Virus record (IMG/VR): IMGVR_UViG_3300045988_017219
Origin: a virus
Direction: 5' to 3' (one strand)
DNA: 42,166 nt
This document shows positions 1 to 42,166 of this stretch, one piece after another. How positions within the stretch are numbered: position 1 is the stretch's first letter; every line of letters begins with the position of its first letter. The position numbers and the translations under genes were made by a program. The notes beneath the pieces were generated by a model, which saw only the letters and a list, made by a program, of their open reading frames with translations, was not told the DNA's origin and ran no database searches.

Positions 1-54
1 AATGGAACTGGAACTGTTAATGGAACTGGAACTGTTAATGGAACTGGAACTGTT
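1..54 (+). repeat. In-frame 18-bp tandem repeat AATGGAACTGGAACTGTT x3 (encodes NGTGTV)
   Basis: Read directly. Units lie at 1-18, 19-36 and 37-54. Nt 1-43 are identical to 42124-42166. Confidence 0.95.
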
Positions 55-444
55 ATATCCCATAACGGGGATATATATAATAGCGCCGCACCCGCCGCCG
101 TTGACGTAGAACTTTCCAAAATCGTCCAGCATTATCAGCAAGCCGTCGGGGACTTCCCACGCTCTGCACTGGACAAGCTGCAGAAGTGGAGGCAAGAGTA
201 CAGCACAGAGATGATCCTGTTGGCGATTGACAAGGCTGCAGAAGCTGGCAAGCGGTCGTGGAACTACATCAACGGCATATTGTCCGGCTGGAAACGGGAC
301 GGCCTGCGCACGCTGGGAGACGTGGAAGCCAACGAACAAAGCCGACAAGCCAGACCGAGAGGCAAGCAGCCAACCGAGACCGTAGACGACCAGCTTGCAC
401 GGGTGCTGGCGAAGATGGACAGAGAAAGAGGGTTTGAGACATGA
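1..444 (+). CDS. DnaD-domain replication organiser, C-terminal part (same ORF as 41782..42166 across the junction)
   Basis: Frame 1 is open from nt 1 to the TGA at 442-444 with no start in the window. The text KAAEAGKRSWNYINGILSGWKRDGLRTLGDVE fits the DnaD/phage replisome-organiser C-terminal pattern. The phase matches the ORF at the window end. Confidence 0.75.
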   Translation, partial: NGTGTVNGTGTVNGTGTVISHNGDIYNSAAPAAVDVELSKIVQHYQQAVGDFPRSALDKLQKWRQEYSTEMILLAIDKAAEAGKRSWNYINGILSGWKRDGLRTLGDVEANEQSRQARPRGKQPTETVDDQLARVLAKMDRERGFET

Positions 445-1043
445 CGCGGGAAGACGTGGCAAAGCTGATCCGCATGAATTTTGTGCTGTACAAGCTGGGT
501 TCCAAGCCACTGACCGATGAGGAGATGCAGACCACTATCGATGTGTGGGCGTATCAGTTTGGCGACTATGACGGCGATACTGTCAAGCGGGCTTTTCTGG
601 CGGCAAACCGGGTATGCGTTTATCCGGTCACGGTGGCCGACATCTTCAAGCAGCTTTCCCAGTGTTTTGACCCGTCCGCTGAATGGGAAGCTCTGGCTGT
701 AGCGGCACGCAAGGCACAGACATTTTTGAGCTGGCGCAAGTTCCCGATGGTGACCGGCACTGATGAAAAGGGCGGGCTGCTGCGTAGTGACGGACAGAAA
801 GAGCTGAAAGCCCTGTATGACCAACTCCCCCCGGCGGCAAAATCCTATGCCGGAAGCGTGGGAGGACTGGCAGAGCTGGCTGAAATGCCAGACCTTACAT
901 ACCGCCGTGCTGAGTTTTTGAAGCAGGCGCAGGCCGATATCACCACTGCCCCCCGTGAAGCGGCAAGGCTGCGGGCGAGCGAGCCGACAAGGAAGGAGCT
1001 CGGAAAAGAAAATCAGGAGGTGCAGACCGATGGTAAAACTTGA
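441..1043 (+). CDS. Putative helicase loader, SPP1 G39P-like
   Basis: ATGA overlap with the upstream stop. The N-terminus EDVAKLIRMNFVLY...TIDVWAYQFGDYDGDTVKRAF...PVTVADIFKQL resembles the G39P loader/inhibitor family. It sits directly after the DnaD-like gene. Confidence 0.55.
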   Translation: MTREDVAKLIRMNFVLYKLGSKPLTDEEMQTTIDVWAYQFGDYDGDTVKRAFLAANRVCVYPVTVADIFKQLSQCFDPSAEWEALAVAARKAQTFLSWRKFPMVTGTDEKGGLLRSDGQKELKALYDQLPPAAKSYAGSVGGLAELAEMPDLTYRRAEFLKQAQADITTAPREAARLRASEPTRKELGKENQEVQTDGKT

Positions 1044-1242
1044 GCCCTGCAAAGACTGCCCCGACCGGCACCCGATCTGTCACGGCAGCTGCCCGAAGTA
1101 CGCCGAGTACAAGCGTCAGCTGAAAGCGCAGCGCATCTACACCAGCGCGCACCACGCGGCGGAGCGAATCAACCGCAACGACTTCAACAAAGAGGGATGG
1201 ATGGGAGGAAAACACCCGCCCAGAAAAAGGAGAAAAGCATGA
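1030..1242 (+). CDS. Small Cys/His-rich protein (CKDCPDRHPICHGSCPKY), hypothetical
   Basis: An internal ATG at 1030 overlaps the upstream stop. There is an ATGA overlap with the next gene. Function unknown. Confidence 0.45.
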   Translation: MVKLEPCKDCPDRHPICHGSCPKYAEYKRQLKAQRIYTSAHHAAERINRNDFNKEGWMGGKHPPRKRRKA

Positions 1243-2399
1243 AAACCGTACAGGAGATTATGGCTGAAAACGGCTCTTTGGCGAACATCGAGCGCTTTCA
1301 GACGATGCAAAAGTGGGAATACAAGCGCAAGGTAGAGCACGCGCAGGAAATGGCCGAGGCATTTTACTACTGGGCAAAAGAGCACGAAAAGGGCGTGCAC
1401 CTATCCGTGGGCGGTCTGGATTCCATCACGCTGCATTACTTCTTGGAGAGCATCGGGCTGCCCGTCACCTGTGTGTCCTGCTCATTGCTGGAGGGAAAGG
1501 GCGTTCAGCAGGTACACAAGCGGATGGAAGCGGAGATGGAAGCTGAGTACAAAAACTGGATGGGCGATGGCGAAGCGCCGTCTTTCGTGTTCCTGAAGCC
1601 GCTGAAAAGTAAGGTTCAGGTCTTACAGGAATTTGGCTGGCCTGTGATCAGCAAGGAAAAGGCAGGCAAGATCATGTTGCTGCAAAACCCGACAGATCAA
1701 AACGCAACCGTGCGGCATGCGATCATCACCGGGGAAACCGGCGAATATGGCGGCTGGCAGAAGAACAGCCGCATGAAGCTGCCGCAGAAGTGGCTCGACC
1801 TGTTTGGCGGCGCAGACGCGGAGGGCGCAGCGCTTGGGTATCAGGCGGCCCCATTCAAGGTGTCTGACCGCTGCTGCTACTACCTCAAGGAAAAGCCCTG
1901 CAACGACTGGGCACGGGACCACAACAGTGTGCCCTACATGGGCCTTATGGCCAGCGAAGGCGGGCGGCGCGAAAAAAGCCTGAAGATGCACGGCTGCAAC
2001 TATTTCGGCAAGACCACCACCAGAAGCGCGCCCTTTGCCATTTTCGACCGACAGGACATTTTGCAGCTTGCGCTTGATTTGAACGTTCCTATTCCCGCCG
2101 AATATGGCGAGATCGCGAAGGACAGAGACGGCAAGTTGTACACCACAAAGGCGCAGCGCACCGGCTGCACCATGTGCGGCTTTGGGATCCACGTCGAGGG
2201 CAGGCCGCATCGGTTTGATATTTTGCGGGAAACCAACCCCAAAGAATGGGAGTTCTGGATGAAGCACGTCTGCCGGGACGAAAATGGAAACTGGTACGGC
2301 TGGGGCCGTGTGCTGGACTATATCGGCATCGGCTGGGAAGACGTGCCGGAGCAGGCCGTGCAGATGCACATTGACGATCTGATGGAGGATGTGAAGTGA
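1239..2399 (+). CDS. Phosphoadenosine-phosphosulfate (PAPS) reductase-family / PP-loop protein, phage type
   Basis: RBS AAAAAGGAG lies before the ATG at 1239. Motifs present are a PP-loop-like LSVGGLDS, SDRCCYYLKEKP, ASEGGRREKS, and a C-terminal CTMCGFG Cys cluster typical of phage PAPS-reductase-like proteins. Confidence 0.8.
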   Translation: MKTVQEIMAENGSLANIERFQTMQKWEYKRKVEHAQEMAEAFYYWAKEHEKGVHLSVGGLDSITLHYFLESIGLPVTCVSCSLLEGKGVQQVHKRMEAEMEAEYKNWMGDGEAPSFVFLKPLKSKVQVLQEFGWPVISKEKAGKIMLLQNPTDQNATVRHAIITGETGEYGGWQKNSRMKLPQKWLDLFGGADAEGAALGYQAAPFKVSDRCCYYLKEKPCNDWARDHNSVPYMGLMASEGGRREKSLKMHGCNYFGKTTTRSAPFAIFDRQDILQLALDLNVPIPAEYGEIAKDRDGKLYTTKAQRTGCTMCGFGIHVEGRPHRFDILRETNPKEWEFWMKHVCRDENGNWYGWGRVLDYIGIGWEDVPEQAVQMHIDDLMEDVK

Positions 2400-2596
2400 T
2401 AAAAAAATCATACACTGTTCTTCCTTGCCCAAAGTGCGGGAGCGGATTTATTGCATGGGGAAAGAAAATCGAGTCAGTTAATCCGAAGCTCACAGTGCTG
2501 TCAGCCCCGGGGACTGAACTTTGTTGTTTGATGTGCGGGCATTACGCACCAACACTCAAGCAGTGGAACAGCGAGGAACGAAAGAAATGCACTTGA
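2396..2596 (+). CDS. Small zinc-ribbon protein, Lar-like (restriction alleviation) candidate
   Basis: GTG start overlaps the upstream stop. CPKCGS...CCLMCGH...TLKQWNSEE recalls the Lar family pattern (CPFCG...C..CG...AI..WN.R). Confidence 0.4.
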   Translation: MIKKSYTVLPCPKCGSGFIAWGKKIESVNPKLTVLSAPGTELCCLMCGHYAPTLKQWNSEERKKCT

Positions 2597-2967
2597 CTCT
2601 CTACGGCGACCCGCGCACAAAGAAAAACTCTGCCCGCATTCTCCGCACACGCTCCGGGACCCCATTCGTTTCCCCCAGCAAGGTTTATGTGGATTATGAG
2701 ACGGACTGCCTGCGGCAAATCAAAAAGCTGCGCAGCCCCATTTCTGCCCGCGTGAACGTGAGGTGCGTGTACTACATGAAGACCGCCCGCCGGGTCGATC
2801 TGGCAAACCTCATCGAGGCTACAACGGACATTCTGGTGAAAGCCCGCGTACTGGAGGACGACAACAGCAAGATCGTCGCCGCCCACGATGGCAGCCGGGT
2901 GAACTATGACAAAAACAACCCGCGGGCGGAAATATGGATCGATGAAATGGAGGACAAAAATGGATAA
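2587..2967 (+). CDS. rusA: RusA-family Holliday junction resolvase
   Basis: ATG at 2587. The segment ARRVDLANLIEATTDILVKARVLEDDNSKIV matches the RusA catalytic Asp-rich region (RRRDLDNL...DAL...DD..V). Confidence 0.8.
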   Translation: MHLTLYGDPRTKKNSARILRTRSGTPFVSPSKVYVDYETDCLRQIKKLRSPISARVNVRCVYYMKTARRVDLANLIEATTDILVKARVLEDDNSKIVAAHDGSRVNYDKNNPRAEIWIDEMEDKNG

Positions 2968-3433
2968 CCCTAGGTTGATTGATGCAAATGCCCTGATGGC
3001 AAGGTTTTTCCGCAAGGAACGTTTGGTGCAGGGTGCGGCCAGCGCAGCTTATAGGGACGCTCAGAAAACGGTATTAGCTGCGCCTACGGTAAGCCTGTGG
3101 CCGGAATGGCGCGACCCAGACAAAGACCCGCCGAAGGTCGAAACTGAAGTTCTTGTTTTAGTTGATTGCGGAAAAGGCTATTGCATTACAACGGCTTTTT
3201 ACGAGGATGGAACGGTGTCTCAGTATGAAAGCGTCTGGCAGTGGGAAGACGTCGACGATTACGGCATTTATGACGAAGAAGAGGATTTGTATAGGCTCCC
3301 GAAAGGCTGGTGGGAATACCGCCACTTTACACCAGAAGATGCGCTGGAATGCCCGATTGATAAGCCGGTTGTTGGCTGGATGCCGCTGCCGCCGAAGGAG
3401 GGAATGCAACATGACCCGCACATGGACACCTGA
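2960..3433 (+). CDS. DUF551-like phage protein
   Basis: ATG at 2960 overlaps the rusA end. The C-terminal VVGWMPLPPKEG is the hallmark ending of DUF551 proteins. Confidence 0.6.
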   Translation: MDNPRLIDANALMARFFRKERLVQGAASAAYRDAQKTVLAAPTVSLWPEWRDPDKDPPKVETEVLVLVDCGKGYCITTAFYEDGTVSQYESVWQWEDVDDYGIYDEEEDLYRLPKGWWEYRHFTPEDALECPIDKPVVGWMPLPPKEGMQHDPHMDT

Positions 3434-3902
3434 AAGCGATGCACCAAAGCCGGACAGCGGCGTGGACTACCACACCGTCAAGTCGTGGTTTAAGCAGCTT
3501 CGGACTATGGACGACCGAATTGACCGCATCCAGCTGGACATCCGGCAGGCGCATGACAAGGCCACGAAGTGCACCGCCAGCATGACCGGAATGCCCGGCG
3601 GATCCGGGCACGGAGACAAAATCGGGCTTTGCGCCGAAGAAACAGACGAAAAGGAGCGCAAGATGCAAGAGTTGCAAGCCGAGCTCGAAGTTTTGCGGAT
3701 GGAAGCAAAGCGCCGAATCAAGTACATTGCAGGCACCAAAAGCAGCGACATGATGCAGGCATGCTTGTATGGCTACTACGTCCAGAACCAAAAGCAGGTC
3801 GTCGTGGCCCGCAGTCTTGGTCTGCCAAACGAAAACCGCGTTTCTTTGTATGTGCGGGATGGATGCAAGCAGCTTGCGCAGATTTGGCATCAATTTATGT
3901 AA
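3411..3902 (+). CDS. Sigma-70 region-4-like / ArpU-RinA-DUF1492-like late transcriptional regulator (candidate)
   Basis: RBS GAAGGAGGG lies before the ATG at 3411. The protein has a MTGMPGGSGHGDKI motif, then a coiled segment, then an HTH-like C-terminus. It is the last gene before the packaging genes. Confidence 0.55.
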   Translation: MTRTWTPESDAPKPDSGVDYHTVKSWFKQLRTMDDRIDRIQLDIRQAHDKATKCTASMTGMPGGSGHGDKIGLCAEETDEKERKMQELQAELEVLRMEAKRRIKYIAGTKSSDMMQACLYGYYVQNQKQVVVARSLGLPNENRVSLYVRDGCKQLAQIWHQFM

Positions 3903-3923
3903 TTTTCTTACATGTTGTCGTTG

Positions 3924-3952
3924 TTGTTGTTACATGTGAGATGTGGTAAAAT
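3924..3952 (+). promoter_or_regulatory. Sigma-70-type promoter with extended -10 (TTGTTG-17 nt-TGgTAAAAT)
   Basis: Read directly. It is flanked by or overlaps two TTACATGT copies (3908-3915 and 3930-3937), each containing the palindrome ACATGT. Confidence 0.5.
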
Positions 3953-4076
3953 TGGTATAAGCGGAACCGCCGAAAGCGGTGAGACGCTTGCCACGCAGCC
4001 TCCAGAACGGTCCCTTCCTTGTGACAGGTTTTCATGCTTTCCTGTTCTCCTTCGCCGTTTTGCGGGCTGCTTCTAT

Positions 4077-4143
4077 GCGAGGTTTGGGAAGCCACATAAC
4101 AGGCTGGCAGTTTTGTGGAACGGTTCGACTCCGTAACCTCGCA
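4077..4143 (+). ncRNA. tRNA-like element lacking canonical D and anticodon arms
   Basis: A perfect 7-bp acceptor stem pairs GCGAGGT 4077-4083 with ACCTCGC 4136-4142. The T-arm has the loop TTCGACT. The interior is one long hairpin (4093-4100/4110-4117) instead of D and anticodon arms. Confidence 0.35.
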
Positions 4144-4261
4144 CCGTATGGCGCATGGACTAGACAACCCGCAAGGCCGCACGTGCAACCTCCCGTGCCG
4201 AGAAAAGGCCTTAGAATCCTTGCCAAGATGTAGCTTTCCTGACAGAATGTGCGCCAACCAA

Positions 4262-4291
4262 CAGCCCCGGCGGCGAACCGGAGCTGTTTTT
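4262..4291 (+). terminator. Rho-independent terminator-like hairpin
   Basis: CAGCCCCGG pairs with CCGGAGCTG (one mismatch) around the loop CGGCGAA, followed by TTTTT. Confidence 0.5.
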
Positions 4292-4296
4292 ATATG

Positions 4297-4365
4297 GCCG
4301 CCTGAGCGCAGTTTGGAGCGCGGCGCGTGTGTGTAGACACGGCTGGTTCGATTCCAAGGGCGGCT
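4297..4365 (+). ncRNA. Degenerate or non-canonical tRNA-like element (pseudo-tRNA?)
   Basis: The acceptor stem is GCCGCCT/GGGCGGC. The D-arm is GCGC-AGTTTGGA-GCGC. The T-loop is TTCGATT but its stem has only 3-4 bp. The anticodon stem CGTGT/ACACG encloses a 6-nt loop (8 nt if the last pair opens), not 7. Confidence 0.35.
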
Positions 4366-4371
4366 TTTTAT

Positions 4372-4447
4372 ATTCCCGTAGTTCAAGTGATGGAACAGCG
4401 GTCTCCAAAACCGCAGGCTGCAGGTTTGAGTCCTGCCGGGAATGCCA
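4372..4447 (+). tRNA. trnW: tRNA-Trp (anticodon CCA), CCA end encoded
   Basis: I hand-folded a full cloverleaf. Acceptor ATTCCCG/CGGGAAT, D-stem GTTC/GAAC, anticodon stem GCGGT/ACCGC with loop CTCCAAA, T-arm GCAGG-TTTGAGT-CCTGC, discriminator G, then CCA. It resembles bacterial tRNA-Trp (A1-U72, GGUCUCCAAAACC). Confidence 0.9.
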
Positions 4448-4581
4448 TCTGCGTGCCCTGTGAGGGGGCCGCGCAGCACGCCGGGTGTCTGGCGGCGTAC
4501 GTTCCGGACACAGCAGCACCCACCGTTTGACGCCTGTCCAACGCAACTGAATGCTGGGCGCTGCTTATTTTAATATTTTGA

Positions 4582-4610
4582 CCGTTCGGATTTCCGGGCG
4601 GTTTTTCTTT
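4582..4610 (+). terminator. Rho-independent terminator immediately upstream of terS
   Basis: An 8-bp stem pairs CCGTTCGG with CCGGGCGG (two G.U pairs) around the loop ATTT, followed by TTTTTCTTTT. Confidence 0.6.
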
Positions 4611-5104
4611 TGCACGAATTTAGAGAGGTGGTGGCGGTGAGCGCGAAGCGGCTGACAGACAGGCAGAAAAAGAAGATCATTGCTGACTATGTGCAGCTGC
4701 AGAGCTACACCAGAGCCGCAAAGCTGAACGACGTGGCAGAAAGCACTGTGCGGAAAATCGTGAAAGATAATCCAAAGTGCGCGGATTTGTGCGCCTTAAA
4801 AAAAGAGCAGAACACGCAGGACATGCTTTCCTACTTAGGCAGCAAGTGCGGGGAAGCACAGAATCTTCTCGGGCTGTACCTTCAGGCGATGGCAGACCGT
4901 AACAAAATCGCGGAAGCAACACTGCCGCAGCTGTCAACGGCGTTCGGCACCATTGTGGACAAGTTTGCCATGCTGGGAGGTCAGAGCGGCGTTGAAGTCC
5001 CGGACGATGGCCTTGCGGAGGCCCTGAATGCCGCCGCAGACCTCAGCCCGCCTGACGATGTGGATCTTCTGCCAAAGGAAGAGGACGACAATGCGGAAAA
5101 GTAA
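4610..5104 (+). CDS. terS: Terminase small subunit (HTH-containing); true start possibly GTG 4637
   Basis: It sits directly upstream of and overlaps terL. The N-terminus is HTH-like (KKKIIADYVQLQSYTRAAKLNDVAESTVRKIV) and the C-terminus is acidic. RBS AGAGAGG lies before the GTG at 4637. Confidence 0.7.
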   Translation: MHEFREVVAVSAKRLTDRQKKKIIADYVQLQSYTRAAKLNDVAESTVRKIVKDNPKCADLCALKKEQNTQDMLSYLGSKCGEAQNLLGLYLQAMADRNKIAEATLPQLSTAFGTIVDKFAMLGGQSGVEVPDDGLAEALNAAADLSPPDDVDLLPKEEDDNAEK

Positions 5105-6338
5105 CGGCTTTCGCTGGAAAGCCCTCAGCCAGCGGCAGAAACAGGTTCTTAGCTGGTGGACACCGCAGAGCGCATACAGCGGATACAACGGCATCATTGC
5201 CGATGGCGCTATCCGCTCGGGCAAGACCTTTGCCATGAGCTTTTCTTTTGTCCAGTGGGCCATGACCTGCTACAGCGGCCAGCAGTTTGCCATGTGCGGC
5301 AAGACCATTGCCAGCTTCCGGCGAAACGTGCTTGGCACGCTCAAGCAGCAGCTTGCAGCCCGTGGCTACAATGTCAAAGAGCATCGGGCAGAAAATTTCA
5401 TGACCGTCAGCAAAGGCGGCAAATCCAACGAGTTTTACTTTTTCGGCGGCAAAGACGAGAGCAGCCAAGACCTGATCCAGGGCATCACGCTGGCTGGGGC
5501 ATTCTTTGACGAGGTGGCGCTGATGCCGCAGAGCTTTGTCAATCAGGCCACTGCCCGCTGCTCCGTCACCGGGTCAAAATTCTGGTTCAACTGCAACCCG
5601 GGCAGCCCACAGCATTGGTTTTATCTTGAGTGGGTGCGGAAATGCCGTTCCCGCAAGATGATGTACCTCCACTTTACGATGGACGACAACTTGTCGCTCT
5701 CCGAGGAAATCAAGGCCAGATACCGCAGCCAGTACAGCGGCGTTTTCTACCAGCGCTACATTCTGGGCCTGTGGACGGTGGCAGAGGGACTTGTATATGA
5801 CATGTTCGACCGCAAAAAGCATGTCGTTGATGAGCTGCCGGAACTGTCCCCCAAAAGCGCCTATGTGGCGTGTGACTTTGGCACCCAGAACGCAACGGTC
5901 TTTTTGCTGCTCCAGAAGCAGGCAGATGCAGACTGCTGGATCGTCACCCGGGAGTACTACTACAGCGGCCGCGAACAGAAGCGGCAAAAGACCGTGGGCG
6001 AGTATGTTGCAGACCTCAAGGCGTGGCTGAACGGTCTCAAGCCGGAGAGGATCATCGTGGACCCCTCTGCCCTGCCCCTGATTACGGAACTGCGCAAGAA
6101 TGGCTTTACCCAGACCCCCGCAAATAACGACGTTCTGAGCGGCATTCTGGACGTGCAGACTATGCTGCAGATCGGGCGGCTGAAGATCTACAAAGACTGC
6201 AAGCACACGCTGGAAGAGTTCGGCGTGTACGCTTGGGACCCGGACAAAGACGACACCGTGCTGAAGGTCAACGACCACTGCATGGACGCTATCCGCTATT
6301 TCGTGCGCACAAAGCGCCTTGTGAAACTGAGGGATTGA
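5091..6338 (+). CDS. terL: Terminase large subunit (PBSX/Terminase_3-like)
   Basis: ATG at 5091 overlaps the terS end. A Walker A motif is present (ADGAIRSGKTFAM). Length and C-terminal nuclease-like region are typical. Confidence 0.9.
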   Translation: MRKSNGFRWKALSQRQKQVLSWWTPQSAYSGYNGIIADGAIRSGKTFAMSFSFVQWAMTCYSGQQFAMCGKTIASFRRNVLGTLKQQLAARGYNVKEHRAENFMTVSKGGKSNEFYFFGGKDESSQDLIQGITLAGAFFDEVALMPQSFVNQATARCSVTGSKFWFNCNPGSPQHWFYLEWVRKCRSRKMMYLHFTMDDNLSLSEEIKARYRSQYSGVFYQRYILGLWTVAEGLVYDMFDRKKHVVDELPELSPKSAYVACDFGTQNATVFLLLQKQADADCWIVTREYYYSGREQKRQKTVGEYVADLKAWLNGLKPERIIVDPSALPLITELRKNGFTQTPANNDVLSGILDVQTMLQIGRLKIYKDCKHTLEEFGVYAWDPDKDDTVLKVNDHCMDAIRYFVRTKRLVKLRD

Positions 6339-6340
6339 TT

Positions 6341-7726
6341 TTGAGCACTGTATACACATTCCAGACCTTTCAGCAGGCGCAAGCCGCCGGGGAACAGCCC
6401 GATTTTGTCCGGCGGTTCGTGCAACAGCACTGCACTTCCGGGCCCTACAAGATGGCTCTGGACGCCGACCTGTACGACGCCCAGAAAAACCCGGGCGCGG
6501 AACGCTTCGCGCAAGCCTACGCCTTTATGCTGAAGCGCCTTTCCAAGAACACCCGGCAGGATGTACCCCGGCCCGATATGGTCAAGAGCAATCTGTTCCG
6601 GCGGCTCAACAAACAGCGTGCTACCTACTCCCTGGGCAACGGCGTCACCTTTGCGGATAAAAACGTGGACAAAGGAAAACTGGGGGCTGAATTTGACGAG
6701 CAGATCCAGAAAGCCGGATACTTTGCCCTAATCCACGGTGAGAGCTTTGGCTTCTGGAACAACGACCATCTGGTGGTGTTCAAGCTGACCGAGTTTGCGC
6801 CCCTGTACGATGAGACCTCCGGCTCCATGCGGGCCGGGGTGCGGTTCTGGCGGCTGAATCCTGACACGGATATGCACTATGTCCTGTACGAAGAGGACGG
6901 TTACACCGAGTACACGGAAAGCAGGATCGGCAGCACTATGCAGGAGACGGCCCCGAAGCAGGCATACAAGAGCGTGACCGTCTCCACCCCCGGCGGCGGG
7001 CTGGAAAGCGTGGAGGGGGAAAACTACAGCACTCTGCCTGTGGTACCGCTGTGGGGATCCGACCTGCATCAAAGCACCCTCGTAGGCCTGAAAGCCTACA
7101 TCGACAACACCGATCTGGTGACGTCCGGCTTCTGCAGCGACTTGCAGGATTGCGCACAGATTTACTGGCTGTGCGAAAACTTCAACGGCATGACCGATGA
7201 TGAACTGCAGGAGTTCCTTGCGAAGCTGAACCTCTACCACATCGCCGGTGCGGACACCAGCGAGGGAGGCAAGATCACCCCATACACCAGCGAAGTGCCG
7301 GTGACTGCCCGGCAGACCCTGCTAGAGCTGCTGCACACCCGGGTCTATGAGGATTTCGGCGGTCTGGACGTGCATTGTGTCAGCGCAAACAGCACCAACG
7401 ACCATCTGGATGCAGCCTATGAACCCATGAACCAGAACGCAGACGACTTCGAGGCTCAGATCAAACCTTTTGTTCGTCAGATTTGTGCGCTGGCTGGCTT
7501 TGGCAGCGCAACGCCGACATTCAACCGGAGCCGGATCGTAAACACCGCAGAGCAGGTCAGCACAGTAATCTCCGAGGCGGCGATCATCGGGCAGGACATG
7601 GCCATTGACCTGCTGCCCAACCTGACCCCGGAGCAGAAAGAAAAGGCCAGGGCGTCCCTGATGGCGGAAAGCGCAGCACGAGAAACCGTGGGCGAGGACG
7701 AGGATGACAACGGTGATGAAACATGA
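6341..7726 (+). CDS. Portal protein (SPP1 gp6-like); start uncertain (TTG 6341 or 6335)
   Basis: It follows terL, has portal-like size, an acidic C-terminus (GEDEDDNGDET), and an ATGA overlap with the MuF-like gene. Confidence 0.85.
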   Translation: MSTVYTFQTFQQAQAAGEQPDFVRRFVQQHCTSGPYKMALDADLYDAQKNPGAERFAQAYAFMLKRLSKNTRQDVPRPDMVKSNLFRRLNKQRATYSLGNGVTFADKNVDKGKLGAEFDEQIQKAGYFALIHGESFGFWNNDHLVVFKLTEFAPLYDETSGSMRAGVRFWRLNPDTDMHYVLYEEDGYTEYTESRIGSTMQETAPKQAYKSVTVSTPGGGLESVEGENYSTLPVVPLWGSDLHQSTLVGLKAYIDNTDLVTSGFCSDLQDCAQIYWLCENFNGMTDDELQEFLAKLNLYHIAGADTSEGGKITPYTSEVPVTARQTLLELLHTRVYEDFGGLDVHCVSANSTNDHLDAAYEPMNQNADDFEAQIKPFVRQICALAGFGSATPTFNRSRIVNTAEQVSTVISEAAIIGQDMAIDLLPNLTPEQKEKARASLMAESAARETVGEDEDDNGDET

Positions 7727-8811
7727 TCTCTGACCGTGACCGCATTTCCACCCGGCAGCTGAACCGCCTGCGCCGCCGCATTTTGCGGGTATACGGCACA
7801 GCCCGCCGGGAAATGACCGAGCAGCTCACCGAGTTTCTTGGGAAGTACCGAGCGTTGGACGAGCGCAAGCGGGCGCAGCTGGATGTGGGCGAGATCACCG
7901 AAGAGGATTACCGCATCTGGCTGCAAAATCAGGTCTTTCAGTCCGATTTGATGCACGCTAAGCTGGACGGCATCACCCAGACCTGTACCACAGCACAGCA
8001 GACGGCCTACAAGCTGGCCCGGGATGAGCAATACAATATCTTTTCCTTTGGCGCAAACTGGGCTTTCTACGAGCTGGAACAGGCCGCAGGCGTGACGTTC
8101 GGGCTGACCCTGTACAATACCGAAGCAGTCAAGCTGCTGCTGAAGGAAAACCCCAAGCTGGTGCCAAACAAGCGCATCAAGAGCGAGAGCAACCGCACCT
8201 ATGACGCCCGGGTGTTCAACCGCTACGTCATGCAAGGCATCGTGCAGGGCAAGAGCGTCCACGACATCGCCGTGCAGGCCGTCAACGGCATGGCTGATAC
8301 AGAGATCCACTGGGCCATGAACAACGCCATCACGGCGCTCACAGGCGCTCAGAACGCCGGGGCATTGCAGCAGATGCGCAACGCCAAGGCTCTGGGCATC
8401 GAGGTCAAAAAGCGGTGGAACTCCACCCACGACTACCGTACCCGTGAGATGCACCGCCTGCTGGATCAGCAGACGGCAGAGCTTGACGAGCCGTTCAAGG
8501 TCATGGGCTACAAGATACAGCGCCCCGGGGACCCCAACGCCGCGCCGGAGATGGTTTACCACTGCCGCTGTGTGCTGTCCTCTGCGCTGGGCAAGTACCC
8601 CAGGCAGAACGCCGCCCGGCGGGAAAATATCGTCACATACGAAGACACGGGTATGGTGGACGCCAAAGGCAAGCCCATAAAAGTGGCAGTAAAGAAAGCC
8701 GTGCCGGTTATGACCTATACCGAGTGGTATAAATCCAAGGGCGGCACGGAAGCCGAACAAATGTGGTGGGCAAAAGAGCGGGAGCGCAAGAAAAAGGAGA
8801 AGGTAAAATGA
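7723..8811 (+). CDS. Head morphogenesis / minor capsid protein (SPP1 gp7, Phage_Mu_F family)
   Basis: Position is after the portal gene. The motif region WNSTHDYRTREMHRLLDQQ...PGDPNAAPEMVYHCRCVL is typical of MuF-like proteins. Confidence 0.85.
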   Translation: MISDRDRISTRQLNRLRRRILRVYGTARREMTEQLTEFLGKYRALDERKRAQLDVGEITEEDYRIWLQNQVFQSDLMHAKLDGITQTCTTAQQTAYKLARDEQYNIFSFGANWAFYELEQAAGVTFGLTLYNTEAVKLLLKENPKLVPNKRIKSESNRTYDARVFNRYVMQGIVQGKSVHDIAVQAVNGMADTEIHWAMNNAITALTGAQNAGALQQMRNAKALGIEVKKRWNSTHDYRTREMHRLLDQQTAELDEPFKVMGYKIQRPGDPNAAPEMVYHCRCVLSSALGKYPRQNAARRENIVTYEDTGMVDAKGKPIKVAVKKAVPVMTYTEWYKSKGGTEAEQMWWAKERERKKKEKVK

Positions 8812-8820
8812 TTGAGTATA

Positions 8821-8848
8821 AAAATAAAGCCCTGCCTCCCGGCAGGGT
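8821..8848 (-). terminator. Terminator for the minus-strand XRE gene
   Basis: GCCCTGCC-TCCC-GGCAGGGT hairpin. The U-tract is present only on the minus strand (the + strand shows AAAATAAA before the stem). Confidence 0.45.
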
Positions 8849-8854
8849 GTAGGG

Positions 8855-9073
8855 TCACTGTTCGGATTTATCCGGCACATATTCCAGTATGTCGCCGGGC
8901 TGGCAATTCAGAACGGTGCAAATTTTTTCAAGAACCCCGATGGGGAGCTGTTTGACCGTTCCAAGGCAAAGAGCCGAGATAGTTGGAGGACGAATCCCGG
9001 TTACTTCGGCAAGTTCCTTTTGCGTCATGTTTGCATCTGCGAGTAACGCTTTCAGATGATAACGAATCGACAT
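8855..9073 (-). CDS. XRE-family HTH transcriptional regulator
   Basis: MSIRYHLKALLADANMTQKELAEVTGIRPPTISALC is a classic Cro/CI-type HTH. RBS AGAGGTG lies before the ATG at 9073. It is divergent from the antirepressor cassette. Confidence 0.8.
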   Translation of the reverse strand: MSIRYHLKALLADANMTQKELAEVTGIRPPTISALCLGTVKQLPIGVLEKICTVLNCQPGDILEYVPDKSEQ

Positions 9074-9169
9074 CTCTTTCACCTCTTTCTTACATCTATA
9101 ATACTACGACTTTCGTTTCAAATCAATACGAAAAAAGAAATTATTTTCAAGAAACTAACGAAAAACGTA

Positions 9170-9198
9170 TTGACTGATTACGCAAATCGTAGTATAAT
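9170..9198 (+). promoter_or_regulatory. Consensus-like sigma-70 promoter TTGACT-17 nt-TATAAT driving the antirepressor cassette
   Basis: Read directly. The short inverted repeat CGTA...TACG brackets the -35 box. Confidence 0.7.
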
Positions 9199-9235
9199 AT
9201 ATCTTGTGAGTGAGAGGGGCGGAAAGGAGACGCCC

Positions 9236-9331
9236 ATGAAGTTCAAGGATTTCAAGAAGCTGAACCCCGAAGAACAGCGCAAGAAGTTTGAACAGTACAA
9301 AAAAGAGTGGTTAGCTGCTCGTAACAACTAA
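9236..9331 (+). CDS. Conserved 31-aa Lys-rich peptide MKFKDFKKLNPEEQRKKFEQYKKEWLAARNN
   Basis: The SD AAGGAG lies in the loop of a GGGCG/CGCCC hairpin just before the ATG. A paralog at 27281..27376 (-) shares 24 of 31 residues, and many of the nucleotide differences are synonymous. Confidence 0.6.
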   Translation: MKFKDFKKLNPEEQRKKFEQYKKEWLAARNN

Positions 9332-9426
9332 CCACTCGAAGATAAGAGAAACCAACCCAACAAAAAAGCTCCTCTTACTCACATTTTATTTTATTTATAA
9401 GAAAAAGTCAAGTAAAATGTGAGGTC

Positions 9427-9717
9427 ATGATGATGCAAACAAGCAAAATCGCAAGCGCAGAGTTTGAGTTGGACATGGTTTCCGGTGAGCTCCAGACGAT
9501 GCACAACCTGTTGAACATCTTTGCAAACTGGTTTGAGGAGACCCACAAGACGGATGATCTGATCCGCCCACGCAACGAGCGTGATGTTTCCCGCCTGTGG
9601 GATGAAGCGCCTATGTATGATTCCATCCTGTGCACGCTGTTCGGCAGCATCTCTGGTCTGGAGAAAGAAGTAAACGCAATCATTGATGAAAGCAATAAGG
9701 AGATTTCTCATGTCTAA
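9427..9717 (+). CDS. Hypothetical 96-aa protein, paralog of 26906..27190
   Basis: RBS GAGG. It shares blocks with the paralog: ELELD.VSGEL.TMH.LLNIFANWFEETHKTD, EAPMY and GLEKEV. Confidence 0.65.
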   Translation: MMMQTSKIASAEFELDMVSGELQTMHNLLNIFANWFEETHKTDDLIRPRNERDVSRLWDEAPMYDSILCTLFGSISGLEKEVNAIIDESNKEISHV

Positions 9718-10465
9718 TATTCAGATTTTCAACTACCAGAACAACGAAGTTCGCACCGTGGAGCTGAACGGCGATCCGTGGTTCGTCCTGAAGGACGTGT
9801 GCAGCACGCTGAACATCAGCAACCAGAGATACGTTCAGGAGCGACTTGACCCTGATGAGGTGGGTAGGTTTGACCTCCCCCACCCCCAGAACCCCGAAAA
9901 GACCATCGAAATGGTTTGCGTCAACGAGTCCGGTCTGTACAACGTCATCCTGCGCAGCGACAAGCCGGAGGCAAAGCCCTTCCGCAAGTGGGTCACGTCC
10001 GAGGTGCTGCCGTCCATCCGCAAGAACGGCGGGTACATCGCCGGGCAGGAGCAGCTCACCCCGGAGGAGCTGATGGCAAAGGCGCTGCTTGTGGCGAACA
10101 AGACCCTTGCAGACCGGGAAGCCCGCATTTGTGAGCTGACCGCACAGAATAGCCAGCTTAACGTGGAGAAGCAGATCATGCAGCCCAAGGCAGAATACTT
10201 CGACGAACTGGTTGACCGCAACCTGTTGACCAATTTCCGGGAGACAGCCAAAGAGCTGGGCATCAAGCCAAAAGCCTTTGTGGCGTGGCTTCTGGACAAG
10301 AAATTCCTTTACTGTGACCAGAAAGGCAAGTTGCTGCCCCGTGAGGACAAGAACAACGGCCTGTTTGAGGTCAAGGAAGCCAAGAACGACAAGACCCAGT
10401 GGAGCGGCGTGCAGACGCTCATCACCCCCAAAGGCCGTGAGACGTTCCGGCTGCTGTACCTGTAA
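9710..10465 (+). CDS. Antirepressor: BRO-N domain + KilA-C/ANT domain
   Basis: The N-terminus IQIFNYQNNEVRTVELNGDPWFVLKDVC...ESGLYNVILRSDKPEAKPFRKWVTSEVLPSIRKNGGY is canonical BRO-N. The C-terminus AEYFDELV...TNFRETAKELGI is ANT-like. Confidence 0.85.
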   Translation: MSNIQIFNYQNNEVRTVELNGDPWFVLKDVCSTLNISNQRYVQERLDPDEVGRFDLPHPQNPEKTIEMVCVNESGLYNVILRSDKPEAKPFRKWVTSEVLPSIRKNGGYIAGQEQLTPEELMAKALLVANKTLADREARICELTAQNSQLNVEKQIMQPKAEYFDELVDRNLLTNFRETAKELGIKPKAFVAWLLDKKFLYCDQKGKLLPREDKNNGLFEVKEAKNDKTQWSGVQTLITPKGRETFRLLYL

Positions 10466-10477
10466 CTGAATCACCGA

Positions 10478-10507
10478 CCCTGCCCCACACCGGGGCGGGG
10501 TTTTGTT
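10478..10507 (+). terminator. Rho-independent terminator ending the antirepressor cassette
   Basis: CCCTGCCCC-ACACC-GGGGCGGGG followed by TTTTGTT. Confidence 0.65.
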
Positions 10508-10523
10508 ATACATGGAGTATAGC

Positions 10524-10976
10524 ATGAATTTCAACTACGACATCAAATTCACCGACAACACCCCGCAGCTGCATGAGGCGCTGGATTCATGGGCGGAGCG
10601 GGTGCTTACCATCTGGGGCATGAAGGTGCAGGACTACGCCCAGCTGCTTGTGCCTACTGGCACGGAGGAAAGCACAGGCATACAGGGCTATGTGGGCGGT
10701 GCGCTCAAGCAGAGCCTGACCTACGCCCTCGACCTCGCAAAAAAGACCGTGACCATCGGCAGCAATCTGTTTTACAGCGTGTATGTGGAGCTGGGCACGG
10801 GCGTCTTTGCCGAGAAGGGCAACGGACGAAAAACGCCGTGGGTCTGGAAGGACTTTAACGGCAAGTGGCACTTTACCCGGGGCATGAAAGCCCGTCCGTT
10901 CCTCCGCCCGGCGGTGGAGGACCACATTGAAGAGCTGCGGCAGATCGCCGTGGAGGAAGGGAACAAGGAGGCGTAA
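10524..10976 (+). CDS. HK97 gp10-family head-tail/tail-completion protein
   Basis: RBS GGAG lies before the ATG at 10524. The segment YSVYVELGTG...ARPFLRPAVE fits the gp10 family pattern. Its position ahead of the scaffold gene is unusual. Confidence 0.65.
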   Translation: MNFNYDIKFTDNTPQLHEALDSWAERVLTIWGMKVQDYAQLLVPTGTEESTGIQGYVGGALKQSLTYALDLAKKTVTIGSNLFYSVYVELGTGVFAEKGNGRKTPWVWKDFNGKWHFTRGMKARPFLRPAVEDHIEELRQIAVEEGNKEA

Positions 10977-10979
10977 TTT

Positions 10980-11195
10980 ATGAATTTGGAGAAAATGTTC
11001 AAAACACCAAAAGAAAAGTTCCTGCCCGATGATGTGAAAACTGCGCACTGCGAGGCAGAAGACCTTTTCCTTGAGCTTGCAACGCAGCTTGACGCACTTC
11101 CTGAAAGCCGAGAAAAAAGTCTGTGCATGACAAAATTACAGGAAGCGAAGTTTTGGGCGGTCGAATGTATCACCAAAGTTGCACGCAAAAACTAA
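10980..11195 (+). CDS. Hypothetical 71-aa protein
   Basis: ORF of good coding look, followed by a hairpin plus T-tract. No family recognised. Confidence 0.5.
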   Translation: MNLEKMFKTPKEKFLPDDVKTAHCEAEDLFLELATQLDALPESREKSLCMTKLQEAKFWAVECITKVARKN

Positions 11196-11235
11196 ATACT
11201 CAGCGGTTGGCGCACAGCGTCAGCCGCTTTTTTAT

Positions 11236-11312
11236 GCCGCTTTAGCTCAGGCCGGCAGAGCACCGGATTTGTAATCCGGGGGCCGTGGGTTCAAGCCCCA
11301 CAGGCGGCACCA
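11236..11312 (+). tRNA. trnT: tRNA-Thr (anticodon TGT), CCA end encoded
   Basis: I hand-folded a cloverleaf. Acceptor GCCGCTT/AGGCGGC, D-arm GCTC-AGGCCGGCA-GAGC, anticodon stem CCGGA/TCCGG with loop TTTGTAA, T-arm GTGGG-TTCAAGC-CCCAC, discriminator A, then CCA. Confidence 0.9.
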
Positions 11313-11387
11313 CACCGGCAGCACGTCCGGCAAATAAACCTTATTGCCAAGCATGGCAGCCCGAGCAAGGGCAGAAAGGACTATCAC

Positions 11388-11975
11388 ATGGCACTTGAGA
11401 GAAAAGACCTCCGCGCAATTCTGGAGGATGAGACCGTGGACGTCAGCGGCAAGATGAAGAAGATTCTGGACATGCTGCACACCGAAACGGACGCTCTTCA
11501 GAACCAGCTGGATGACGCCAAGGCCGCGACCGCCAAGGCCGAGAAGGAGCGGGACGCCGCCGCCAACGGCAAGACCATTGCGGAAAAGGCGCTGACCGAT
11601 TACAAGGCCCAGCAGACCCAGAGAGACGCCCACGCAGCAAAGGAAGCCAAGTTCCGGGAGTTGCTGAAGTCCGCCGGGGTGCTGGACAAGTATGCTGATC
11701 GGGTCGTGCGGCTGTCTGGCGAGGATATCGACAAGCTGGAGCTGGACGATAAGGGCAACGTCAAGGACGCCAAGAAGCACGCCGACAGCCTGAAAGCTGA
11801 TTGGAGCGACTTCGTAGGCACTACGACCACCACCGGCGCGAAGGTGGACAACCCGCCCACCAACACCGGCTCCAAAATGACCAAAGACCAAATTTTTGCA
11901 ATCAAGGACGCTGGCGAACGCCAGGCCGCGATTGCTGCAAATGCCGACCTGTTTACAGGCGGCGGAAAGGAATAA
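11388..11975 (+). CDS. Scaffolding protein (GP20-like)
   Basis: It lies directly before the major capsid gene. It is a charged coiled-coil protein (LQNQLDDAKAATAKAEKERDAA...). Confidence 0.7.
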   Translation: MALERKDLRAILEDETVDVSGKMKKILDMLHTETDALQNQLDDAKAATAKAEKERDAAANGKTIAEKALTDYKAQQTQRDAHAAKEAKFRELLKSAGVLDKYADRVVRLSGEDIDKLELDDKGNVKDAKKHADSLKADWSDFVGTTTTTGAKVDNPPTNTGSKMTKDQIFAIKDAGERQAAIAANADLFTGGGKE

Positions 11976-11978
11976 CAT

Positions 11979-12878
11979 ATGGCAGCAAAAGAAGGTATCA
12001 CCATGACCACCGATATCACCGTAGCCGCGCGTGAAATCGACTTTGTGACCCGCTTCCAGCGCAACTGGGACCATCTGCGCACCATTCTGGGCATCATGCG
12101 CCCCATCCGGATGCAGCCTGGCACCGTGCTCAAGAGCAAGTATGCACAGGGCACCCTGCAGAGCGGCACCGTGGGCGAGGGCGAAGAGATCCCGTTCAGC
12201 AAGTACACCGTCAAGGAGAAGGAGTACGGCAAGATCACCATCGACAAGTACGGCAAGTCTGTCACCATTGAGGCAATCCAGAATTACGGATACGATGTCG
12301 CCGTGCAGAAGACCGATGATGAGTTCCTGTACGACCTGACCGCTCTGGTAACGGATAAGTTCTACAAGTTCCTGAACACCGGCACCCTGAAGGGCACTCC
12401 CAAGACCTTCCAGATGGCGCTGGCACATGCCAAGGGCGCGGTCGAGAACAAGTTCAAGACCATGCATCGCACCGTGACCGGCGTTGTTGGCTTTGTCAAC
12501 GTGATGGACGTGTACGACTATCTGGGCAATGCCAATATCACCGTGCAGAACCAGTTCGGCTTCCAGTACATCAAGGACTTCATGGGTTACAACACCATCT
12601 TCCTGCTGTCCGACAGTGAGATCGCGAAGGGAAAGGTTATTGCCACCCCGGTAGACAACATCGTCATGTACTATGTGGATCCTGCGGATAGCGAGTTTGC
12701 CCGCGCAGGTCTGGTCTACCGGACCGCAGGCGAGGCAAGCAACCTCATCGGCTTCCACACTCAGGCAAACTACAGCACCGCAACCTCCGAGAGCTACGCC
12801 ATTATGGGCGTGACCCTGTTTGCTGAGTATCTGGACGGTATCGCTGTCGAGACCATTACCCCGGGTGAATCGGTCTAA
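11979..12878 (+). CDS. Major capsid protein (HK97-fold, SPP1 gp13-like)
   Basis: Supported by position, size, and typical text (REIDFVTRFQRNWDHLRTILGIMRPIR...). Confidence 0.85.
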   Translation: MAAKEGITMTTDITVAAREIDFVTRFQRNWDHLRTILGIMRPIRMQPGTVLKSKYAQGTLQSGTVGEGEEIPFSKYTVKEKEYGKITIDKYGKSVTIEAIQNYGYDVAVQKTDDEFLYDLTALVTDKFYKFLNTGTLKGTPKTFQMALAHAKGAVENKFKTMHRTVTGVVGFVNVMDVYDYLGNANITVQNQFGFQYIKDFMGYNTIFLLSDSEIAKGKVIATPVDNIVMYYVDPADSEFARAGLVYRTAGEASNLIGFHTQANYSTATSESYAIMGVTLFAEYLDGIAVETITPGESV

Positions 12879-12899
12879 CCTGCAAGGGGGTGACTTTGC

Positions 12900-13310
12900 A
12901 TGACCGTCCCTGAGCTGTGCGTCTACACGCACAATTTCTTTGACCGGGCAGACGACCCAATTGCCGGGGAGTTTGTCTTTGAGCCGGATACCGTTCCCGC
13001 CGGGGTAGTGCCGGGTCAGTATTTCCTCGTGTGCGGCTCTATCTTTAATGATGGCGTGCACATGGCCGGAGACGGAGACCTCACCGCCGAGACGTTTAAC
13101 GGCACAGTGCAGCCCATGCGGGTGCCGCCTGCTTTTGTGGAGCTGGCCCGGAAGATCACCGACTACGACGCAAGACTCCCCTCCGGCGGTATGTATGTGT
13201 CGCAGTCGTTCAATGGGTGGTCCGGGTCCATGGCGACCGGATCCGACGGACTCCCTGCGGATGGTCTGACCCGGTACCGCAAGGAGATCAACCAATGGAG
13301 GAAACTGTAA
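12900..13310 (+). CDS. Putative head-tail connector / head completion protein
   Basis: RBS AAGGGGG. Called from gene order after the capsid gene. Confidence 0.55.
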   Translation: MTVPELCVYTHNFFDRADDPIAGEFVFEPDTVPAGVVPGQYFLVCGSIFNDGVHMAGDGDLTAETFNGTVQPMRVPPAFVELARKITDYDARLPSGGMYVSQSFNGWSGSMATGSDGLPADGLTRYRKEINQWRKL

Positions 13311-13681
13311 TGGCAGTCAACGACTTTGTCCGGAACACCGTCATGGACGGTTTCAGCCGGAAATTCTGCTTTCTGGAAAAAAAGCTCGTTTCTGATGGGC
13401 TGTTCGGCTCCACCACCACATGGGTGCCGGGGCTGGAATTCGAGGGCGTAGAACGCCACGACACCACCATTGAGGCACAGCAGGCCGAGCAGCAGGGCAC
13501 CGCTTCCACCTATTCGATCTACGTTGACAAGGGCGTTCAACTCGCCCCCTTCGACCGCATCAAGCGGTTGGAGGACGCGCAGGTATTCGAGGTCACATCT
13601 GCCAGCGCAGACAAGCTGTCTCCGGCGGAAAGCGGGATGAACCTTGCAGTTGTCCAGTGCAAAAAGGCGGTGTTGACCTGA
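13310..13681 (+). CDS. Putative head closure / head-tail adaptor protein
   Basis: TAATG overlap start with RBS GGAGGAAA. Size and order are typical of SPP1 gp16-like proteins. Confidence 0.6.
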   Translation: MAVNDFVRNTVMDGFSRKFCFLEKKLVSDGLFGSTTTWVPGLEFEGVERHDTTIEAQQAEQQGTASTYSIYVDKGVQLAPFDRIKRLEDAQVFEVTSASADKLSPAESGMNLAVVQCKKAVLT

Positions 13682-14058
13682 TGGGCACAGCAGAAGCCAT
13701 TACAACGGCGCTGAACAGCTTTTTTGTGCTGTTTGATATTCCTGTGTACCCGGATGATTTTGTGCCGCAGGGCGCTTCCTTGCCCTATATCACAGTGCTG
13801 CCGGTCATTCCCAAAGGATTTGACGAGAGCAGCACCTTCCACGCGCGGCTGTGGTATCCGGTGGACGGCGGAAAGCTGCCCATCATCCGCAAAACAGACG
13901 AGATCCGCGCTGCCCTTGGCGATGGGCTTACCATCGAGTGCGAGGGCGGCGCGATCCTTTTATGCGCAGGCAACCCGTGGGCGCAGTCTATGGACAACCC
14001 ACCGGAAAAATACCTGTGCACATACCTTACTTTTGACGTCACATCCTTTGTGGTGTGA
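13681..14058 (+). CDS. Putative tail completion / tail terminator protein
   Basis: TGATG overlap start. It sits just before the major tail gene. Confidence 0.5.
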   Translation: MGTAEAITTALNSFFVLFDIPVYPDDFVPQGASLPYITVLPVIPKGFDESSTFHARLWYPVDGGKLPIIRKTDEIRAALGDGLTIECEGGAILLCAGNPWAQSMDNPPEKYLCTYLTFDVTSFVV

Positions 14059-14071
14059 GAAAGGATAACGC

Positions 14072-14632
14072 ATGAACAAAATGTATCACGCCATTTCGGC
14101 AGATGCTTTCAAAAAACTTCAGTTTCAGGCGGGTGCGCTGCTCAAGAAGTTTGACCCGGCGGGTACAACCCCCATTGCTGCAGAAGATCTTATCTGCCTG
14201 ACCTCCGGCGGCATCACCATTTCCTGCAAGCCCAACACCATTGATCTGGGCGAGGATCTGGACGAAGTGCCCGAGAACACCTACCAGCTCAAGCACATCA
14301 CCAGCTGGGATTGCGGTATGTCCACCACCTGCATGACCGTGAGCGCCGACACCATTAAGCTGGAGCTGGGCGCTGCGGACGTTGAAACCAACAAAATCAC
14401 CGTGCGCGAAGACTACAAGGACACGGACTTCCAGGACATCTGGTGGCATGGCAACCTGATCGGCGGCGGTTATGCCGCGGTTAAGCTGATGAAGGCTGTG
14501 AGCGATGGCGGCATCGAGCTGAAAACCACCAAGGACGGAAAGGGCAACATCAGCCTGAGCTTGAAGGGTCACTACGACATGACCGACACCAGCAAGGTGC
14601 CTATGGAGTTCTACGTCAAGGAGGCAGAATAA
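14072..14632 (+). CDS. Major tail protein
   Basis: Order (before the chaperone pair and tape measure), size, and a beta-rich sequence. Confidence 0.7.
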   Translation: MNKMYHAISADAFKKLQFQAGALLKKFDPAGTTPIAAEDLICLTSGGITISCKPNTIDLGEDLDEVPENTYQLKHITSWDCGMSTTCMTVSADTIKLELGAADVETNKITVREDYKDTDFQDIWWHGNLIGGGYAAVKLMKAVSDGGIELKTTKDGKGNISLSLKGHYDMTDTSKVPMEFYVKEAE

Positions 14633-15100
14633 ATGATCCTTACCATCAATCTTGACCCCGTGGAAGCGCTGCCCAAGCTGTATGATGCGGTGGACGGAAT
14701 CACACGCATGGTCATGGACGCAAAGGACAACGTGGATAACCCGGAGACCAAGGCAGCTCGGGAGACCATTGTTGCGAACGCCCTGAAGATGCTGGGTGCA
14801 GAGCCGCAGCCCGGTGAAAAGAAAAAGCTGACACCGCGCGAGTTTGCGCTTGCCGCGCTGGACTTTGTCAAGCCTCTGATGAAACTTGACCCTGAGCGCA
14901 CCGTGAACGCCCTGCACCAGCTGTACACGCTGGAAGAGGGCGAAAAAGACACCCTGCCCAAGGCGTTTACTGCACTTACCAAGTCCGTGATGCAGAAAGA
15001 CGTGCAGGATTTTTTGTCCTCGCTGGCAGACTTGAACGGCCTGAGTTTTGGCACTACGTCTGCCGAGCCGACCTCCAGCATCTCCGCGCATACGGCTTAA
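14633..15100 (+). CDS. Tail assembly chaperone (gpG analogue)
   Basis: Immediately upstream of the tape measure gene, acidic, and contains a slippery site at 15010-15016. Confidence 0.65.
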   Translation: MILTINLDPVEALPKLYDAVDGITRMVMDAKDNVDNPETKAARETIVANALKMLGAEPQPGEKKKLTPREFALAALDFVKPLMKLDPERTVNALHQLYTLEEGEKDTLPKAFTALTKSVMQKDVQDFLSSLADLNGLSFGTTSAEPTSSISAHTA

Positions 15101-15369
15101 AGTATTTCGTATGGTTCGTCATCAGCGAGATGCGGGAACAGCAGCGCACAAGAGCATACCAGCTGTACACGGCTGATATGCTTTATCTTTGTGCTGTATC
15201 TCTTGGTCAGCCGGTGGAGAAGCCCTTCAGCGAGATCATGGCAGAGTACGACAAGCCACTATCTGAGCGCAGGCACGAGACTACGCTGGAGGAAGCGCAG
15301 GCGTGCTGGGAAAAGACCCTTGCAGACAGTAAAAAAGCCGCAGAGCAGAACGGAGGTGGTGGAATCTGA
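14633..15369 (+). CDS. Tail assembly chaperone -1 frameshift product (gpGT analogue), predicted
   Basis: The -1 frame is open from 14890 to the TGA at 15367-15369. The heptamer T TTT TTG at 15010-15016 is in the zero-frame phase X XXY YYZ. Confidence 0.45.
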
Positions 15370-15383
15370 ACATTTTTAATTTG

Positions 15384-17969
15384 ATGGCCACTTTGGGGCT
15401 TGATACCTCCGAGTATGAGCAGGGCATCGAGCAGGCCAGAAAAGAGACGCAAAGCGCCGCAAACTCGCTGAACCGTAGCGCAAACACCGCCGGGAGCGGC
15501 GTTTCAGGCATGGCAAACCAGTTTGCAGCAGCCAGCGCAAAAGCGACTGTCCTTGCAAATATGCTTACCTCGCTTGGGACAAAAGCGGTAGGCCTTGCAA
15601 AGGGCTTTGTCGAGATGGGCATTTCTTATAACGCCCAGATAGAAAAGTACACCACCGGCTTTACCAATATGTTGGGCAGCGCAGAAGCTGCACAACAAGC
15701 CATGGCAAAGATTCAGGAGGACGCCGCCCGAACCCCGTTCAACGTCGAAGCTCTGACGCAGGCAAACCAGCTGCTTATCAGCGCGGGTGAAAACGCCGGG
15801 TATTCCGAAAAGGTCATTCTGGCACTTGGCAACGCAGTCAATGCGGCAGGCGGCGGCAATGCGGAACTGTCCCGCATGGCGCAGAACCTGCAGCAGATCG
15901 CCAACGTTGGCAAGGCTGCAAGCATTGACATCAAGCAGTTTGCTTATGCAGGCATCAACATCTATCAGGTTTTGGCCGACTATACCGGTAAATCGGTGCA
16001 GGAAGTCCAGAACATGACCATCAGTTATGACTTGCTGTCTCAGGCTCTTATCGCAGCCAGCGAAGAGGGCGGGCGCTACTACGGTGCTATGGAGACACAG
16101 AGCCAGACCATGAATGGGCGCATGTCTACCCTGCAGGACAATGTGAAGCAGCTGGCGGGGCTTTTGACCGGCAACCTTACAAGCGCACTCGGCGGCGTTA
16201 TTACCAAACTGAATGAAATGGTTTTGGCTGCCCAAGACGCATACAAGCTTGACGGATGGAGCGGGCTTATCGGAGAAATAACGGGACTTTCCAACGTTAT
16301 TGATAAGGCAAAATCCTCTGCTGTTGGATTGAAAGCTGTTTTTGACGCTTTAAAAAGTGGAGAAATCGGCATATTTCACGGTGACTGGGATGCTGTTTAT
16401 CAAAAAGCATTCAATTCAGACCAAGAGAGCAAGAAAATCCAAAAAGAAAGCAGAAAAAACTGGGACAAAAACCATAATGGAATGGTCTGGGACGAAAATG
16501 ACGGCTGGGTTCCAGCTAAAACCAGCGGAGAAACCGGCAGCTCCATCGTAACAAGCCCTACTGGCACAACCAAGAAAAAATCCACAGGTAAAAAATCCAC
16601 AACCGAAACGGTCATTGCGTCGGTGTCCAACACCGTGACCACCAGCGCCATGAACGCGCTGGGCGCCGTGACTACAAGCGTTGAGACCTTGCAGGAGAAG
16701 GTAAAGGACGCAGCGGGCAACATCAAAGACCGCGTTACAGAGACCACCACCGAGACCGGCAAAGAGATGGTCAACGGCGTTGCTACTACCTATACGCTTG
16801 TGACCAAGAAAGTCACGGACGCGAACGGCAAGATAAGCACCACGACCAAGAAGGTCTACGCCGATATGTCCAAGACCCTGACCGGCACCCTGACCAAGGT
16901 TGCAGAAACGACCTTTGACGGCATCACGACCAAAATCCAGGAAGCTACAGAAAAATACGCCGACGGCAGCGAGCATATTAAGAAGACTGTCACAGAGACC
17001 GGCCAGCGCATCGGAAAGAACGGCGCGGAGACCTACGAGAAGATCATCACCTACATCGACGGAATCGAAGACAAGGTGAACGAGACCTCTACTCTTATCG
17101 ACAAGAGCGTAAAGGGCACCCAGAGCCGCATTGACCAGCAGCTGAGTGAGGCTTCCGGCCAGCTGGATAAGGGCATTTTCGGGCTGGTAAAAAGCGCCTT
17201 TAGTGACGCCAAAAATGGCGACTGGGGCGGTCTCGCTCTGGATTTTGTCAATCTAATCTGGGGCGAAGTGTCGCAGGATCAGCGTGACGTGATCTCTAAG
17301 TGGTTTGCGGACGCGCTGACCGCAGTCAATGAGGGCTACTTCAGCGGCGGCATTGGCAAGGCGCTGGGGTCTATCCAGAGCATTTTCACAAACGGCATTA
17401 CTGCCGGAGTGGATGGTGCCACTACGTCTGTAAAGGCGTTCTCTGAGATTGTGCAGGGCCTTGCGAGCTCTGGCGGCGTTGGCGGCGCACTTGGCAGCAT
17501 TGTGCAGGGTTTTTCTGGTATGGCTGGCGGCATCACGTCCGCGCTTGGCACTGTGGTGTCGTTCATCTCGGCGAACCCGGTTTTAGGTATCATTCTCGGC
17601 GTTGGAGCTGTGGGTGCTGTAGCTGGCGGCATCGGGCTTTCGCTGTGGGCCAAAAACAAAAAGAGCAAAGACCCGGTCAATAATTACAAGAGCCCGTTTG
17701 ACGATGTAGGCGTGTACGACAGCCTGAGCGAGTTTTCTACGCGGTCTGCGATGCAGTACCGCGTGATTGGACAGAGCAGCCACGCAGACAAGCAGACCAG
17801 CATTCTGGAGCGCATCGAGGAGCTTCTGGACGAGCATCTGCCTGCCATTGGCACCGGTCAGGTGGTCATGGATTCTGGCGAGCTGGTGGGCGTCATTTCG
17901 CCCAGAATGGCACAAAATGTTGACGCGCGCATCGGTGTGACCGTGACGAGGAAAGCGAGGGGTGTGTAA
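15384..17969 (+). CDS. Tape measure protein
   Basis: About 860 aa. It has N-terminal TMP-like text, a Gly-rich hydrophobic segment near the C-terminus, and the expected position. Confidence 0.9.
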   Translation: MATLGLDTSEYEQGIEQARKETQSAANSLNRSANTAGSGVSGMANQFAAASAKATVLANMLTSLGTKAVGLAKGFVEMGISYNAQIEKYTTGFTNMLGSAEAAQQAMAKIQEDAARTPFNVEALTQANQLLISAGENAGYSEKVILALGNAVNAAGGGNAELSRMAQNLQQIANVGKAASIDIKQFAYAGINIYQVLADYTGKSVQEVQNMTISYDLLSQALIAASEEGGRYYGAMETQSQTMNGRMSTLQDNVKQLAGLLTGNLTSALGGVITKLNEMVLAAQDAYKLDGWSGLIGEITGLSNVIDKAKSSAVGLKAVFDALKSGEIGIFHGDWDAVYQKAFNSDQESKKIQKESRKNWDKNHNGMVWDENDGWVPAKTSGETGSSIVTSPTGTTKKKSTGKKSTTETVIASVSNTVTTSAMNALGAVTTSVETLQEKVKDAAGNIKDRVTETTTETGKEMVNGVATTYTLVTKKVTDANGKISTTTKKVYADMSKTLTGTLTKVAETTFDGITTKIQEATEKYADGSEHIKKTVTETGQRIGKNGAETYEKIITYIDGIEDKVNETSTLIDKSVKGTQSRIDQQLSEASGQLDKGIFGLVKSAFSDAKNGDWGGLALDFVNLIWGEVSQDQRDVISKWFADALTAVNEGYFSGGIGKALGSIQSIFTNGITAGVDGATTSVKAFSEIVQGLASSGGVGGALGSIVQGFSGMAGGITSALGTVVSFISANPVLGIILGVGAVGAVAGGIGLSLWAKNKKSKDPVNNYKSPFDDVGVYDSLSEFSTRSAMQYRVIGQSSHADKQTSILERIEELLDEHLPAIGTGQVVMDSGELVGVISPRMAQNVDARIGVTVTRKARGV

Positions 17970-18709
17970 TGGGCAAACTTTTGGGCGCACAAATTGGCAA
18001 CTTCCACACCCTGAAAGACTGGGGGCTGTATCTCAAGGTCGGAAGCCCAAAAATCGGCCCTGCTGAGGTGGATGACTACCTTGTGCAGGTGCCGGGGTCT
18101 GATACCCTGCTCAACCTGACCAGTTCTTTGGACGGCAGGCCACACTACAAAAAGCGCACCATTACCATGGAACTCAAGTGCACTGCACCGAAAAAGCAGT
18201 GGGAGAACCTCTACAGCACTATCGCAAACGCCATCCACGGGAAATGGCTCCAGTGTAAATTCGACAATGACCCCAGTTTTTACTGGGAGGGCCTGTGGGA
18301 GGTGTCCGTCAGCAAGGACGCATTATACTGTGTGTTTACGATTACAGGCACTTGCGACCCCTTCAAACGCAGTGTATACGACGGCTCTGATGACTGGCTG
18401 TGGGATGACCTTGTATTTGATACGGCGATCATCCGCGATTATACGGATATCCAGCTCAAAGCCAACGAGGACATCACCGTAACCGTTACCGGTGCACCAA
18501 GAGCGGCTGGCATCTACTTCAAGCGCAGCGAGGACGCTGCGGACATTGCGGTGTCTCTCAATGGCCTTGAGGTTGGCATCCTTGCAAAGTCTACAGAGTG
18601 GCAGTACATTGAGGGCTTGCATATGCCGGATGGCGTTGTAGGTACTCTCATCTTTGCGGCGTCTGCGGATTGCAGCATTAGCATCCGATATCTGGGGGGC
18701 AGCTTATGA
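17969..18709 (+). CDS. Distal tail protein (Dit, Sipho_tail family)
   Basis: ATG overlaps the TMP stop. Size and order fit. Confidence 0.8.
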   Translation: MGKLLGAQIGNFHTLKDWGLYLKVGSPKIGPAEVDDYLVQVPGSDTLLNLTSSLDGRPHYKKRTITMELKCTAPKKQWENLYSTIANAIHGKWLQCKFDNDPSFYWEGLWEVSVSKDALYCVFTITGTCDPFKRSVYDGSDDWLWDDLVFDTAIIRDYTDIQLKANEDITVTVTGAPRAAGIYFKRSEDAADIAVSLNGLEVGILAKSTEWQYIEGLHMPDGVVGTLIFAASADCSISIRYLGGSL

Positions 18710-20379
18710 GCTATAAAGTTTATGCGGGCGTCCAGACCGGCGTTGACGTGTGGAAGACAAAGACCTGCATTTACGACCCAACGGACTACACGGACACAAA
18801 AAAGATCATCAGTCCAACTCTGACACGGGAGGTGAGCAAGGCCGGCAGCTTGGAATTCACTCTGCCGCTTGGCAATGTGGCCCACTCAGCTTTGCAAAAA
18901 ATGCGCACGACCGTGTCCGTAGAACAAGACGGTGTGCGCATCTGGGAGGGCAGGCCCATGAGCCATGAGCAGGATTTTATGCTGCGTCAAAAAGTCTTTT
19001 GCGAGGGAGAGCTGGCCTACCTCAACGACAGCTCTGTTGCGCCATATACAGCCAAAGACGTGACGATCAAGCAGTTTCTTGCGTTTCTGCTGGAAAACCA
19101 TACCGGCATGGTGGACGCATACAAGGCGTTTACCTGCGGAAATGTTGGCTTTCCGAGCACCAGCGTGGTGGTGCCAGAGCTGCATAACTGCGTGATGAAG
19201 CTGGATTACATGGCCGGATCTCCGGACAGTGACGGCGATTACAGGTATGAATATGGACTTTATACCTCGTCCGGCGTACAGCTTGTAAAACAGTACCAGG
19301 TGGGCTACTCGGATGACGATACAGCCCCAAGCCCTTCTGCATACAGCTGGACGCTGAATGAAAAGCATGCAGATTCTTCCATAAACGGGTATATCTGGCG
19401 CACTGGAAACGGCCTTTTTTCCGTGAGCGTAAACGTGGCTTTATCCTTGGATGGGGACGGCCAGACGCACGAAGCCACGCAAAGAACGGTTACGCCGGAT
19501 ATCACATGCGCTACGCACTCAAAATCTTTTCCGCCTGAGACGGAATACGATCTCAAAGACACGGTCTCGAAAAATTGGAAAATCGAAAAGCAGGGAGACG
19601 GCTATGCCGTCTTGTTCAACGGTGCAGCCCTGCCGGATTCTTCCGTGGTCCGTTACGATTCTGCGCCACGGTACACCTTTGGCGATGGACGAAATTTTGG
19701 CGTTACATGGGATGTCATCCAAAATGAGCTTGTGGATGTATACGGCGGTTATCTGATCGTCCGGCACGAAAACGGGGCCCGGTATCTGGACTACGTCCGG
19801 GAAGTGCAGGAGAAAAACGGGCAGCCCATCGCATTCGGCACAAACCTGCTCGACCTGAGCAGCTACGTCAAAGCAGAGGATATTGTCACCCGCGTCATTG
19901 CCGTCGGAAAAAAGAAATCCGGCTGGTTTTTGTGGGAGAAAACCAACACCATCACGGCAACCGCTAACGACGCCACCGCGCAAAAGCTGTTTGGCATCAT
20001 CGCGCGGGTCATTGTGCAGGACGGAACCGAAAACACAACGCAGTCGCTTCTGGATGCCGCAAACGCGGAGCTGTCCAAAAACTTGCGTTACCTTGACGGA
20101 ATCACGGTAAAGGCTGTGGACCTCAAGGATGCCGGCGTGGATATCGCCCGCCTTGGCTTTGGCAAGATGACACACATCTACTCCAACCCGCACGGGGTGA
20201 ACACCTGGCTTTTGTGCTCTAAGCTTGTGGAGCCTTTGGACGCGCCGGACAAAAAAGAATTCACGCTGGGCATTGATTTCTCCAGCGTCAGCGACTTGCA
20301 GGCCCTGAGCGCACGAAAAGCCAGTGACGCCTATGACCTGAGCCGCTCGCTGAAGGGCTATGCATCCGCAAAGGGGTGA
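18706..20379 (+). CDS. Tail-associated protein (Tal / prophage-tail endopeptidase family)
   Basis: It follows Dit. The N-terminal text YDPTDYTDTKKIISPTLTREVSKAGSLEFTLP is typical of this family. Confidence 0.8.
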   Translation: MSYKVYAGVQTGVDVWKTKTCIYDPTDYTDTKKIISPTLTREVSKAGSLEFTLPLGNVAHSALQKMRTTVSVEQDGVRIWEGRPMSHEQDFMLRQKVFCEGELAYLNDSSVAPYTAKDVTIKQFLAFLLENHTGMVDAYKAFTCGNVGFPSTSVVVPELHNCVMKLDYMAGSPDSDGDYRYEYGLYTSSGVQLVKQYQVGYSDDDTAPSPSAYSWTLNEKHADSSINGYIWRTGNGLFSVSVNVALSLDGDGQTHEATQRTVTPDITCATHSKSFPPETEYDLKDTVSKNWKIEKQGDGYAVLFNGAALPDSSVVRYDSAPRYTFGDGRNFGVTWDVIQNELVDVYGGYLIVRHENGARYLDYVREVQEKNGQPIAFGTNLLDLSSYVKAEDIVTRVIAVGKKKSGWFLWEKTNTITATANDATAQKLFGIIARVIVQDGTENTTQSLLDAANAELSKNLRYLDGITVKAVDLKDAGVDIARLGFGKMTHIYSNPHGVNTWLLCSKLVEPLDAPDKKEFTLGIDFSSVSDLQALSARKASDAYDLSRSLKGYASAKG

Positions 20380-20383
20380 TAAA

Positions 20384-21442
20384 TTGGATAAGACATTTGA
20401 CGAAGCAATTTCCGAAGTCCGCAATGCAGAACGCGGCGTGGAAGTACGGGAAGCCCTTGCACAGGGCTTTGAGTATGTGAAGCAGTATGGCGAAGCTGTT
20501 ATCGCGCGGCAGGAAGAAGCTGTTCAGAGTGCGGAAACAGCCACAAACGCGGCGGCAACTGCCACAGCACAGGCCGCAGCAGCAGCCAAGACAGTCAAAG
20601 ACGCCACTGCAAGCGCCATAAGCGCAGCGCAAGAGCAGGCAGGTATTTCGACATCGAAAGCCGAGGAATCTGCTTCCAGTGCCGAAGAAGCAGCGGCCAG
20701 TGAAACTGCTGCCGCGTCTAGTGCATCTGCCGCAAAGGTCAGCGAGGAAGCAGCTGCAAAGAGTGCCGCCGACGCAAAGGTTATCGTGTCCACTGACACG
20801 ACCCTGACCGTATCTGGTGCACCGGCTGACGCAAAGGCGACCGGCGACGCCCTGGATCAGAGGTATACCAAAGCCCAGGCCGACGCCAAGTTCGGCACGC
20901 CGTACACCCTGCCGCCTGCTACGGCGGACCAGCTGGGCGGCGTGAAGGTGGGCGACTATCTGGACATCGCTGCGGACGGCACCCTGAGCGGCAAGAAGCT
21001 GTATGACACCATCGCGGCCAGTGTGGCGGTCAAGTCGGAGGCGCGGCTGGTGTGGAGCGGAAAAACAACGATTGGGAGGAGAAAAACTGAGACAATTAAC
21101 GTTCAGGACGGTGTAGATTACGTTAACCTCCGCGTAAACGAAGCTGATTTTAATCTTACCCCTGGTATGACATATGAAGCTCACATTTCTAGCGCGGGAA
21201 GTCTCACGGTCACAGTATTATTTTCGGCCGACAAAAAAAGGCTTGAATGTACCCTTACCAATACGCTGAATACTGTATCGGTTGTATTCTCCGGCTACCA
21301 CTACCCTACGCTGGCCGAGCTGCTGACCGAGACGCAGGCCGCGCAGGCGGACACGGACGCCCTGGCGGTAGATCAGGAGTACCGCGTCGCCCTGCTGGAG
21401 CTGGGACTGACCGATGACACCACCACTGACACCACCACATAA
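20384..21442 (+). CDS. Tail fibre / baseplate-associated structural protein 1 (Ala/Ser-rich coiled region)
   Basis: TTG start after RBS AAGGGG. It has a long A/S/T/E-rich tract, then a C-terminal domain with an AT-rich patch (about 21060-21300 by eye). Confidence 0.6.
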   Translation: MDKTFDEAISEVRNAERGVEVREALAQGFEYVKQYGEAVIARQEEAVQSAETATNAAATATAQAAAAAKTVKDATASAISAAQEQAGISTSKAEESASSAEEAAASETAAASSASAAKVSEEAAAKSAADAKVIVSTDTTLTVSGAPADAKATGDALDQRYTKAQADAKFGTPYTLPPATADQLGGVKVGDYLDIAADGTLSGKKLYDTIAASVAVKSEARLVWSGKTTIGRRKTETINVQDGVDYVNLRVNEADFNLTPGMTYEAHISSAGSLTVTVLFSADKKRLECTLTNTLNTVSVVFSGYHYPTLAELLTETQAAQADTDALAVDQEYRVALLELGLTDDTTTDTTT

Positions 21443-21455
21443 TGAGGTAAAAACT

Positions 21456-21614
21456 ATGTTGTATCGTATCTGTAAACGCCTGATCGAGCGCGGACAGACC
21501 GCTGGTCTTGCGGACAAGCTGGACGTGTTCTACGCCATTGGACGCATCACCGAGGCCGAGTACAAGGAGCTGACCCAGCTGCTGGCCCAGCAGGAGGCCG
21601 TCCATGGCGCTTAA
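21456..21614 (+). CDS. xkdX: XkdX-family small phage protein
   Basis: 52 aa ending in ...GRITEAEYKELTQLL, the XkdX signature. It follows a fibre gene. Confidence 0.6.
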   Translation: MLYRICKRLIERGQTAGLADKLDVFYAIGRITEAEYKELTQLLAQQEAVHGA

Positions 21615-21736
21615 TGCCTACTCTTGGACATTGGGGGGTGATCGCAATAAACAACACATTTTTGACCGCACTTTTTAACTTTTTGAGCCGTTTCTTTGCC
21701 GCTTTGGCGGAAGAACAGGTAGAACAGGAGGACACA

Positions 21737-22444
21737 ATGGCATCTGTGACTGAGGTGACCGAGTGGACGGGAGCACCGCCCTACCGCTACATCGACGTAA
21801 GCCGGTATCAGGGCAGCATTACACTGGAGGGCTGGAAGAAGGTCAAGGCCGCTGGCTATCAGGGCGTCATGCTCAAGACCGTCAGCACAAACCGCAGGCT
21901 CTCCAAGCGAGCAGACGGCCTGTACATCGACCCGACCTTTGAAGCAAACTACCGCAACGCAAAGGCGGCAGGTCTGGCGGTGGGCGTGTATTACTATACC
22001 TACGCCACCAGCGAGGCGATGGCCGATGCAGAACTTTCCTTGCTGGCTGACGCTCTGCGTGGCAAGACGCTGGAAATGCCTGTAGCAGTGGACGTGGAGA
22101 ACAACAAATTCAGGGTTCTTGGCAAGCAGGCGTTGACCGACCTGACAGCCTACGCCCTGAAAAAGGTGGAAGACATGGGTTTTTATGCCCAGCTCTATAC
22201 CTACACCAGCTTTGCTAAGACGCGCCTGTATATGGGCGGTGCTGCCCTCAGCCCCTACGACGTGTGGCTGGCCGACTACACGGGAAAGACACCTGCCGTG
22301 ACCTTTGCCTACAACACTCACCAGCACACCAGTAAGGGCAGCGTACCTGGCATTTCCGGTCACGTTGACCTCAATGTGACCACACGCAACTACCCGAAGA
22401 TCATCTGCAAGAAGGGTCTGACCCGTCTCCGGGAGGGCAAATGA
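21737..22444 (+). CDS. Endolysin, glycoside hydrolase family 25 muramidase
   Basis: RBS AGGAGG lies before the ATG at 21737. YIDVSRYQGSI...GVYYYTYA...DVWLADY is typical of GH25. No obvious cell-wall-binding domain. Confidence 0.85.
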   Translation: MASVTEVTEWTGAPPYRYIDVSRYQGSITLEGWKKVKAAGYQGVMLKTVSTNRRLSKRADGLYIDPTFEANYRNAKAAGLAVGVYYYTYATSEAMADAELSLLADALRGKTLEMPVAVDVENNKFRVLGKQALTDLTAYALKKVEDMGFYAQLYTYTSFAKTRLYMGGAALSPYDVWLADYTGKTPAVTFAYNTHQHTSKGSVPGISGHVDLNVTTRNYPKIICKKGLTRLREGK

Positions 22445-22830
22445 CCGAAAAAGAAGCTCTACTGTGGGTGCTGGGCATCCTGGGCAGCCTGTGCGCTGCG
22501 GTCATCACCATCGACAAGGTGCTGGACATCATCCACAAGTACATCAAAAAGGCCGGAGCGCCGGACGAGGCGCAAAACAAGCGGCTTGACGACCTTGACC
22601 GGCGTGTTGGCGCACTGGAAACCGGCTATACCCAGCACACAGCGGCACTTTCCCGCGATTTGAGCCGCTTTGGAGACATCGACGAAGTGAACCGCCTGAC
22701 CCTGCAGGCCGTGCGTGCCTTGCTAGAAGCGCAGCTCACCGGAAATAACGTTCAGGCCATGCAGAAAAGCAAGGCCGAAATTGACAACTATTTGACAGAA
22801 GGAGTAACGAAACATGGCAGCAATTCTTAA
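22441..22830 (+). CDS. Membrane-anchored coiled-coil protein of the lysis cassette (holin-associated?)
   Basis: An N-terminal TM segment (LLWVLGILGSLCAAVITI) is followed by a coiled coil. ATGA overlap with the endolysin gene. Confidence 0.5.
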   Translation: MTEKEALLWVLGILGSLCAAVITIDKVLDIIHKYIKKAGAPDEAQNKRLDDLDRRVGALETGYTQHTAALSRDLSRFGDIDEVNRLTLQAVRALLEAQLTGNNVQAMQKSKAEIDNYLTEGVTKHGSNS

Positions 22831-23149
22831 TTTCATCCCCGCACCCGTCGCAATCGTTCTCATCATCGTCGGCTTTGTGGCTCTGGCAGTCGGCGCTATC
22901 CGCATGGGCTATAAGCAGCTGGTCAAAGATCTGGCCTATGACCTCGTGTGCAAGGCCGAAGACAGCATCATGGGCAGCGGCCAGGGCGCAAAGAAAAAGA
23001 AGCAGGTCTTTGACGCGCTGCGTGCGGCCTGCCCTGCATGGCTGAAGCCTATCATCACGGATGAAGTGCTTGACGCGGTGATTGAAAAGGCCGTAAGCCT
23101 GATGAAGAAGGCACTGGCAGAAAAGAAGCCTACCATCAACAAGGAGTAA
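22814..23149 (+). CDS. Holin, LL-H-like family
   Basis: An N-terminal TM segment (PAPVAIVLIIVGFVALAVGAI) is followed by a charged helical tail with the ...KAEDSIMGSGQGAKKKKQVF... pattern. Confidence 0.55.
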   Translation: MAAILNFIPAPVAIVLIIVGFVALAVGAIRMGYKQLVKDLAYDLVCKAEDSIMGSGQGAKKKKQVFDALRAACPAWLKPIITDEVLDAVIEKAVSLMKKALAEKKPTINKE

Positions 23150-23152
23150 CCC

Positions 23153-25141
23153 ATGATTGAGCTAAGCGTATCTCTCGCATCCAATGGCGTCGTCAAAGTG
23201 CCGGGCTATGAGCAGCTGGTGCGCTTTGGCTACACCAAGAATCAGGGCGTGTACCGCCTGCACATCGATGCAACCGGTGAGTGGGAAGGCCTGACTATCC
23301 GGGCTTTCTGGCACGTCCCGGACGGCAAAGACCCGGCATCCTCACTGGTGACAGACGGCTCTGTGGCCGTGCCTGCCAGCGTGACCGCACAGCCCGGCAA
23401 TGGCTGCATCACCTTTGAGGGCTCAGATGGCACCCGCACCGTGACAAGCGCAGACCTGCGCTACCGTGTGGCTGCCAACTCCGGCACGGAGGACGGCACA
23501 GAGCCGGAGCCTAGCACACCTGCCTGGCAGGAGCTGGTGGATGCCGTGCACACTGACGCCGCCGCCGCAGAGCAAGCAAAGACCGATGCACAGACGGCAG
23601 CGCAGCAGGCTGGGGTATCTGCCAAAGCCGCCCAGACCGCCGCCAGTGAAGCAGCCACCAGTGCTGGCAATGCAGCCCAGAGCGCTCAGGAAGCCGCTGA
23701 CAGCTTACAGGAGCTGAAGGACGGCATTGCCGCTGGTGACTTCAAAGGCGAGAAAGGCGACAAGGGCGACACTGGCCCCGTCGGCCCGCAGGGCGAGCAG
23801 GGGCCGCGTGGCATTCAGGGCGAGCGCGGCCCGCAGGGTGCGCAGGGGCCGAAAGGAGACACCGGCGACACTGGACCACAGGGGCCACAGGGCCCAGTCG
23901 GCCCGGCAGGTGCAGACGGCAAAGATGGCACACAAATTGATGATACCACCGTGGGGCTTGACGCATGGAGCAGCAAGCACATCGTGGATATGCTCTGCCC
24001 ACCGCTGGAGGAGACCGGGAACCCTGTTGTGTTCTACCCTGTGGCAGACTATCCGCTGGGTGTGACTGCCAGCTGGGAACCTGTGCAGGAGGGCAGCGGT
24101 GACCCAAGCCCGGACAACATCCGGCCTATCAAGGGGCGGGACAGTGTGAAGGTGGAGCGGTGCGGGGGGAATGTTATTGAGTTTTTAAGAACAAATGATT
24201 CCCATGAAAGCGTTAAAATAGCAGTAGACGCAGAAAAAAATATTACGCTTAACGGAGCATTAACTCGCGGAGCCAATATCATAATTGGAATGTGTCGGCT
24301 GCATTGGGTTGCGGGAAAAACCTACACCATGTACGTCAAGAAGGTGGGCGGCAGTGCCTCTCTTGGAAGCGGTGACGGCATTACTTTTGCCTATTCGCTG
24401 TTCACGCAGGATTATAATCGTTACTTCCATGGTGATACACGCAGCACAAACCTTAATGCGTATATTGCAAGCGATGCTGCGCTGGCAGAAACCGAGCTTG
24501 TTTTTATGCTGCAATGCTGGCGAGCAAATACAGTATTCAACAACTTCAAATTCCAAATCGAAGTTGTTCCTGGCACTACCGCCCCTACCACCTACGCCCC
24601 ATACACCGGCCAAACCGCCACCCTCACTCTGCCCCGCACCATCTACGGCGGCACGGTGGATGCAGTGACGGGAGAGGGGCAGGAAACGTGGAAAATAGCA
24701 ACCATTGATGCTAAAAAAATCAAATTCTCATCTGATGGTAATGATAGATTTTGGAATTTGCCGTACCACACAGCAGATGGTGCAACTGGCGCATCTAAAA
24801 TTATATGCAGCCATTTCATTTCCTCTACATTTTTAGTAAATGAACCATATGCGTTCTTTTTTACGCAGCCAAACCGTTTGCAGAACTTGTTCTCAAGTGT
24901 AGATGAGCTGAATGATTATTGTGCTGCACAATATGCCGCAGGAACGCCTGTGCAGATTGTGTATCAGTCGCTGAAAGAGCCTGTGCCTTTTACAGCCACC
25001 GGAGCGCAGCCTATCCCCGCCCTCCCCGGCGTGAACACCATCATGACCGACGCGGACAGCGTGATGGTGACCGGAAGAGCAGACCCCATTAAGCGCATCA
25101 CTGACCTTGAGGATGCTGTGGCATCAATGACCGACACATAA
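23153..25141 (+). CDS. Tail fibre 2 with collagen-like triple-helix repeat
   Basis: 662 aa. It has an Ala/Gln-rich coil and 20 uninterrupted G-X-Y triplets. AT-rich patches (about 24170-24570 and 24690-24960 by eye) lie in the C-terminal domain. Confidence 0.85.
23747..23929 (+). repeat. Collagen-like G-X-Y x20 coding repeat
   Basis: The translation [61 protein letters not shown] was read directly. Confidence 0.95.
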
Positions 25142-25155
25142 GGAGGTACATACAT

Positions 25156-25380
25156 ATGGCAATCAAAAGCAGATCTCGCCATGACCTGACCCTGCGCTCC
25201 ATCAAGCGGGAAATCGCCGCTGGCCGCGATGTTGCGTTCTGGCTGGATAAAGCATATATGCACTACGACAACGGACTGCTGACCGCAGATGACATCGCAG
25301 AGGTGGAGCAGCTGGCACAGGCGTACTATGACGCGCTGGACGCGGAGGAAGCGGCTGACGCTGAGGAAATCACACTGTAA
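25156..25380 (+). CDS. Small XkdX-like / hypothetical protein following fibre 2
   Basis: RBS AAGGAGG. The motif ...YDNGLLTADDIAEVEQL... is loosely XkdX-like. Confidence 0.45.
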   Translation: MAIKSRSRHDLTLRSIKREIAAGRDVAFWLDKAYMHYDNGLLTADDIAEVEQLAQAYYDALDAEEAADAEEITL

Positions 25381-25390
25381 GGAGGATATC

Positions 25391-25609
25391 ATGGCAAGCA
25401 CTACATACCGCCATCTCGGTGACGTCACCGGGATGTTCGCCGCACAAGAACAATTTCGTGACATCACGAAAATGGTGACAAAACGTCACCATTTTGCCGT
25501 GCTTGGCAATATGGTGCGCAACGCCGGACAGCTCCCGCAGCCCTTCTGGCTCGGTGCTGCCTGTGGCGGCGGCTCGCGTAGTGCTGCCCGCTGCGCTGCA
25601 AAGGCTTGA
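25391..25609 (+). CDS. Hypothetical 72-aa ORF (may be a leader or the N-terminal part of a frameshifted regulator)
   Basis: A perfect SD TAAGGAGGA lies 7 nt before the ATG. However, the ORF is built over three GTGAC palindromes and overlaps the next ORF by more than 100 nt in another frame. Confidence 0.3.
   Translation: MASTTYRHLGDVTGMFAAQEQFRDITKMVTKRHHFAVLGNMVRNAGQLPQPFWLGAACGGGSRSAARCAAKA
25418..25490. promoter_or_regulatory. Cluster of three GTGAC-based inverted repeats (operator-like)
   Basis: GGTGACGTCACC at 25418-25429, CGTGACATCACG at 25457-25468, and GGTGAC-AAAAC-GTCACC at 25474-25490. Confidence 0.45.
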
Positions 25610-25787
25610 CCGACAGAGGATGATCGCCACCATCAAAAGCGCACCGCTTGGGAGGGTAGACCGTAAGATAGCCTTACTGCGGTACGTTGAGCGGCTTCCG
25701 CTGCCGGACATTGCAGCACAGACGCATTACAGCCGGACGGCAATAGGCTACCGGTTGAAAGGCATTGAAAAAATGCTGAATGTGTGA
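25494..25787 (+). CDS. Sigma-70 region-4-like HTH regulator (second DUF1492/ArpU-like paralog); TTG start or frameshift fusion
   Basis: RKIALLRYVERLPLPDIAAQTHYSRTAIGYRLKGIEKML is a region-4-type HTH. The frame opens only at 25479 and has no ATG before 25619. Confidence 0.5.
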   Translation: MPCLAIWCATPDSSRSPSGSVLPVAAARVVLPAALQRLDRQRMIATIKSAPLGRVDRKIALLRYVERLPLPDIAAQTHYSRTAIGYRLKGIEKMLNV

Positions 25788-25840
25788 TATAATAATCATG
25801 AGCAACGAATTAGCTTTGGGCTTCTGCTCAGGCAATTCAA

Positions 25841-25876
25841 AAGCGGCAGGCTTTCGGGTATGCCGCTTTTCTTTTT
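25841..25876 (+). terminator. Rho-independent terminator
   Basis: AAGCGGCA pairs with TGCCGCTT, followed by TTTTCTTTTT. Confidence 0.6.
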
Positions 25877-25886
25877 GCACGAATTG

Positions 25887-25895
25887 TGGTATAAT
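25887..25895 (+). promoter_or_regulatory. Extended -10 promoter element TGgTATAAT
   Basis: Read directly. There is no good -35 box at the right spacing. Confidence 0.45.
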
Positions 25896-25901
25896 ATACC
25901 C

Positions 25902-26100
25902 AAGGAAACCCGACCGGCCTCTCAACGATGCGCATTAGGTCGGGTCATCCGAGAGCTAACTCCGTGCTCAACGGAGAATTAAAAAAGCAGTCGCCAGATT
26001 CGGCGCTGAACAGTCTCCCGCACGCCTACTTGCAGTGCGTACCATGCGGGAGACGCATAAAGCCCCCGGTGTTCCGTTTGGAGCATCGGGGGGTCTTTTT
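25902..26100 (+). ncRNA. Candidate small RNA of about 200 nt (orphan promoter-to-terminator unit)
   Basis: No RBS-preceded ORF. Helices pair at 25909-25915/25938-25944, 25960-25965/25971-25976 and 26014-26022/26045-26053. It ends in a strong + strand terminator. Confidence 0.35.
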
Positions 26101-26104
26101 GTTT
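26063..26104 (+). terminator. Rho-independent terminator (U-tract on the + strand)
   Basis: CCCCCGGTG pairs with CATCGGGGG, followed by TCTTTTTGTTT. It abuts the stop codon of the convergent minus-strand gene. Confidence 0.65.
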
Positions 26105-26909
26105 ATGCGGACTGCTCAGCAGGGGCGGAGAGCACTTTGCGTTCCTTTGCTTTCTGCTCTGCCTGTTCCTTCACGGTCAAATAGCCATGGTCGTGCATCT
26201 GCTTGTAGATAAATGCCTGTCCGGTGCGGTTCCAGCGGGTGTTCTCTTTGGTCTCGCCGTTGCCTACCTCAACAGGAATACTCACTGTATAACCCTTGTC
26301 GATGTACTTGCGCTTGGGGATCCACTGCTTGTTGACCTTCTTCTGAATGCCCCATTCTTCCAGCAGTTTGTTGAGCTTGTTGGCGGTCATGCCAAAGTTG
26401 AGCGCAATCTGCGTCACGGTGAGCGTTTCATCACTCAAAAGCATATTGTGGGCGTACTCGGCGGCGGGCTTGAGCTTGGCATTTTCCTTTTCAAGCTGCT
26501 TGGAGCGCTCCTGTTCCCTTGCAATGATGCCCTGCGCCATCACCAACGCTTTAGAGAGCGCCAGCTCTGGCGGTTCCGGTTCAGGTGTGGTCAGCTTCTT
26601 CTCCATCTCGTTAAAGGCTTGGATGTACTTCAGCTTCCACTCCATAGCTTTTGCACTCTTGTTGAAGCCCATAACCAACAGGGTAAAGCCATCCCGGTTC
26701 ATCAGGTACATGGGGTAAGTTTGTCCATTCTGCGGGTGGACATACTCTGTCTTGAAGAACATGGGGGTGTCCCCATTTTTGGGGAGACCCTTCATAATGT
26801 CTTCGATGTCACGCATCACATGGTCGTGACGTTTCTCAAACTTTTCCGCAATGTCCAGACTGGACACCACAGCCTGCCCGTTCTGAGCGGAAAGAATAAT
26901 GTCACTCAT
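26103..26909 (-). CDS. Antirepressor-type regulator: Rha (Phage_pRha) N-domain + KilA-C/ANT C-domain
   Basis: VVSSLDIAEKFEKRHDHVMRDIEDI...YLMNRDGFTLLVMGF...WKLKYIQAFNEME is the Rha signature. The C-terminus AEYAHNML...TVTQIALNFGM is ANT-like. Confidence 0.85.
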   Translation of the reverse strand: MSDIILSAQNGQAVVSSLDIAEKFEKRHDHVMRDIEDIMKGLPKNGDTPMFFKTEYVHPQNGQTYPMYLMNRDGFTLLVMGFNKSAKAMEWKLKYIQAFNEMEKKLTTPEPEPPELALSKALVMAQGIIAREQERSKQLEKENAKLKPAAEYAHNMLLSDETLTVTQIALNFGMTANKLNKLLEEWGIQKKVNKQWIPKRKYIDKGYTVSIPVEVGNGETKENTRWNRTGQAFIYKQMHDHGYLTVKEQAEQKAKERKVLSAPAEQSA

Positions 26910-27190
26910 GCTGCACTCTCCTTGTTAATCTCCGCTTCAATGACTTCATCGACTTCCTTTTCCAAACCCGTGAGGGATGCAAACAAGGCCGTAATCAAAG
27001 AGTTGTACATCGGGGCTTCGTTCCAAATCTGGCTCACAAGCTCGCTGGTGCGCTCCCGCTTGATCATATCGGTCTTGTGCGTTTCCTCAAACCAGTTGGC
27101 AAAGATGTTCAGTAGGTCGTGCATTGTGCGGAGTTCACCAGAAACAGCATCCAGTTCAAGCTCCACTTTCGTGATTTTGGGTGTTTCCAT
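26906..27190 (-). CDS. Hypothetical 94-aa protein, paralog of 9427..9717
   Basis: Conserved blocks are shared with the other copy. ATGA-type overlap with the downstream Rha/ANT gene. Confidence 0.65.
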   Translation of the reverse strand: METPKITKVELELDAVSGELRTMHDLLNIFANWFEETHKTDMIKRERTSELVSQIWNEAPMYNSLITALFASLTGLEKEVDEVIEAEINKESAA

Positions 27191-27280
27191 GATAAAATAC
27201 CTTTACTTTCTCCGTGAAATAATATAAAATAAAGGTACAAGAGGGGCTTTTGCTAGGGTTGCTTCTTGTGCTTGGAGTGA

Positions 27281-27376
27281 TTAGCTGTTACGAGCGGCTA
27301 ACCACTCTTTTTTATATTGCTCAAACAATTTGCGCTGCTGTTCACGGTTCAGCCGTTGAAACTCTTTGAACTTCAT
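27281..27376 (-). CDS. Conserved 31-aa peptide MKFKEFQRLNREQQRKLFEQYKKEWLAARNS (paralog of 9236..9331)
   Basis: I translated it from the reverse strand. It has the same GGGCG-loop(AAGGAGG)-CGCCC leader hairpin directly before the ATG. Confidence 0.6.
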   Translation of the reverse strand: MKFKEFQRLNREQQRKLFEQYKKEWLAARNS

Positions 27377-27413
27377 GGGCGTCCTCCTTTCCGCCCCTCT
27401 TGACCATGAATAT

Positions 27414-27442
27414 ATTATAGCACGGTAAACCATGCCGTTCCA
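27414..27442 (-). promoter_or_regulatory. Extended -10 promoter (TGcTATAAT on the minus strand) for the inverted antirepressor cassette
   Basis: The reverse complement of 27414-27422 reads TGCTATAAT. The -35 box is weak (TGGAAC). Confidence 0.5.
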
Positions 27443-27548
27443 TTGACAAAATGGACAATGTTTACTGTGCTGTTTTATGCACTTTTGGCATTGTAAACCG
27501 TGCTATCATTTGATATACTATGGGTGGTGGAATAGGAGGTGTTATTTA

Positions 27549-27818
27549 ATGGGTATCTCGGAAAAAAAGAAAAAGAGTAATGCCAAATGGGACAAAGAGA
27601 ACATGACGGTGCTGGCCTGCAAGGTGAGGAAGGAAGTTGCTGACAAGTTCAAAGCAGCTTGTGCGGCAGAAGATACGACCTCGAACGCCGTTTTACAGCA
27701 GGCGGTACGGGACTATATTGACGCCCACCCCGTGCCGGAAGAGCCAGAAGCACCGCCGGGGGATGCAGAGACGGAAGTTCGGCGGGCTGCATTGCTAGAA
27801 CAAATCAAGAATCTGTAA
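27549..27818 (+). CDS. Ribbon-helix-helix (Arc/MetJ/CopG-like) DNA-binding protein candidate
   Basis: RBS TAGGAGGTG. KWDKENMTVLACKVRKEVADKFKAACAAEDTTSNAVLQQAVRDYI fits a beta-strand plus two-helix RHH layout. It is divergent from the antirepressor operon. Confidence 0.55.
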   Translation: MGISEKKKKSNAKWDKENMTVLACKVRKEVADKFKAACAAEDTTSNAVLQQAVRDYIDAHPVPEEPEAPPGDAETEVRRAALLEQIKNL

Positions 27819-27840
27819 AATAGAATAGCTGAAAAATTAA

Positions 27841-27882
27841 GCGCTCACGCGGTGTAATGCCGTGTGGGCGCTTTTCTTTTTT
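27841..27882 (+). terminator. Rho-independent terminator
   Basis: A 12-bp stem pairs GCGCTCACGCGG with CCGTGTGGGCGC around the loop TGTAATG, followed by TTTTCTTTTTT. Confidence 0.7.
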
Positions 27883-27958
27883 GTCCTTCGTTTGACGTTC
27901 GTTTAACGCACGGATTCGGTAGAAAAGGTACTATGGGCGCAAAGGGAGGGGGAGCGCC

Positions 27959-28336
27959 ATGTGGCACAGGTTCAACCCGAACCCCCAAGGAAACGGCGTG
28001 GGGGATTGCACCGTGCGGGCAGTGGCGGCAGCTACAGGCCAAAACTGGGAGCGGGCATATATCGGCCTTGCACTCACTGGCTTTATCCTCGGCGATATGC
28101 CCAGCGCTAACCGCACATGGGGCGCATACCTCCAAAAACGCGGGTTCAAGCGCCGTTTGGTGGAGGCGGACTGCACCACCTGTTACACTGTGGCAGATTT
28201 TGCCCGGGAGTATCCGCGCGGCGTGTATGTGCTGGGCTGCTCCGGGCACGTCCTGACCGTGATCGACGGCGCGTGGTGGGACAGCTGGGACAGCGGTGCA
28301 GAATGCCCGATCTACTACTGGTATAAGGAGGACTAA
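27959..28336 (+). CDS. Papain-fold-like cysteine peptidase candidate (accessory operon gene 1)
   Basis: RBS GGGAGGGGG. The order Cys (GVGDCTVRAV), His (CSGHVLTVIDG), Asp (WWDSWDS) is as in C39/papain-like folds. The family is not identified. Confidence 0.5.
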   Translation: MWHRFNPNPQGNGVGDCTVRAVAAATGQNWERAYIGLALTGFILGDMPSANRTWGAYLQKRGFKRRLVEADCTTCYTVADFAREYPRGVYVLGCSGHVLTVIDGAWWDSWDSGAECPIYYWYKED

Positions 28337-28339
28337 ACG

Positions 28340-28789
28340 ATGCCGTACAATCCATATGGCTATCAAATGCCAAACTACTACGGGCAGCCTATGCCTGACC
28401 AGCTCACGCAGCTGCGGCAGAATGCCGGGTATCAGCCGCCCATGATGAGCCAACCGACAGGGCAAAGCTCCCCATCTACGCCTCCGATCATCTGGGTGCA
28501 GGGCGAAGAGGGGGCAAAAGCCTACATGGTAGCCGCCGGGAACAGCGTGCTCTTGATGGATAGCGAGAACAGCGCCTTTTACATCAAGAGCACGGACGCA
28601 AGCGGAATGCCGCTGCCGCTCAGGGCCTTTGATTACAAGGAGCGCACCACGGCAGCTAAGATGCCCGCTCAGGCCGTCCAACAGCCCGGCGGGGAGTTTG
28701 TCACCAGGGCAGAGTTTGACGCCCTGGCAGCCCGCTGTGCAGCGCTGGAAAAGCAGGAGCCCACAAAAACCGAAACGGAGGTCAAGTGA
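28340..28789 (+). CDS. Hypothetical protein with a P/Y/Q-rich N-terminus and a conserved-looking core (IWVQGEEGAKAYMV...FYIKSTDASGMP)
   Basis: Tightly packed after gene 1 (3-nt gap). Confidence 0.5.
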   Translation: MPYNPYGYQMPNYYGQPMPDQLTQLRQNAGYQPPMMSQPTGQSSPSTPPIIWVQGEEGAKAYMVAAGNSVLLMDSENSAFYIKSTDASGMPLPLRAFDYKERTTAAKMPAQAVQQPGGEFVTRAEFDALAARCAALEKQEPTKTETEVK

Positions 28790-28791
28790 TC

Positions 28792-29019
28792 ATGGCAAAT
28801 CCTCTTTTTAATGCACTGGGCGGCGGCAAAGCATCATCCATGCCCGGCCCTATGGGCCAGTTCGGCCAGATGATGCAGCAGTTCCAGCAGTTCAAGGCTA
28901 ATTTTCAGGGCGATCCAAAGCAGGAGGTGCAAAAGCTCCTGCAATCCGGGCGGATGAGCCAAGACCAGCTCAACCAGCTTCAGGCAATGGCTCAGCAGTT
29001 CCAGCAGTTTTTACACTAA
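28792..29019 (+). CDS. Small Gln-rich protein (alternative GTG start at 28786)
   Basis: RBS GGAGG upstream. Low-complexity QQFQQF repeats occur at both ends. Confidence 0.45.
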   Translation: MANPLFNALGGGKASSMPGPMGQFGQMMQQFQQFKANFQGDPKQEVQKLLQSGRMSQDQLNQLQAMAQQFQQFLH

Positions 29020-29080
29020 GTCGTAACCGTGGCCACGGTTTAGATACACTTTTATCAAAATTTCCGAAAGGAGTACAAAA

Positions 29081-29857
29081 ATGTCTCTTTCTTCCGATTC
29101 TGCGGTTCTGACCATGCCGGTTCAGCCCGCAAACACCAACGGCAGCAACGGCTTTGGCTTTGGCAATGATGGCGCATGGTGGATCATCATCCTGTTCCTG
29201 TTCGCCTTCTGCGGCGGCTGGGGCGGCAACTGGGGAGGCAATGGCAACACCGGTGCCGGTGTCGTTGACGGCTACGTCCTGACCTCCGATTTTGCCAACA
29301 TCGAGCGCAAGATGGATGGTATCAACAACGGCATGTGTGATGGCTTCTACCAGCAGGCGCAGCTTGTCAACGGCGTGCAGCAGACCGTGAACAACGGCTT
29401 TATGTCCGCAGAGATCAGCCGCGCAAACCAGCAGGCCGCTTTCATGCAGCAGCTCTTTGCGATGCAGATGCAGCAGCAGGAGTGCTGCTGCGAGAACCGC
29501 TCTGCCATTCAGGGCGTCAACTACAATTTGGCCACCCAGTCCTGCGAGACCCGGAACACGGTGCAGAACACCACCCGGGACATCATCGACAACCAGAACC
29601 AGAACGCCCGCGCCATCCTTGACGCCCTGACCGCGCAGCGCATCGAGGCAAAGGACGCAAAGATCGCTGAGCAGGGTCAGCAGCTGTTCGCAGCACAGCT
29701 TGCGGCATCTCAGGCAGCCCAGAACGAAACGCTCAAGGCCTACATGAGCGGTCAGCTGGCCTACTACAACCCGCGCCCTGTGCCCGCATTCCAGGTACCC
29801 GCACCCTACCAGTACGGTAACTGCGGCAACGGTTGCGGCTGCAACGGTTGCGGCTAA
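29081..29857 (+). CDS. Membrane protein with a Gly/Asn/Trp-rich TM region, a Q/N-rich coiled coil with a CCC motif, and a C-terminal GNCGNGCGCNGCG tail
   Basis: RBS AAAGGAG. The sequence was read directly. A terminator follows. Confidence 0.6.
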   Translation: MSLSSDSAVLTMPVQPANTNGSNGFGFGNDGAWWIIILFLFAFCGGWGGNWGGNGNTGAGVVDGYVLTSDFANIERKMDGINNGMCDGFYQQAQLVNGVQQTVNNGFMSAEISRANQQAAFMQQLFAMQMQQQECCCENRSAIQGVNYNLATQSCETRNTVQNTTRDIIDNQNQNARAILDALTAQRIEAKDAKIAEQGQQLFAAQLAASQAAQNETLKAYMSGQLAYYNPRPVPAFQVPAPYQYGNCGNGCGCNGCG

Positions 29858-29924
29858 CCGAATAACGGCAACTGACTGCAAATTGTAGTCTGTTCAGCCC
29901 CTGAGCTGATTTTGCAAACCAGAG

Positions 29925-29951
29925 CGCCGGGGCAAAAGTCCCGGCGTTTTT
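29925..29951 (+). terminator. Rho-independent terminator inside the accessory locus
   Basis: CGCCGGG-GCAAAAGT-CCCGGCG followed by TTTTT. Confidence 0.6.
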
Positions 29952-29971
29952 CTATGAAAGGAGCCGATAAA

Positions 29972-30394
29972 ATGGCTGAATTTAGCAACTCTAATACCGT
30001 TAGCGTGGCGGCGGGTGAAAACCTTCCCCTGACCGAGACCGCGGTGAAAGCCCCTGCCTGCATCATGCACCGTGAGGGCAGCGGCCTCGTGACCCTGCGC
30101 GGTCTGACCAATCAGTGCAGGGCCCGCTTCAAGGTAATCTTTGGCGGCAATGTCGCCATTCCCACCGGCGGCACTGTGGGGCCCGTTTCCGTGGCGCTGG
30201 CTGTCGGCGGTGAGTCGCTGACCAGTGCGACTGCCATTGTCACCCCGGCGGCAGTCGAAAATTACTTCAACGTTTTCGTGGCCGCGTTCATCGAGGTGCC
30301 GCGCGGCTGCTGCGTGACTGTGGCGGTTAAGAACACCAGCGCGCAGGCGGTCAACATTGCAAACAGCAACCTGATCGTTGAGCGGGTAGCATAA
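29972..30394 (+). CDS. BclA-C-terminal / C1q-TNF-like jelly-roll domain protein (candidate)
   Basis: RBS AAAGGAG. The text is beta-rich with the ending ...VNIANSNLIVERVA, reminiscent of the BclA C-terminal domain ending ...SIIIEKVA. Assigned from memory only. Confidence 0.45.
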   Translation: MAEFSNSNTVSVAAGENLPLTETAVKAPACIMHREGSGLVTLRGLTNQCRARFKVIFGGNVAIPTGGTVGPVSVALAVGGESLTSATAIVTPAAVENYFNVFVAAFIEVPRGCCVTVAVKNTSAQAVNIANSNLIVERVA

Positions 30395-30410
30395 GAAAGG
30401 AGATAAAGTC

Positions 30411-30812
30411 ATGCTGGATAAACTGAATCATCTGAAGGATGAGATGTGCGACGAGCTCATGGAACTGACCGACAAAAAGAACCGTTCCCCGGGCGATGTT
30501 GAGATGATCGGCGAGATCGTGGACATCATTCTGGACATCCACCGCATCGAGGATTACTGCGAAGGCGGCGAGTACAGCCGAACAGGCGAGTGGGAAGCTG
30601 ACATGCGGGGAACCTTTGGCCGCGATGCTGGAAACGGGTACAACCGGGGAAACAGCTACGCCAACCGTGGCCGTCACTATGTGCGCGGTCACTACTCCCG
30701 CACGGATGGCCGTGAGCGCATGATCTCTGACATCGAGGACATGATGCAGGAGGCCACCGGCGCAGAGCGCGATGCATACAAGCGGGCCGCTGACATCTTG
30801 CGCAACGCATAA
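30411..30812 (+). CDS. Hypothetical protein with a helical N-terminus, a G/N/R/Y-rich centre and a helical C-terminus
   Basis: RBS AAAGGAG. No family recognised. Confidence 0.5.
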   Translation: MLDKLNHLKDEMCDELMELTDKKNRSPGDVEMIGEIVDIILDIHRIEDYCEGGEYSRTGEWEADMRGTFGRDAGNGYNRGNSYANRGRHYVRGHYSRTDGRERMISDIEDMMQEATGAERDAYKRAADILRNA

Positions 30813-30829
30813 GAAAGGGGGCGGCAGGC

Positions 30830-31159
30830 ATGGACATTGACGAGATCAACACCCACATTCACAAGCTGAAATGTGGTTCAACGGACTGGCAGAGCGTGGA
30901 AAAGCTTGCCGCCCTCTGCACTGTGCGGGACGAGCTGGAAGAAAAGCAGGCACGTAAAACGCAGACCCAGGCATTGCCGCCCGCGACTTATGCGGCGGCG
31001 TACTCCACGGCAACGGAACCGCAAAGCGACTTTGTGACGGCTGCCAGCTCTGTTCCTTTCGGCGGTCTGATGCAGGTGCTCGACGAACACATGAAGGCAA
31101 TAAAGCTGGCGTACCCGAAAGAGTATGAGCTAGTGATGCGGAAGATAAGCGACTTGTAA
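30830..31159 (+). CDS. Hypothetical protein (last gene of the accessory operon)
   Basis: RBS-like GGGGGCGGCAGG. The ORF ends just before the AT-rich att region. Confidence 0.5.
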   Translation: MDIDEINTHIHKLKCGSTDWQSVEKLAALCTVRDELEEKQARKTQTQALPPATYAAAYSTATEPQSDFVTAASSVPFGGLMQVLDEHMKAIKLAYPKEYELVMRKISDL

Positions 31160-31271
31160 AAAGACATAGAATGTGCTATTTTTACATAAGCTTCAGCGTT
31201 TTGGCACGGGGTGCATAGTCTAACAACAAGTCAACAAATCAATAATTATTTACGTTAATACATCAAATAAA

Positions 31272-31321
31272 CTTGATTTGTAATCAGTGGGTTGCAGGTT
31301 CAACTCCTGTCACCAGCTCCA
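31272..31321 (+). other. 3' portion of a tRNA-Thr(UGU) gene = putative attP core
   Basis: It contains the anticodon loop TTTGTAA, stem TCAGT, T-arm GCAGG-TTCAACT-CCTGT, acceptor 3' strand CACCAGC, then T and CCA. No matching 5' acceptor strand (GCTGGTG) lies upstream. It sits about 110 nt from the integrase gene end. Confidence 0.6.
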
Positions 31322-31328
31322 AAAATAA

Positions 31329-31366
31329 ACGCACGAACGATGAAAACGAATCGTTCGTGCGTTTTT
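31329..31366. terminator. Bidirectional terminator (13-bp perfect stem)
   Basis: ACGCACGAACGAT pairs with ATCGTTCGTGCGT. TTTTTCTTTTT lies on the + side and an A-tract lies before the stem, which gives a U-tract for the minus-strand int transcript. Confidence 0.7.
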
Positions 31367-31432
31367 CTTTTTGCTTGAAATGCCTTGAAATCTCCTGAAT
31401 GAATGCGATAATCCAACAAACAATCTAACAAG

Positions 31433-32566
31433 TCAGTACTTCATCTTCTGCATTTCCCGCAACAAATATGTCGGATCGTTGTGGGACACGTACTTATTGG
31501 CCGTGGTGGAGAAATTTTTGTGCCCGAGGATTGCCTGTACCGCGGTCTTTTCCAGGCCGCACTCCACCATCTTACTACTGGCCGTGTGGCGCAGCGTGTG
31601 TGGATGCACGCCCTCTATATGGCATTCCTGCATCAACGCCCGGAACTTTGTAGCCACGTTGCGCTTATCCAGCTTTGTGCCGGCCTTGGATGGAATCAGC
31701 CATTCGCACCCGCTGTCAAGCATCCAAAAGGAAATGATCTTGTAAATGGGCTCAAGGATGGGGATGATGCGGTTCTTGCCCGCTTCTGTCTTTTCACCGC
31801 CCTGCATGTACCGCTCTTTCAGATGCACATCCTCGCAGCGCATGGAAAGCAGCTCGTCGATGCGCATGCCGGTATAAAGCAGTACCATTGCGATTTGCGC
31901 CGTCTGCCCAAACCTCGGGTCGTCTTGTCGGCTGCTGATCTGCTCGATCTCTTGGGCGGTCAGGGTGCGCTCTGCTTTTCCTGTAGCCGCCGGGAGCTGC
32001 AGCAGCATGGCATAATTTTTGTTTATGATGTCCTGCGCCATTGCCCACTCGCAGATCTGGCTAAAAAGCGTGCGCTGTTTTTCACAGGAGCTTCGGGAGA
32101 GCCCTTTTTCCACCATTGCGTCAATGACCTGTTGATAATCTGCCGCTTTTAAGTCCCGCAATTGTCGGTCGTATAGCGGCGCAGCCTTTGCATAGGCCAG
32201 CTCGTACCCCTTTTGCATGTCCGTGCTGAGCTTTTGAAACTTTGGCTGAGCTTTCCATTGGGTATAGGCATCTGCAAAGGTGCATTTCAGAAGCGCAGCG
32301 GGGGTGTTCTGGGCGTTGTAAGCGTCCAGCGCTTGTACTGCTTCGCCTGCCGTTTCAAACGTTCCCAGAACATCCCTGCTGGCTGTGAGTGCAACATACG
32401 GTCTTGCCCGCGTCCCGCTCAGTTTATACACGCTGCCGCTGCCCTTTGGGCGGCGGCGCTTTTTTCTTTGCTGCGGGGCGGCTTCCGGCTGTTTCTTTCC
32501 GCACCACGGACAAAAAGAAGCACCATCCGGGATCTCTTTCCGGCAGCATGGTCTCACGCATTTCAT
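31433..32566 (-). CDS. int: Tyrosine recombinase / phage integrase with an N-terminal zinc ribbon
   Basis: The C-terminal catalytic text is HPHTLRHTASSKMVECG...ILGHKNFSTTANKYVSH. The N-terminus is CCRKEIPDGASFCPWCG. Confidence 0.9.
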   Translation of the reverse strand: MKCVRPCCRKEIPDGASFCPWCGKKQPEAAPQQRKKRRRPKGSGSVYKLSGTRARPYVALTASRDVLGTFETAGEAVQALDAYNAQNTPAALLKCTFADAYTQWKAQPKFQKLSTDMQKGYELAYAKAAPLYDRQLRDLKAADYQQVIDAMVEKGLSRSSCEKQRTLFSQICEWAMAQDIINKNYAMLLQLPAATGKAERTLTAQEIEQISSRQDDPRFGQTAQIAMVLLYTGMRIDELLSMRCEDVHLKERYMQGGEKTEAGKNRIIPILEPIYKIISFWMLDSGCEWLIPSKAGTKLDKRNVATKFRALMQECHIEGVHPHTLRHTASSKMVECGLEKTAVQAILGHKNFSTTANKYVSHNDPTYLLREMQKMKY

Positions 32567-32569
32567 GGC

Positions 32570-33157
32570 TTACTCCTTTTTCTGCCCGATATATCCGAAT
32601 GCACCATTTTCAGCAGCGGCCCTTCCGGCCCTGTAGTTGATCTTCAGGTCGTCAATGGGAGGATGCGGAGCGTCCGGGCATGGGTCAAGGCCAGCAATCT
32701 GCGCATAGGTATACTGGTCTATGATGGTCCCGCACACGCTGACCCGGTTGTTGAGTGGGCAGTGCAGGTTTGCTGCCATCTCGGAGATCACCGCAGGCGG
32801 ACTGCTGCCGTGTCGGCCCTTCAGAATGAAAAGCAGCAGTCGCTTCGTGATGGGCGGCAGAGCCCTCATCAGCAGATGCAGCTCCCGATCTACAGAATCT
32901 TCCAGCCTTTCGATGTCGGAAACCGCATACAGATCTGGGTGCATCATCTCCATAAACACGGTGATGGGGGACACCCCACATGCTGTGCACCAATCCATGA
33001 CCTCGTCACTGTCCGGGCTGGTGCAGCCTTTTTCCCAGCTCTGTACCGTCCTCTCACCCTTCTCGATGAGCCTTGCGATCTCCACTTGGCTCAGGCCGGC
33101 AGATACCCTGGCCTTTGCAAGCGCTTTTCCAATCTGGGTTGCCGTAAAATAACTCAT
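32570..33157 (-). CDS. XRE-family HTH protein with an unknown C-terminal domain, co-oriented with int
   Basis: ATG at 33157. The HTH is GKALAKARVSAGLSQVEIARLIEKGERTVQSWEKG. There is a 3-nt gap to the int start. Confidence 0.7.
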   Translation of the reverse strand: MSYFTATQIGKALAKARVSAGLSQVEIARLIEKGERTVQSWEKGCTSPDSDEVMDWCTACGVSPITVFMEMMHPDLYAVSDIERLEDSVDRELHLLMRALPPITKRLLLFILKGRHGSSPPAVISEMAANLHCPLNNRVSVCGTIIDQYTYAQIAGLDPCPDAPHPPIDDLKINYRAGRAAAENGAFGYIGQKKE

Positions 33158-33197
33158 ACTTTCGCCCCCATAAAACCAACGTGTTTTTAACAGAAAA

Positions 33198-33220
33198 TGG
33201 CGCAGAAAAAATCTGCGCCA
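33198..33220. promoter_or_regulatory. Perfect 9-bp inverted repeat TGGCGCAGA-AAAAA-TCTGCGCCA (operator or hairpin)
   Basis: Read directly in the divergent intergenic region. Confidence 0.4.
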
Positions 33221-33260
33221 TTCGACAAAAAATATCCGTATTTTGTTTTCCAACGGCGCA

Positions 33261-33269
33261 TGGTAGAAT
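33261..33269 (+). promoter_or_regulatory. Extended -10 element TGgTAGAAT
   Basis: Read directly upstream of the small + strand ORFs. Confidence 0.4.
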
Positions 33270-33315
33270 TTGGAACATAAGACATAAATGTGCACAAAAG
33301 AAAGGGGAAAACAAA

Positions 33316-33426
33316 ATGGATTTTGAGCAAAGAAATGGTAAAGAAACCGAAATGACCATCATCGACGGTATGCCCGCCACCGTTTTGACCGGAACCGACC
33401 GCACACCACAGCCTTGGGAGGATTGA
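33316..33426 (+). CDS. Hypothetical 36-aa ORF
   Basis: RBS-like AAAGGGGAAA. Short, with no homology evidence. Confidence 0.3.
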   Translation: MDFEQRNGKETEMTIIDGMPATVLTGTDRTPQPWED

Positions 33427-33428
33427 CT

Positions 33429-33653
33429 ATGGAGAAGATGAGCCACTTTTGCACGCACATTCGCGCCGCGCTTGCCTGCTACGTTGATATGACTCCGGAG
33501 CAGCAAGCCCTTGCCACCATGTACGCCGCCCGCAAGATCAATACACTGCACGCATTACATATGACGGCCAAAACGCCCGGCGGCGCAGAGACTGGAGCAG
33601 GAGAATTATTGCAAAAATTGCAACAACTCGATGAAACCTATCAAAAAGAGTGA
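33429..33653 (+). CDS. Hypothetical 74-aa protein
   Basis: RBS GGGAGG 8 nt before the ATG. Confidence 0.5.
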   Translation: MEKMSHFCTHIRAALACYVDMTPEQQALATMYAARKINTLHALHMTAKTPGGAETGAGELLQKLQQLDETYQKE

Positions 33654-33665
33654 TGGGCAAACCCA

Positions 33666-33694
33666 TTGACTGCAACAACATGAAGTTGTATAAT
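33666..33694 (+). promoter_or_regulatory. Near-consensus promoter TTGACT-17 nt-TATAAT firing antisense into the 3' end of 33711..34424
   Basis: Read directly. No + strand ORF lies downstream for about 800 nt. Confidence 0.6.
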
Positions 33695-33710
33695 GCGGTT
33701 GTAAACAAAC

Positions 33711-34424
33711 TTACATACCAAGCAGCTGAGATTTCTTTGCTGCGTACTCATCCTCGGTAATGGCACCAAGGTCAAGAAGCTGCTTGAATTTCAGCAGTTC
33801 ATCCGCAACACTTCCAGCCGCCGTTGTCGGTTGCGCGGCCTTTTCCTTCCCAGAGGCGCATTCCTTCAGAAACTCCGTGGTGCCGCCGGGGTACTTCTGG
33901 ACCGGAAGGACCTGCTCTCCCAGAGGGAGCTCAAAGCGGATAGAGACATTTTCCTTGCTGCGTCCCTTCCGGGTCTCACTTTTGGCGGTGGAAGCGCCCA
34001 CGATCGCACCGACGGGCCCGGCAACGGCAGCGCCTACCACAGCACGGCCAATGCCGCCAACGGACTGCGTGACCATCACGTCATCCGCATCTGATTCGTA
34101 CCCGGCGACCTCATCAAAGCTGTAGATCACGCGCGGGCCTTTGTCGCCGCTGCGGTGACCAAAGAAAAAGAGGCGATTGCTTTTGTCGATGGACACAAAA
34201 AGCGCATCTCCATCATAGATGGAATCTGTCTCCTTGAACGCCTTGCGGCGGCCTTCCAACGTAGCCCAGTAATCAGCAAGGGCGGCTGTCGGTTGCTTTG
34301 CTGCTCGGATGCCCAATTTTGAAAAGAAAAAGTTGCTGCAGCTGGCGCAAATCAAGCCGTCAGCGCTTTTCTCACGGTTCAGAAGGCCTAGCTTGCCGCC
34401 GCAAACAGAACAGGCATTTGCCAT
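33711..34424 (-). CDS. Zn-ribbon (DUF4428-like) + glycine-zipper segment + C-terminal SHOCT-domain protein
   Basis: ATG at 34424 with RBS GAGGTG. The N-terminus is CSVCGGKLGLLN...DGLICASC. A Gly/Ala segment reads GGIGRAVVGAAVAGPVGAIVGA. The C-terminus ADELLKFKQLLDLGAITEDEYAAKKSQLLG is the SHOCT signature. Confidence 0.75.
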   Translation of the reverse strand: MANACSVCGGKLGLLNREKSADGLICASCSNFFFSKLGIRAAKQPTAALADYWATLEGRRKAFKETDSIYDGDALFVSIDKSNRLFFFGHRSGDKGPRVIYSFDEVAGYESDADDVMVTQSVGGIGRAVVGAAVAGPVGAIVGASTAKSETRKGRSKENVSIRFELPLGEQVLPVQKYPGGTTEFLKECASGKEKAAQPTTAAGSVADELLKFKQLLDLGAITEDEYAAKKSQLLGM

Positions 34425-34514
34425 AATAAGCACCTCACATATACAAAAACAGGCAGCCAACCAGCTGCCGGAAAACTAAGTTGTCAACAAACTTTTTTAA
34501 AGGAGGAAAAGAAA

Positions 34515-34667
34515 GTGCAAGAAAATAGCACAAAGTTTGCAAAACATGATATACTGGAAGAAAAAGAGTCGCACGACAAACTTGTGCGTCTTGCCGCCAG
34601 CGAGGTTCTTTCGCTATCTGAAAAGCAACTTCAAGAAGTCATTCGGAGGTTCTATGCTGTTTTGTAA
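34515..34667 (+). CDS. Hypothetical 50-aa ORF (GTG start) in an AT-rich island
   Basis: A strong SD AAAGGAGG lies 8 nt before the GTG. The ORF is below the track cutoff and was translated by hand as VQENSTKFAKHDILEEKESHDKLVRLAASEVLSLSEKQLQEVIRRFYAVL. Confidence 0.4.
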   Translation: MQENSTKFAKHDILEEKESHDKLVRLAASEVLSLSEKQLQEVIRRFYAVL

Positions 34668-34809
34668 ACTGAACATTTTGAAGCAAGACGAGGACGGAAA
34701 ATGGTACAAGCCCAAAAACCAGCACCGGATCCGGCGCTTCTTCGTTTACGATATTTTCTATCGCTTTGTCTGGGCGGCCGAGTGGTTCCTATTTGAAAAG
34801 TACCGGTAA
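34654..34809 (+). CDS. Hypothetical 51-aa aromatic/hydrophobic ORF
   Basis: GGAGG lies 4 nt before the ATG. It overlaps the previous ORF's end and the 3' end of the convergent gene. Confidence 0.3.
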   Translation: MLFCKLNILKQDEDGKWYKPKNQHRIRRFFVYDIFYRFVWAAEWFLFEKYR

Positions 34810-35112
34810 TACATAATCAGAAATCAGATTTACCAGCACCGGAATCAGGAGCAAAGTGACGATGCCGCCTGCTATTTTCATCAGCCAGGAAAACTGGTTT
34901 GCGTTGCGTTCTCGCAAAAATTGCTTTCCGGCTTCGGTGATTTGCAACCCGGACTGCATGAACCCCGTTGCAGACGATTCTGCAAAGCCAAGTTCTTCAA
35001 GCGCCGTAGCGTCTTGAAACAGTTCTTTTGTCCGTTCAACGCCACCGGGATATTCCCGATCGAGGGCTTTCAGCAGTTTGAGCTCTTTTCTATTAAGATG
35101 TATTATACTCAC
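34789..35112 (-). CDS. Small protein with a soluble N-domain and a C-terminal TM anchor, co-transcribed with the CI-like repressor
   Basis: Its start overlaps the CI stop. The C-terminal hydrophobic segment is IAGGIVTLLLIPVLVNLI. Confidence 0.6.
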   Translation of the reverse strand: MSIIHLNRKELKLLKALDREYPGGVERTKELFQDATALEELGFAESSATGFMQSGLQITEAGKQFLRERNANQFSWLMKIAGGIVTLLLIPVLVNLISDYVLPVLFK

Positions 35113-35477
35113 TCTGGAAGCTCCTTTTTAACTGCCTGAGCAATCCGAACAATTTTCATAATGTTTTCGTCATCCATGCCCTCCAGCGCTTCCAGCAGCG
35201 CCCGGCGGGCTGGTGACAATTTTTCAAGCTCAATGCCATCTAAGGTATTGAGCTTTTCTTTTTGCGCTGGCTCTTGGCCCATGAGATCCTCAATAGAAAT
35301 TTGCAAAAAGTCGGCTACCAACAATAGCTTATCTTTCGGCGGATAACGCTTTCCGTTAGCCCATTTCCCAACTGTTCCATTGGCGAAGCTCAAGTCTTTT
35401 TCCATTTTCGTGATGGAACTATTTCTGCTTTTGCACGATACACGAATAAATTCTACCAACTCCGGCAAAGAACGCAT
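35109..35477 (-). CDS. CI-like XRE-family repressor
   Basis: The HTH is ITKMEKDLSFANGTVGKWANGKRYP. It is divergent from the Cro-like gene across an operator-bearing region. RBS GGAGGA. Confidence 0.8.
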   Translation of the reverse strand: MRSLPELVEFIRVSCKSRNSSITKMEKDLSFANGTVGKWANGKRYPPKDKLLLVADFLQISIEDLMGQEPAQKEKLNTLDGIELEKLSPARRALLEALEGMDDENIMKIVRIAQAVKKELPE

Positions 35478-35499
35478 AAAAAATTCCTCCGATAGCCTA

Positions 35500-35536
35500 A
35501 TTTTCTATTGACAACTAGAAAATCAGGCTATATAAT
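35500..35536 (+). promoter_or_regulatory. Consensus promoter TTGACA-17 nt-TATAAT with the flanking inverted repeat ATTTTCTA/TAGAAAAT (operator)
   Basis: The -35 box is at 35508-35513 and the -10 box at 35531-35536. The inverted-repeat halves lie at 35500-35507 and 35516-35523. A third ATTTTCTA lies at 35639-35646. Confidence 0.65.
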
Positions 35537-35678
35537 AGAGAACGTAAGGAGCAAACAAAACCAAAAGCCCCTGACAACATTATATCGGGTGGACGCTAGA
35601 TTTTATTCACTTTGTACCTCGCAACTACATAGTAGCATATTTTCTAGTGATTTTCAAGCCCGGAAAGGAGAATTGCTA

Positions 35679-35894
35679 GTGAATGTTTCAAAAATCGACC
35701 AGTTTTGCAAGCTGCACGGGCTGAGCCGCACCGATCTGGAGGCGGCGGCAGGCCTGAGCAACGGCGCAATCGGCAAGTGGGAGCGCTCGATTTACGGGCC
35801 CAGCCTTTCACAGCTGCTCAAGCTCGCAAAGTATTTCAAAGTCACACTGAACGAGCTTGTGGTCTACGATGAGGAAGGAGGAAAACCTGAATGA
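35679..35894 (+). CDS. Cro-like XRE-family HTH regulator
   Basis: RBS GGAAAGGAG lies 8 nt before the GTG at 35679. The HTH is HGLSRTDLEAAAGLSNGAIGKWERS. Confidence 0.75.
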   Translation: MNVSKIDQFCKLHGLSRTDLEAAAGLSNGAIGKWERSIYGPSLSQLLKLAKYFKVTLNELVVYDEEGGKPE

Positions 35895-36151
35895 GCCAAA
35901 ACAAAAAGCCCAGCGAACCTGTGGAAGAGGAACGCCAGGCAGAACTTGACAAGGAAGTTGAGTATCAGCTTCGACAAATCGTTTTGACCATGCGGTCATT
36001 TTCTCGCATGGAAGAACGACAGAGAAAAATCAATCGTGAACGTAATGCAGAATACCGGAAAACCATCATAACGGCAATCGTTTTTCAGAGCATTGCATTT
36101 GCGTTTATGATTGCATCTCTTATTACGACAGTTGTAAAAGCAGCGTTATAA
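35891..36151 (+). CDS. Tail-anchored membrane protein, hypothetical
   Basis: ATGA overlap with the cro-like gene. It has a charged N-terminus and a C-terminal TM segment (IITAIVFQSIAFAFMIASLITTVV). Confidence 0.55.
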   Translation: MSQNKKPSEPVEEERQAELDKEVEYQLRQIVLTMRSFSRMEERQRKINRERNAEYRKTIITAIVFQSIAFAFMIASLITTVVKAAL

Positions 36152-36440
36152 GAGTGACGACAAAAGAAGCACCGCCAAAAACGGCAGCTACAACCCCGGC
36201 AATGACTGAAATAATCGTTAGCTTGCGGTTTTTCTTATTTTCTTTCGCCTGTTCTTTCAAATCTACTTCATATCGTTCCAGCAGCTTTCTCACATCATCA
36301 GCATTTTGCTGTTGGATTTGATACAGCGTCGGTTTCTGCGGGTCGATTGGATTTACACAAGCGTTTTTGCCAACGTTCAAGGTACGTTCTAATTCGTCTG
36401 CACGCTGGTCGAAGTATTCCCACTGATTCATTTTTTTCAC
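36123..36440 (-). CDS. Tail-anchored membrane protein, hypothetical (convergent; its 3' end overlaps the previous gene by 29 nt)
   Basis: It has a charged N-terminus and a C-terminal TM segment (IISVIAGVVAAVFGGASFVVTLITLLL). Confidence 0.6.
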   Translation of the reverse strand: MKKMNQWEYFDQRADELERTLNVGKNACVNPIDPQKPTLYQIQQQNADDVRKLLERYEVDLKEQAKENKKNRKLTIISVIAGVVAAVFGGASFVVTLITLLLQLS

Positions 36441-36499
36441 CCCCTCCCTCTCAAGTATAGCACAGGAGGGGCAGAGTACAAGGAGGACAAAACAAGACT

Positions 36500-37252
36500 A
36501 TGACAGACATCATCTTATCCACCCAGAACGGCGAGCCGGTAGCATCCAGCCGCCAGATCGCAGAGAGCTTTGGCAAGGAACACAAGCACGTTCTCGCAGC
36601 AATTCGGCAGATTTTAGTGGACGAAAATTCGGCCACTAAATTCTTTCACGAGACATCGTTCGAGTATCGCGGTAAGAAGTTTCCGGAGTACCTGATGAAC
36701 CGCGACGGCTTCAGCCTGCTGGTCATGGGCTTTACCGGCAAGGCCGCGCTGGAATGGAAGTTGAAGTACATTGCGGCGTTCAACGAGATGGAGAAGAAGC
36801 TGGCCACTCCGCAGATGCCAAGACTCAGCAAGGAGATGCAGGCGCTTTTCCTGCTGGACGACCGCACCCAGAAACAGGAGCAGCGGCTCACGGCGCTGGA
36901 GAACACCATGACGGTGGACTACAACCAGCAGCGCGTACTGCGTAAGAGCATCAGCCGGTCGGTGATCAGCGCCCTGGGCGATGAGAAAGCGCCGGCCTAC
37001 ATCGACAACCATGTGCGCAGCAAGGTGTACAGCGAGTGCAACCACGATGTGCAGGACTGGTTCCGGGTAAACAGCGTGGGCAACATCCCCCGAAAGCGCT
37101 TTGATGAAGCCGTGGAGTACATCCAGCGCTGGAAGCCCAGCACCAACACCGTGATGCTGATCCAGCAGACCAACGGCCAGACGAGCCTGTTTGACCGTGC
37201 CTGCGCCCCGGCGGGGCGGCTGATCGACTCAGAAGTGATTGCAAGAGGGTAA
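36500..37252 (+). CDS. Rha-family regulatory protein with an ORF6C-like C-domain
   Basis: RBS AAGGAGG. VASSRQIAESFGKEHKHVLAAIRQI...YLMNRDGFSLLVMGF...WKLKYIAAFNEME is the Rha signature. Confidence 0.8.
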   Translation: MTDIILSTQNGEPVASSRQIAESFGKEHKHVLAAIRQILVDENSATKFFHETSFEYRGKKFPEYLMNRDGFSLLVMGFTGKAALEWKLKYIAAFNEMEKKLATPQMPRLSKEMQALFLLDDRTQKQEQRLTALENTMTVDYNQQRVLRKSISRSVISALGDEKAPAYIDNHVRSKVYSECNHDVQDWFRVNSVGNIPRKRFDEAVEYIQRWKPSTNTVMLIQQTNGQTSLFDRACAPAGRLIDSEVIARG

Positions 37253-37262
37253 GGAGGACACC

Positions 37263-38048
37263 ATGAGTGAGAAGATCATCGCCTACAAGGCCATGGACAA
37301 AAATATGCAGTGCCGTGGCAAGCAGTACGAGGTGGGCAAGACCTACTATGAGGACGAGGCTGACTGTTGCCACGCTGGTATGCACGCCTGCGAGAACCCG
37401 CTGGATGTGCTGTACTACTACCCGTTGAGGAATGGCCCGCGCTTTTTTGAGGTCGAGTGCGGCGGGAACGTGGATAAAAGCGAAGAGGACAGTAAGCTGG
37501 CCTGCACTGAGCTGACGGTGAAAGGTGAGGTGAATTTTGCAGGGCTGGTAAAAGCTACGGTGAATGCCGTTTTTAATCGGGTGAAGGGCAAAGAACCTTT
37601 TTCCAGCGGCAATTACAGCACGGCGGGTTCCAGCGGCAATTACAGCACGGCGGGTTCCAGCGGCTATTCCAGCACGGCGGGTTCCAGCGGCTATTCCAGC
37701 ACGGCTGGTTCGAGCGGCTGTTACAGTACGGCTGGTTCGAGCGGCGATTACAGTACGGCTGGTTCGAGCGGCTGTTCCAGTACGGCTGGTTCGAGCGGCT
37801 ATTACAGCACGGCGGCAGCCACTGGGTCTTATTGCAGCGCAAAAGCAGACGGCAAAGATAGCATTGCCGTTGTAAACGGTGCTTGCGGTAAGGCGTGCGG
37901 CGCACTGGGCTGCTATCTGGTGCTGACCGAGTACGATGATGACGGCAATATGCTGCTGGCCAAAATGGCAAAGGTTGACGGAGCCGTTATCAAAGAGAAC
38001 ACCTGGTACACCCTCAAAAATGGCGAGTTTGTGGAGGCTGCACCGTGA
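37263..38048 (+). CDS. Phage protein with a conserved N-domain (CRGKQYEVGKTY...CHAGMHACENPLDVLYYY) and 9-aa tandem repeats
   Basis: RBS AAGGAGG. The N-domain resembles a widespread uncharacterised phage family (DUF7666-like, from memory). The centre is SSG-x-YSTAG x8. Confidence 0.65.
   Translation: MSEKIIAYKAMDKNMQCRGKQYEVGKTYYEDEADCCHAGMHACENPLDVLYYYPLRNGPRFFEVECGGNVDKSEEDSKLACTELTVKGEVNFAGLVKATVNAVFNRVKGKEPFSSGNYSTAGSSGNYSTAGSSGYSSTAGSSGYSSTAGSSGCYSTAGSSGDYSTAGSSGCSSTAGSSGYYSTAAATGSYCSAKADGKDSIAVVNGACGKACGALGCYLVLTEYDDDGNMLLAKMAKVDGAVIKENTWYTLKNGEFVEAAP
37602..37817 (+). repeat. 27-bp in-frame tandem repeat x8 (SSGNYSTAG variants)
   Basis: Read directly. The units start at 37602, 37629, 37656, 37683, 37710, 37737, 37764 and 37791. 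Confidence 0.9.
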
Positions 38049-38162
38049 AGAAGCACTACAACAAGCGTTGGCTTGAACAGCGCTGGGATGCAAGGCAGCC
38101 GGAGCGGTTGGAGCATATCCGGCTGAAACGGCAGCTGAGAACAAAAAAGGAGGTGGACGATA

Positions 38163-38399
38163 ATGAAGCCGAACATGGGAATCGCAGAGTGCGTCCAGAT
38201 TCTTCGGGACAACAACATCTCAAAGACCGAAAAGGTCTTGAGAGCGCAGATCCAGGCGGGAATTTTCCCGGAGTGGTCAAAGCCGTCCGTAGGAACAAAA
38301 GAGCCTTGCCCTGACATCTCCCGTGCCAGGTTTATGGCGTGGGTGAAGGATTTTTACAAGCTCGAAAAGGTTTATACAAAGGAGGATCCGAAAGAATGA
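38163..38399 (+). CDS. Hypothetical 78-aa protein
   Basis: RBS AAGGAGG 8 nt before the ATG. Confidence 0.55.
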   Translation: MKPNMGIAECVQILRDNNISKTEKVLRAQIQAGIFPEWSKPSVGTKEPCPDISRARFMAWVKDFYKLEKVYTKEDPKE

Positions 38400-38680
38400 A
38401 ACTCAAATCTACTACTTACTACTGGTTGGCTGTCGTTTTTGGCGGCGTTGGAATGGGCGCAGCTATGGGTGCAGAGGGCACCGCGCAGACCACCGGATAT
38501 ATCTCCAGCACACTGTTTGCGGTGTCGCTGGTGCTGATTTTGGCCGCCGTTCTGCTGGCTCGTCTGGGCTTTGCCGCAGAGGACAGGGAGAGAGCCGCAA
38601 AGCGGCGCAAGTACGGCAAGATCAACCGCGCCCACGCCCGCAACCCGGAATACCCGGAGAATCAGGAGCGTGGGGCATGA
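38396..38680 (+). CDS. Two-TM membrane protein, hypothetical
   Basis: ATGA overlap with the previous gene. Hydrophobic segments are YYWLAVVFGGVGMGAAMG and LFAVSLVLILAAVLLA. Confidence 0.6.
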   Translation: MKLKSTTYYWLAVVFGGVGMGAAMGAEGTAQTTGYISSTLFAVSLVLILAAVLLARLGFAAEDRERAAKRRKYGKINRAHARNPEYPENQERGA

Positions 38681-38886
38681 TGACGGCCAAAGAGTACGTT
38701 GAGGGCAAAGTCAAATCCTACACGCGGCTTGCCGAACGCTGCAGGCGAGAAGCCGAAGCCTCAGATGACATTGTTGTCCGGGCCGGATACTCCGCACGGG
38801 CAAACGTCTGGGAGATGTGCGCCGAAGAAATGGACAACGTGCGGGAGATGCTGCAAGAGGAGTCCGGGGAGATCACGTATGCCTGA
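38677..38886 (+). CDS. Hypothetical 69-aa protein
   Basis: Overlapping start and stop (translational coupling). Confidence 0.5.
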   Translation: MMTAKEYVEGKVKSYTRLAERCRREAEASDDIVVRAGYSARANVWEMCAEEMDNVREMLQEESGEITYA

Positions 38887-39172
38887 CACTGTCCTCCATG
38901 TCATGTGGTACACCGTGTACGATGCCAAGACCGGAGACCTGATTGCCAGCGGTACGTCTGAGATGTGTGCCAGACGGCTGGGTTACAAAACCGCAAACAG
39001 TTTTGCGTCCGCAAGCAGCCACAGCCGCAACGGCAGGCGTCGGGCTCGCAAGTACATTTTTGAGAAAGAGTGCATCCGACGTGATGAGGTGGACAGTCTG
39101 CCGCCGATACGCCGCAAAAAAATAAGAGCCTGCCAGTGCGCCAACACGGACAAGCTCAAGGGTGATGGTTGA
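38879..39172 (+). CDS. Hypothetical 97-aa basic protein
   Basis: The internal ATG at 38879 overlaps the previous gene's end. Confidence 0.45.
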   Translation: MPDTVLHVMWYTVYDAKTGDLIASGTSEMCARRLGYKTANSFASASSHSRNGRRRARKYIFEKECIRRDEVDSLPPIRRKKIRACQCANTDKLKGDG

Positions 39173-39215
39173 GCCCCATCACCACAAAAATAACACAAAA
39201 CAGGAGGTTTTACAA

Positions 39216-39407
39216 GTGGCGCTTTTGCAGATCTATGACGGGCTTGAAAACCCGCCGAAACTTTTAGAGAGACACTCTGCGCAGACAGTGGGAGAGCTGG
39301 TCCGACAGGCGGATGCGCTGTCCGAAAAGGAACACGCGCAAGGTTATCCCCGCAATACCTACATCGTATATAACAACGATGGTGAGAGAGTTTATCAGAG
39401 GTGGTGA
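39216..39407 (+). CDS. Hypothetical 63-aa protein (GTG start)
   Basis: RBS AGGAGG 8 nt before the GTG. Confidence 0.5.
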   Translation: MALLQIYDGLENPPKLLERHSAQTVGELVRQADALSEKEHAQGYPRNTYIVYNNDGERVYQRW

Positions 39408-39413
39408 ATATTT

Positions 39414-40334
39414 ATGCAAGAAGAATTGACCGTCCGGGTGGAGCACCCGGAACTGCCCGCGATCCGGTGGAATGAAGCTGAGGTGCAGCAGAACCTGACC
39501 GAGATGCTGGCCGCCTACACCGGCCGGGTGTACACCTCGGAATCCATCAAGGACGCCAAGGCCGACCGGGCCGCCGTCAACAAGTGGGACAAGCAGCTGG
39601 GCGACGCTCTGCGGGCCGCGAAGAAGCTCTATACCGACCCACTGGAAGTCTTTGGCCAGCGCATCAAGGCCATGCAGGCCCAGTGCAAGCAGGTGTCCGA
39701 GGCCATTGACCAGCAGGTCAAGGCCGTGGAGCAGGCCGAGCGGGAGGAAAAAGCGTCCTCCCTGCGGCTGGTCTACCGGGACTGCATCGGGGAGCTGGAA
39801 CCGCTGATCTCTTTTGACCGCCTGCTGGTGCCCCAGTGGCTGAACAAGACCTTTGACCTTGCCAGAGCGTCCAAGGAGCTGCGCCTGGCGGTGGAGACCC
39901 GGTGGGAAGAACTGCGCCTGATCCGGGACACCTGCGGCGAGGACGCCGAAGCCTGCACCACCGAATACCTGCGGGCCTTCAGCGTCAATGACGCCCTCCA
40001 CGAGCATCAGCGCCGACAGGATGCCCGTGCCGCACAGGCTGAGGCCGAAGCCAGGAGGCAGGCCGCAGAGCGGGCAAAAGCCGCCGCACCGGTCGCCGTC
40101 CCTCCCTCGGAAGAGGAACGGCAGGTGCGGGAGGAAGCCCGGCAGGCCGCACAGAGCAACGCCTTTGTCACGGCTTCCGGCCGACTGGATTGTGAGGTGC
40201 TGCAGCAGTTCGCACAGCCCGCCGCACCGGCCCGCAAACGGTACAAGTTCTGGGTGGAGTTCACCCCGGAGGACATCGCATGGTTCAAGCAGGGAGCCGC
40301 AGAGCGCGGCTTCCGGTATGGTTCTGTTAAGTAA
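39414..40334 (+). CDS. DUF1351-family protein (RecT-associated)
   Basis: The N-terminal pattern IRWNEAEVQQNLTEMLAAYTGRVYTSESIKDAKADRAAVNKWDKQL is typical of DUF1351. It lies directly before recT. Confidence 0.7.
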   Translation: MQEELTVRVEHPELPAIRWNEAEVQQNLTEMLAAYTGRVYTSESIKDAKADRAAVNKWDKQLGDALRAAKKLYTDPLEVFGQRIKAMQAQCKQVSEAIDQQVKAVEQAEREEKASSLRLVYRDCIGELEPLISFDRLLVPQWLNKTFDLARASKELRLAVETRWEELRLIRDTCGEDAEACTTEYLRAFSVNDALHEHQRRQDARAAQAEAEARRQAAERAKAAAPVAVPPSEEERQVREEARQAAQSNAFVTASGRLDCEVLQQFAQPAAPARKRYKFWVEFTPEDIAWFKQGAAERGFRYGSVK

Positions 40335-40351
40335 TGCAGGAGGTAATTTAT

Positions 40352-41203
40352 ATGGCATTCACTCGCAACGGCGCATCTGCGCCCACCACGTCCGCACCCG
40401 CTTCTGCCCCGGTCCAGGGCACCGCATCCCGCATGGCTGCCATGCAGCAGCGCGCGACCCAGAGCACGGCCCTGCAGGCCGCTTCCCCGTCCGTGCCGGT
40501 GGAGATCACCGCCGCAGATGGCCAGCATTTCACGGTTAGCTTTGCCGACGTGCGCAACTTCATCTGCGCCAAGGCCACCGACGCCGAGTGCAAGATCTTT
40601 CTGGAGACCTGCAAGCAGTACCGGCTGAACCCCTTCACCAAGGAGGCCTATCTGATCCACTACGACAACAACAGCGAGGACACCCCCAGCACCATCGTCC
40701 TGGGCAAGAACTGTTACATGCAGATGGCCGAACGGCACCCGGCCTTTGACGGCTTTGAGGCCGGCATCATCGTGCTGGACACGGAAGCCGGGCAGCTGGA
40801 CCACCGGGAGGGTTCCATCGTCTATGATGGCGAGGAGCTTCTGGGCGGCTGGGCCAAGGTCTACCGGAAAGACCGCACCCGCCCCAGTTACGAGGAGGTG
40901 AAGCTGGCCGAGTACGACACCGGCAAATCCCTCTGGAAGGGCAAGAAGGCCACCATGATCCGTAAGGTGGCCCTGGTGCATGCTCTGCGGGAGGCATTTC
41001 CGTCCACCTTCGGCACCCTGTACGATGAGAGTGAAGTGCCCGTCCGGGTGGATGCCGAGGGCACGGCACGGGAGCTGGATGACGCGGCCCCTTCTCCCCG
41101 CTGGACCCGCATCCGGGACACCGCTGCCCAGGCGGACGCCCTGGACGTGGAGGATGCCGACGAACCCGCTGACGACCCCTTTGCCGGAGGTGAGGACGCA
41201 TGA
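40352..41203 (+). CDS. recT: RecT-family single-strand annealing recombinase
   Basis: RBS GCAGGAGG. Core text is FLETCKQYRLNPFTKEAYLI...MIRKVALVHALREAFPSTFG. Confidence 0.85.
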   Translation: MAFTRNGASAPTTSAPASAPVQGTASRMAAMQQRATQSTALQAASPSVPVEITAADGQHFTVSFADVRNFICAKATDAECKIFLETCKQYRLNPFTKEAYLIHYDNNSEDTPSTIVLGKNCYMQMAERHPAFDGFEAGIIVLDTEAGQLDHREGSIVYDGEELLGGWAKVYRKDRTRPSYEEVKLAEYDTGKSLWKGKKATMIRKVALVHALREAFPSTFGTLYDESEVPVRVDAEGTARELDDAAPSPRWTRIRDTAAQADALDVEDADEPADDPFAGGEDA

Positions 41204-41730
41204 TCATCAAGACGAGCACCGGGGTGCTACTCCATGGCACCCTCGCCAAGGATCCGGAGATCCGGAATGTCGGCCAGAAACAGGTGCTCAAGTTTGACAT
41301 CAAGGCCAACAGCGTGAAGAACGCCGCCGGGAACTGGGAGGGCCTGTATGTGCAGGTAAACGTCTGGCACGGGCTGGAGCAGTGGGACGGGATGCTGCAG
41401 AAGGGCGACTATGTCACGGTCTATGCGCTGGAGTTGAAGAGCCGCGAATACAACGGCAAGACCTATTACAACGTGGACGCTGATGACATCCAGCCCGGCG
41501 GGCTGGTGACATTCCGCTGGCTGCAGCAGATGATCGACCTGATGGCACAGCCCGGCCCTCCGCCGGAACCTGCAGAACCGACAGCAGAACCGGAAGGCCT
41601 GCAGGGCGCGCAGATGTACCCCAGTGAAACGCTTGCGGATTACGCACCGCACAGCACTGCCGCGCCTGAACCGGCTCCATCTACCGAGTATGACCCCATC
41701 AACGATGACGCGGATGATCTACCATTCTGA
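41200..41730 (+). CDS. ssb: Single-stranded DNA-binding protein
   Basis: An OB-fold-like N-terminus, a Pro/Glu-rich linker, and the acidic C-terminal tip DDADDLPF. Confidence 0.85.
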   Translation: MIIKTSTGVLLHGTLAKDPEIRNVGQKQVLKFDIKANSVKNAAGNWEGLYVQVNVWHGLEQWDGMLQKGDYVTVYALELKSREYNGKTYYNVDADDIQPGGLVTFRWLQQMIDLMAQPGPPPEPAEPTAEPEGLQGAQMYPSETLADYAPHSTAAPEPAPSTEYDPINDDADDLPF

Positions 41731-41781
41731 TCTTGTAAGCTGTGCTATCCGGCTATACGGGCGTGCAAAGGAGGTGAGCAA

Positions 41782-42166
41782 GTGGCAAAAGAAGAAAAGA
41801 AGTCGTTTGTGGTGTATCTAGACTGGTTTGATGCGCTGGAGGAGTACACGGATGCCGAAGTCGGACAGCTGATGCGAGCTTTGGCGAAACACGTCCGCAC
41901 TGGTGAAAATCCAACGTTTTCTGACCGTGGAATGCGTGGGAACTTCCGTTTTATGTGCAATGGAGTGGATTCGGCTACGGAAAAGTACGAGAGCGTCAAG
42001 CAAAAGCGCCGTGAAGCCGGAAAAGCCCGTGCAGCTCAAATGCAAGCAAACTCAGCACATGCTAGCACATGCTACCAAGTGCAAGCAAGTGGTAGCTATA
42101 ATGATACTGTTACTGGAACTGTTAATGGAACTGGAACTGTTAATGGAACTGGAACTGTTAATGGAA
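41782..42166 (+). CDS. DnaD-like replication organiser, N-terminal part (continues at nt 1)
   Basis: RBS AAGGAGG lies 7 nt before the GTG at 41782. The frame is open to the window end and in phase with the ORF at 1..444. The N-terminus FVVYLDWFDALEEYTDAEVGQLMRALAKH resembles the phage replisome-organiser N-domain. Confidence 0.7.
   Translation, partial: MAKEEKKSFVVYLDWFDALEEYTDAEVGQLMRALAKHVRTGENPTFSDRGMRGNFRFMCNGVDSATEKYESVKQKRREAGKARAAQMQANSAHASTCYQVQASGSYNDTVTGTVNGTGTVNGTGTVNG
42106..42166 (+). repeat. 18-bp tandem repeat (variant unit + 2 units + 7 nt); 42124-42166 duplicates nt 1-43
   Basis: Read directly. Confidence 0.95.

What the first reader, a model, noticed from the sequence alone, without database searches (positions are those of the whole stretch)
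3903..4610. About 700 nt of noncoding, highly structured RNA island with its own promoter between the late-regulator gene and terS
There is no credible ORF here. The track ORFs overlap a textbook tRNA-Trp or run antisense.

The island contains:
- an extended -10 promoter (3924-3952) embedded in two TTACATGT copies, each holding the palindrome ACATGT;
- several nested long-range helices that I could pair by hand (listed in the feature at 3959-4291);
- two tRNA-like elements;
- one canonical tRNA-Trp;
- another GC-rich structured stretch at 4448-4580;
- two terminator-like hairpins.

Large ornate RNAs of unknown function (ROOL, GOLLD) are known to reside in Firmicute prophages next to tRNA genes. 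A relationship is therefore possible, but I cannot confirm the consensus from memory. Otherwise this may be an undescribed phage RNA.
Basis: partly seen in the sequence, partly recalled or inferred. Interest (0 to 1): 0.65.

Follow-up and report, generated by a model that had tools for sequence, protein, structure and literature searches.

The report
Modular phage tRNA-and-small-RNA late leader
The 700 gene-free bases before this gut phage's packaging genes are a conserved string of separate folded RNAs (a leader, two tRNA look-alikes, a real tRNA-Trp and two small RNAs ending in terminators), not one giant RNA, and none of the non-tRNA parts matches a described RNA family.

Summary
Window 3903-4636 has no conserved ORF. 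It starts with a promoter-like -10 and ends with strong terminators. It contains tRNA-Trp (4372-4447) and two tRNA-shaped elements (4077-4146, 4296-4365).

There is no Rfam match other than tRNA, so it is not ROOL, GOLLD, tmRNA, RNase P or an intron.

More than 100 related IMG/VR phage contigs carry the same cassette between a sigma-region-4-like regulator gene and the terminase genes. Their modules are swapped independently, so this is an array, not one ornate RNA.

Each module keeps its helices through compensatory and G.U-compatible changes on the + strand:
- The 5' leader is 99.5% paired against 92.4% in shuffles.
- M3 (4147-4293) is 99.6% paired.
- The 3' module (4448-4574) is 97.2% paired.

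Every tRNA-shaped unit is preceded by UAU. Elements in the first tRNA slot end in NCC(A/G) in 49 of 51 unique versions.

Best reading: this is the untranslated head of the late operon. It is a polycistronic precursor cut at its tRNA-shaped units into tRNA-Trp, tRNA-like RNAs and small RNAs. Tandem terminators gate entry into terS. Function of the non-tRNA parts is inferred, not shown.

The parts
3905..3937 (+). Two 11-nt direct repeats TT(C/G)TTACATGT (3905-3915 and 3927-3937), 22 bp apart, upstream of and overlapping the promoter. Candidate operator for the upstream regulator.
   Evidence: The upstream DNA differs with the type of C-terminal HTH of the regulator, while the -10 and the RNA stay the same. 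Binding is inferred.
3944..3952 (+). Extended -10-like element TGgTAAAAT, with a weak -35-like TTGTTG at 3924-3929. The transcript probably starts near 3957-3959.
   Evidence: Read from the sequence. A TAnnnT hexamer sits at the same distance from hairpin P1 in about 10 different upstream contexts. The start site is not mapped.
3957..4076 (+). 5' leader RNA. P1 is a two-tier hairpin (3958-3963/3985-3990 and 3966-3970/3976-3980). P2 is 3995-4001/4064-4070, P3 is 4003-4011/4054-4062 and P4 is 4023-4028/4041-4046. It ends in the invariant CUUCUAU (4070-4076).
   Evidence: MFE -45.5 kcal/mol, z = -3.4 on + against -0.35 on -. P2/P3 form 15 pairs, 99.5% paired against 92.4% in shuffles (0/500). Four pairs show double changes and one pair has 5 pair types. 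P1 exists in at least 5 sequence-distinct versions that all fold alike.
4077..4146 (+). tRNA-like element 1 (TL1). It has an 8-bp acceptor stem GCGAGGUU/AACCUCGC, a 4-bp T stem with loop UUCGACU, and a 3-bp D-like stem with a tetraloop. The 'anticodon' arm has a 9-nt loop. The 3' tail is A-C-C-G.
   Evidence: Across 51 unique elements in this slot, acceptor positions 3-7 show 3-5 pair types each, and 49/51 end N-C-C-(A/G). In relatives the slot holds other tRNA-like RNAs, a tRNA with an 8-nt anticodon loop, 133-136-nt 'long tRNAs' or a canonical tRNA-Thr.
4147..4293 (+). Small-RNA module M3. The closing helix is 4149-4156/4249-4256. Hairpin b is 4173-4183/4194-4212, with loop UGCAACCUCC (4184-4193). 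Hairpin c is 4216-4220/4244-4248. Terminator T1 is 4260-4270/4278-4288 followed by U5.
   Evidence: alifold on 48 unique sequences gives 33 pairs. They are 99.6% paired against 95.9% in shuffles (0/500), with 88 G.U cells against 3 A.C cells. Five divergent versions share the architecture. T1 is replaced or inverted but is always a hairpin plus U-run. AACCUCC is present in 57/65 unique versions.
4296..4370 (+). tRNA-like element 2 (TL2). It has an acceptor GGCCGCC(U)/(A)GGGCGGCU, a canonical D arm and T loop UUCGAUU on a 3-bp stem. The 'anticodon' arm is CGUGU-GUGUAG-ACACG. It is followed by U5.
   Evidence: It is present in nearly all relatives in two alternative anticodon-arm versions, with (GU)n length changes in the loop. 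It has no encoded CCA.
4372..4447 (+). Canonical tRNA-Trp(CCA), with CCA encoded in this window.
   Evidence: ARAGORN. Rfam tRNA 59.7 bits. ARAGORN calls tRNA-Trp 118 times across the first 130 related loci.
4448..4579 (+). 3' small-RNA module. H1 is 4450-4459/4466-4475. H2 is 4485-4492/4504-4511, with a competing or pseudoknot helix at 4480-4483/4493-4496. H3 is 4512-4520/4557-4565, followed by UUAUUUUAAUAUUUU (terminator T2).
   Evidence: alifold on 74 unique sequences gives 28 pairs. They are 97.2% paired against 93.0% in shuffles (0/500), with 12 pairs showing double changes and 306 G.U cells against 34 A.C cells. In some relatives H3 is a plain terminator hairpin.
4580..4612 (+). Terminator T3 (GACCGUUCGG-AUUU-CCGGGCGGUU then UUUCUUUU). 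It lies 25 nt before the terS start, with no room for a promoter in between.
   Evidence: z = -4.4, 0/200 shuffles. It is 87-100% identical across relatives.
3411..3902 (+). Upstream regulator gene (163 aa). The protein has a long helical hairpin plus a C-terminal sigma-region-4-like HTH.
   Evidence: phrog_36 'transcriptional regulator', E = 2.9e-08. A relative hits DUF1492 at 28.7 bits, above its cutoff. AF2 pLDDT 84.5. The C-terminal domain resembles sigma region 4 with probability 0.87-0.91 and no significant whole-protein match. 101 of 118 loci carrying the leader motif also have a homologue.
4637..5104 (+). terS (GTG start, RBS GAGAGGUGG at 4623-4631), the first late gene downstream of the island. 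terL is at 5028-6338.
   Evidence: HTH_23 weak; Terminase_6N for terL.

Best explanation
The island is the untranslated head of the phage's late operon.

**Transcription.** A promoter just downstream of the regulator gene drives one + strand transcript. This promoter is probably dependent on that sigma-region-4-like regulator, which would bind the TT(C/G)TTACATGT repeats.

**Order of parts on the transcript**
1. A 120-nt structured leader.
2. A tRNA-shaped RNA with an encoded NCC tail (TL1).
3. A roughly 150-nt small RNA ending in terminator T1 (M3).
4. A second tRNA-shaped RNA (TL2).
5. tRNA-Trp.
6. A roughly 125-nt small RNA ending in terminator T2.
7. Terminator T3.
8. terS, terL and the other late genes.

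**Processing.** The tRNA-shaped units act as punctuation. RNase P cuts after the conserved UAU in front of each unit, and 3' tRNA processing frees the RNA that follows. The precursor therefore yields tRNA-Trp, two CCA-type tRNA-like RNAs and three stable structured RNAs.

**Gating.** The three tandem terminators mean that only read-through polymerase reaches the packaging genes. This read-through is probably helped by an antitermination step involving the promoter-proximal leader and/or the regulator.

**Likely roles.** The tRNA-type products most likely keep translation going or divert host tRNA-targeting defences.

**Shown.** Conservation, strand, helices, tRNA-like geometry, the terminator hairpins, and linkage to the regulator.

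**Inferred.** The transcript start, the processing, the read-through mechanism, and every trans function.
For: **Position and conservation**
- The same cassette lies between a regulator homologue and the terminase genes in more than 100 IMG/VR contigs.
- It is also present in more distant phages whose regulators are 45-72% identical and whose terminases belong to other families.

**Strand and structure**
- Helices survive compensatory changes, and the one-sided changes are G.U-compatible only on the + strand.
- The U-runs follow the hairpins on the + strand even where the T1 hairpin is inverted.

**tRNA-type punctuation**
- The leader always ends CUUCUAU directly before a tRNA or tRNA-like 5' end.
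- L372 has two such 'hairpin-CUGCUUCUAU' units.
- UAU precedes nearly every TL2, tRNA-Trp, long tRNA and Lys/Met/Thr tRNA.
- 49 of 51 slot-1 elements end NCC(A/G).

**Modularity.** Breakpoints fall at module borders and T loops, and module types re-assort.

**Terminators**
- T1 has unrelated sequences in different relatives but is always a hairpin plus U-run.
- T3 has z = -4.4.
- No promoter-like site lies between T3 and terS.
- Two more strong + strand terminators lie inside the late operon, at 10476-10502 and 11202-11228.

**Regulator**
- The N-terminal part is conserved. The HTH is variable, and the upstream DNA varies with it. The -10 and the RNA are constant.

**Counter-defence context**
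- The variable extra tRNAs in relatives are Lys(UUU), Thr(UGU), Asn(GUU) and Met(CAU).
- Lys(UUU), Thr(UGU) and Asn(GUU) are the PARIS AriB targets that phage T5 replaces with its own tRNAs (PMC12409363).
- Phage tRNAs with altered anticodon loops are proposed to escape anticodon nucleases (PMC10264068).
Against: - There are no transcript data. The start site, the processing and the stability of the pieces are all inferred.
- The relatives are closely related, so counts of covarying cells are not independent events. The consensus structures were derived from the same alignments that were scored.
- Folding energies of M3 and the 3' module are not better than shuffles (z = -0.74 and -1.1). The minus strand of M3 in this window folds better than its shuffles (z = -3.45).
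- TL2 has a defective T stem, a length-polymorphic loop and no CCA, so it may be decaying.
- An extended -10 could make the promoter constitutive. The cassette could then be a lysogen-expressed moron rather than a late leader.
- If RNase P removes the leader, a tethered antiterminator of the put type would lose its tether.
- The regulator is not Q-like in fold.
Confidence: 0.55

Rival explanations
1. It is an autonomous accessory ('moron') cassette. A constitutive promoter and its own terminators express tRNA-Trp, the tRNA-like RNAs and the small RNAs from the prophage, for counter-defence or superinfection effects. Late genes are transcribed by polymerases coming from further upstream that read through.
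For: - The window has an extended -10 that needs no activator.
- The cassette is bracketed by a promoter and strong terminators.
- Relatives insert further accessory genes here: a small ORF and a DNA methyltransferase, both read from the sequence rather than confirmed by search.
- The tRNA repertoire matches known targets of tRNA-cleaving defences (PMC12409363).
Against: - Only about half of the promoter variants have the TGn extension, by reading.
- The upstream DNA co-varies with the regulator's HTH, which points to dependence on the regulator.
- The cassette is found at this one position, directly before the terminase genes, in every relative examined.
- No other candidate late promoter was seen.
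Confidence: 0.2
2. It is a decaying tRNA gene array. Only tRNA-Trp is functional. TL1 and TL2 are tRNA pseudogenes, and the spacers are leftover flanks reshuffled by recombination at T loops.
For: - Mosaic breakpoints fall at T loops.
- TL2 has a 3-bp T stem and (GU)n slippage in its loop.
- TL1 lacks a 7-nt anticodon loop.
- L070 is a TL2/tRNA hybrid.
Against: - Compensatory changes keep the acceptor, T and 'anticodon' stems of slot-1 elements and all the spacer helices.
- The NCC tail is kept in 49/51 slot-1 elements.
- The modules persist in phages whose regulators are only 26-45% identical.
Confidence: 0.12
3. It is one large ornate RNA of the ROOL/GOLLD kind, or a new one, that folds as a whole and assembles around tRNAs.
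For: - It has a total length of about 650 nt and a prophage setting next to a tRNA.
- It contains many helices.
Against: - There is no Rfam hit at E up to 10 on the window or at E up to 1 on nine relatives.
- Terminators lie inside the island.
- Modules re-assort, and are inserted or lost, independently.
- No conserved inter-module pairing was found. The candidates fail in relatives, and a candidate leader-M3 pairing shows no covariation (by eye on the and 46 sequences).
Confidence: 0.03
4. The conserved inverted repeats act at the DNA level, as a pac site or terminase small-subunit recognition region upstream of terS.
For: - The island lies directly upstream of terS.
- T3 and the terS leader are 87-100% identical across relatives.
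Against: - Helices tolerate G.U but not A.C: 88 against 3 cells and 306 against 34 cells. This is an RNA signature and it is strand-specific.
- The cassette stays the same where terS and terL belong to different families.
Confidence: 0.03

Closest known systems
tRNA genes in the late-operon leader of lambdoid Stx phages (ileZ-argN-argO between Q/PR' and stx in 933W), and the lambda Q-PR'-6S RNA-tR' arrangement (from my own knowledge)
   Same: A regulator gene is followed directly by the late promoter. Next comes a noncoding leader carrying a terminator or terminators and tRNA genes, and then the late genes.
   Different: - The regulator here is sigma-region-4-like, not a Q protein.
- The leader is far longer.
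- It contains conserved structured RNAs and non-decoding tRNA-like RNAs.
- Antitermination is only inferred.
ROOL (RF03087) and GOLLD (RF01998) large ornate RNAs
   Same: They are noncoding, often sit in Firmicute prophages and often lie beside tRNA genes.
   Different: - There is no match to either model.
- The island is an array of independent modules with internal terminators, not one fold.
allo-tRNAs and polycistrons of irregular tRNAs (Mukai et al. 2017, PMC5389517); tRNA-Other of Bacillus cereus (cited there)
   Same: - TL1 has the 8/4 acceptor/T configuration and a short D stem with a tetraloop.
- Several irregular tRNA-shaped RNAs sit in one transcription unit.
- Some such RNAs are charged but not used in decoding.
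   Different: - TL1 has no long variable arm and no 7-nt anticodon loop.
- The setting is a gut phage late leader.
- Charging was not tested.
Phage tRNAs that bypass tRNA-cleaving defences: T5 tRNA-Lys/Thr/Asn against PARIS AriB (PMC12409363), and anticodon-loop variants in mycobacteriophages (PMC10264068)
   Same: - Relatives carry Lys(UUU), Thr(UGU) and Asn(GUU) tRNAs in this island.
- They also carry 'long tRNAs' whose anticodon loops read CAUUUAA or GAGUUAA.
- The window has tRNA-Thr(UGU) at 11236.
- tRNA-Trp has a single codon, so codon bias cannot explain its presence.
   Different: - No defence system or host is known here.
- TL1 and TL2 have no anticodon at all, so at most they could act as decoys.
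HK022 put RNA, a cis-acting processive antiterminator (from my own knowledge)
   Same: It is a promoter-proximal RNA of two stem-loop domains, transcribed ahead of terminators that must be read through.
   Different: - No sequence or structure model was available to test homology.
- The leader here is longer, at 120 nt.
- The leader is probably cut off by RNase P.
tRNA-like punctuation of noncoding RNAs (MALAT1-mascRNA; tRNA-linked sRNAs from bacterial tRNA operon spacers; from my own knowledge)
   Same: tRNA-shaped elements are recognised by RNase P and RNase Z, and this defines the ends of neighbouring RNAs.
   Different: The setting is a bacterial virus, with several units in tandem, and the tRNA-like pieces keep an NCC(A) end.

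Membership tests
ROOL (Rfam RF03087) | Match to the family covariance model at or near its gathering score | tested here: not met
   No hit at gathering thresholds, at E up to 10 on 3700-4800, or at E up to 1 on nine divergent relatives.
GOLLD (Rfam RF01998) | Match to the family covariance model at or near its gathering score | tested here: not met
   Same searches, no hit.
Large ornate RNA (generic) | One contiguous fold whose domains are inherited together | tested here: not met
   Modules are exchanged, inserted and lost independently, and are separated by terminators.
tRNA (RF00005): 4372-4447 | Cloverleaf with a 7-nt anticodon loop, scoring above gathering | tested here: met
   59.7 bits against a gathering score of 29. 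ARAGORN calls tRNA-Trp(CCA).
tRNA (RF00005): TL1 4077-4146 and TL2 4296-4365 | Score above gathering | tested here: not met
   The only hits are to the tRNA-Sec model, at 21.2 and 18.6 bits against a gathering score of 47. ARAGORN is silent.
tRNA (RF00005): TL1 and TL2 | 7-nt anticodon loop | tested here: not met
   TL1 has a 9-nt loop (10 nt in the common relative type). TL2 has a 6-nt loop, 9 nt in the other version.
tRNA-like RNA (shape only): TL1 and TL2 | Acceptor stem stacked on a T arm with a UUCRANY loop, about 12 bp in all | tested here: met
   TL1 is 8+4 bp and TL2 is 8+3 bp. The TL1-slot stems covary.
allo-tRNA (Mukai 2017) | 8/4 or 9/3 acceptor/T branch | tested here: met
   In TL1, GCGAGGUU/AACCUCGC is 8 bp and ACGG/CCGU is 4 bp.
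allo-tRNA (Mukai 2017) | Long variable arm and a functional anticodon loop | tested here: not met
   TL1 has no long variable arm, and its loop is 9 nt.
tmRNA | Detected by ARAGORN or Rfam, with a tag reading frame | tested here: not met
   ARAGORN tmRNA mode found nothing in the window or in 130 loci. There is no Rfam hit.
Intrinsic terminator: T1, T2, T3 | GC-rich hairpin directly followed by a U-run on the transcribed strand | tested here: met
   The T1 sequence is replaced or inverted in relatives with the hairpin and U-run kept. Termination activity itself cannot be tested here.
put-type antiterminator RNA | Promoter-proximal, two stem-loop domains, upstream of terminators | tested here: met
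   The leader at 3957-4076 has P1 and P2-P4, and it is followed by T1-T3.
put-type antiterminator RNA | Homology to put, or demonstrated suppression of termination in cis | not testable with these tools
   I know of no put model in the library, and no put hit appeared. Function needs transcription assays.
Q-type late antitermination system | Q-family protein encoded upstream | tested here: not met
   The regulator is phrog_36/DUF1492-like, with a helical hairpin and a sigma-region-4-like HTH.

The most novel reading that the evidence does not exclude
The cassette is a set of RNA mimics of the translation apparatus, made late in infection.
- **tRNA-shaped RNAs.** They have CCA-type ends but no anticodon.
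- **M3.** Its conserved exposed AACCUCC loop copies the anti-Shine-Dalgarno end of 16S rRNA. One relative carries CACCUCCUUUCU.
- **Proposed role.** These RNAs act as decoys or inhibitors of host tRNA- and rRNA-directed immunity, or capture Shine-Dalgarno sites.
- **The leader.** The conserved promoter-proximal leader is an RNA antiterminator of the put kind, which would be the first in a Firmicute-type phage.
Probability: 0.15. Interest if true: 0.8.

Novelty: new variant of a known kind. Interest (0 to 1): 0.55.

Why it matters
- **A widespread, unannotated cassette.** Many uncultivated human-gut phage contigs carry 0.7-1.4 kb of conserved noncoding RNA at the head of the late operon. Standard annotation shows only one tRNA there.
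- **Candidate new RNA families.** The leader, M3 and the 3' module have no Rfam family. They have enough comparative support to be turned into covariance models.
- **Unusual tRNA-type RNAs.** The island holds 8/4 tRNA-like RNAs without anticodons. Relatives add tRNAs with 8-nt anticodon loops and tRNAs with variable arms of about 65 nt.
- **A link to tRNA-cleaving defences.** The relatives' tRNA set matches the known targets of tRNA-cleaving immune systems. The island is therefore a ready test bed for how phages use tRNA mimics against such defences.
- **Late-gene control.** It also allows a test of how late transcription passes tandem terminators in phages that lack Q or N.

Tried and rejected
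1. **Known RNA families.** Rfam at gathering thresholds and at permissive E-values, on the window and on nine relatives, gave only tRNA-type hits, two weak matches over the last terminator, and a few other sub-threshold hits in relatives (antisense to tRNAs, or unrelated).
2. **tmRNA or permuted tmRNA.** ARAGORN found none.
3. **Coding potential.** There are no Pfam hits. The 194-aa antisense ORF is broken in relatives.
4. **Long-range pairings from the inverted-repeat scan.**
   - The complementarity of 4060-4069 with 4165-4174 competes with P2/P3 and is not kept in other M3 types, by my reading of the and 40 sequences.
   - The complementarity of 4121-4133 with 4268-4280 involves the T1 loop, and the T1 hairpin is inverted in some relatives.
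5. **Leader-M3 pairing.** A CUUGGCA/UGCCAAG pairing was suggested by the linkage of leader-interior type with M3 type. Single changes on either side are not compensated, by eye on the and 46 sequences. The window itself combines a W-type leader with an A-type M3.
6. **Host identification.** A 16-mer scan of genome contigs gave almost only chance matches. The one real hit, L224, is a 12.7-kb contig binned to Barnesiella and is probably mis-binned.
7. **Published candidate phage RNAs.** I looked for these modules among those of PMC10690425. Its supplementary files are not held.
8. **Minus-strand reading of M3.** It was suggested by z = -3.45. It is rejected because G.U cells outnumber A.C cells 88 to 3, and the U-run lies on the + strand.
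9. **Regulator as a Q-like protein.** The fold search gives only sigma-region-4-like local similarity.
Full report
**What is at the coordinates**

The finding sits between gene 3411-3902 and terS (GTG start at 4637). The upstream gene encodes 163 aa, with RBS AAGGAGGG. terL follows at 5028-6338.

ARAGORN and Rfam find one canonical gene inside the region, tRNA-Trp(CCA) at 4372-4447 (59.7 bits). A second tRNA, Thr(UGU), lies far away at 11236-11312.

A permissive Rfam scan of 3700-4800 at E up to 10 adds little:
- Two sub-threshold hits to the tRNA-Sec model, at 4076-4143 (21.2 bits) and 4296-4365 (18.6 bits), against a gathering score of 47.
- Two weak hits (Hrs13, sau-6072) that merely cover the last terminator.
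- Nothing for ROOL, GOLLD, raiA, tmRNA, RNase P or introns.

The same holds for nine divergent relatives scanned at E up to 1.

The ORFs that overlap the region have no Pfam match. The longest, the 194-aa antisense ORF at 3895-4479, is interrupted by stop codons or split between frames in relatives.

**Relatives**

- Two unannotated human-faecal phage scaffolds in GenBank share 77-82% identity over most of the island.
- Searching IMG/VR with the two flanking proteins gave 127 loci.
- Searching IMG/VR with a 16-mer from the island gave 118 more.
- blastn shows the island at 75-97% identity in nearly all of the first 130 loci (128 of 130).
- It also shows sharp breakpoints at about 3942/3946, 4009/4017, 4077-4084, 4121, 4243/4247, 4283/4284, 4364/4365, 4445/4447 and 4568/4573.
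- I extracted 101 unique islands of 608-1440 nt.

All 101 follow one plan:

| Order | Element |
|---|---|
| 1 | Leader |
| 2 | 'Slot 1', a tRNA-shaped element |
| 3 | Module M3 with a terminator |
| 4 | TL2 |
| 5 | tRNA-Trp |
| 6 | A 3' module with a terminator |
| 7 | Optionally a 135-nt 'long tRNA' |
| 8 | Optionally a small ORF plus tRNA-Met, Lys or Thr |
| 9 | A last terminator |
| 10 | terS |

Module types re-assort among islands.

More distant phages have regulators only 45-72% identical and terminases of other families. They still have a 0.9-1.2 kb gene-free gap after the regulator, with the same modules. Of the 118 loci found by the leader motif, 101 have a regulator homologue at a median of 38% identity, while terS is often unrelated. 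The conserved unit is therefore regulator plus RNA cassette.

**Evidence that the modules are RNA structures on the + strand**

*Leader (3957-4076).*
- MFE is -45.5 kcal/mol, with z = -3.4 on + and -0.35 on -.
- On 25 dereplicated versions, the P2/P3 helix has 15 pairs and is 99.5% paired, against 92.4% in shuffles (0/500) and 37-47% when slid.
- Four pairs carry double changes, and one pair takes five pair types.
- Every one-sided change gives G.U.
- Hairpin P1 occurs in at least five unrelated sequences that all fold into the same two-tier hairpin.

*M3 (4147-4293).*
- It has 33 consensus pairs on 48 unique sequences. They are 99.6% paired against 95.9% in shuffles (0/500), with 88 G.U cells against 3 A.C cells.
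- One pair is U.G in all 48 sequences.
- Five strongly divergent versions (151-213 nt) share three features:
  - a closing helix GRCGCA/UGCGYC;
  - a hairpin displaying AACCUCC;
  - an AAUCC...GGAU hairpin.
- All five end in a terminator whose sequence is replaced, or even inverted, while staying a hairpin plus U-run.
- AACCUCC is present in 57 of 65 unique versions.

*3' module (4448-4579).*
- It has three hairpins and 28 pairs on 74 unique sequences. They are 97.2% paired against 93.0% in shuffles (0/500).
- Twelve pairs carry double changes, with 306 G.U cells against 34 A.C cells.
- A second helix, 4480-4483/4493-4496, shows a GC-to-CG swap (64:10). It either competes with H2 or forms a pseudoknot with it.

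*Caveats.*
- The relatives are close kin.
- The consensus structures come from the alignments that were scored.
- Folding energies of M3 and the 3' module are unremarkable.
- The minus strand of M3 in this window even folds with z = -3.45. The G.U/A.C asymmetry and the position of the U-runs decide the strand.

**The tRNA-shaped elements**

*TL1 (4077-4146).*
- It has an 8-bp acceptor stem, a 4-bp T stem with a canonical T loop, and a short D stem with a tetraloop.
- Its 'anticodon' arm has a 9-nt loop. It is tRNA-shaped but cannot decode.
- Across 51 unique elements in this slot, acceptor positions 3-7 each show three to five pair types.
- 49 of the 51 end in N-C-C-(A/G), which indicates a CCA-type 3' end.

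*What relatives carry in the same slot.*
- 62-100-nt tRNA-like RNAs.
- A near-canonical tRNA with an 8-nt anticodon loop (CUAUUGAA).
- 133-136-nt tRNAs that pass the Rfam tRNA threshold, with a variable arm of about 65 nt and loop CAUUUAA or GAGUUAA.
- A canonical tRNA-Thr.

*TL2 (4296-4365).* It is nearly invariant in its acceptor and D arms. It has two alternative 'anticodon' arms, (GU)n slippage in the loop, a 3-bp T stem and no CCA.

*Flanking signals.*
- The leader always ends CUUCUAU immediately before the slot-1 element.
- UAU precedes almost every TL2, tRNA-Trp, long tRNA and Lys/Met/Thr tRNA.
- One relative has two 'hairpin-CUGCUUCUAU-tRNA-like' units.
- From established knowledge of bacterial RNase P, a U at -1 is favoured. 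I read these as RNase P sites. This is an inference.

**Promoter and regulator**

- TGgTAAAAT (3944-3952) follows two 11-nt repeats TT(C/G)TTACATGT that are 22 bp apart.
- In relatives the DNA upstream of the -10 falls into about ten unrelated versions, several with their own short repeats. The -10 hexamer and its distance to P1 are kept.
- The regulators are one family. The N-terminal part is conserved and the C-terminal HTH is variable.
- Family assignments: phrog_36 for the window protein, and DUF1492 with weak sigma-70 region 4 hits for relatives.
- An AlphaFold model (pLDDT 84.5) shows a long helical hairpin and a C-terminal domain that resembles sigma region 4. It does not resemble Q.
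- I infer a regulator-dependent late promoter.
- No promoter-like site lies between T3 and terS, so terS must be reached through T1, T2 and T3.
- Two further strong + strand terminators lie inside the late gene block.
- Some antitermination or regulated read-through is therefore likely. Its agent is unknown: the leader RNA, the regulator, or both.

**Comparison with what is known**

- The layout parallels lambdoid late control and the tRNA genes downstream of PR' in Stx phages (own knowledge).
- The tRNA-shaped RNAs recall 8/4 allo-tRNAs and irregular tRNA polycistrons (PMC5389517).
- The variable tRNAs of relatives are Lys(UUU), Thr(UGU), Asn(GUU) and Met(CAU). The first three are the PARIS AriB targets that phage T5 replaces (PMC12409363).
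- Altered anticodon loops are a proposed escape from anticodon nucleases (PMC10264068).
- A large survey predicted thousands of candidate structured RNAs in IMG/VR, tRNA-like ones among them (PMC10690425). I could not check whether these modules are included.

**Verdict**

- The 'one large ornate RNA, perhaps ROOL/GOLLD' reading is not.
- The island is a modular, conserved, noncoding late-leader cassette. It is a new variant of the known theme of phage tRNA operons in late leaders, and it contains three RNA motifs and a set of tRNA-like RNAs that no described family covers.
- Its functions remain inferred.

Noticed in passing
window 11190-11312: tRNA-Thr(UGU) sits inside the structural gene block, directly after a strong + strand terminator (11202-11228), with the same UUUUUAU|GCC junction as in the island. 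It is 85% identical to a relative's tRNA-Thr and 83% identical to a relative's tRNA-Lys(UUU) on the same scaffold. The anticodon appears to have been switched on one tRNA backbone.
   Followed up: partly
L056 2365-2500, L001 1366-1501, L106 926-1058, L369 4712-4850: These are 'long tRNAs' of 133-136 nt. They have a full cloverleaf and score above the Rfam tRNA threshold (41-50 bits). Their variable arm is about 65 nt and covaries between versions. The anticodon loop is CAUUUAA or GAGUUAA, with A where U33 should be and anticodons UUU or GUU. ARAGORN misses them.
   Followed up: partly
L086 2366-2442, L090, L105, L291, L308: A near-canonical tRNA with an 8-nt anticodon loop (CUAUUGAA; ARAGORN 'tRNA-???(attg)') occupies the TL1 slot. 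It may be a quadruplet decoder or a disabled tRNA-Gln.
   Followed up: no
L072 and L113 (equivalent of window 4260-4288): The T1 terminator hairpin is inverted relative to the window, while the U-run stays on the same strand. In the inverted form the loop reads UUCGCCG on a CCGG/CCGG stem, which looks like a tRNA T arm.
   Followed up: partly
window 9056-9711: This is a small accessory region inside the late genes. It has promoter-like sites on both strands (TTGACT-17-TATAAT at 9170-9198 on +; TTGACT-17-TAAAAT at 9411-9383 on -) and a strong minus-strand terminator (9337-9305).
   Followed up: no
L070 2070-2990; L056 2553-2790: Relatives insert accessory genes between the RNA cassette and terS. 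One is a DNA methyltransferase-like ORF after T3 (L070). The other is an ORF of about 80 aa with a strong RBS, ahead of the last tRNA (L056). Neither was searched against a protein library.
   Followed up: no
window 3411-3902 and relatives: The regulators share a conserved N-terminal motif (M-x-R-T-W-T-P-E/D-x-D-x-P-K-P ... V-K-A-W-F ... G-D-K-V/I-G) and a swappable C-terminal sigma-region-4-like HTH. This is a modular design whose conserved half has no assigned partner.
   Followed up: partly
window 1197-2399 and 2521-2967: The upstream early or middle genes include a PAPS-reductase-like protein (phrog_424, E = 1e-27) and a RusA-like resolvase (phrog_34).
   Followed up: no
L070 1560-1580 (M3 type C): The M3 loop motif is extended to CACCUCCUUUCU. 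This is a 12-nt match to the 3' end of Firmicute 16S rRNA as I recall it.
   Followed up: no

Follow-up and report, generated by a model that had tools for sequence, protein, structure and literature searches.

What controls the two antirepressor genes that this phage carries in opposite orientation, and why is each led by a conserved peptide gene of only 31 codons? The window, which is the whole stretch of DNA analysed (42,166 nt), comes from a temperate phage of Faecalibacterium type, whose host we infer from DNA similarity to the Faecalibacterium phages Aster and FP_Brigit. The initial annotation described two paralogous, inverted cassettes with the same gene order, and both were present as described. 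In each, a 31-aa reading frame (ORF1) is followed by a gene for a protein of about 95 aa (gene 2) and by an antirepressor gene encoding a Bro-N or Rha domain and an ANT domain. Cassette 1 lies on the + strand (ORF1, 9236-9331; gene 2, 9427/9433-9717; Bro-N+ANT, 9710-10465) and cassette 2 on the - strand (ORF1, 27376-27281; gene 2, 27190-26906; Rha+ANT, 26909-26103). That annotation missed a convergent promoter, a predicted countertranscript and divergent repressor genes with operators. Because these elements occur together, the cassettes look like immI of phage P22, and each is probably a self-contained antirepressor control module which follows the P22 immI logic with unrelated parts.

Identity between the two cassettes is 28% upstream of the -10 box, 82% from the -10 box to the ATG, 80% in ORF1, 56% in the spacer between ORF1 and gene 2, and 64% in gene 2. 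A search of other phage genomes, proposed in the initial annotation and made with tblastn on phage records and with DNA patterns, found the leader and ORF1 again in about 100 public phage and metagenome loci, with the small ORF conserved. Both antirepressor genes are followed by hairpins: in cassette 1 by an intrinsic terminator on the + strand (10476-10502; an 11-bp GC-rich stem, then a T-run), and in cassette 2 by a terminator hairpin (26063-26092) with a 13-bp stem, whose T-run is stronger on the + strand than on the - strand. The antirepressors differ in their N-terminal domain, as had been noted, and Pfam assigned Bro-N (PF02498, E 2.5e-24, 86.1 bits) with ANT, or KilAC (PF03374, E 5.8e-22, 78.5 bits), to the protein of cassette 1, and Rha (PF09669 Phage_pRha, E 1.3e-30, 106.3 bits) with ANT (PF03374, E 1.3e-22, 80.6 bits) to that of cassette 2, the gathering cut-offs for these domains being 25-30 bits. 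The cassette 1 protein also matched PHROG 130, 'anti-repressor Ant' (E 1.2e-73). The two proteins are only 25% identical, the P22_AR_N domain stayed below threshold in them (E 0.068), and 'antirepressor' is here an annotation at the level of domains. A third Rha-type Ant of the phage is located in the early operon, beside a CI/Cro-like pair.

The leader motif reported upstream of ORF1, GAGGGGCG-GAAAGGAG(G)A-CGCCC-ATG, was found in both cassettes. It folds into a 5-bp stem, GGGCG/CGCCC, with the Shine-Dalgarno (SD) sequence in a loop of 9-10 nt and the AUG directly after the stem. In cassette 1 the hairpin spans 9217-9235 (+ strand) and holds the SD GGAG (9226-9229) in a 9-nt loop abutting the ATG; the 46-nt leader has a minimum free energy (MFE) of -11.3 kcal/mol (z -2.58 against shuffles), and the hairpin is kept in all variants, with one stem-shifting change. 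The counterpart in cassette 2 (27377-27396, - strand) presents GGAGG in the loop (MFE -10.1, z -1.51). The proposed placement of the SD in a hairpin loop thus stands as a structure, but its statistical support is weak at these z values and there is almost no covariation.

Each operon faces a divergent gene. In cassette 1 this is an XRE-type repressor gene (8855-9073, - strand; 72 aa from the ATG at 9073, with a GTG start at 9082 in the ORF list and the SD AGAGG 8 nt before the ATG), matching PF13443 HTH_26 (E 4.3e-23) and a PHROG labelled 'transcriptional repressor'. The region between it and the operon (9094-9202) contains back-to-back promoters and the mirror-image operator-like repeats TACGACTTTCGT, AACGAAAAACGTA and TACGCAAATCGTA, which form an inverted repeat whose arms of 37 nt show 76% complementarity; a -10-like box and a palindrome of the type TACG-N5-CGTA occur in both arms. 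The predicted sense promoter of the ant operon, TTGACT-17-TATAAT (9170-9198, + strand), matches the consensus at 11 of 12 positions. In cassette 2 the divergent gene (27549-27818, + strand; 89 aa if read from the ATG at 27549, with AGGAGG ahead of it) is ribbon-helix-helix (RHH)-like, with weak matches only to RHH_10, ParG and Arc-like families (E 0.006-0.1); homologues are found at the equivalent place in other loci. Its promoter region (27412-27509) carries repeated operator-like half-sites of the GCACGGTAAAC type and inverted repeats whose arms measure 23 nt (83%) and 19 nt (79%), and a sense promoter with an extended -10 box, TGcTATAAT (27422-27414, - strand), can be read from the sequence. 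In a lysogen, the divergent repressor would shut the operon promoter. The candidate main repressors of the phage are encoded elsewhere, at 35109-35477 and 32570-33295.

On the opposite strand, a promoter convergent with that of the operon precedes a short predicted cis-antisense RNA, the promoter, of sigma-70/SigA type, and the terminator both being consensus predictions. In cassette 1 the promoter TTGACT-17-TAAAAT (9383-9411, - strand; 10 of 12 matches) would give a 78-nt RNA (9299-9376, - strand) comprising a 5' hairpin, a terminator hairpin (9337-9305) and U6 (9304-9299), which overlaps ORF1 codons 22-31 and the spacer. Cassette 2 has the same geometry, with TTTACT-17-TAAAAT (27202-27230, + strand; 9 of 12 matches) and a 77-nt RNA (27237-27313, + strand) made of a 5' hairpin, a terminator hairpin at about 27274-27307 and U6. 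The predicted transcript measures 75-78 nt and its terminator hairpin 14-15 bp; the final ten ORF1 codons encode the terminator. All 23 unique promoter variants have TTGACT, TTGACA or TTTACT exactly 17 nt from TAAAAT, and the hexamers are kept while the sequence between them differs. A terminator scan reported 15 pairs and T6 on the antisense strand only in cassette 1, and a partial terminator in cassette 2. As a sense-strand terminator the hairpin at the ORF1 stop was ruled out, as the sense strand has no downstream U-run, and the scan of the cassette 1 spacer reported no internal sense-strand promoter for gene 2. The predicted RNAs end before the SD of gene 2 and more than 300 nt from that of ant. 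With Rfam, the whole window gave only two tRNAs at gathering thresholds, and the best match within 9100-9500 at E<=10 reached 21.2 bits against a gathering score of 100, with no sar-like or leader match.

Folding favoured the antisense strand throughout. The cassette 1 RNA has an MFE of -32.2 (z -6.26 against dinucleotide shuffles) versus -17.3 for its sense complement, and that of cassette 2 -29.9 versus -19.6; the predicted strand is G+U-rich, which itself favours folding and is corrected by the shuffle z only in part. The cassette 2 RNA stands out less (z -2.2 for a 75-nt version, with one C-A mismatch in the stem). Over 26 unique variants the mean MFE was -31.9 kcal/mol for antisense and -19.3 for sense, and the antisense form was the more stable in every one of the 26. 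In an alignment of 18 sequences, 98.1% of the paired cells could pair when read as antisense, against 78.7% when read as sense (76 cells are G-U), and shifted-register controls paired in only 39-59% of cells. The first helix is essentially antisense-specific, since its sense version would have 2-3 C-A mismatches in 9 bp; its per-pair counts are conservative because MAFFT mis-registers this helix in cassette 2-type sequences, for which single-sequence folds give 9-14 bp. Compensatory double changes occur in 3 of 21 pairs of the 18-variant alignment, a count that reflects few independent events, as the 18-26 unique sequences are closely related and represent roughly 3-4 lineages. The compensatory stem changes affect peptide residues 27-31, and two of the pairs alter the peptide (AARN to ATRH or VTRHN), so that the stem takes precedence there.

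A similar arrangement appears in loci where the spacer sequence is unrelated. Loci L007-L012 have 94-aa homologues of gene 2, and their first gene encodes a true RHH protein (PF01402 RHH_1, E 2.7e-8). Their spacer, unrelated to that of the present cassettes, carries the putative antisense promoter TTGTAA-17-TATAAT with an extended TG and a predicted antisense RNA of about 79 nt with two hairpins and a U-run at the RHH stop codon. On this sequence evidence, the predicted antisense unit of L007-L012 is an independent replicate of the cassette architecture. The cassettes of L013-L015 have an XRE first gene and lack the spacer; therefore, the antisense unit is not obligatory for the pair of 95-aa gene and ant.

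In the P22-like reading that we prefer, the countertranscript would be made and would pair with the spacer and the last part of ORF1 in the operon mRNA, holding down expression of gene 2 and ant. Repression could be achieved either by duplex-dependent cleavage or decay, by a stabilised SD-sequestering or attenuator hairpin, or by interference between the convergent promoters. Translation of ORF1 would run across the 3' third of the antisense target, and ORF1 probably has one or both of two functions, modulating antisense pairing and serving as a cofactor that is small, basic and helical. Gene 2 would supply a small acidic helical partner, kept at a fixed ratio to Ant by translational coupling, as for icd-ant in P1. 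A more elaborate version, which we regard as rather doubtful, treats the cassette as a three-layer switch. In it the 31-aa micro-protein and the cis-antisense RNA would be interlocked, the RNA terminator being the coding sequence of the peptide C-terminus; the peptide would act as a ribosome-arrest or occupancy sensor gating antisense pairing, or as a trans-acting micro-protein of Rom-like or AimX-like type. In the orphan 95-aa helical family, Bro-N/Rha-KilAC proteins would have a new inhibitor or obligatory partner, and the variable loop of the first hairpin would set cassette specificity, giving at least two orthogonal switches per phage.

The peptide itself was considered next. The two ORF1 products, MKFKDFKKLNPEEQRKKFEQYKKEWLAARNN in cassette 1 and MKFKEFQRLNREQQRKLFEQYKKEWLAARNS in cassette 2 (the latter the commonest allele in public data, with 18 instances), agree at 24 of 31 residues as claimed, and their codon differences comprise 7 synonymous and 7 non-synonymous ones. 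ORF1 was intact in 105 of 105 evaluable related loci, a count obtained by a search anchored on the RNA only, and dN/dS, the measure suggested earlier, was 0.11-0.13 in frame as opposed to 1.25-1.9 in the other two frames. Given the intact frames and an in-frame dN/dS of about 0.12, it is very probable that ORF1 is translated and that selection acts on its peptide. This purifying selection extends over the full length, codons 2-21 outside the RNA overlap included, and the positions M1, K2, F3, F6, E19, Y21, K22, K23, L26 and R29 are invariant. The claim of selection on the peptide therefore held, except that, towards the 3' end of ORF1, part of the nucleotide conservation is accounted for by the antisense terminator hairpin and not by the peptide.

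Such selection would also be expected if the 31-aa product were a trans-acting regulator, either a mini-antirepressor of the AimX/SinI type or a Rom-like pairing helper, in which case the Bro-N/Rha-ANT protein would not be the sole effector; this explanation, which can coexist with the antisense RNA, seems unlikely. In its favour, the residue pattern is basic and could form an amphipathic helix, and helical antirepressors down to 29 aa have been found experimentally in Bacillus arbitrium phages (bioRxiv 10.1101/2025.11.23.689978). Against it, the peptide resembles no known protein, having matched nothing in Pfam, in PHROGs or, as a single sequence and as a profile, among PDB sequences, and it does not co-vary with the divergent repressor, gene 2 or Ant type. 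The same peptide alleles lie beside different divergent repressors (five XRE types and RHH types) and precede second genes of 95, 53 or 77 aa; in some phages the leader module is followed by the 53-aa gene and a 168-aa Cys-rich protein instead of Ant. The 53-aa and 77-aa genes were rejected as distant homologues of the 95-aa gene (hhalign probability below 1%). Any partner of the peptide should therefore be constant, that is, a host factor, RNA or the ribosome.

Gene 2 starts in cassette 1 probably at the ATG at 9427, 9430 or 9433 (94-96 aa, + strand), and its cassette 2 paralogue has 94 aa. The proteins share the blocks LLNIFANWFEETHKTD, EAPMY and GLEKEV, as previously pointed out, with 54 of 94 residues identical (57%), and the nucleotide stretch estimated by eye at roughly 85 percent is the one under LLNIFANWFEETHKTD, with 42 matches in 48 (about 87%; alignment A1). 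The gene is conserved between the cassettes (dN 0.39, dS about 1.9). Its product is acidic and all-helical in an AlphaFold model of three helices; a Foldseek search of PDB folds gave no significant match, which says little since the model is of medium confidence only (pLDDT 66). Searches of Pfam, of PHROGs and, with a single sequence and a profile, of PDB sequences found no significant match, no relative was present among 185,579 reference genomes, and only 21 cluster representatives were found among 1.84 billion proteins. The start of ant overlaps the stop of gene 2 by 8 nt in cassette 1 (ATGTCTAA) and by 4 nt in cassette 2 (ATGA), and homologous loci have overlaps of 1-8 nt. Translational coupling would fit such an arrangement.

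Upstream of gene 2, cassette 1 has a sense-strand hairpin, CTCACATTTTA...TAAAATGTGAG (9378-9424, + strand), which brackets the antisense promoter and holds the gene 2 SD, GAGG, in its 3' arm; the segment 9360-9440 has an MFE of -19.8 (z -3.85). The arms of the cassette 2 hairpin are different (TACCTTTA/TAAAGGTA). All three cassette types place the gene 2 SD in the 3' arm of a hairpin, with U4-U5 often coming next, and A to G changes in this arm keep U-G pairs in the variants. No mutually exclusive folds were found in the mRNA around ORF1 and gene 2. These features, together with the peptide-level selection and strong SD of ORF1 and the position of its stop codon within the 3' arm of a 10-13 bp hairpin, would fit the model of the initial annotation, a cis-acting translational or attenuation device without antisense RNA, in which translation or stalling on ORF1 opens the hairpin at its own stop and frees or sequesters the gene 2 SD, the opposite-strand promoter being a by-product of an AT-rich hairpin loop. 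We hold this to be quite unlikely. The first spacer helix exists on the antisense strand only, as does the terminator formed by hairpin and U6; the conserved GTCAAG of the loop has no role in the sense fold, yet it is a -35 box exactly 17 nt from an invariant -10; and the unrelated spacer of the L007 type has the same antisense promoter and terminator. Moreover, 45-95 nt separate the end of ORF1 from the gene 2 hairpin, so that a ribosome terminating there could not open this hairpin directly, and the sense hairpin of cassette 2 does no better than shuffles (z -0.42).

Both cassettes lie at moron-like sites away from the immunity region and bring a promoter and a terminator of their own; cassette 1 is situated within the head gene block between Mu-F-like and gp10-like genes. 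One could view them as silenced toxic or exclusion modules (a Kil-type inhibitor, abortive infection or superinfection exclusion), with a harmful KilAC protein, a 95-aa neutraliser or chaperone, and silencing in the lysogen by repressor and antisense RNA, a view agreeing with the Ant already present beside the CI/Cro-like pair, with multi-layer repression and a coupled small acidic partner as are typical of toxic genes, with the replacement of Ant by the Cys-rich protein behind the same leader module, and with the growth inhibition reported for the overexpressed Bro-N+KilA-C protein Gp07 of staphylococcal phage phi11 (PMC5944126), but very unlikely all the same, as P22 ant, a true antirepressor, is also a late-operon moron under similar control (PMC2629481) and the sequence bears no sign of toxicity.

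What emerges is a portable regulatory module that occurs in about 100 public loci from gut phages and metagenomes; phage Aster, the only cultured example, carries it without annotation. Its parts are a predicted new small RNA, a conserved 31-aa gene missed by current annotation, and an orphan 95-aa family tied to Bro-N/Rha-KilAC 'antirepressors', the function of which has rarely been tested. Faecalibacterium belongs to the most abundant bacteria of the human gut, and it has active prophages that are associated with disease state (PMC11792537). So far, antirepressor synthesis is known to be under antisense control in enterobacterial phages of the P22 and P1 types; if the antisense RNA is confirmed, such control would extend, as an independent invention, to phages of Gram-positive-type gut bacteria, and the cassette would show in compact form how a coding sequence and an RNA terminator evolve under joint constraint.

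Among known systems, the closest in logic is P22 immI, which comprises mnt, arc, ant and the antisense sar RNA and forms an 'ant moron' within the late operon (PMC2629481, PMC13397905). Like it, the cassettes are independently regulated blocks, cassette 1 being in the late gene region (the head block); they have a divergent small repressor gene in the manner of Mnt, whose predicted binding would be to the operator-like repeats over both promoters, and a small first gene ahead of ant. Like sar, the RNA predicted here from sequence is short and hairpin-rich and has a convergent promoter inside the operon, and like Arc, the first gene product of L007-L012 is a true RHH protein. Unlike in P22, the first gene here encodes a 31-aa peptide without an RHH signal, an extra gene of about 95 aa stands between it and ant, Ant is of the Bro-N or Rha plus KilAC type and not of the P22 type, and the host is a Gram-positive-type gut anaerobe. 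The sar RNA of P22 is complementary to the ribosome-binding site of ant, whereas the present RNA would cover the spacer and the last part of the first gene but not the ribosome-binding site of gene 2 or ant, and it has no sequence or Rfam-level similarity to sar.

In immI of P1 and P7, an RNA repressor, c4, controls synthesis of a KilAC-family antirepressor (PMC8546580). Gene 2 resembles P1 icd as a small ORF directly upstream of ant and overlapping it; it matches no Pfam or PHROG family. Translation of icd is reportedly required for ant expression, and c4 is said to be processed from the same transcript and to act on upstream target sites, whereas the RNA here lies on the opposite strand as a convergent countertranscript with its own predicted promoter. 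We know of no 31-aa first ORF in P1.

In plasmids of the pT181, pIP501 and pAMbeta1 types, replication is controlled by countertranscripts through antisense-induced attenuation. The cassettes share with them a two-hairpin antisense RNA with a convergent promoter in the operon leader, a downstream sense hairpin, often with a short U-run, just before the regulated gene and, in logic only, a small repressor protein at the sense promoter as with CopR. Unlike in these plasmids, the regulated unit is a phage antirepressor operon and not a rep gene, and the putative attenuator hairpin, being rich in AT, with a loop of 24 nt and no more than U4-U5, would be a poor terminator; no alternative anti-terminator fold could be defined. 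Finally, AimX and SinI are helical antirepressors of 29-80 aa, often unannotated and overlapping antisense units in phage lysis-lysogeny modules, and AimX variants co-vary with the repressor AimC (bioRxiv 10.1101/2025.11.23.689978); the 31-aa peptide differs from AimX in having no homology to it and in being free of co-variation with the neighbouring repressor.

Both cassettes carry a predicted convergent transcription unit, missed by the initial annotation, opposite the end of the 31-aa peptide gene (ORF1) and the spacer between ORF1 and gene 2, the gene of about 95 codons that follows. In cassette 1, ORF1 (9236-9331), gene 2 (9427/9433-9717) and ant (9710-10465) are on the plus strand; in cassette 2 the same three genes (27376-27281, 27190-26906 and 26909-26103) are on the minus strand. 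A consensus scan placed an antisense promoter, TTGACT-17-TAAAAT, at 9411-9383 on the minus strand of cassette 1, and about 45 nt past it lies a 15-pair terminator hairpin (9337-9305, minus strand) whose TTTTTT tail runs to 9299. Cassette 2 has TTTACT-17-TAAAAT at 27202-27230 on the plus strand, followed by the same hairpin and U6. With transcription assumed to start 7 nt after the -10 element, the predicted transcripts span 9376-9299 (78 nt) and 27237-27313 (77 nt); in each, a 5' stem-loop of 9-14 bp is joined to the terminator by a short linker. Cassette 1 has another promoter-like match, which overlaps the first and sits 5 nt upstream.

The relationship of the two cassettes was as first described. 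The peptides share 24 of 31 residues, their genes differing by 7 synonymous and 7 non-synonymous changes; the gene 2 proteins share the long blocks noted earlier (54 of 94 residues identical), the leader motif is common to both cassettes, and the antirepressors, Bro-N+ANT against Rha+ANT, differ in the N-domain and are only 25% identical overall. "Antirepressor" is used here as a domain-level label. By segment, identity between the cassettes is 28% upstream of the -10 element and 82% between that element and the ATG; ORF1 reaches 80%, gene 2 64% and the spacer 56%. The cassettes are thus mosaics in which the leader and ORF1 are conserved best. The start of ant overlaps the end of gene 2 by 8 nt in cassette 1 (ATGTCTAA) and by 4 nt in cassette 2 (ATGA), and an AAGGAG serves ant itself.

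The initial annotation had argued from the many synonymous differences in ORF1 for selection on the peptide rather than on the RNA alone. Scans of IMG/VR with patterns anchored on ORF1 or on the leader yielded 49 loci, and a further pattern, which specified only the opposite-strand element to avoid circularity, yielded 109 instances. Two unrelated chance matches (L101, L113), one low-coverage contig end where the ORF start was lost (L080) and one instance cut by the stored locus end were left out, and in all of the remaining 105 the 31-codon ORF is intact (30 alleles, 25 peptide variants). Pairwise Nei-Gojobori dN/dS was 0.11-0.13 in frame and 1.25-1.9 in the other two frames of the same nucleotides; these figures are rough because the pairwise values are non-independent and synonymous sites are few, yet the contrast between frames is clear. 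Both other frames contain stops in every allele of a 16-allele set, and variable sites number 11, 12 and 21 at codon positions 1, 2 and 3. Residues M1, K2, F3, F6, E19, Y21, K22, K23, L26 and R29 are invariant. By these evolutionary criteria ORF1 is a real gene. The reverse complement of its codons 22-31 (AAA AAA GAG TGG TTA GC...) is the predicted terminator hairpin and U-run of the antisense unit, which explains why these codons are almost invariant in nucleotides.

Several lines of evidence indicate that the antisense strand is the one selected as RNA. Among 26 unique variants the antisense strand folds more stably than its complement in every case (18 of 18 in a smaller set), with mean MFE values of -31.9 and -19.3 kcal/mol, a comparison tilted towards the antisense strand by its richness in G and U. 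Against dinucleotide shuffles, z is -6.26 for the RNA of cassette 1. In a 21-pair RNAalifold structure of 18 sequences, 98.1% of the cells form standard pairs when read as antisense, including 76 G-U cells, compared with 78.7% when the same columns are read as the sense strand and 39-59% when partners are slid by 1-3 columns as a control. G-C and G-U alternate at three positions of helix 1, so its sense version would be riddled with C-A mismatches, and the sense fold offers no reason for the conserved GTCAAG in the loop of the sense hairpin. Compensatory double changes occur at three pairs; since the variants are closely related, this covariation rests on few events. Those in the terminator alter the C-terminus of the peptide from AARN(N/S) to ATRHS, ATRHN or VTRHN; at these positions pairing in the predicted RNA is preserved at the expense of the peptide sequence. 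The antisense -35 element has three alleles (TTGACT in 11 variants, TTTACT in 7, TTGACA in 5) and in all 23 unique variants lies exactly 17 nt from TAAAAT over a spacer of varying sequence, while the transcribed loop adjoining the promoter has indels.

The sense transcript has hairpins of its own. Every cassette type has a sense hairpin that carries the gene 2 SD in its 3' arm; this hairpin reaches significance in cassette 1 (z -3.85) and not in cassette 2 (z -0.42). The 5'-UTR hairpin, proposed earlier to present the ORF1 SD in its loop, is conserved, with a single stem-shifting variant (GGAGCGG...CCGCCC) and one C-to-U change retaining a G-U pair; it is statistically weak (z -2.6 and -1.5). 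By eye, the bases that open the operon 5' UTR (UGUGAG; 9205-9212) recur as the 3' arm in the hairpin of the gene 2 SD (AUGUGAGG; 9415-9421) and could vie with that arm for the 5' one (CUCACA). The repeat is present in most related leaders and is confined to sequences of the cassette 1 type.

The genes around this block are less constant. Divergent to cassette 1 is an XRE HTH_26 gene (8855-9073) and to cassette 2 an RHH-like gene (27549-27818) with weak family matches only. Each intergenic region forms a large imperfect palindrome (37-nt arms at 76% in cassette 1, 23-nt arms at 83% in cassette 2), in which two promoters placed back to back are covered by similar operator-like repeats. Across loci the leader, ORF1 and RNA block stay constant while the divergent gene and operators (five XRE types, several RHH types), the second gene (two 95-aa subtypes, or an unrelated 53-aa or 77-aa gene) and the end gene (a Bro-N or Rha antirepressor, or a 168-aa Cys-rich protein) change, which argues that the block is a portable regulatory cassette. 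In four loci (L026, L027, L029, L040) it stands, with a divergent 61-aa RHH-like gene, ahead of the 53-aa gene and the Cys-rich protein (CRCDCG...C..C motifs; no Pfam match) with no Ant. IMGVR_UViG_3300045988_051960 (L022 and L034; the same contig as ENA ORKV01000569, L066/L117) has two module copies in opposite orientation, as in the window, and the first-hairpin loops of their predicted RNAs differ, as between the window cassettes; such pairs may be common. One instance lies in a 1.83-Mb record (SCPN01000064.1, L096), presumably as a prophage integrated in a bacterial genome assembly. The only cultured carrier is Aster, a heat-inducible Faecalibacterium phage whose lysogen, Faecalibacterium sp. 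HTF-238, is induced at 40 C (PMC11792537). Its 356-nt orf24-orf25 gap (L060; PP479941.1, 16269-16623) is unannotated in GenBank; within it are the leader hairpin, a 31-aa ORF that is intact (MKFKDFQKLSREQQREKFEQYKKEWLATRHN), and the promoter and terminator predicted for the antisense unit.

The window, 42 kb at 55% G+C, has the appearance of an almost complete genome of a temperate phage whose nearest relatives among deposited sequences are the Faecalibacterium phages Aster and FP_Brigit. The assignment of terminase and portal to 4610-7726 comes from synteny with related loci and not from scanning the ORFs of the window itself. Cassette 1 is inserted in the manner of a moron (within 7723-10976), with the gene of a Mu-F-like minor head protein (7723-8811) on one side and that of a gp10-like connector (10524-10976) on the other. 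Related phages (L001-L006) have the same cassette at the same spot with extra small genes flanking it; in others the module lies beside the integrase (Aster) or before the terminase (L007). The window also encodes a tail fibre, a tyrosine integrase (31433-32566, minus strand), a divergent CI/Cro-like pair (35109-35477, minus; 35508-35894, plus) and RecT- and SSB-like replication proteins. Another candidate CI-like repressor is encoded at 32570-33295. Directly downstream of the CI/Cro-like pair, in the early operon, is a third antirepressor-type gene (36500-37252, plus strand; Rha-like N-domain; PHROG 373 "anti-repressor", E 8.5e-60), and thus the phage has three Ant-like proteins. Plus-strand tRNA genes were found at 4372-4447 (tRNA-Trp(CCA)) and 11236-11312 (tRNA-Thr(TGT)), the latter in the head gene block directly after the gp10-like gene. 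A 400-aa protein encoded ahead of the packaging genes (1197-2399, plus strand) matches the PHROG "phosphoadenosine phosphosulfate reductase" family (E 1.1e-27); its gene is of the moron or auxiliary type.

The 95-aa proteins form a small family of 28 clusters at 90% identity, with 21 representatives in a set of 1.84 billion clusters at 50% identity; all are metagenomic, and 185,579 reference genomes contained none. A gene of this family always stands ahead of a Bro-N or Rha protein, and the first gene of the operon varies. Besides the 31-aa ORF, it can encode a true ribbon-helix-helix protein of 56 aa (PF01402, E 2.7e-8), as in the sister cassettes L007-L012, or a 65-aa XRE protein without a spacer, as in L013-L015. 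The 31-aa ORF therefore occupies the slot that an Arc-like or Cro-like autoregulator has in sister cassettes. The L007-L012 spacer is unrelated in sequence, yet has an antisense TTGTAA-17-TATAAT promoter with an extended TG (10 of 12) and a predicted two-hairpin RNA of about 79 nt, ending in a U-run that lies across the stop codon of the RHH gene; it is an independent replicate of the predicted antisense unit. There the gene 2 SD (AAGAGG) is paired to CCTCTT, forming a hairpin that has T6 after it and resembles an attenuator.

From this inventory we infer how the parts may act. The divergent repressor would silence the operon promoter; once the operon fires, the countertranscript would pair with the mRNA over the end of ORF1 and the spacer and limit expression of gene 2 and ant, while translation of ORF1 would cross one third of the antisense target. 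Repression could proceed by cleavage or decay of the duplex, by the antisense RNA favouring the weak-terminator hairpin that sequesters the SD, for which attenuation in Gram-positive plasmids is the model, or by interference between two strong face-to-face promoters about 215 bp apart; all three are compatible with, and not separable by, the anatomy. Conservation of the peptide sequence implies more than a need for ribosomes to cross ORF1. The peptide may act by a nascent-peptide effect, as an RNA-binding helper or as a trans-acting micro-protein. A recent experimental precedent is the 29-aa antirepressor AimX (bioRxiv 10.1101/2025.11.23.689978); a simple AimX-like role is argued against by the lack of co-variation between ORF1 and the neighbouring repressors.

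Three components are unannotated or orphan, namely the predicted RNA, the gene of the 31-aa peptide and the family of 95-aa proteins, and no homology of the RNA to sar or to any Rfam family was found. Compared with P22 immI, the window cassettes are without Arc, the Ant N-terminal domains differ and the predicted RNA, unlike sar, covers no ribosome-binding site, including that of ant. P1 immI resembles the cassettes in having a small overlapping ORF before ant. The logic of the cassettes nevertheless matches that of P22 immI, including the moron position inside late genes (PMC2629481; PMC13397905), and the layout of L007-L012 (about 2640-3000 in L007) comes close to arc-sar-ant: an Arc-like RHH gene is followed by the predicted antisense RNA, the 94-aa gene and a Bro-N (+ORF6C) gene.

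Follow-up and report, generated by a model that had tools for sequence, protein, structure and literature searches.

A conserved, apparently mobile accessory gene cassette of phages infecting gut Clostridia may encode a membrane-anchored complex

In the window, the whole 42,166-nucleotide stretch of viral DNA analyzed here (IMG/VR record IMGVR_UViG_3300045988_017219), seven co-oriented open reading frames, g1 to g7, were found at positions 27959-31159 of the plus strand, where a sequence-only reading of the same DNA had placed them (Table 1). A GGAGG-like box lies 6-12 nt 5' of the start codon of all seven, consistent with the earlier claim that every gene has its own Shine-Dalgarno site, and the motifs picked out in that reading (GDCTVRA, GHVLTV, DSWDS, GGWGGNWGGNGN, ECCCENRS, GNCGNGCGCNGCG and NLIVERVA) were all present. 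Comparison with 64-80 close relatives gave dN/dS values of 0.04-0.49 for the individual genes; g1 to g7 are real genes under purifying selection. PHROG families were matched by g1 to g5 with E values of 1e-22 to 4e-60 and weakly by g6, and no PHROG family was matched by g7. Searches of Pfam, NCBIfam, PADLOC and PDB sequences returned no match for any of the seven, and the description of these genes as a non-standard accessory set, conserved but without Pfam, NCBIfam or PADLOC counterparts, was borne out.

Table 1. Positions of the cassette genes and neighboring features in the window
Feature	Position	Strand	Details
r4, small sigma-70 region-4-only HTH protein	25494-25787	+	Weak Pfam Sigma70_r4_2 match; phrog_36 match
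r4 terminator-promoter junction	25843-25895	+	Hairpin 25843-25866, T-run 25867-25876, TGgTATAAT 25887-25895
Structured non-coding RNA from r4 promoter	25897-26102	+	MFE -90.5 kcal/mol, z -5.36; lineage-specific
g0, ribbon-helix-helix-like small protein	27549-27818	+	Weak RHH_10 match; in only 8 loci
Intrinsic terminator 5' of g1	Hairpin 27839-27873, T-run to 27882	+	16-bp stem; conserved in close relatives
g1, minimal papain-like protein, 125 aa	27959-28336	+	phrog_3754 at 4e-28
g2, 149 aa	28340-28789	+	phrog_21718 at 1e-33
g3, Q-rich helical protein, 77/75 aa	28786/28792-29019	+	phrog_22984 at 1e-22
g4, single-pass membrane protein, 258 aa	29081-29857	+	phrog_16490 at 8e-46
Structured g4-g5 spacer	29858-29971	+	Hairpin 1, hairpin 2 (29892-29906), terminator hairpin (29925-29946) and T-run (TTTTT)
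g5, stand-alone TNF/C1q/BclA-type jelly-roll (predicted fold), 140 aa	29972-30394	+	phrog_20016 at 4e-60
g6, 133 aa	30411-30812	+	Helical ends flanking R/G/Y/S-rich loop; 43-homologue alignment; dN/dS 0.05
g7, helix-linker-helix protein, 109 aa	30830-31159	+	dN/dS 0.13
attP core candidate	31273-31322	+	3' half of tRNA-Thr(UGU)-like sequence; BLAST matches to tRNA-Thr genes
Bidirectional terminator closing cassette and int	Hairpin 31327-31364	both	
Tyrosine integrase	31433-32566	-	PF00589 at 5e-31

The upstream, downstream and internal terminators proposed for the block were each recovered, as was its position next to att and int. Many IMG/VR contigs terminate approximately 950 bp past g5, and in a close relative a phage/host junction lies approximately 215 nt past g7, at a tmRNA gene. 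The region upstream, previously taken for an immunity cassette, is instead made up of an antirepressor (Rha/Ant, minus strand) and the ribbon-helix-helix gene g0; a CI-type immunity gene was located at 32570-33295, beyond int. Since few relatives carry g0, it probably lies outside the cassette.

Cys17, His97 and Asp108 of g1 are invariant among 121 sequences of its family, and an AF2 model (pLDDT 95.8) places the Cys at a helix N-terminus and the His at the start of a strand, with the His and Asp on adjacent strands. The same order and arrangement are seen in papain-like cysteine peptidases (C39 bacteriocin-processing enzymes, Josephin/USP deubiquitinases and transglutaminase-core enzymes), although g1 is much smaller than these. 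Foldseek comparison with the PDB returned only weak matches to Josephin (Josephin-2), USP-like deubiquitinases and PLpro, none of them significant (E at least 0.7), and the BFVD matches included a protein labelled 'Peptidase C39' domain at 1.6e-3. No Pfam peptidase or transglutaminase model matched any of the 121 family members, and g1 has no sequence membership in papain-like families. Of the earlier papain/C39-like assignment, the Cys-helix/His-strand/Asp layout with its invariant triad was therefore retained, but not significant similarity to a solved structure.

In alignments of g2, a head rich in P, Y and Q precedes a conserved beta-type core (WVQGE..AK.Y.VA....LLMDSE..FYIKS.D.SGMP), and the C-terminal helix carries YVTRxEFxAL; alignments of g3 show an N-terminal M.NPLFN.LGG motif. 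The only TM segment among the cassette products is that of g4, at residues 32-46 approximately, and is strongly hydrophobic (mean hydropathy 2.47 across 56 representatives); the protein also has a belt of glycine and tryptophan (GWGG), an extended N/Q-rich stretch in which CCC (135-137) is invariant, and a tail that combines Pro-rich sequence with GCGC-type Cys. The cysteine motifs remarked on previously are thus conserved across the g4 family alignment. Its topology can be called only weakly because both TM flanks are nearly without Lys or Arg; flank charges across the family lean weakly towards N-out/C-in, and in some homologues (e.g. L090) a basic N-terminal flank favours N-in. Sequence variation in g2 follows that in g3 and g4. 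Alleles were compared in 78 relatives whose g1, g5 and g6 have median identities of 88-97%, and in approximately half of these g2, g3 and g4 were only around 52%, 34% and 41% identical, respectively. One phage lineage thus holds two deeply divergent g2-g3-g4 allele sets, and the three genes are exchanged together. The three hairpins of the spacer between g4 and g5 recur in many of 54 divergent g4-g5 spacers, and each of the ten pairs identified by RNAalifold, which lie in hairpin 2 and in the stem of the terminator, shows compensatory changes; the spacer matched no Rfam family.

The AF2 model of g5 (pLDDT 93.8) has ten strands and was matched by Foldseek to F-BclA, BclA, BxpB, ExsFA, EDA, 4-1BBL and C1q in the PDB, with TM scores of up to 0.76 and E of 2e-6, and g5 is accordingly predicted to be a BclA/C1q/TNF-type jelly-roll with an invariant GCC (112-114) and Cys30. 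The BclA-like call made earlier thus holds at the level of fold and not of sequence, g5 having no sequence relationship to any exosporium family or to TNF/C1q-type families. The BclA C-terminal domain and BxpB/ExsFA superpose on the whole-length model (TM 0.71-0.76, E 2e-6 to 5e-5); g5 and BxpB/ExsFA are both stand-alone, stalk-less proteins of approximately 140-170 aa, and g5, like the exosporium jelly-rolls, is paired with Cys-rich proteins. Unlike BclA, BxpB and ExsFA, with which it has no detectable sequence similarity, g5 has no collagen-like region and no spore context, and its phage-encoded gene always adjoins that of a TM protein. The g5 family comprises 849 clusters at 50% identity, the best 150 of which are all single-domain. 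In g6, the loop between the helical ends carries the motif GGYS..RG.SY..RG.HYVRGHYSR. The least widespread member is g7, with homologues in 98 loci by jackhmmer.

A spore-associated assembly, in which BclA/BxpB-like and Cys-rich prophage products would be added to the surface of the host's spores, is in keeping with the exosporium proteins that head the g5 fold matches and with the compositions of g4 and g6, which recall spore-coat proteins; many Lachnospiraceae and Oscillospiraceae sporulate. However, this reading is highly improbable. Sequence similarity links g5 to none of the exosporium families, the TNF-like fold is a generic one, shared by phage tips, and no collagen-like partner is fused or consistently linked. 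The cassette is moreover present in Ceridwen, a reportedly lytic phage of Butyrivibrio fibrisolvens for which no integrase and only the lytic cycle were seen, and also in Lachnospira, and neither host is known to sporulate; the spore link raised in the sequence-only reading is unlikely because of this lytic phage and its host.

Upstream of the Ant module lies r4, whose likely start is the ATG at 25620. In most of approximately 50 divergent loci that carry r4, its homologues lie 55-320 bp 5' of g1 or g2, r4 being the conserved upstream partner of the cassette. A hairpin, then a T-run and a TATAAT-like box were found 3' of r4 in 46 of 104 distinct stretches versus 7% of shuffles. The structured RNA that would be made from the r4 promoter contains an abiF-motif-like hairpin (25909-25945) scoring 21 bits against Rfam abiF, below the gathering score of 37, and the tie between this RNA and the cassette is uncertain. 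The r4 gene with its junction, the structured spacer and the g2-g3-g4 dimorphism had all escaped the sequence-only reading.

Dozens of divergent Clostridia phages and prophages share the gene order g1-g2-g3-g4-g5-g6(-g7), which was also observed at 73 genome loci of Oscillospiraceae, Lachnospiraceae, Acutalibacteraceae and related groups. As many other phages likewise retain these genes as one unit, the possibility that it might not be conserved among related phages falls away. The accessory slots of the cassette vary: some copies adjoin att/int, others separate MuF from the capsid gene, and others again come after int or follow the lysin gene. An int gene lies 240-750 bp 3' of it in approximately 16 loci, whilst in at least nine it is inside a head-gene module; a major capsid gene follows 1-3.7 kb 3' in 10 loci, with TerL upstream in one, and in other loci the cassette comes after lysis or tail-fibre genes. 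In integrated prophages it is the terminal block, at one end or the other, with host genes beyond it. The classic lysogenic-conversion position claimed for the block therefore describes the window, where it adjoins att/int, but is only one context of several. Head-module copies have terminators of their own (L083, 5180-5211; L150, 6137-6177 and 9022-9047).

It may also be asked whether the genes form one system. Solitary relatives of g1 are found in Bacillus Tsamsa-like phages, in Geobacillus GBK2 and in Lak megaphages, and because of this presence in unrelated phages g1 is perhaps functionally outside the cassette; insertions often split it from g2, and its best PDB matches, though not significant, are deubiquitinase-type folds. 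Together with the recombination of g2-g4 independently of g5-g7 and the terminator-like element between the halves, this is consistent with an independent g1 (for example a deubiquitinase-like counter-defence enzyme) and with g2-g4 and g5-g7 as separate modules sharing a hot spot. Such a division is unlikely: across 40-75% protein divergence g4 and g5 remain neighbours at virtually every locus, g2 to g6 stay in order in three different genomic contexts, and where g5 has been exchanged, its position is taken by another small Cys-rich beta protein. These comparisons suggest that the block is the window's copy of an accessory cassette, autonomous and horizontally mobile, of phages infecting gut Clostridia, and that the full unit would consist of r4, the terminator/TATAAT junction, (g1), g2-g3-g4, the structured spacer and g5-g6(-g7). 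The unit tends to come with terminators and a promoter-like box of its own. Phage morons such as lambda bor/lom and HK97 gp15 are likewise autonomous accessory transcription units, inserted at varied positions between otherwise syntenic genes, with flanking terminators and a promoter-like box; the cassette, which often adjoins att, differs in its size, six to eight genes with a dedicated sigma-r4-like regulator where morons have one or two, and in its presence in an apparently virulent phage.

We tentatively infer that the cassette products assemble into a complex anchored in the membrane, which may serve in phage exclusion. The g4 protein would insert in the cytoplasmic membrane, probably N-out/C-in, and its long N/Q- and Cys-rich domain would, together with co-adapted g2 and g3, nucleate a complex at the membrane that g5 (probably a trimer), g6 and g7 would join; g1 may process or crosslink Gln-rich partners, and the g4-g5 hairpins may set the ratio between the two operon halves. 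On account of the insulated transcription unit, the prophage hot spots and the dimorphic, specificity-like alleles, the most likely role of the cassette, albeit at low confidence, is in conflict between phages at the cell envelope, where it would bring about superinfection exclusion or a defence-like block; it probably has no part in virion construction or spore biology. Other conflict-type accessory elements found near the cassette (an Acb2/Tad1-like gene, an Ltp lipoprotein, and abiF-like and DUF3800-VIII RNAs) favour this role. No cassette component matched a known defence or exclusion family, and known exclusion proteins are usually single small membrane proteins, not sets of six to eight genes. 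Several observations speak against exclusion: the Q/N/P/Y-, Cys- and RG/Y-rich compositions resemble structural or self-assembling material more than a sensor and effector, the integrase-less Ceridwen retains the cassette, and head-module copies could simply be late-expressed. A further point against is that in the window no sigma-70 consensus promoter lies directly 5' of g1, the r4 junction being 2.2 kb away with the oppositely oriented Ant module between.

Expression late in infection leads to a different reading, in which the products would serve as a particle add-on (fibre, knob, or capsid/tail decoration) or as a membrane-located aid to assembly or egress, with g5 forming a trimeric, TNF-like knob of the kind present at some receptor-binding tips. 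The location of the cassette in head modules and after lysis or tail-fibre genes, its retention in a phage for which only the lytic cycle has been observed, and the absence of signal peptides from all cassette products, as expected of proteins assembled in the cytoplasm, are consistent with this; the g5 fold also matches knob or tail-fibre domains of phages (the central spike of phi812, the fibre of cyanophage A-1(L) and the A4 tail complex), host-range modules typically swap alleles of adjacent genes, and r4 could be a very-late activator. This reading is nevertheless somewhat doubtful, as the strongly hydrophobic TM segment of g4 would be unusual in a particle fibre, none of the 150 best g5 representatives is fused to a fibre shaft, and the cassette moves among unrelated backbones and positions and is terminator-insulated even in head operons. 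In the window itself, moreover, the slot between MuF and the capsid gene is occupied by unrelated accessory DNA of low GC and by a tRNA.

Were g4 instead N-in/C-out, it could form a Cys-tipped stalk on the surface of the lysogen, an adhesin or protective layer of benefit in the gut. The moron-like layout adjoining att, the Pro-rich segment and terminal Cys cluster of g4, which are frequent in surface fibrils, the basic N-terminal flank of homologues such as that of L090, and an exosporium-like parts list (TNF-like, Cys-rich and R/S/Y-rich proteins) would all fit such a lysogenic-conversion structure. It is distinctly unlikely, however: g5 and all other partners are without export signals and therefore could not join an external g4 stalk, the g4 family flank charges lean weakly the opposite way, and the cassette is found in head modules and in a lytic phage.

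With regard to g4 itself, two-component spanins (Rz/Rz1) and other phage membrane proteins with helical domains likewise combine an N-terminal TM segment with a long helical-looking domain and conserved cysteines, and g4, as with spanins, is often near lysis genes. Unlike with spanins, there is neither a lipoprotein partner for g4 nor a lipobox, copies of the cassette also occur far from lysis genes inside head modules, and the hosts are monoderm Clostridia.

The window represents a genome of approximately 42 kb, temperate and of the siphovirus type, with approximately 55% GC; its features are collected in the table together with those of relatives carrying the same genes. Seven ORFs (g1 to g7), their Shine-Dalgarno boxes, the peptide motifs quoted for them and three terminator-like hairpins were all found at the positions assigned by a sequence-only reading, which had proposed a lysogenic-conversion block for a surface or spore-associated assembly or for exclusion or defence. 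When compared with 64-80 close relatives, dN/dS values were 0.10 for g1, 0.16 for g2, 0.30 for g3, 0.41 for g4, 0.10 for g5, 0.05 for g6 and 0.13 for g7. All seven ORFs are under purifying selection and are therefore real genes. The gap between the MuF-like and capsid genes contains small ORFs of lower GC content (45.6%) and a phage tRNA. This gap is the slot occupied by the seven-gene set and its upstream gene r4 (the cassette) in Lachnospiraceae-type phages, and the DNA that fills it in the window is unrelated.

Features of the window and of cassette-bearing relative loci (L-numbers; L001 is Dulem virus 33)
Feature	Position	Strand	Remarks
tRNA-Trp	4372-4447		second phage tRNA; ahead of terminase gene
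TerL, SPP1-type portal, MuF-like protein			first in gene order; followed by accessory gap with tRNA
MuF-capsid gap	8811-11979
tRNA-Thr	11236-11312		within MuF-capsid gap; low-GC DNA at 9001-10000
299-aa ORF	11979-12878		major-capsid position; no Pfam match
Tape measure and tail proteins			after the 299-aa ORF
Endolysin	21614-22444
Holin	22814-23149
Collagen-repeat fibre protein, 662 aa	23153-25141		after holin, outside main tail module
r4, small sigma-like gene	25494-25787
r4 junction	25843-25895		TGgTATAAT at 25887-25895
Structured RNA	25897-26102	+	first hairpin 25909-25945; second ~26013-26054
Rha/Ant antirepressor		opposite to r4 and g1-g7	between r4 and the seven-gene block
g1, 125 aa	27959-28336	+
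g2, 149 aa	28340-28789	+
g3, 75-77 aa	28786-29019	+
g4, 258 aa	29081-29857	+	residues 1-18 at 29081-29134
g5, 140 aa	29972-30394	+
g6, 133 aa	30411-30812	+
g7, 109 aa	30830-31159	+
tRNA-like att fragment			after the seven-gene block
Tyrosine integrase		-	after the seven-gene block
HTH repressor		-	after the seven-gene block
Protein replacing g5	L085 7734-8153; L089 6646-7086; L090 1601-1972		at the g5 position
Annotated endonuclease gene	L001 8653-9291	opposite	between g3 and g4
DUF3800-VIII RNA	L169 7748-7811		r4-g1 non-coding stretch
RAGATH-21 RNA	L083 8064-8140; L087 7121-7205; L150 10409-10477		downstream of g6
Acb2/Tad1-hairpin family gene	L170 6551-6745		between lysis genes and cassette
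Ltp-type lipoprotein gene	L168 14096-14665		near immunity region

Synteny was mapped by tBLASTn, BLASTP and jackhmmer. The order g1-g2-g3-g4-g5-g6(-g7) was observed in Dulem virus 33, Dulem virus 35 and Butyrivibrio phage Ceridwen, in several human faecal phage scaffolds and in many of 73 genome loci from Oscillospiraceae, Lachnospiraceae, Acutalibacteraceae, Ruminococcus, Subdoligranulum and related taxa, with at least g4-g5 kept in Dulem virus 39. Adjacency of g4 and g5 was essentially universal, and identity of g5 to the window protein was 42-76% in the genome loci and as low as 38% in one phage scaffold. The gene set noted in the window thus recurs as a unit across divergent phages and genome loci, and its cultured carriers are phage Ceridwen, Lachnospira intestinalis CLA-AA-H89B and Lachnospiraceae JLR.KK009. 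The proposed lysogenic-conversion position is one of four contexts: in approximately 16 loci including the window, the cassette lies beside att and an int gene follows on the opposite strand after 240-750 bp. In 10 loci the cassette resides in the head module with the major capsid gene 1-3.7 kb downstream; in Dulem virus 35 it is flanked by the annotated minor capsid gene and the capsid gene, and TerL lies upstream of it in the relative L150. Elsewhere it immediately follows int, at the opposite end of the prophage, or, in Ceridwen, a phage without an integrase and observed in the lytic cycle only, after the lysin. These four contexts therefore indicate that the cassette is a mobile accessory unit landing in accessory hot spots, unfixed to one morphogenetic module and not confined to the lysogenic-conversion slot. 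Morons, similarly, occupy different sites in otherwise unrelated phage backbones.

Comparison of a circular-form with an integrated contig placed a phage/host junction approximately 215 nt past g7, at the 3' end of the host tmRNA gene beside smpB, whereas the att in the window is a tRNA-Thr-like 3' half. The close relatives L168 and L169 (11190-11560; g5 89% identical) integrate at the tmRNA gene 3' end, and their similarity to window 31100-31440 stops at approximately 31147; the att region, and presumably the adjoining int too, has therefore been swapped at the g7 end. In Dulem virus 33, g3 and g4 are separated by an insertion comprising the endonuclease gene and an int-alpA RNA motif that scores above the gathering threshold at 46 bits, and the cassette thus tolerates mobile insertion at this point.

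The r4 gene encodes a 66-97-aa protein consisting solely of a sigma-70 region-4-type helix-turn-helix, with matches to Pfam Sigma70_r4, Sigma70_r4_2 and GerE and to phrog_36. In most of approximately 50 divergent r4-bearing loci, r4 precedes g1 or g2 by 55-320 bp, whilst in the window an oppositely oriented Rha/Ant module and a ribbon-helix-helix gene are inserted between r4 and g1. r4 belongs to the cassette unit, which extends past the limits first drawn for it. After the r4 stop codon, a GC-rich hairpin and T-run are followed within a few bases by a TATAAT-like box in 46 of 104 distinct sequences, compared with 7% of shuffles. The box precedes the start of g1 or g2 by 20-60 nt in most lineages, and the window junction reads first into a structured RNA of approximately 200 nt. 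The cassette terminators are present in head-module copies too (L083 and L150). With this layout the unit looks insulated from upstream transcription and equipped with its own promoter, even inside a head operon. Morons carry their own terminator(s) and promoter; the cassette has terminators and the TATAAT junction after r4, and directly before g1 in the window there is no consensus sigma-70 promoter, the conserved bases forming no -35/-10 boxes. The hairpin previously read as an internal terminator belongs to a conserved spacer of approximately 110 nt between g4 and g5 with three hairpins, found in many of 54 divergent sequences. RNAalifold identified ten base pairs, distributed over hairpin 2 and the terminator stem and each with compensatory double changes, and comparison of the spacer with Rfam gave no family match. 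Most economically, the spacer would be an attenuator or 3'-end element parting g(1)2-4 from g5-7.

None of the seven proteins was matched in Pfam, NCBIfam or PADLOC scans, and eight proteins including those of the cassette gave no match at E <= 1 to the anti-phage defence models of PADLOC-DB. In PHROGs, g1 to g5 matched phrog_3754, 21718, 22984, 16490 and 20016, respectively (E 1e-22 to 4e-60), all of "unknown function", with a weak match for g6 and none for g7. Precomputed Pfam annotation of homologues on six other contigs was blank for every cassette gene, and family profiles of g1, g2, g4, g5 and g6 run against all PDB sequences found no solved structure. A literature search for the cassette or for phage BclA/BxpB-like proteins retrieved nothing, and the phage collection searched contained no cultured close relative of the window phage. 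The libraries searched assign no function to any cassette member.

To model g5, AlphaFold2 was run on an alignment of 134 sequences (52-93% identity) and produced an all-beta structure of ten strands with pLDDT 93.8. Foldseek returned 91 PDB matches at E <= 1e-3, the best being 9h38, 1wck, 2z5w, 8d02, 7r1m, 1rj7 and 1pk6 with TM 0.59-0.76. Leading matches were the F-BclA C-terminal domain (9h38), BclA (1wck and 2z5w; TM 0.74), BxpB (8d02), ExsFA (7r1m), the TNF-family ligands EDA and 4-1BBL, C1q and adiponectin, and the model was also matched by phage knob or fibre domains, among them those of the phi812 central spike and of the short fibre of cyanophage A-1(L). The predicted fold, a ten-strand jelly-roll superposable on BclA/C1q/TNF domains, bears out the BclA-like call made from the sequence of this 140-aa protein. 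A Pfam scan of g5 and 134 family members gave no BclA_C/C1q/TNF-type match and the family profile found nothing below E 0.18 among PDB chains, so by sequence g5 is not a member of the BclA/C1q/TNF families. In contrast to BclA proper, which has an N-terminal attachment motif and a collagen-like stalk, g5 has neither and is a domain-only protein. A spore-associated assembly, as envisaged by the sequence-only reading, draws on an exosporium likeness limited to fold and composition, without homology or context, and with the cassette also present in Lachnospira and in a Butyrivibrio phage seen in the lytic cycle only, it is considered highly improbable.

Public metagenomes contain more than 7,900 distinct g5 relatives, and the family comprises 849 clusters at 50% identity. 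The best 150 of these clusters were all stand-alone proteins of 83-196 aa with a single matched stretch over most of the protein, and no fusions hinting at partners were found among these 150 representatives. The family occurs in phages of Oscillospiraceae and Lachnospiraceae, which are among the most abundant human gut bacteria. The collagen-like fibre gene of the window, the product of which has collagen triple-helix repeats (G-X-Y run at approximately residues 198-262), was considered as linked to g5 by analogy with BclA/BxpB; this was rejected because close relatives have the cassette without a collagen-like gene. In the variant cassettes L085, L089 and L090, g5 is replaced by a different small Cys-rich beta-type protein of 123-146 aa and g3 takes a different 80-aa form. 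The replacement proteins are unrelated to g5, and their Cys-rich N-termini (MACKTSCKLC.., MGCKNICKLC..) are reminiscent of endospore-appendage subunits.

In g1, residues C17, H97 and D108 were invariant in 121 sequences at 46-62% identity. The model built from these sequences (pLDDT 95.8) places Cys17 at the opening of helix 17-26, His97 at the opening of strand 97-102 and Asp108 at the close of strand 105-108 (DSSP), a predicted papain-like layout with Cys at a helix N-terminus and a beta-sheet bearing His and Asp. The papain/C39-like call for this protein therefore stands as regards triad order and layout, but a significant PDB match is absent; the best Foldseek match was Josephin-2 (E 0.68, TM 0.43), with other weak fold matches to PaTox, MCF, USP-type deubiquitinases and PLpro. 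Within BFVD, a viral structure library in which this fold is common among uncharacterised phage proteins, g1 matched one entry labelled 'Peptidase C39 domain' at E 1.6e-3 and another with a Josephin domain at E 0.089. Pfam peptidase and transglutaminase models gave no match to the 121 family members, nor did a sequence search of the family against the PDB. Relatives of g1 without the rest of the cassette are present in Bacillus Tsamsa-like phages ('putative peptidase'), Geobacillus GBK2 and Lak megaphages. With a putative activity of this type, g1 could process or crosslink Gln-rich partners.

Among the cassette products, a hydrophobic segment is present in g4 alone, and signal peptides are absent throughout. 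The segment is strong in 56 representatives (mean 13-residue hydropathy 2.47). Topology leans weakly towards N-out/C-in, because the flanks have almost no Lys or Arg on either side and the N-flank is acidic. Further conserved features of g4 are a Gly/Trp belt past the transmembrane segment, Cys86, an invariant CCC at 135-137 and another Cys, a PxPIPAY-type proline segment and a GCGC..GCGC-type terminal tail. Spanin and lipoprotein readings of g4 were rejected because a lipobox is lacking and the Clostridia hosts are monoderm. Spanins pair an anchored helical protein with an outer-membrane lipoprotein in the lysis cassette of a diderm host, whereas g4 has no partner with a signal peptide or lipobox and the cassette is often far from lysis genes in phages of Clostridia.

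Of the other members, g2 combines a P/Y/Q-rich head with a conserved core of beta type and a helix at the C-terminus, and g3 is Q-rich, approximately 75 aa, with an NP motif invariant at its N-terminus. The g6 protein has an R/G/Y/S-rich loop between helical ends. Amongst 78 relatives of the one phage lineage to which the window belongs, g1, g5 and g6 had median identities to the window of 88-97%, whilst g2, g3 and g4 were of two types approximately equal in frequency: a window-like type (79-100% identity, with one g2 exception in L070) and a deeply divergent type (g2 ~52%, g3 ~34%, g4 ~41%). The three genes switch together nearly always, which points to co-adaptation, and probably interaction, among g2, g3 and g4, and suggests that alternative specificities may be kept in the population. 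Such a pattern is typical of host-range, immunity or exclusion determinants. Both types share residues 1-18 of g4 (MSLSSDSxxLTMPVQPAN) but differ in g2, g3 and the remainder of g4; the shared stretch could represent a recombination boundary or a lineage-specific partner constraint. Co-variation of this peptide with g5 type, by analogy with an ExsF-anchor peptide, was not supported because L089 combines the common N-terminal type with a different protein at the g5 position.

These data define a real, autonomous and mobile cassette of six to eight genes with a small regulator gene of its own, terminators that insulate it, a promoter-like junction and an internal structured spacer, and encoding one membrane-anchored Cys-rich protein, one protein with a predicted TNF/BclA-type jelly-roll and one predicted to be papain-like. 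The products may form a complex that g4 would anchor on the membrane, and an autonomous cassette encoding such a membrane-anchored complex is the likely interpretation. The main rival, a late or virion-associated function, would accommodate the head-module and lytic-phage contexts and the matches of g5 to fibre tips, but is at odds with the genuine transmembrane segment in g4, the terminator insulation and mobility independent of backbone, and appears rather unlikely. The membrane-anchored complex may act at the envelope in phage-phage conflict; the statement in full, from autonomous cassette to envelope conflict, is put forward tentatively, and an exclusion or defence role is possible though doubtful. 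If it were such a system it would be of a new type with no recognisable enzyme-based effector. A more speculative and improbable reading is an undescribed phage-made cellular structure, in which a self-assembling layer or condensate would be held on the membrane via g4. Its material would be the low-complexity Gln/Asn/Tyr/Pro- and Arg/Gly/Tyr-rich g2, g3 and g6, capped by putative TNF-like g5 trimers and matured by g1 as a putative minimal papain-like or transglutaminase-like enzyme; r4, the cassette's own sigma-region-4-only factor, would switch the structure on, and interchangeable g2-g3-g4 specificity types would be maintained in one phage population. On this reading, phages infecting gut Clostridia would have reinvented, for the infected or lysogenic cell, something analogous to the assembly of an exosporium or spore coat, and any such structural assembly would give exosporium-like architecture its first counterpart in phages. 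A conserved unit of six to eight genes that has its own regulator and hops between phage backbones must matter to phages or lysogens, and it is now defined as a testable unit by its gene boundaries, regulator and promoter-like junction, RNA element, two natural allele types and cultured carriers.

The RNA behind the predicted promoter box of the window is strongly structured (MFE -90.5, z -5.36) with a terminator at its end. Its first hairpin resembles the Rfam abiF motif below threshold (21 bits, gathering score 37), the 15-nt loop stretch GCCUCUCAACGAUGC being identical to the model consensus, and a second hairpin is similar in layout by eye. In Clostridioides difficile, AbiF toxins are neutralised by antitoxin-like RNAs that carry the abiF motif (PMC12373285). 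No abiF-like gene was noticed near the window RNA, so it could be an orphan antitoxin-like copy (compare RCd22, PMC12373285) and, speculatively, act as an anti-defence decoy. Other RNAs were detected above gathering score in relatives, a DUF3800-VIII RNA in the close relative L169 and RAGATH-21 RNAs approximately 100-130 nt past g6 in L083 and L087 and approximately 1.4 kb past it in L150. The Acb2/Tad1-hairpin family gene (anti-CBASS/Thoeris sponge type) of L170 lies in a variable stretch, and the Ltp-type lipoprotein of L168 belongs to a superinfection-exclusion family. Together, the abiF-like, DUF3800-VIII and RAGATH-21 RNAs, the Acb2/Tad1-like gene and the Ltp lipoprotein mark the region around the cassette as a conflict-gene island.
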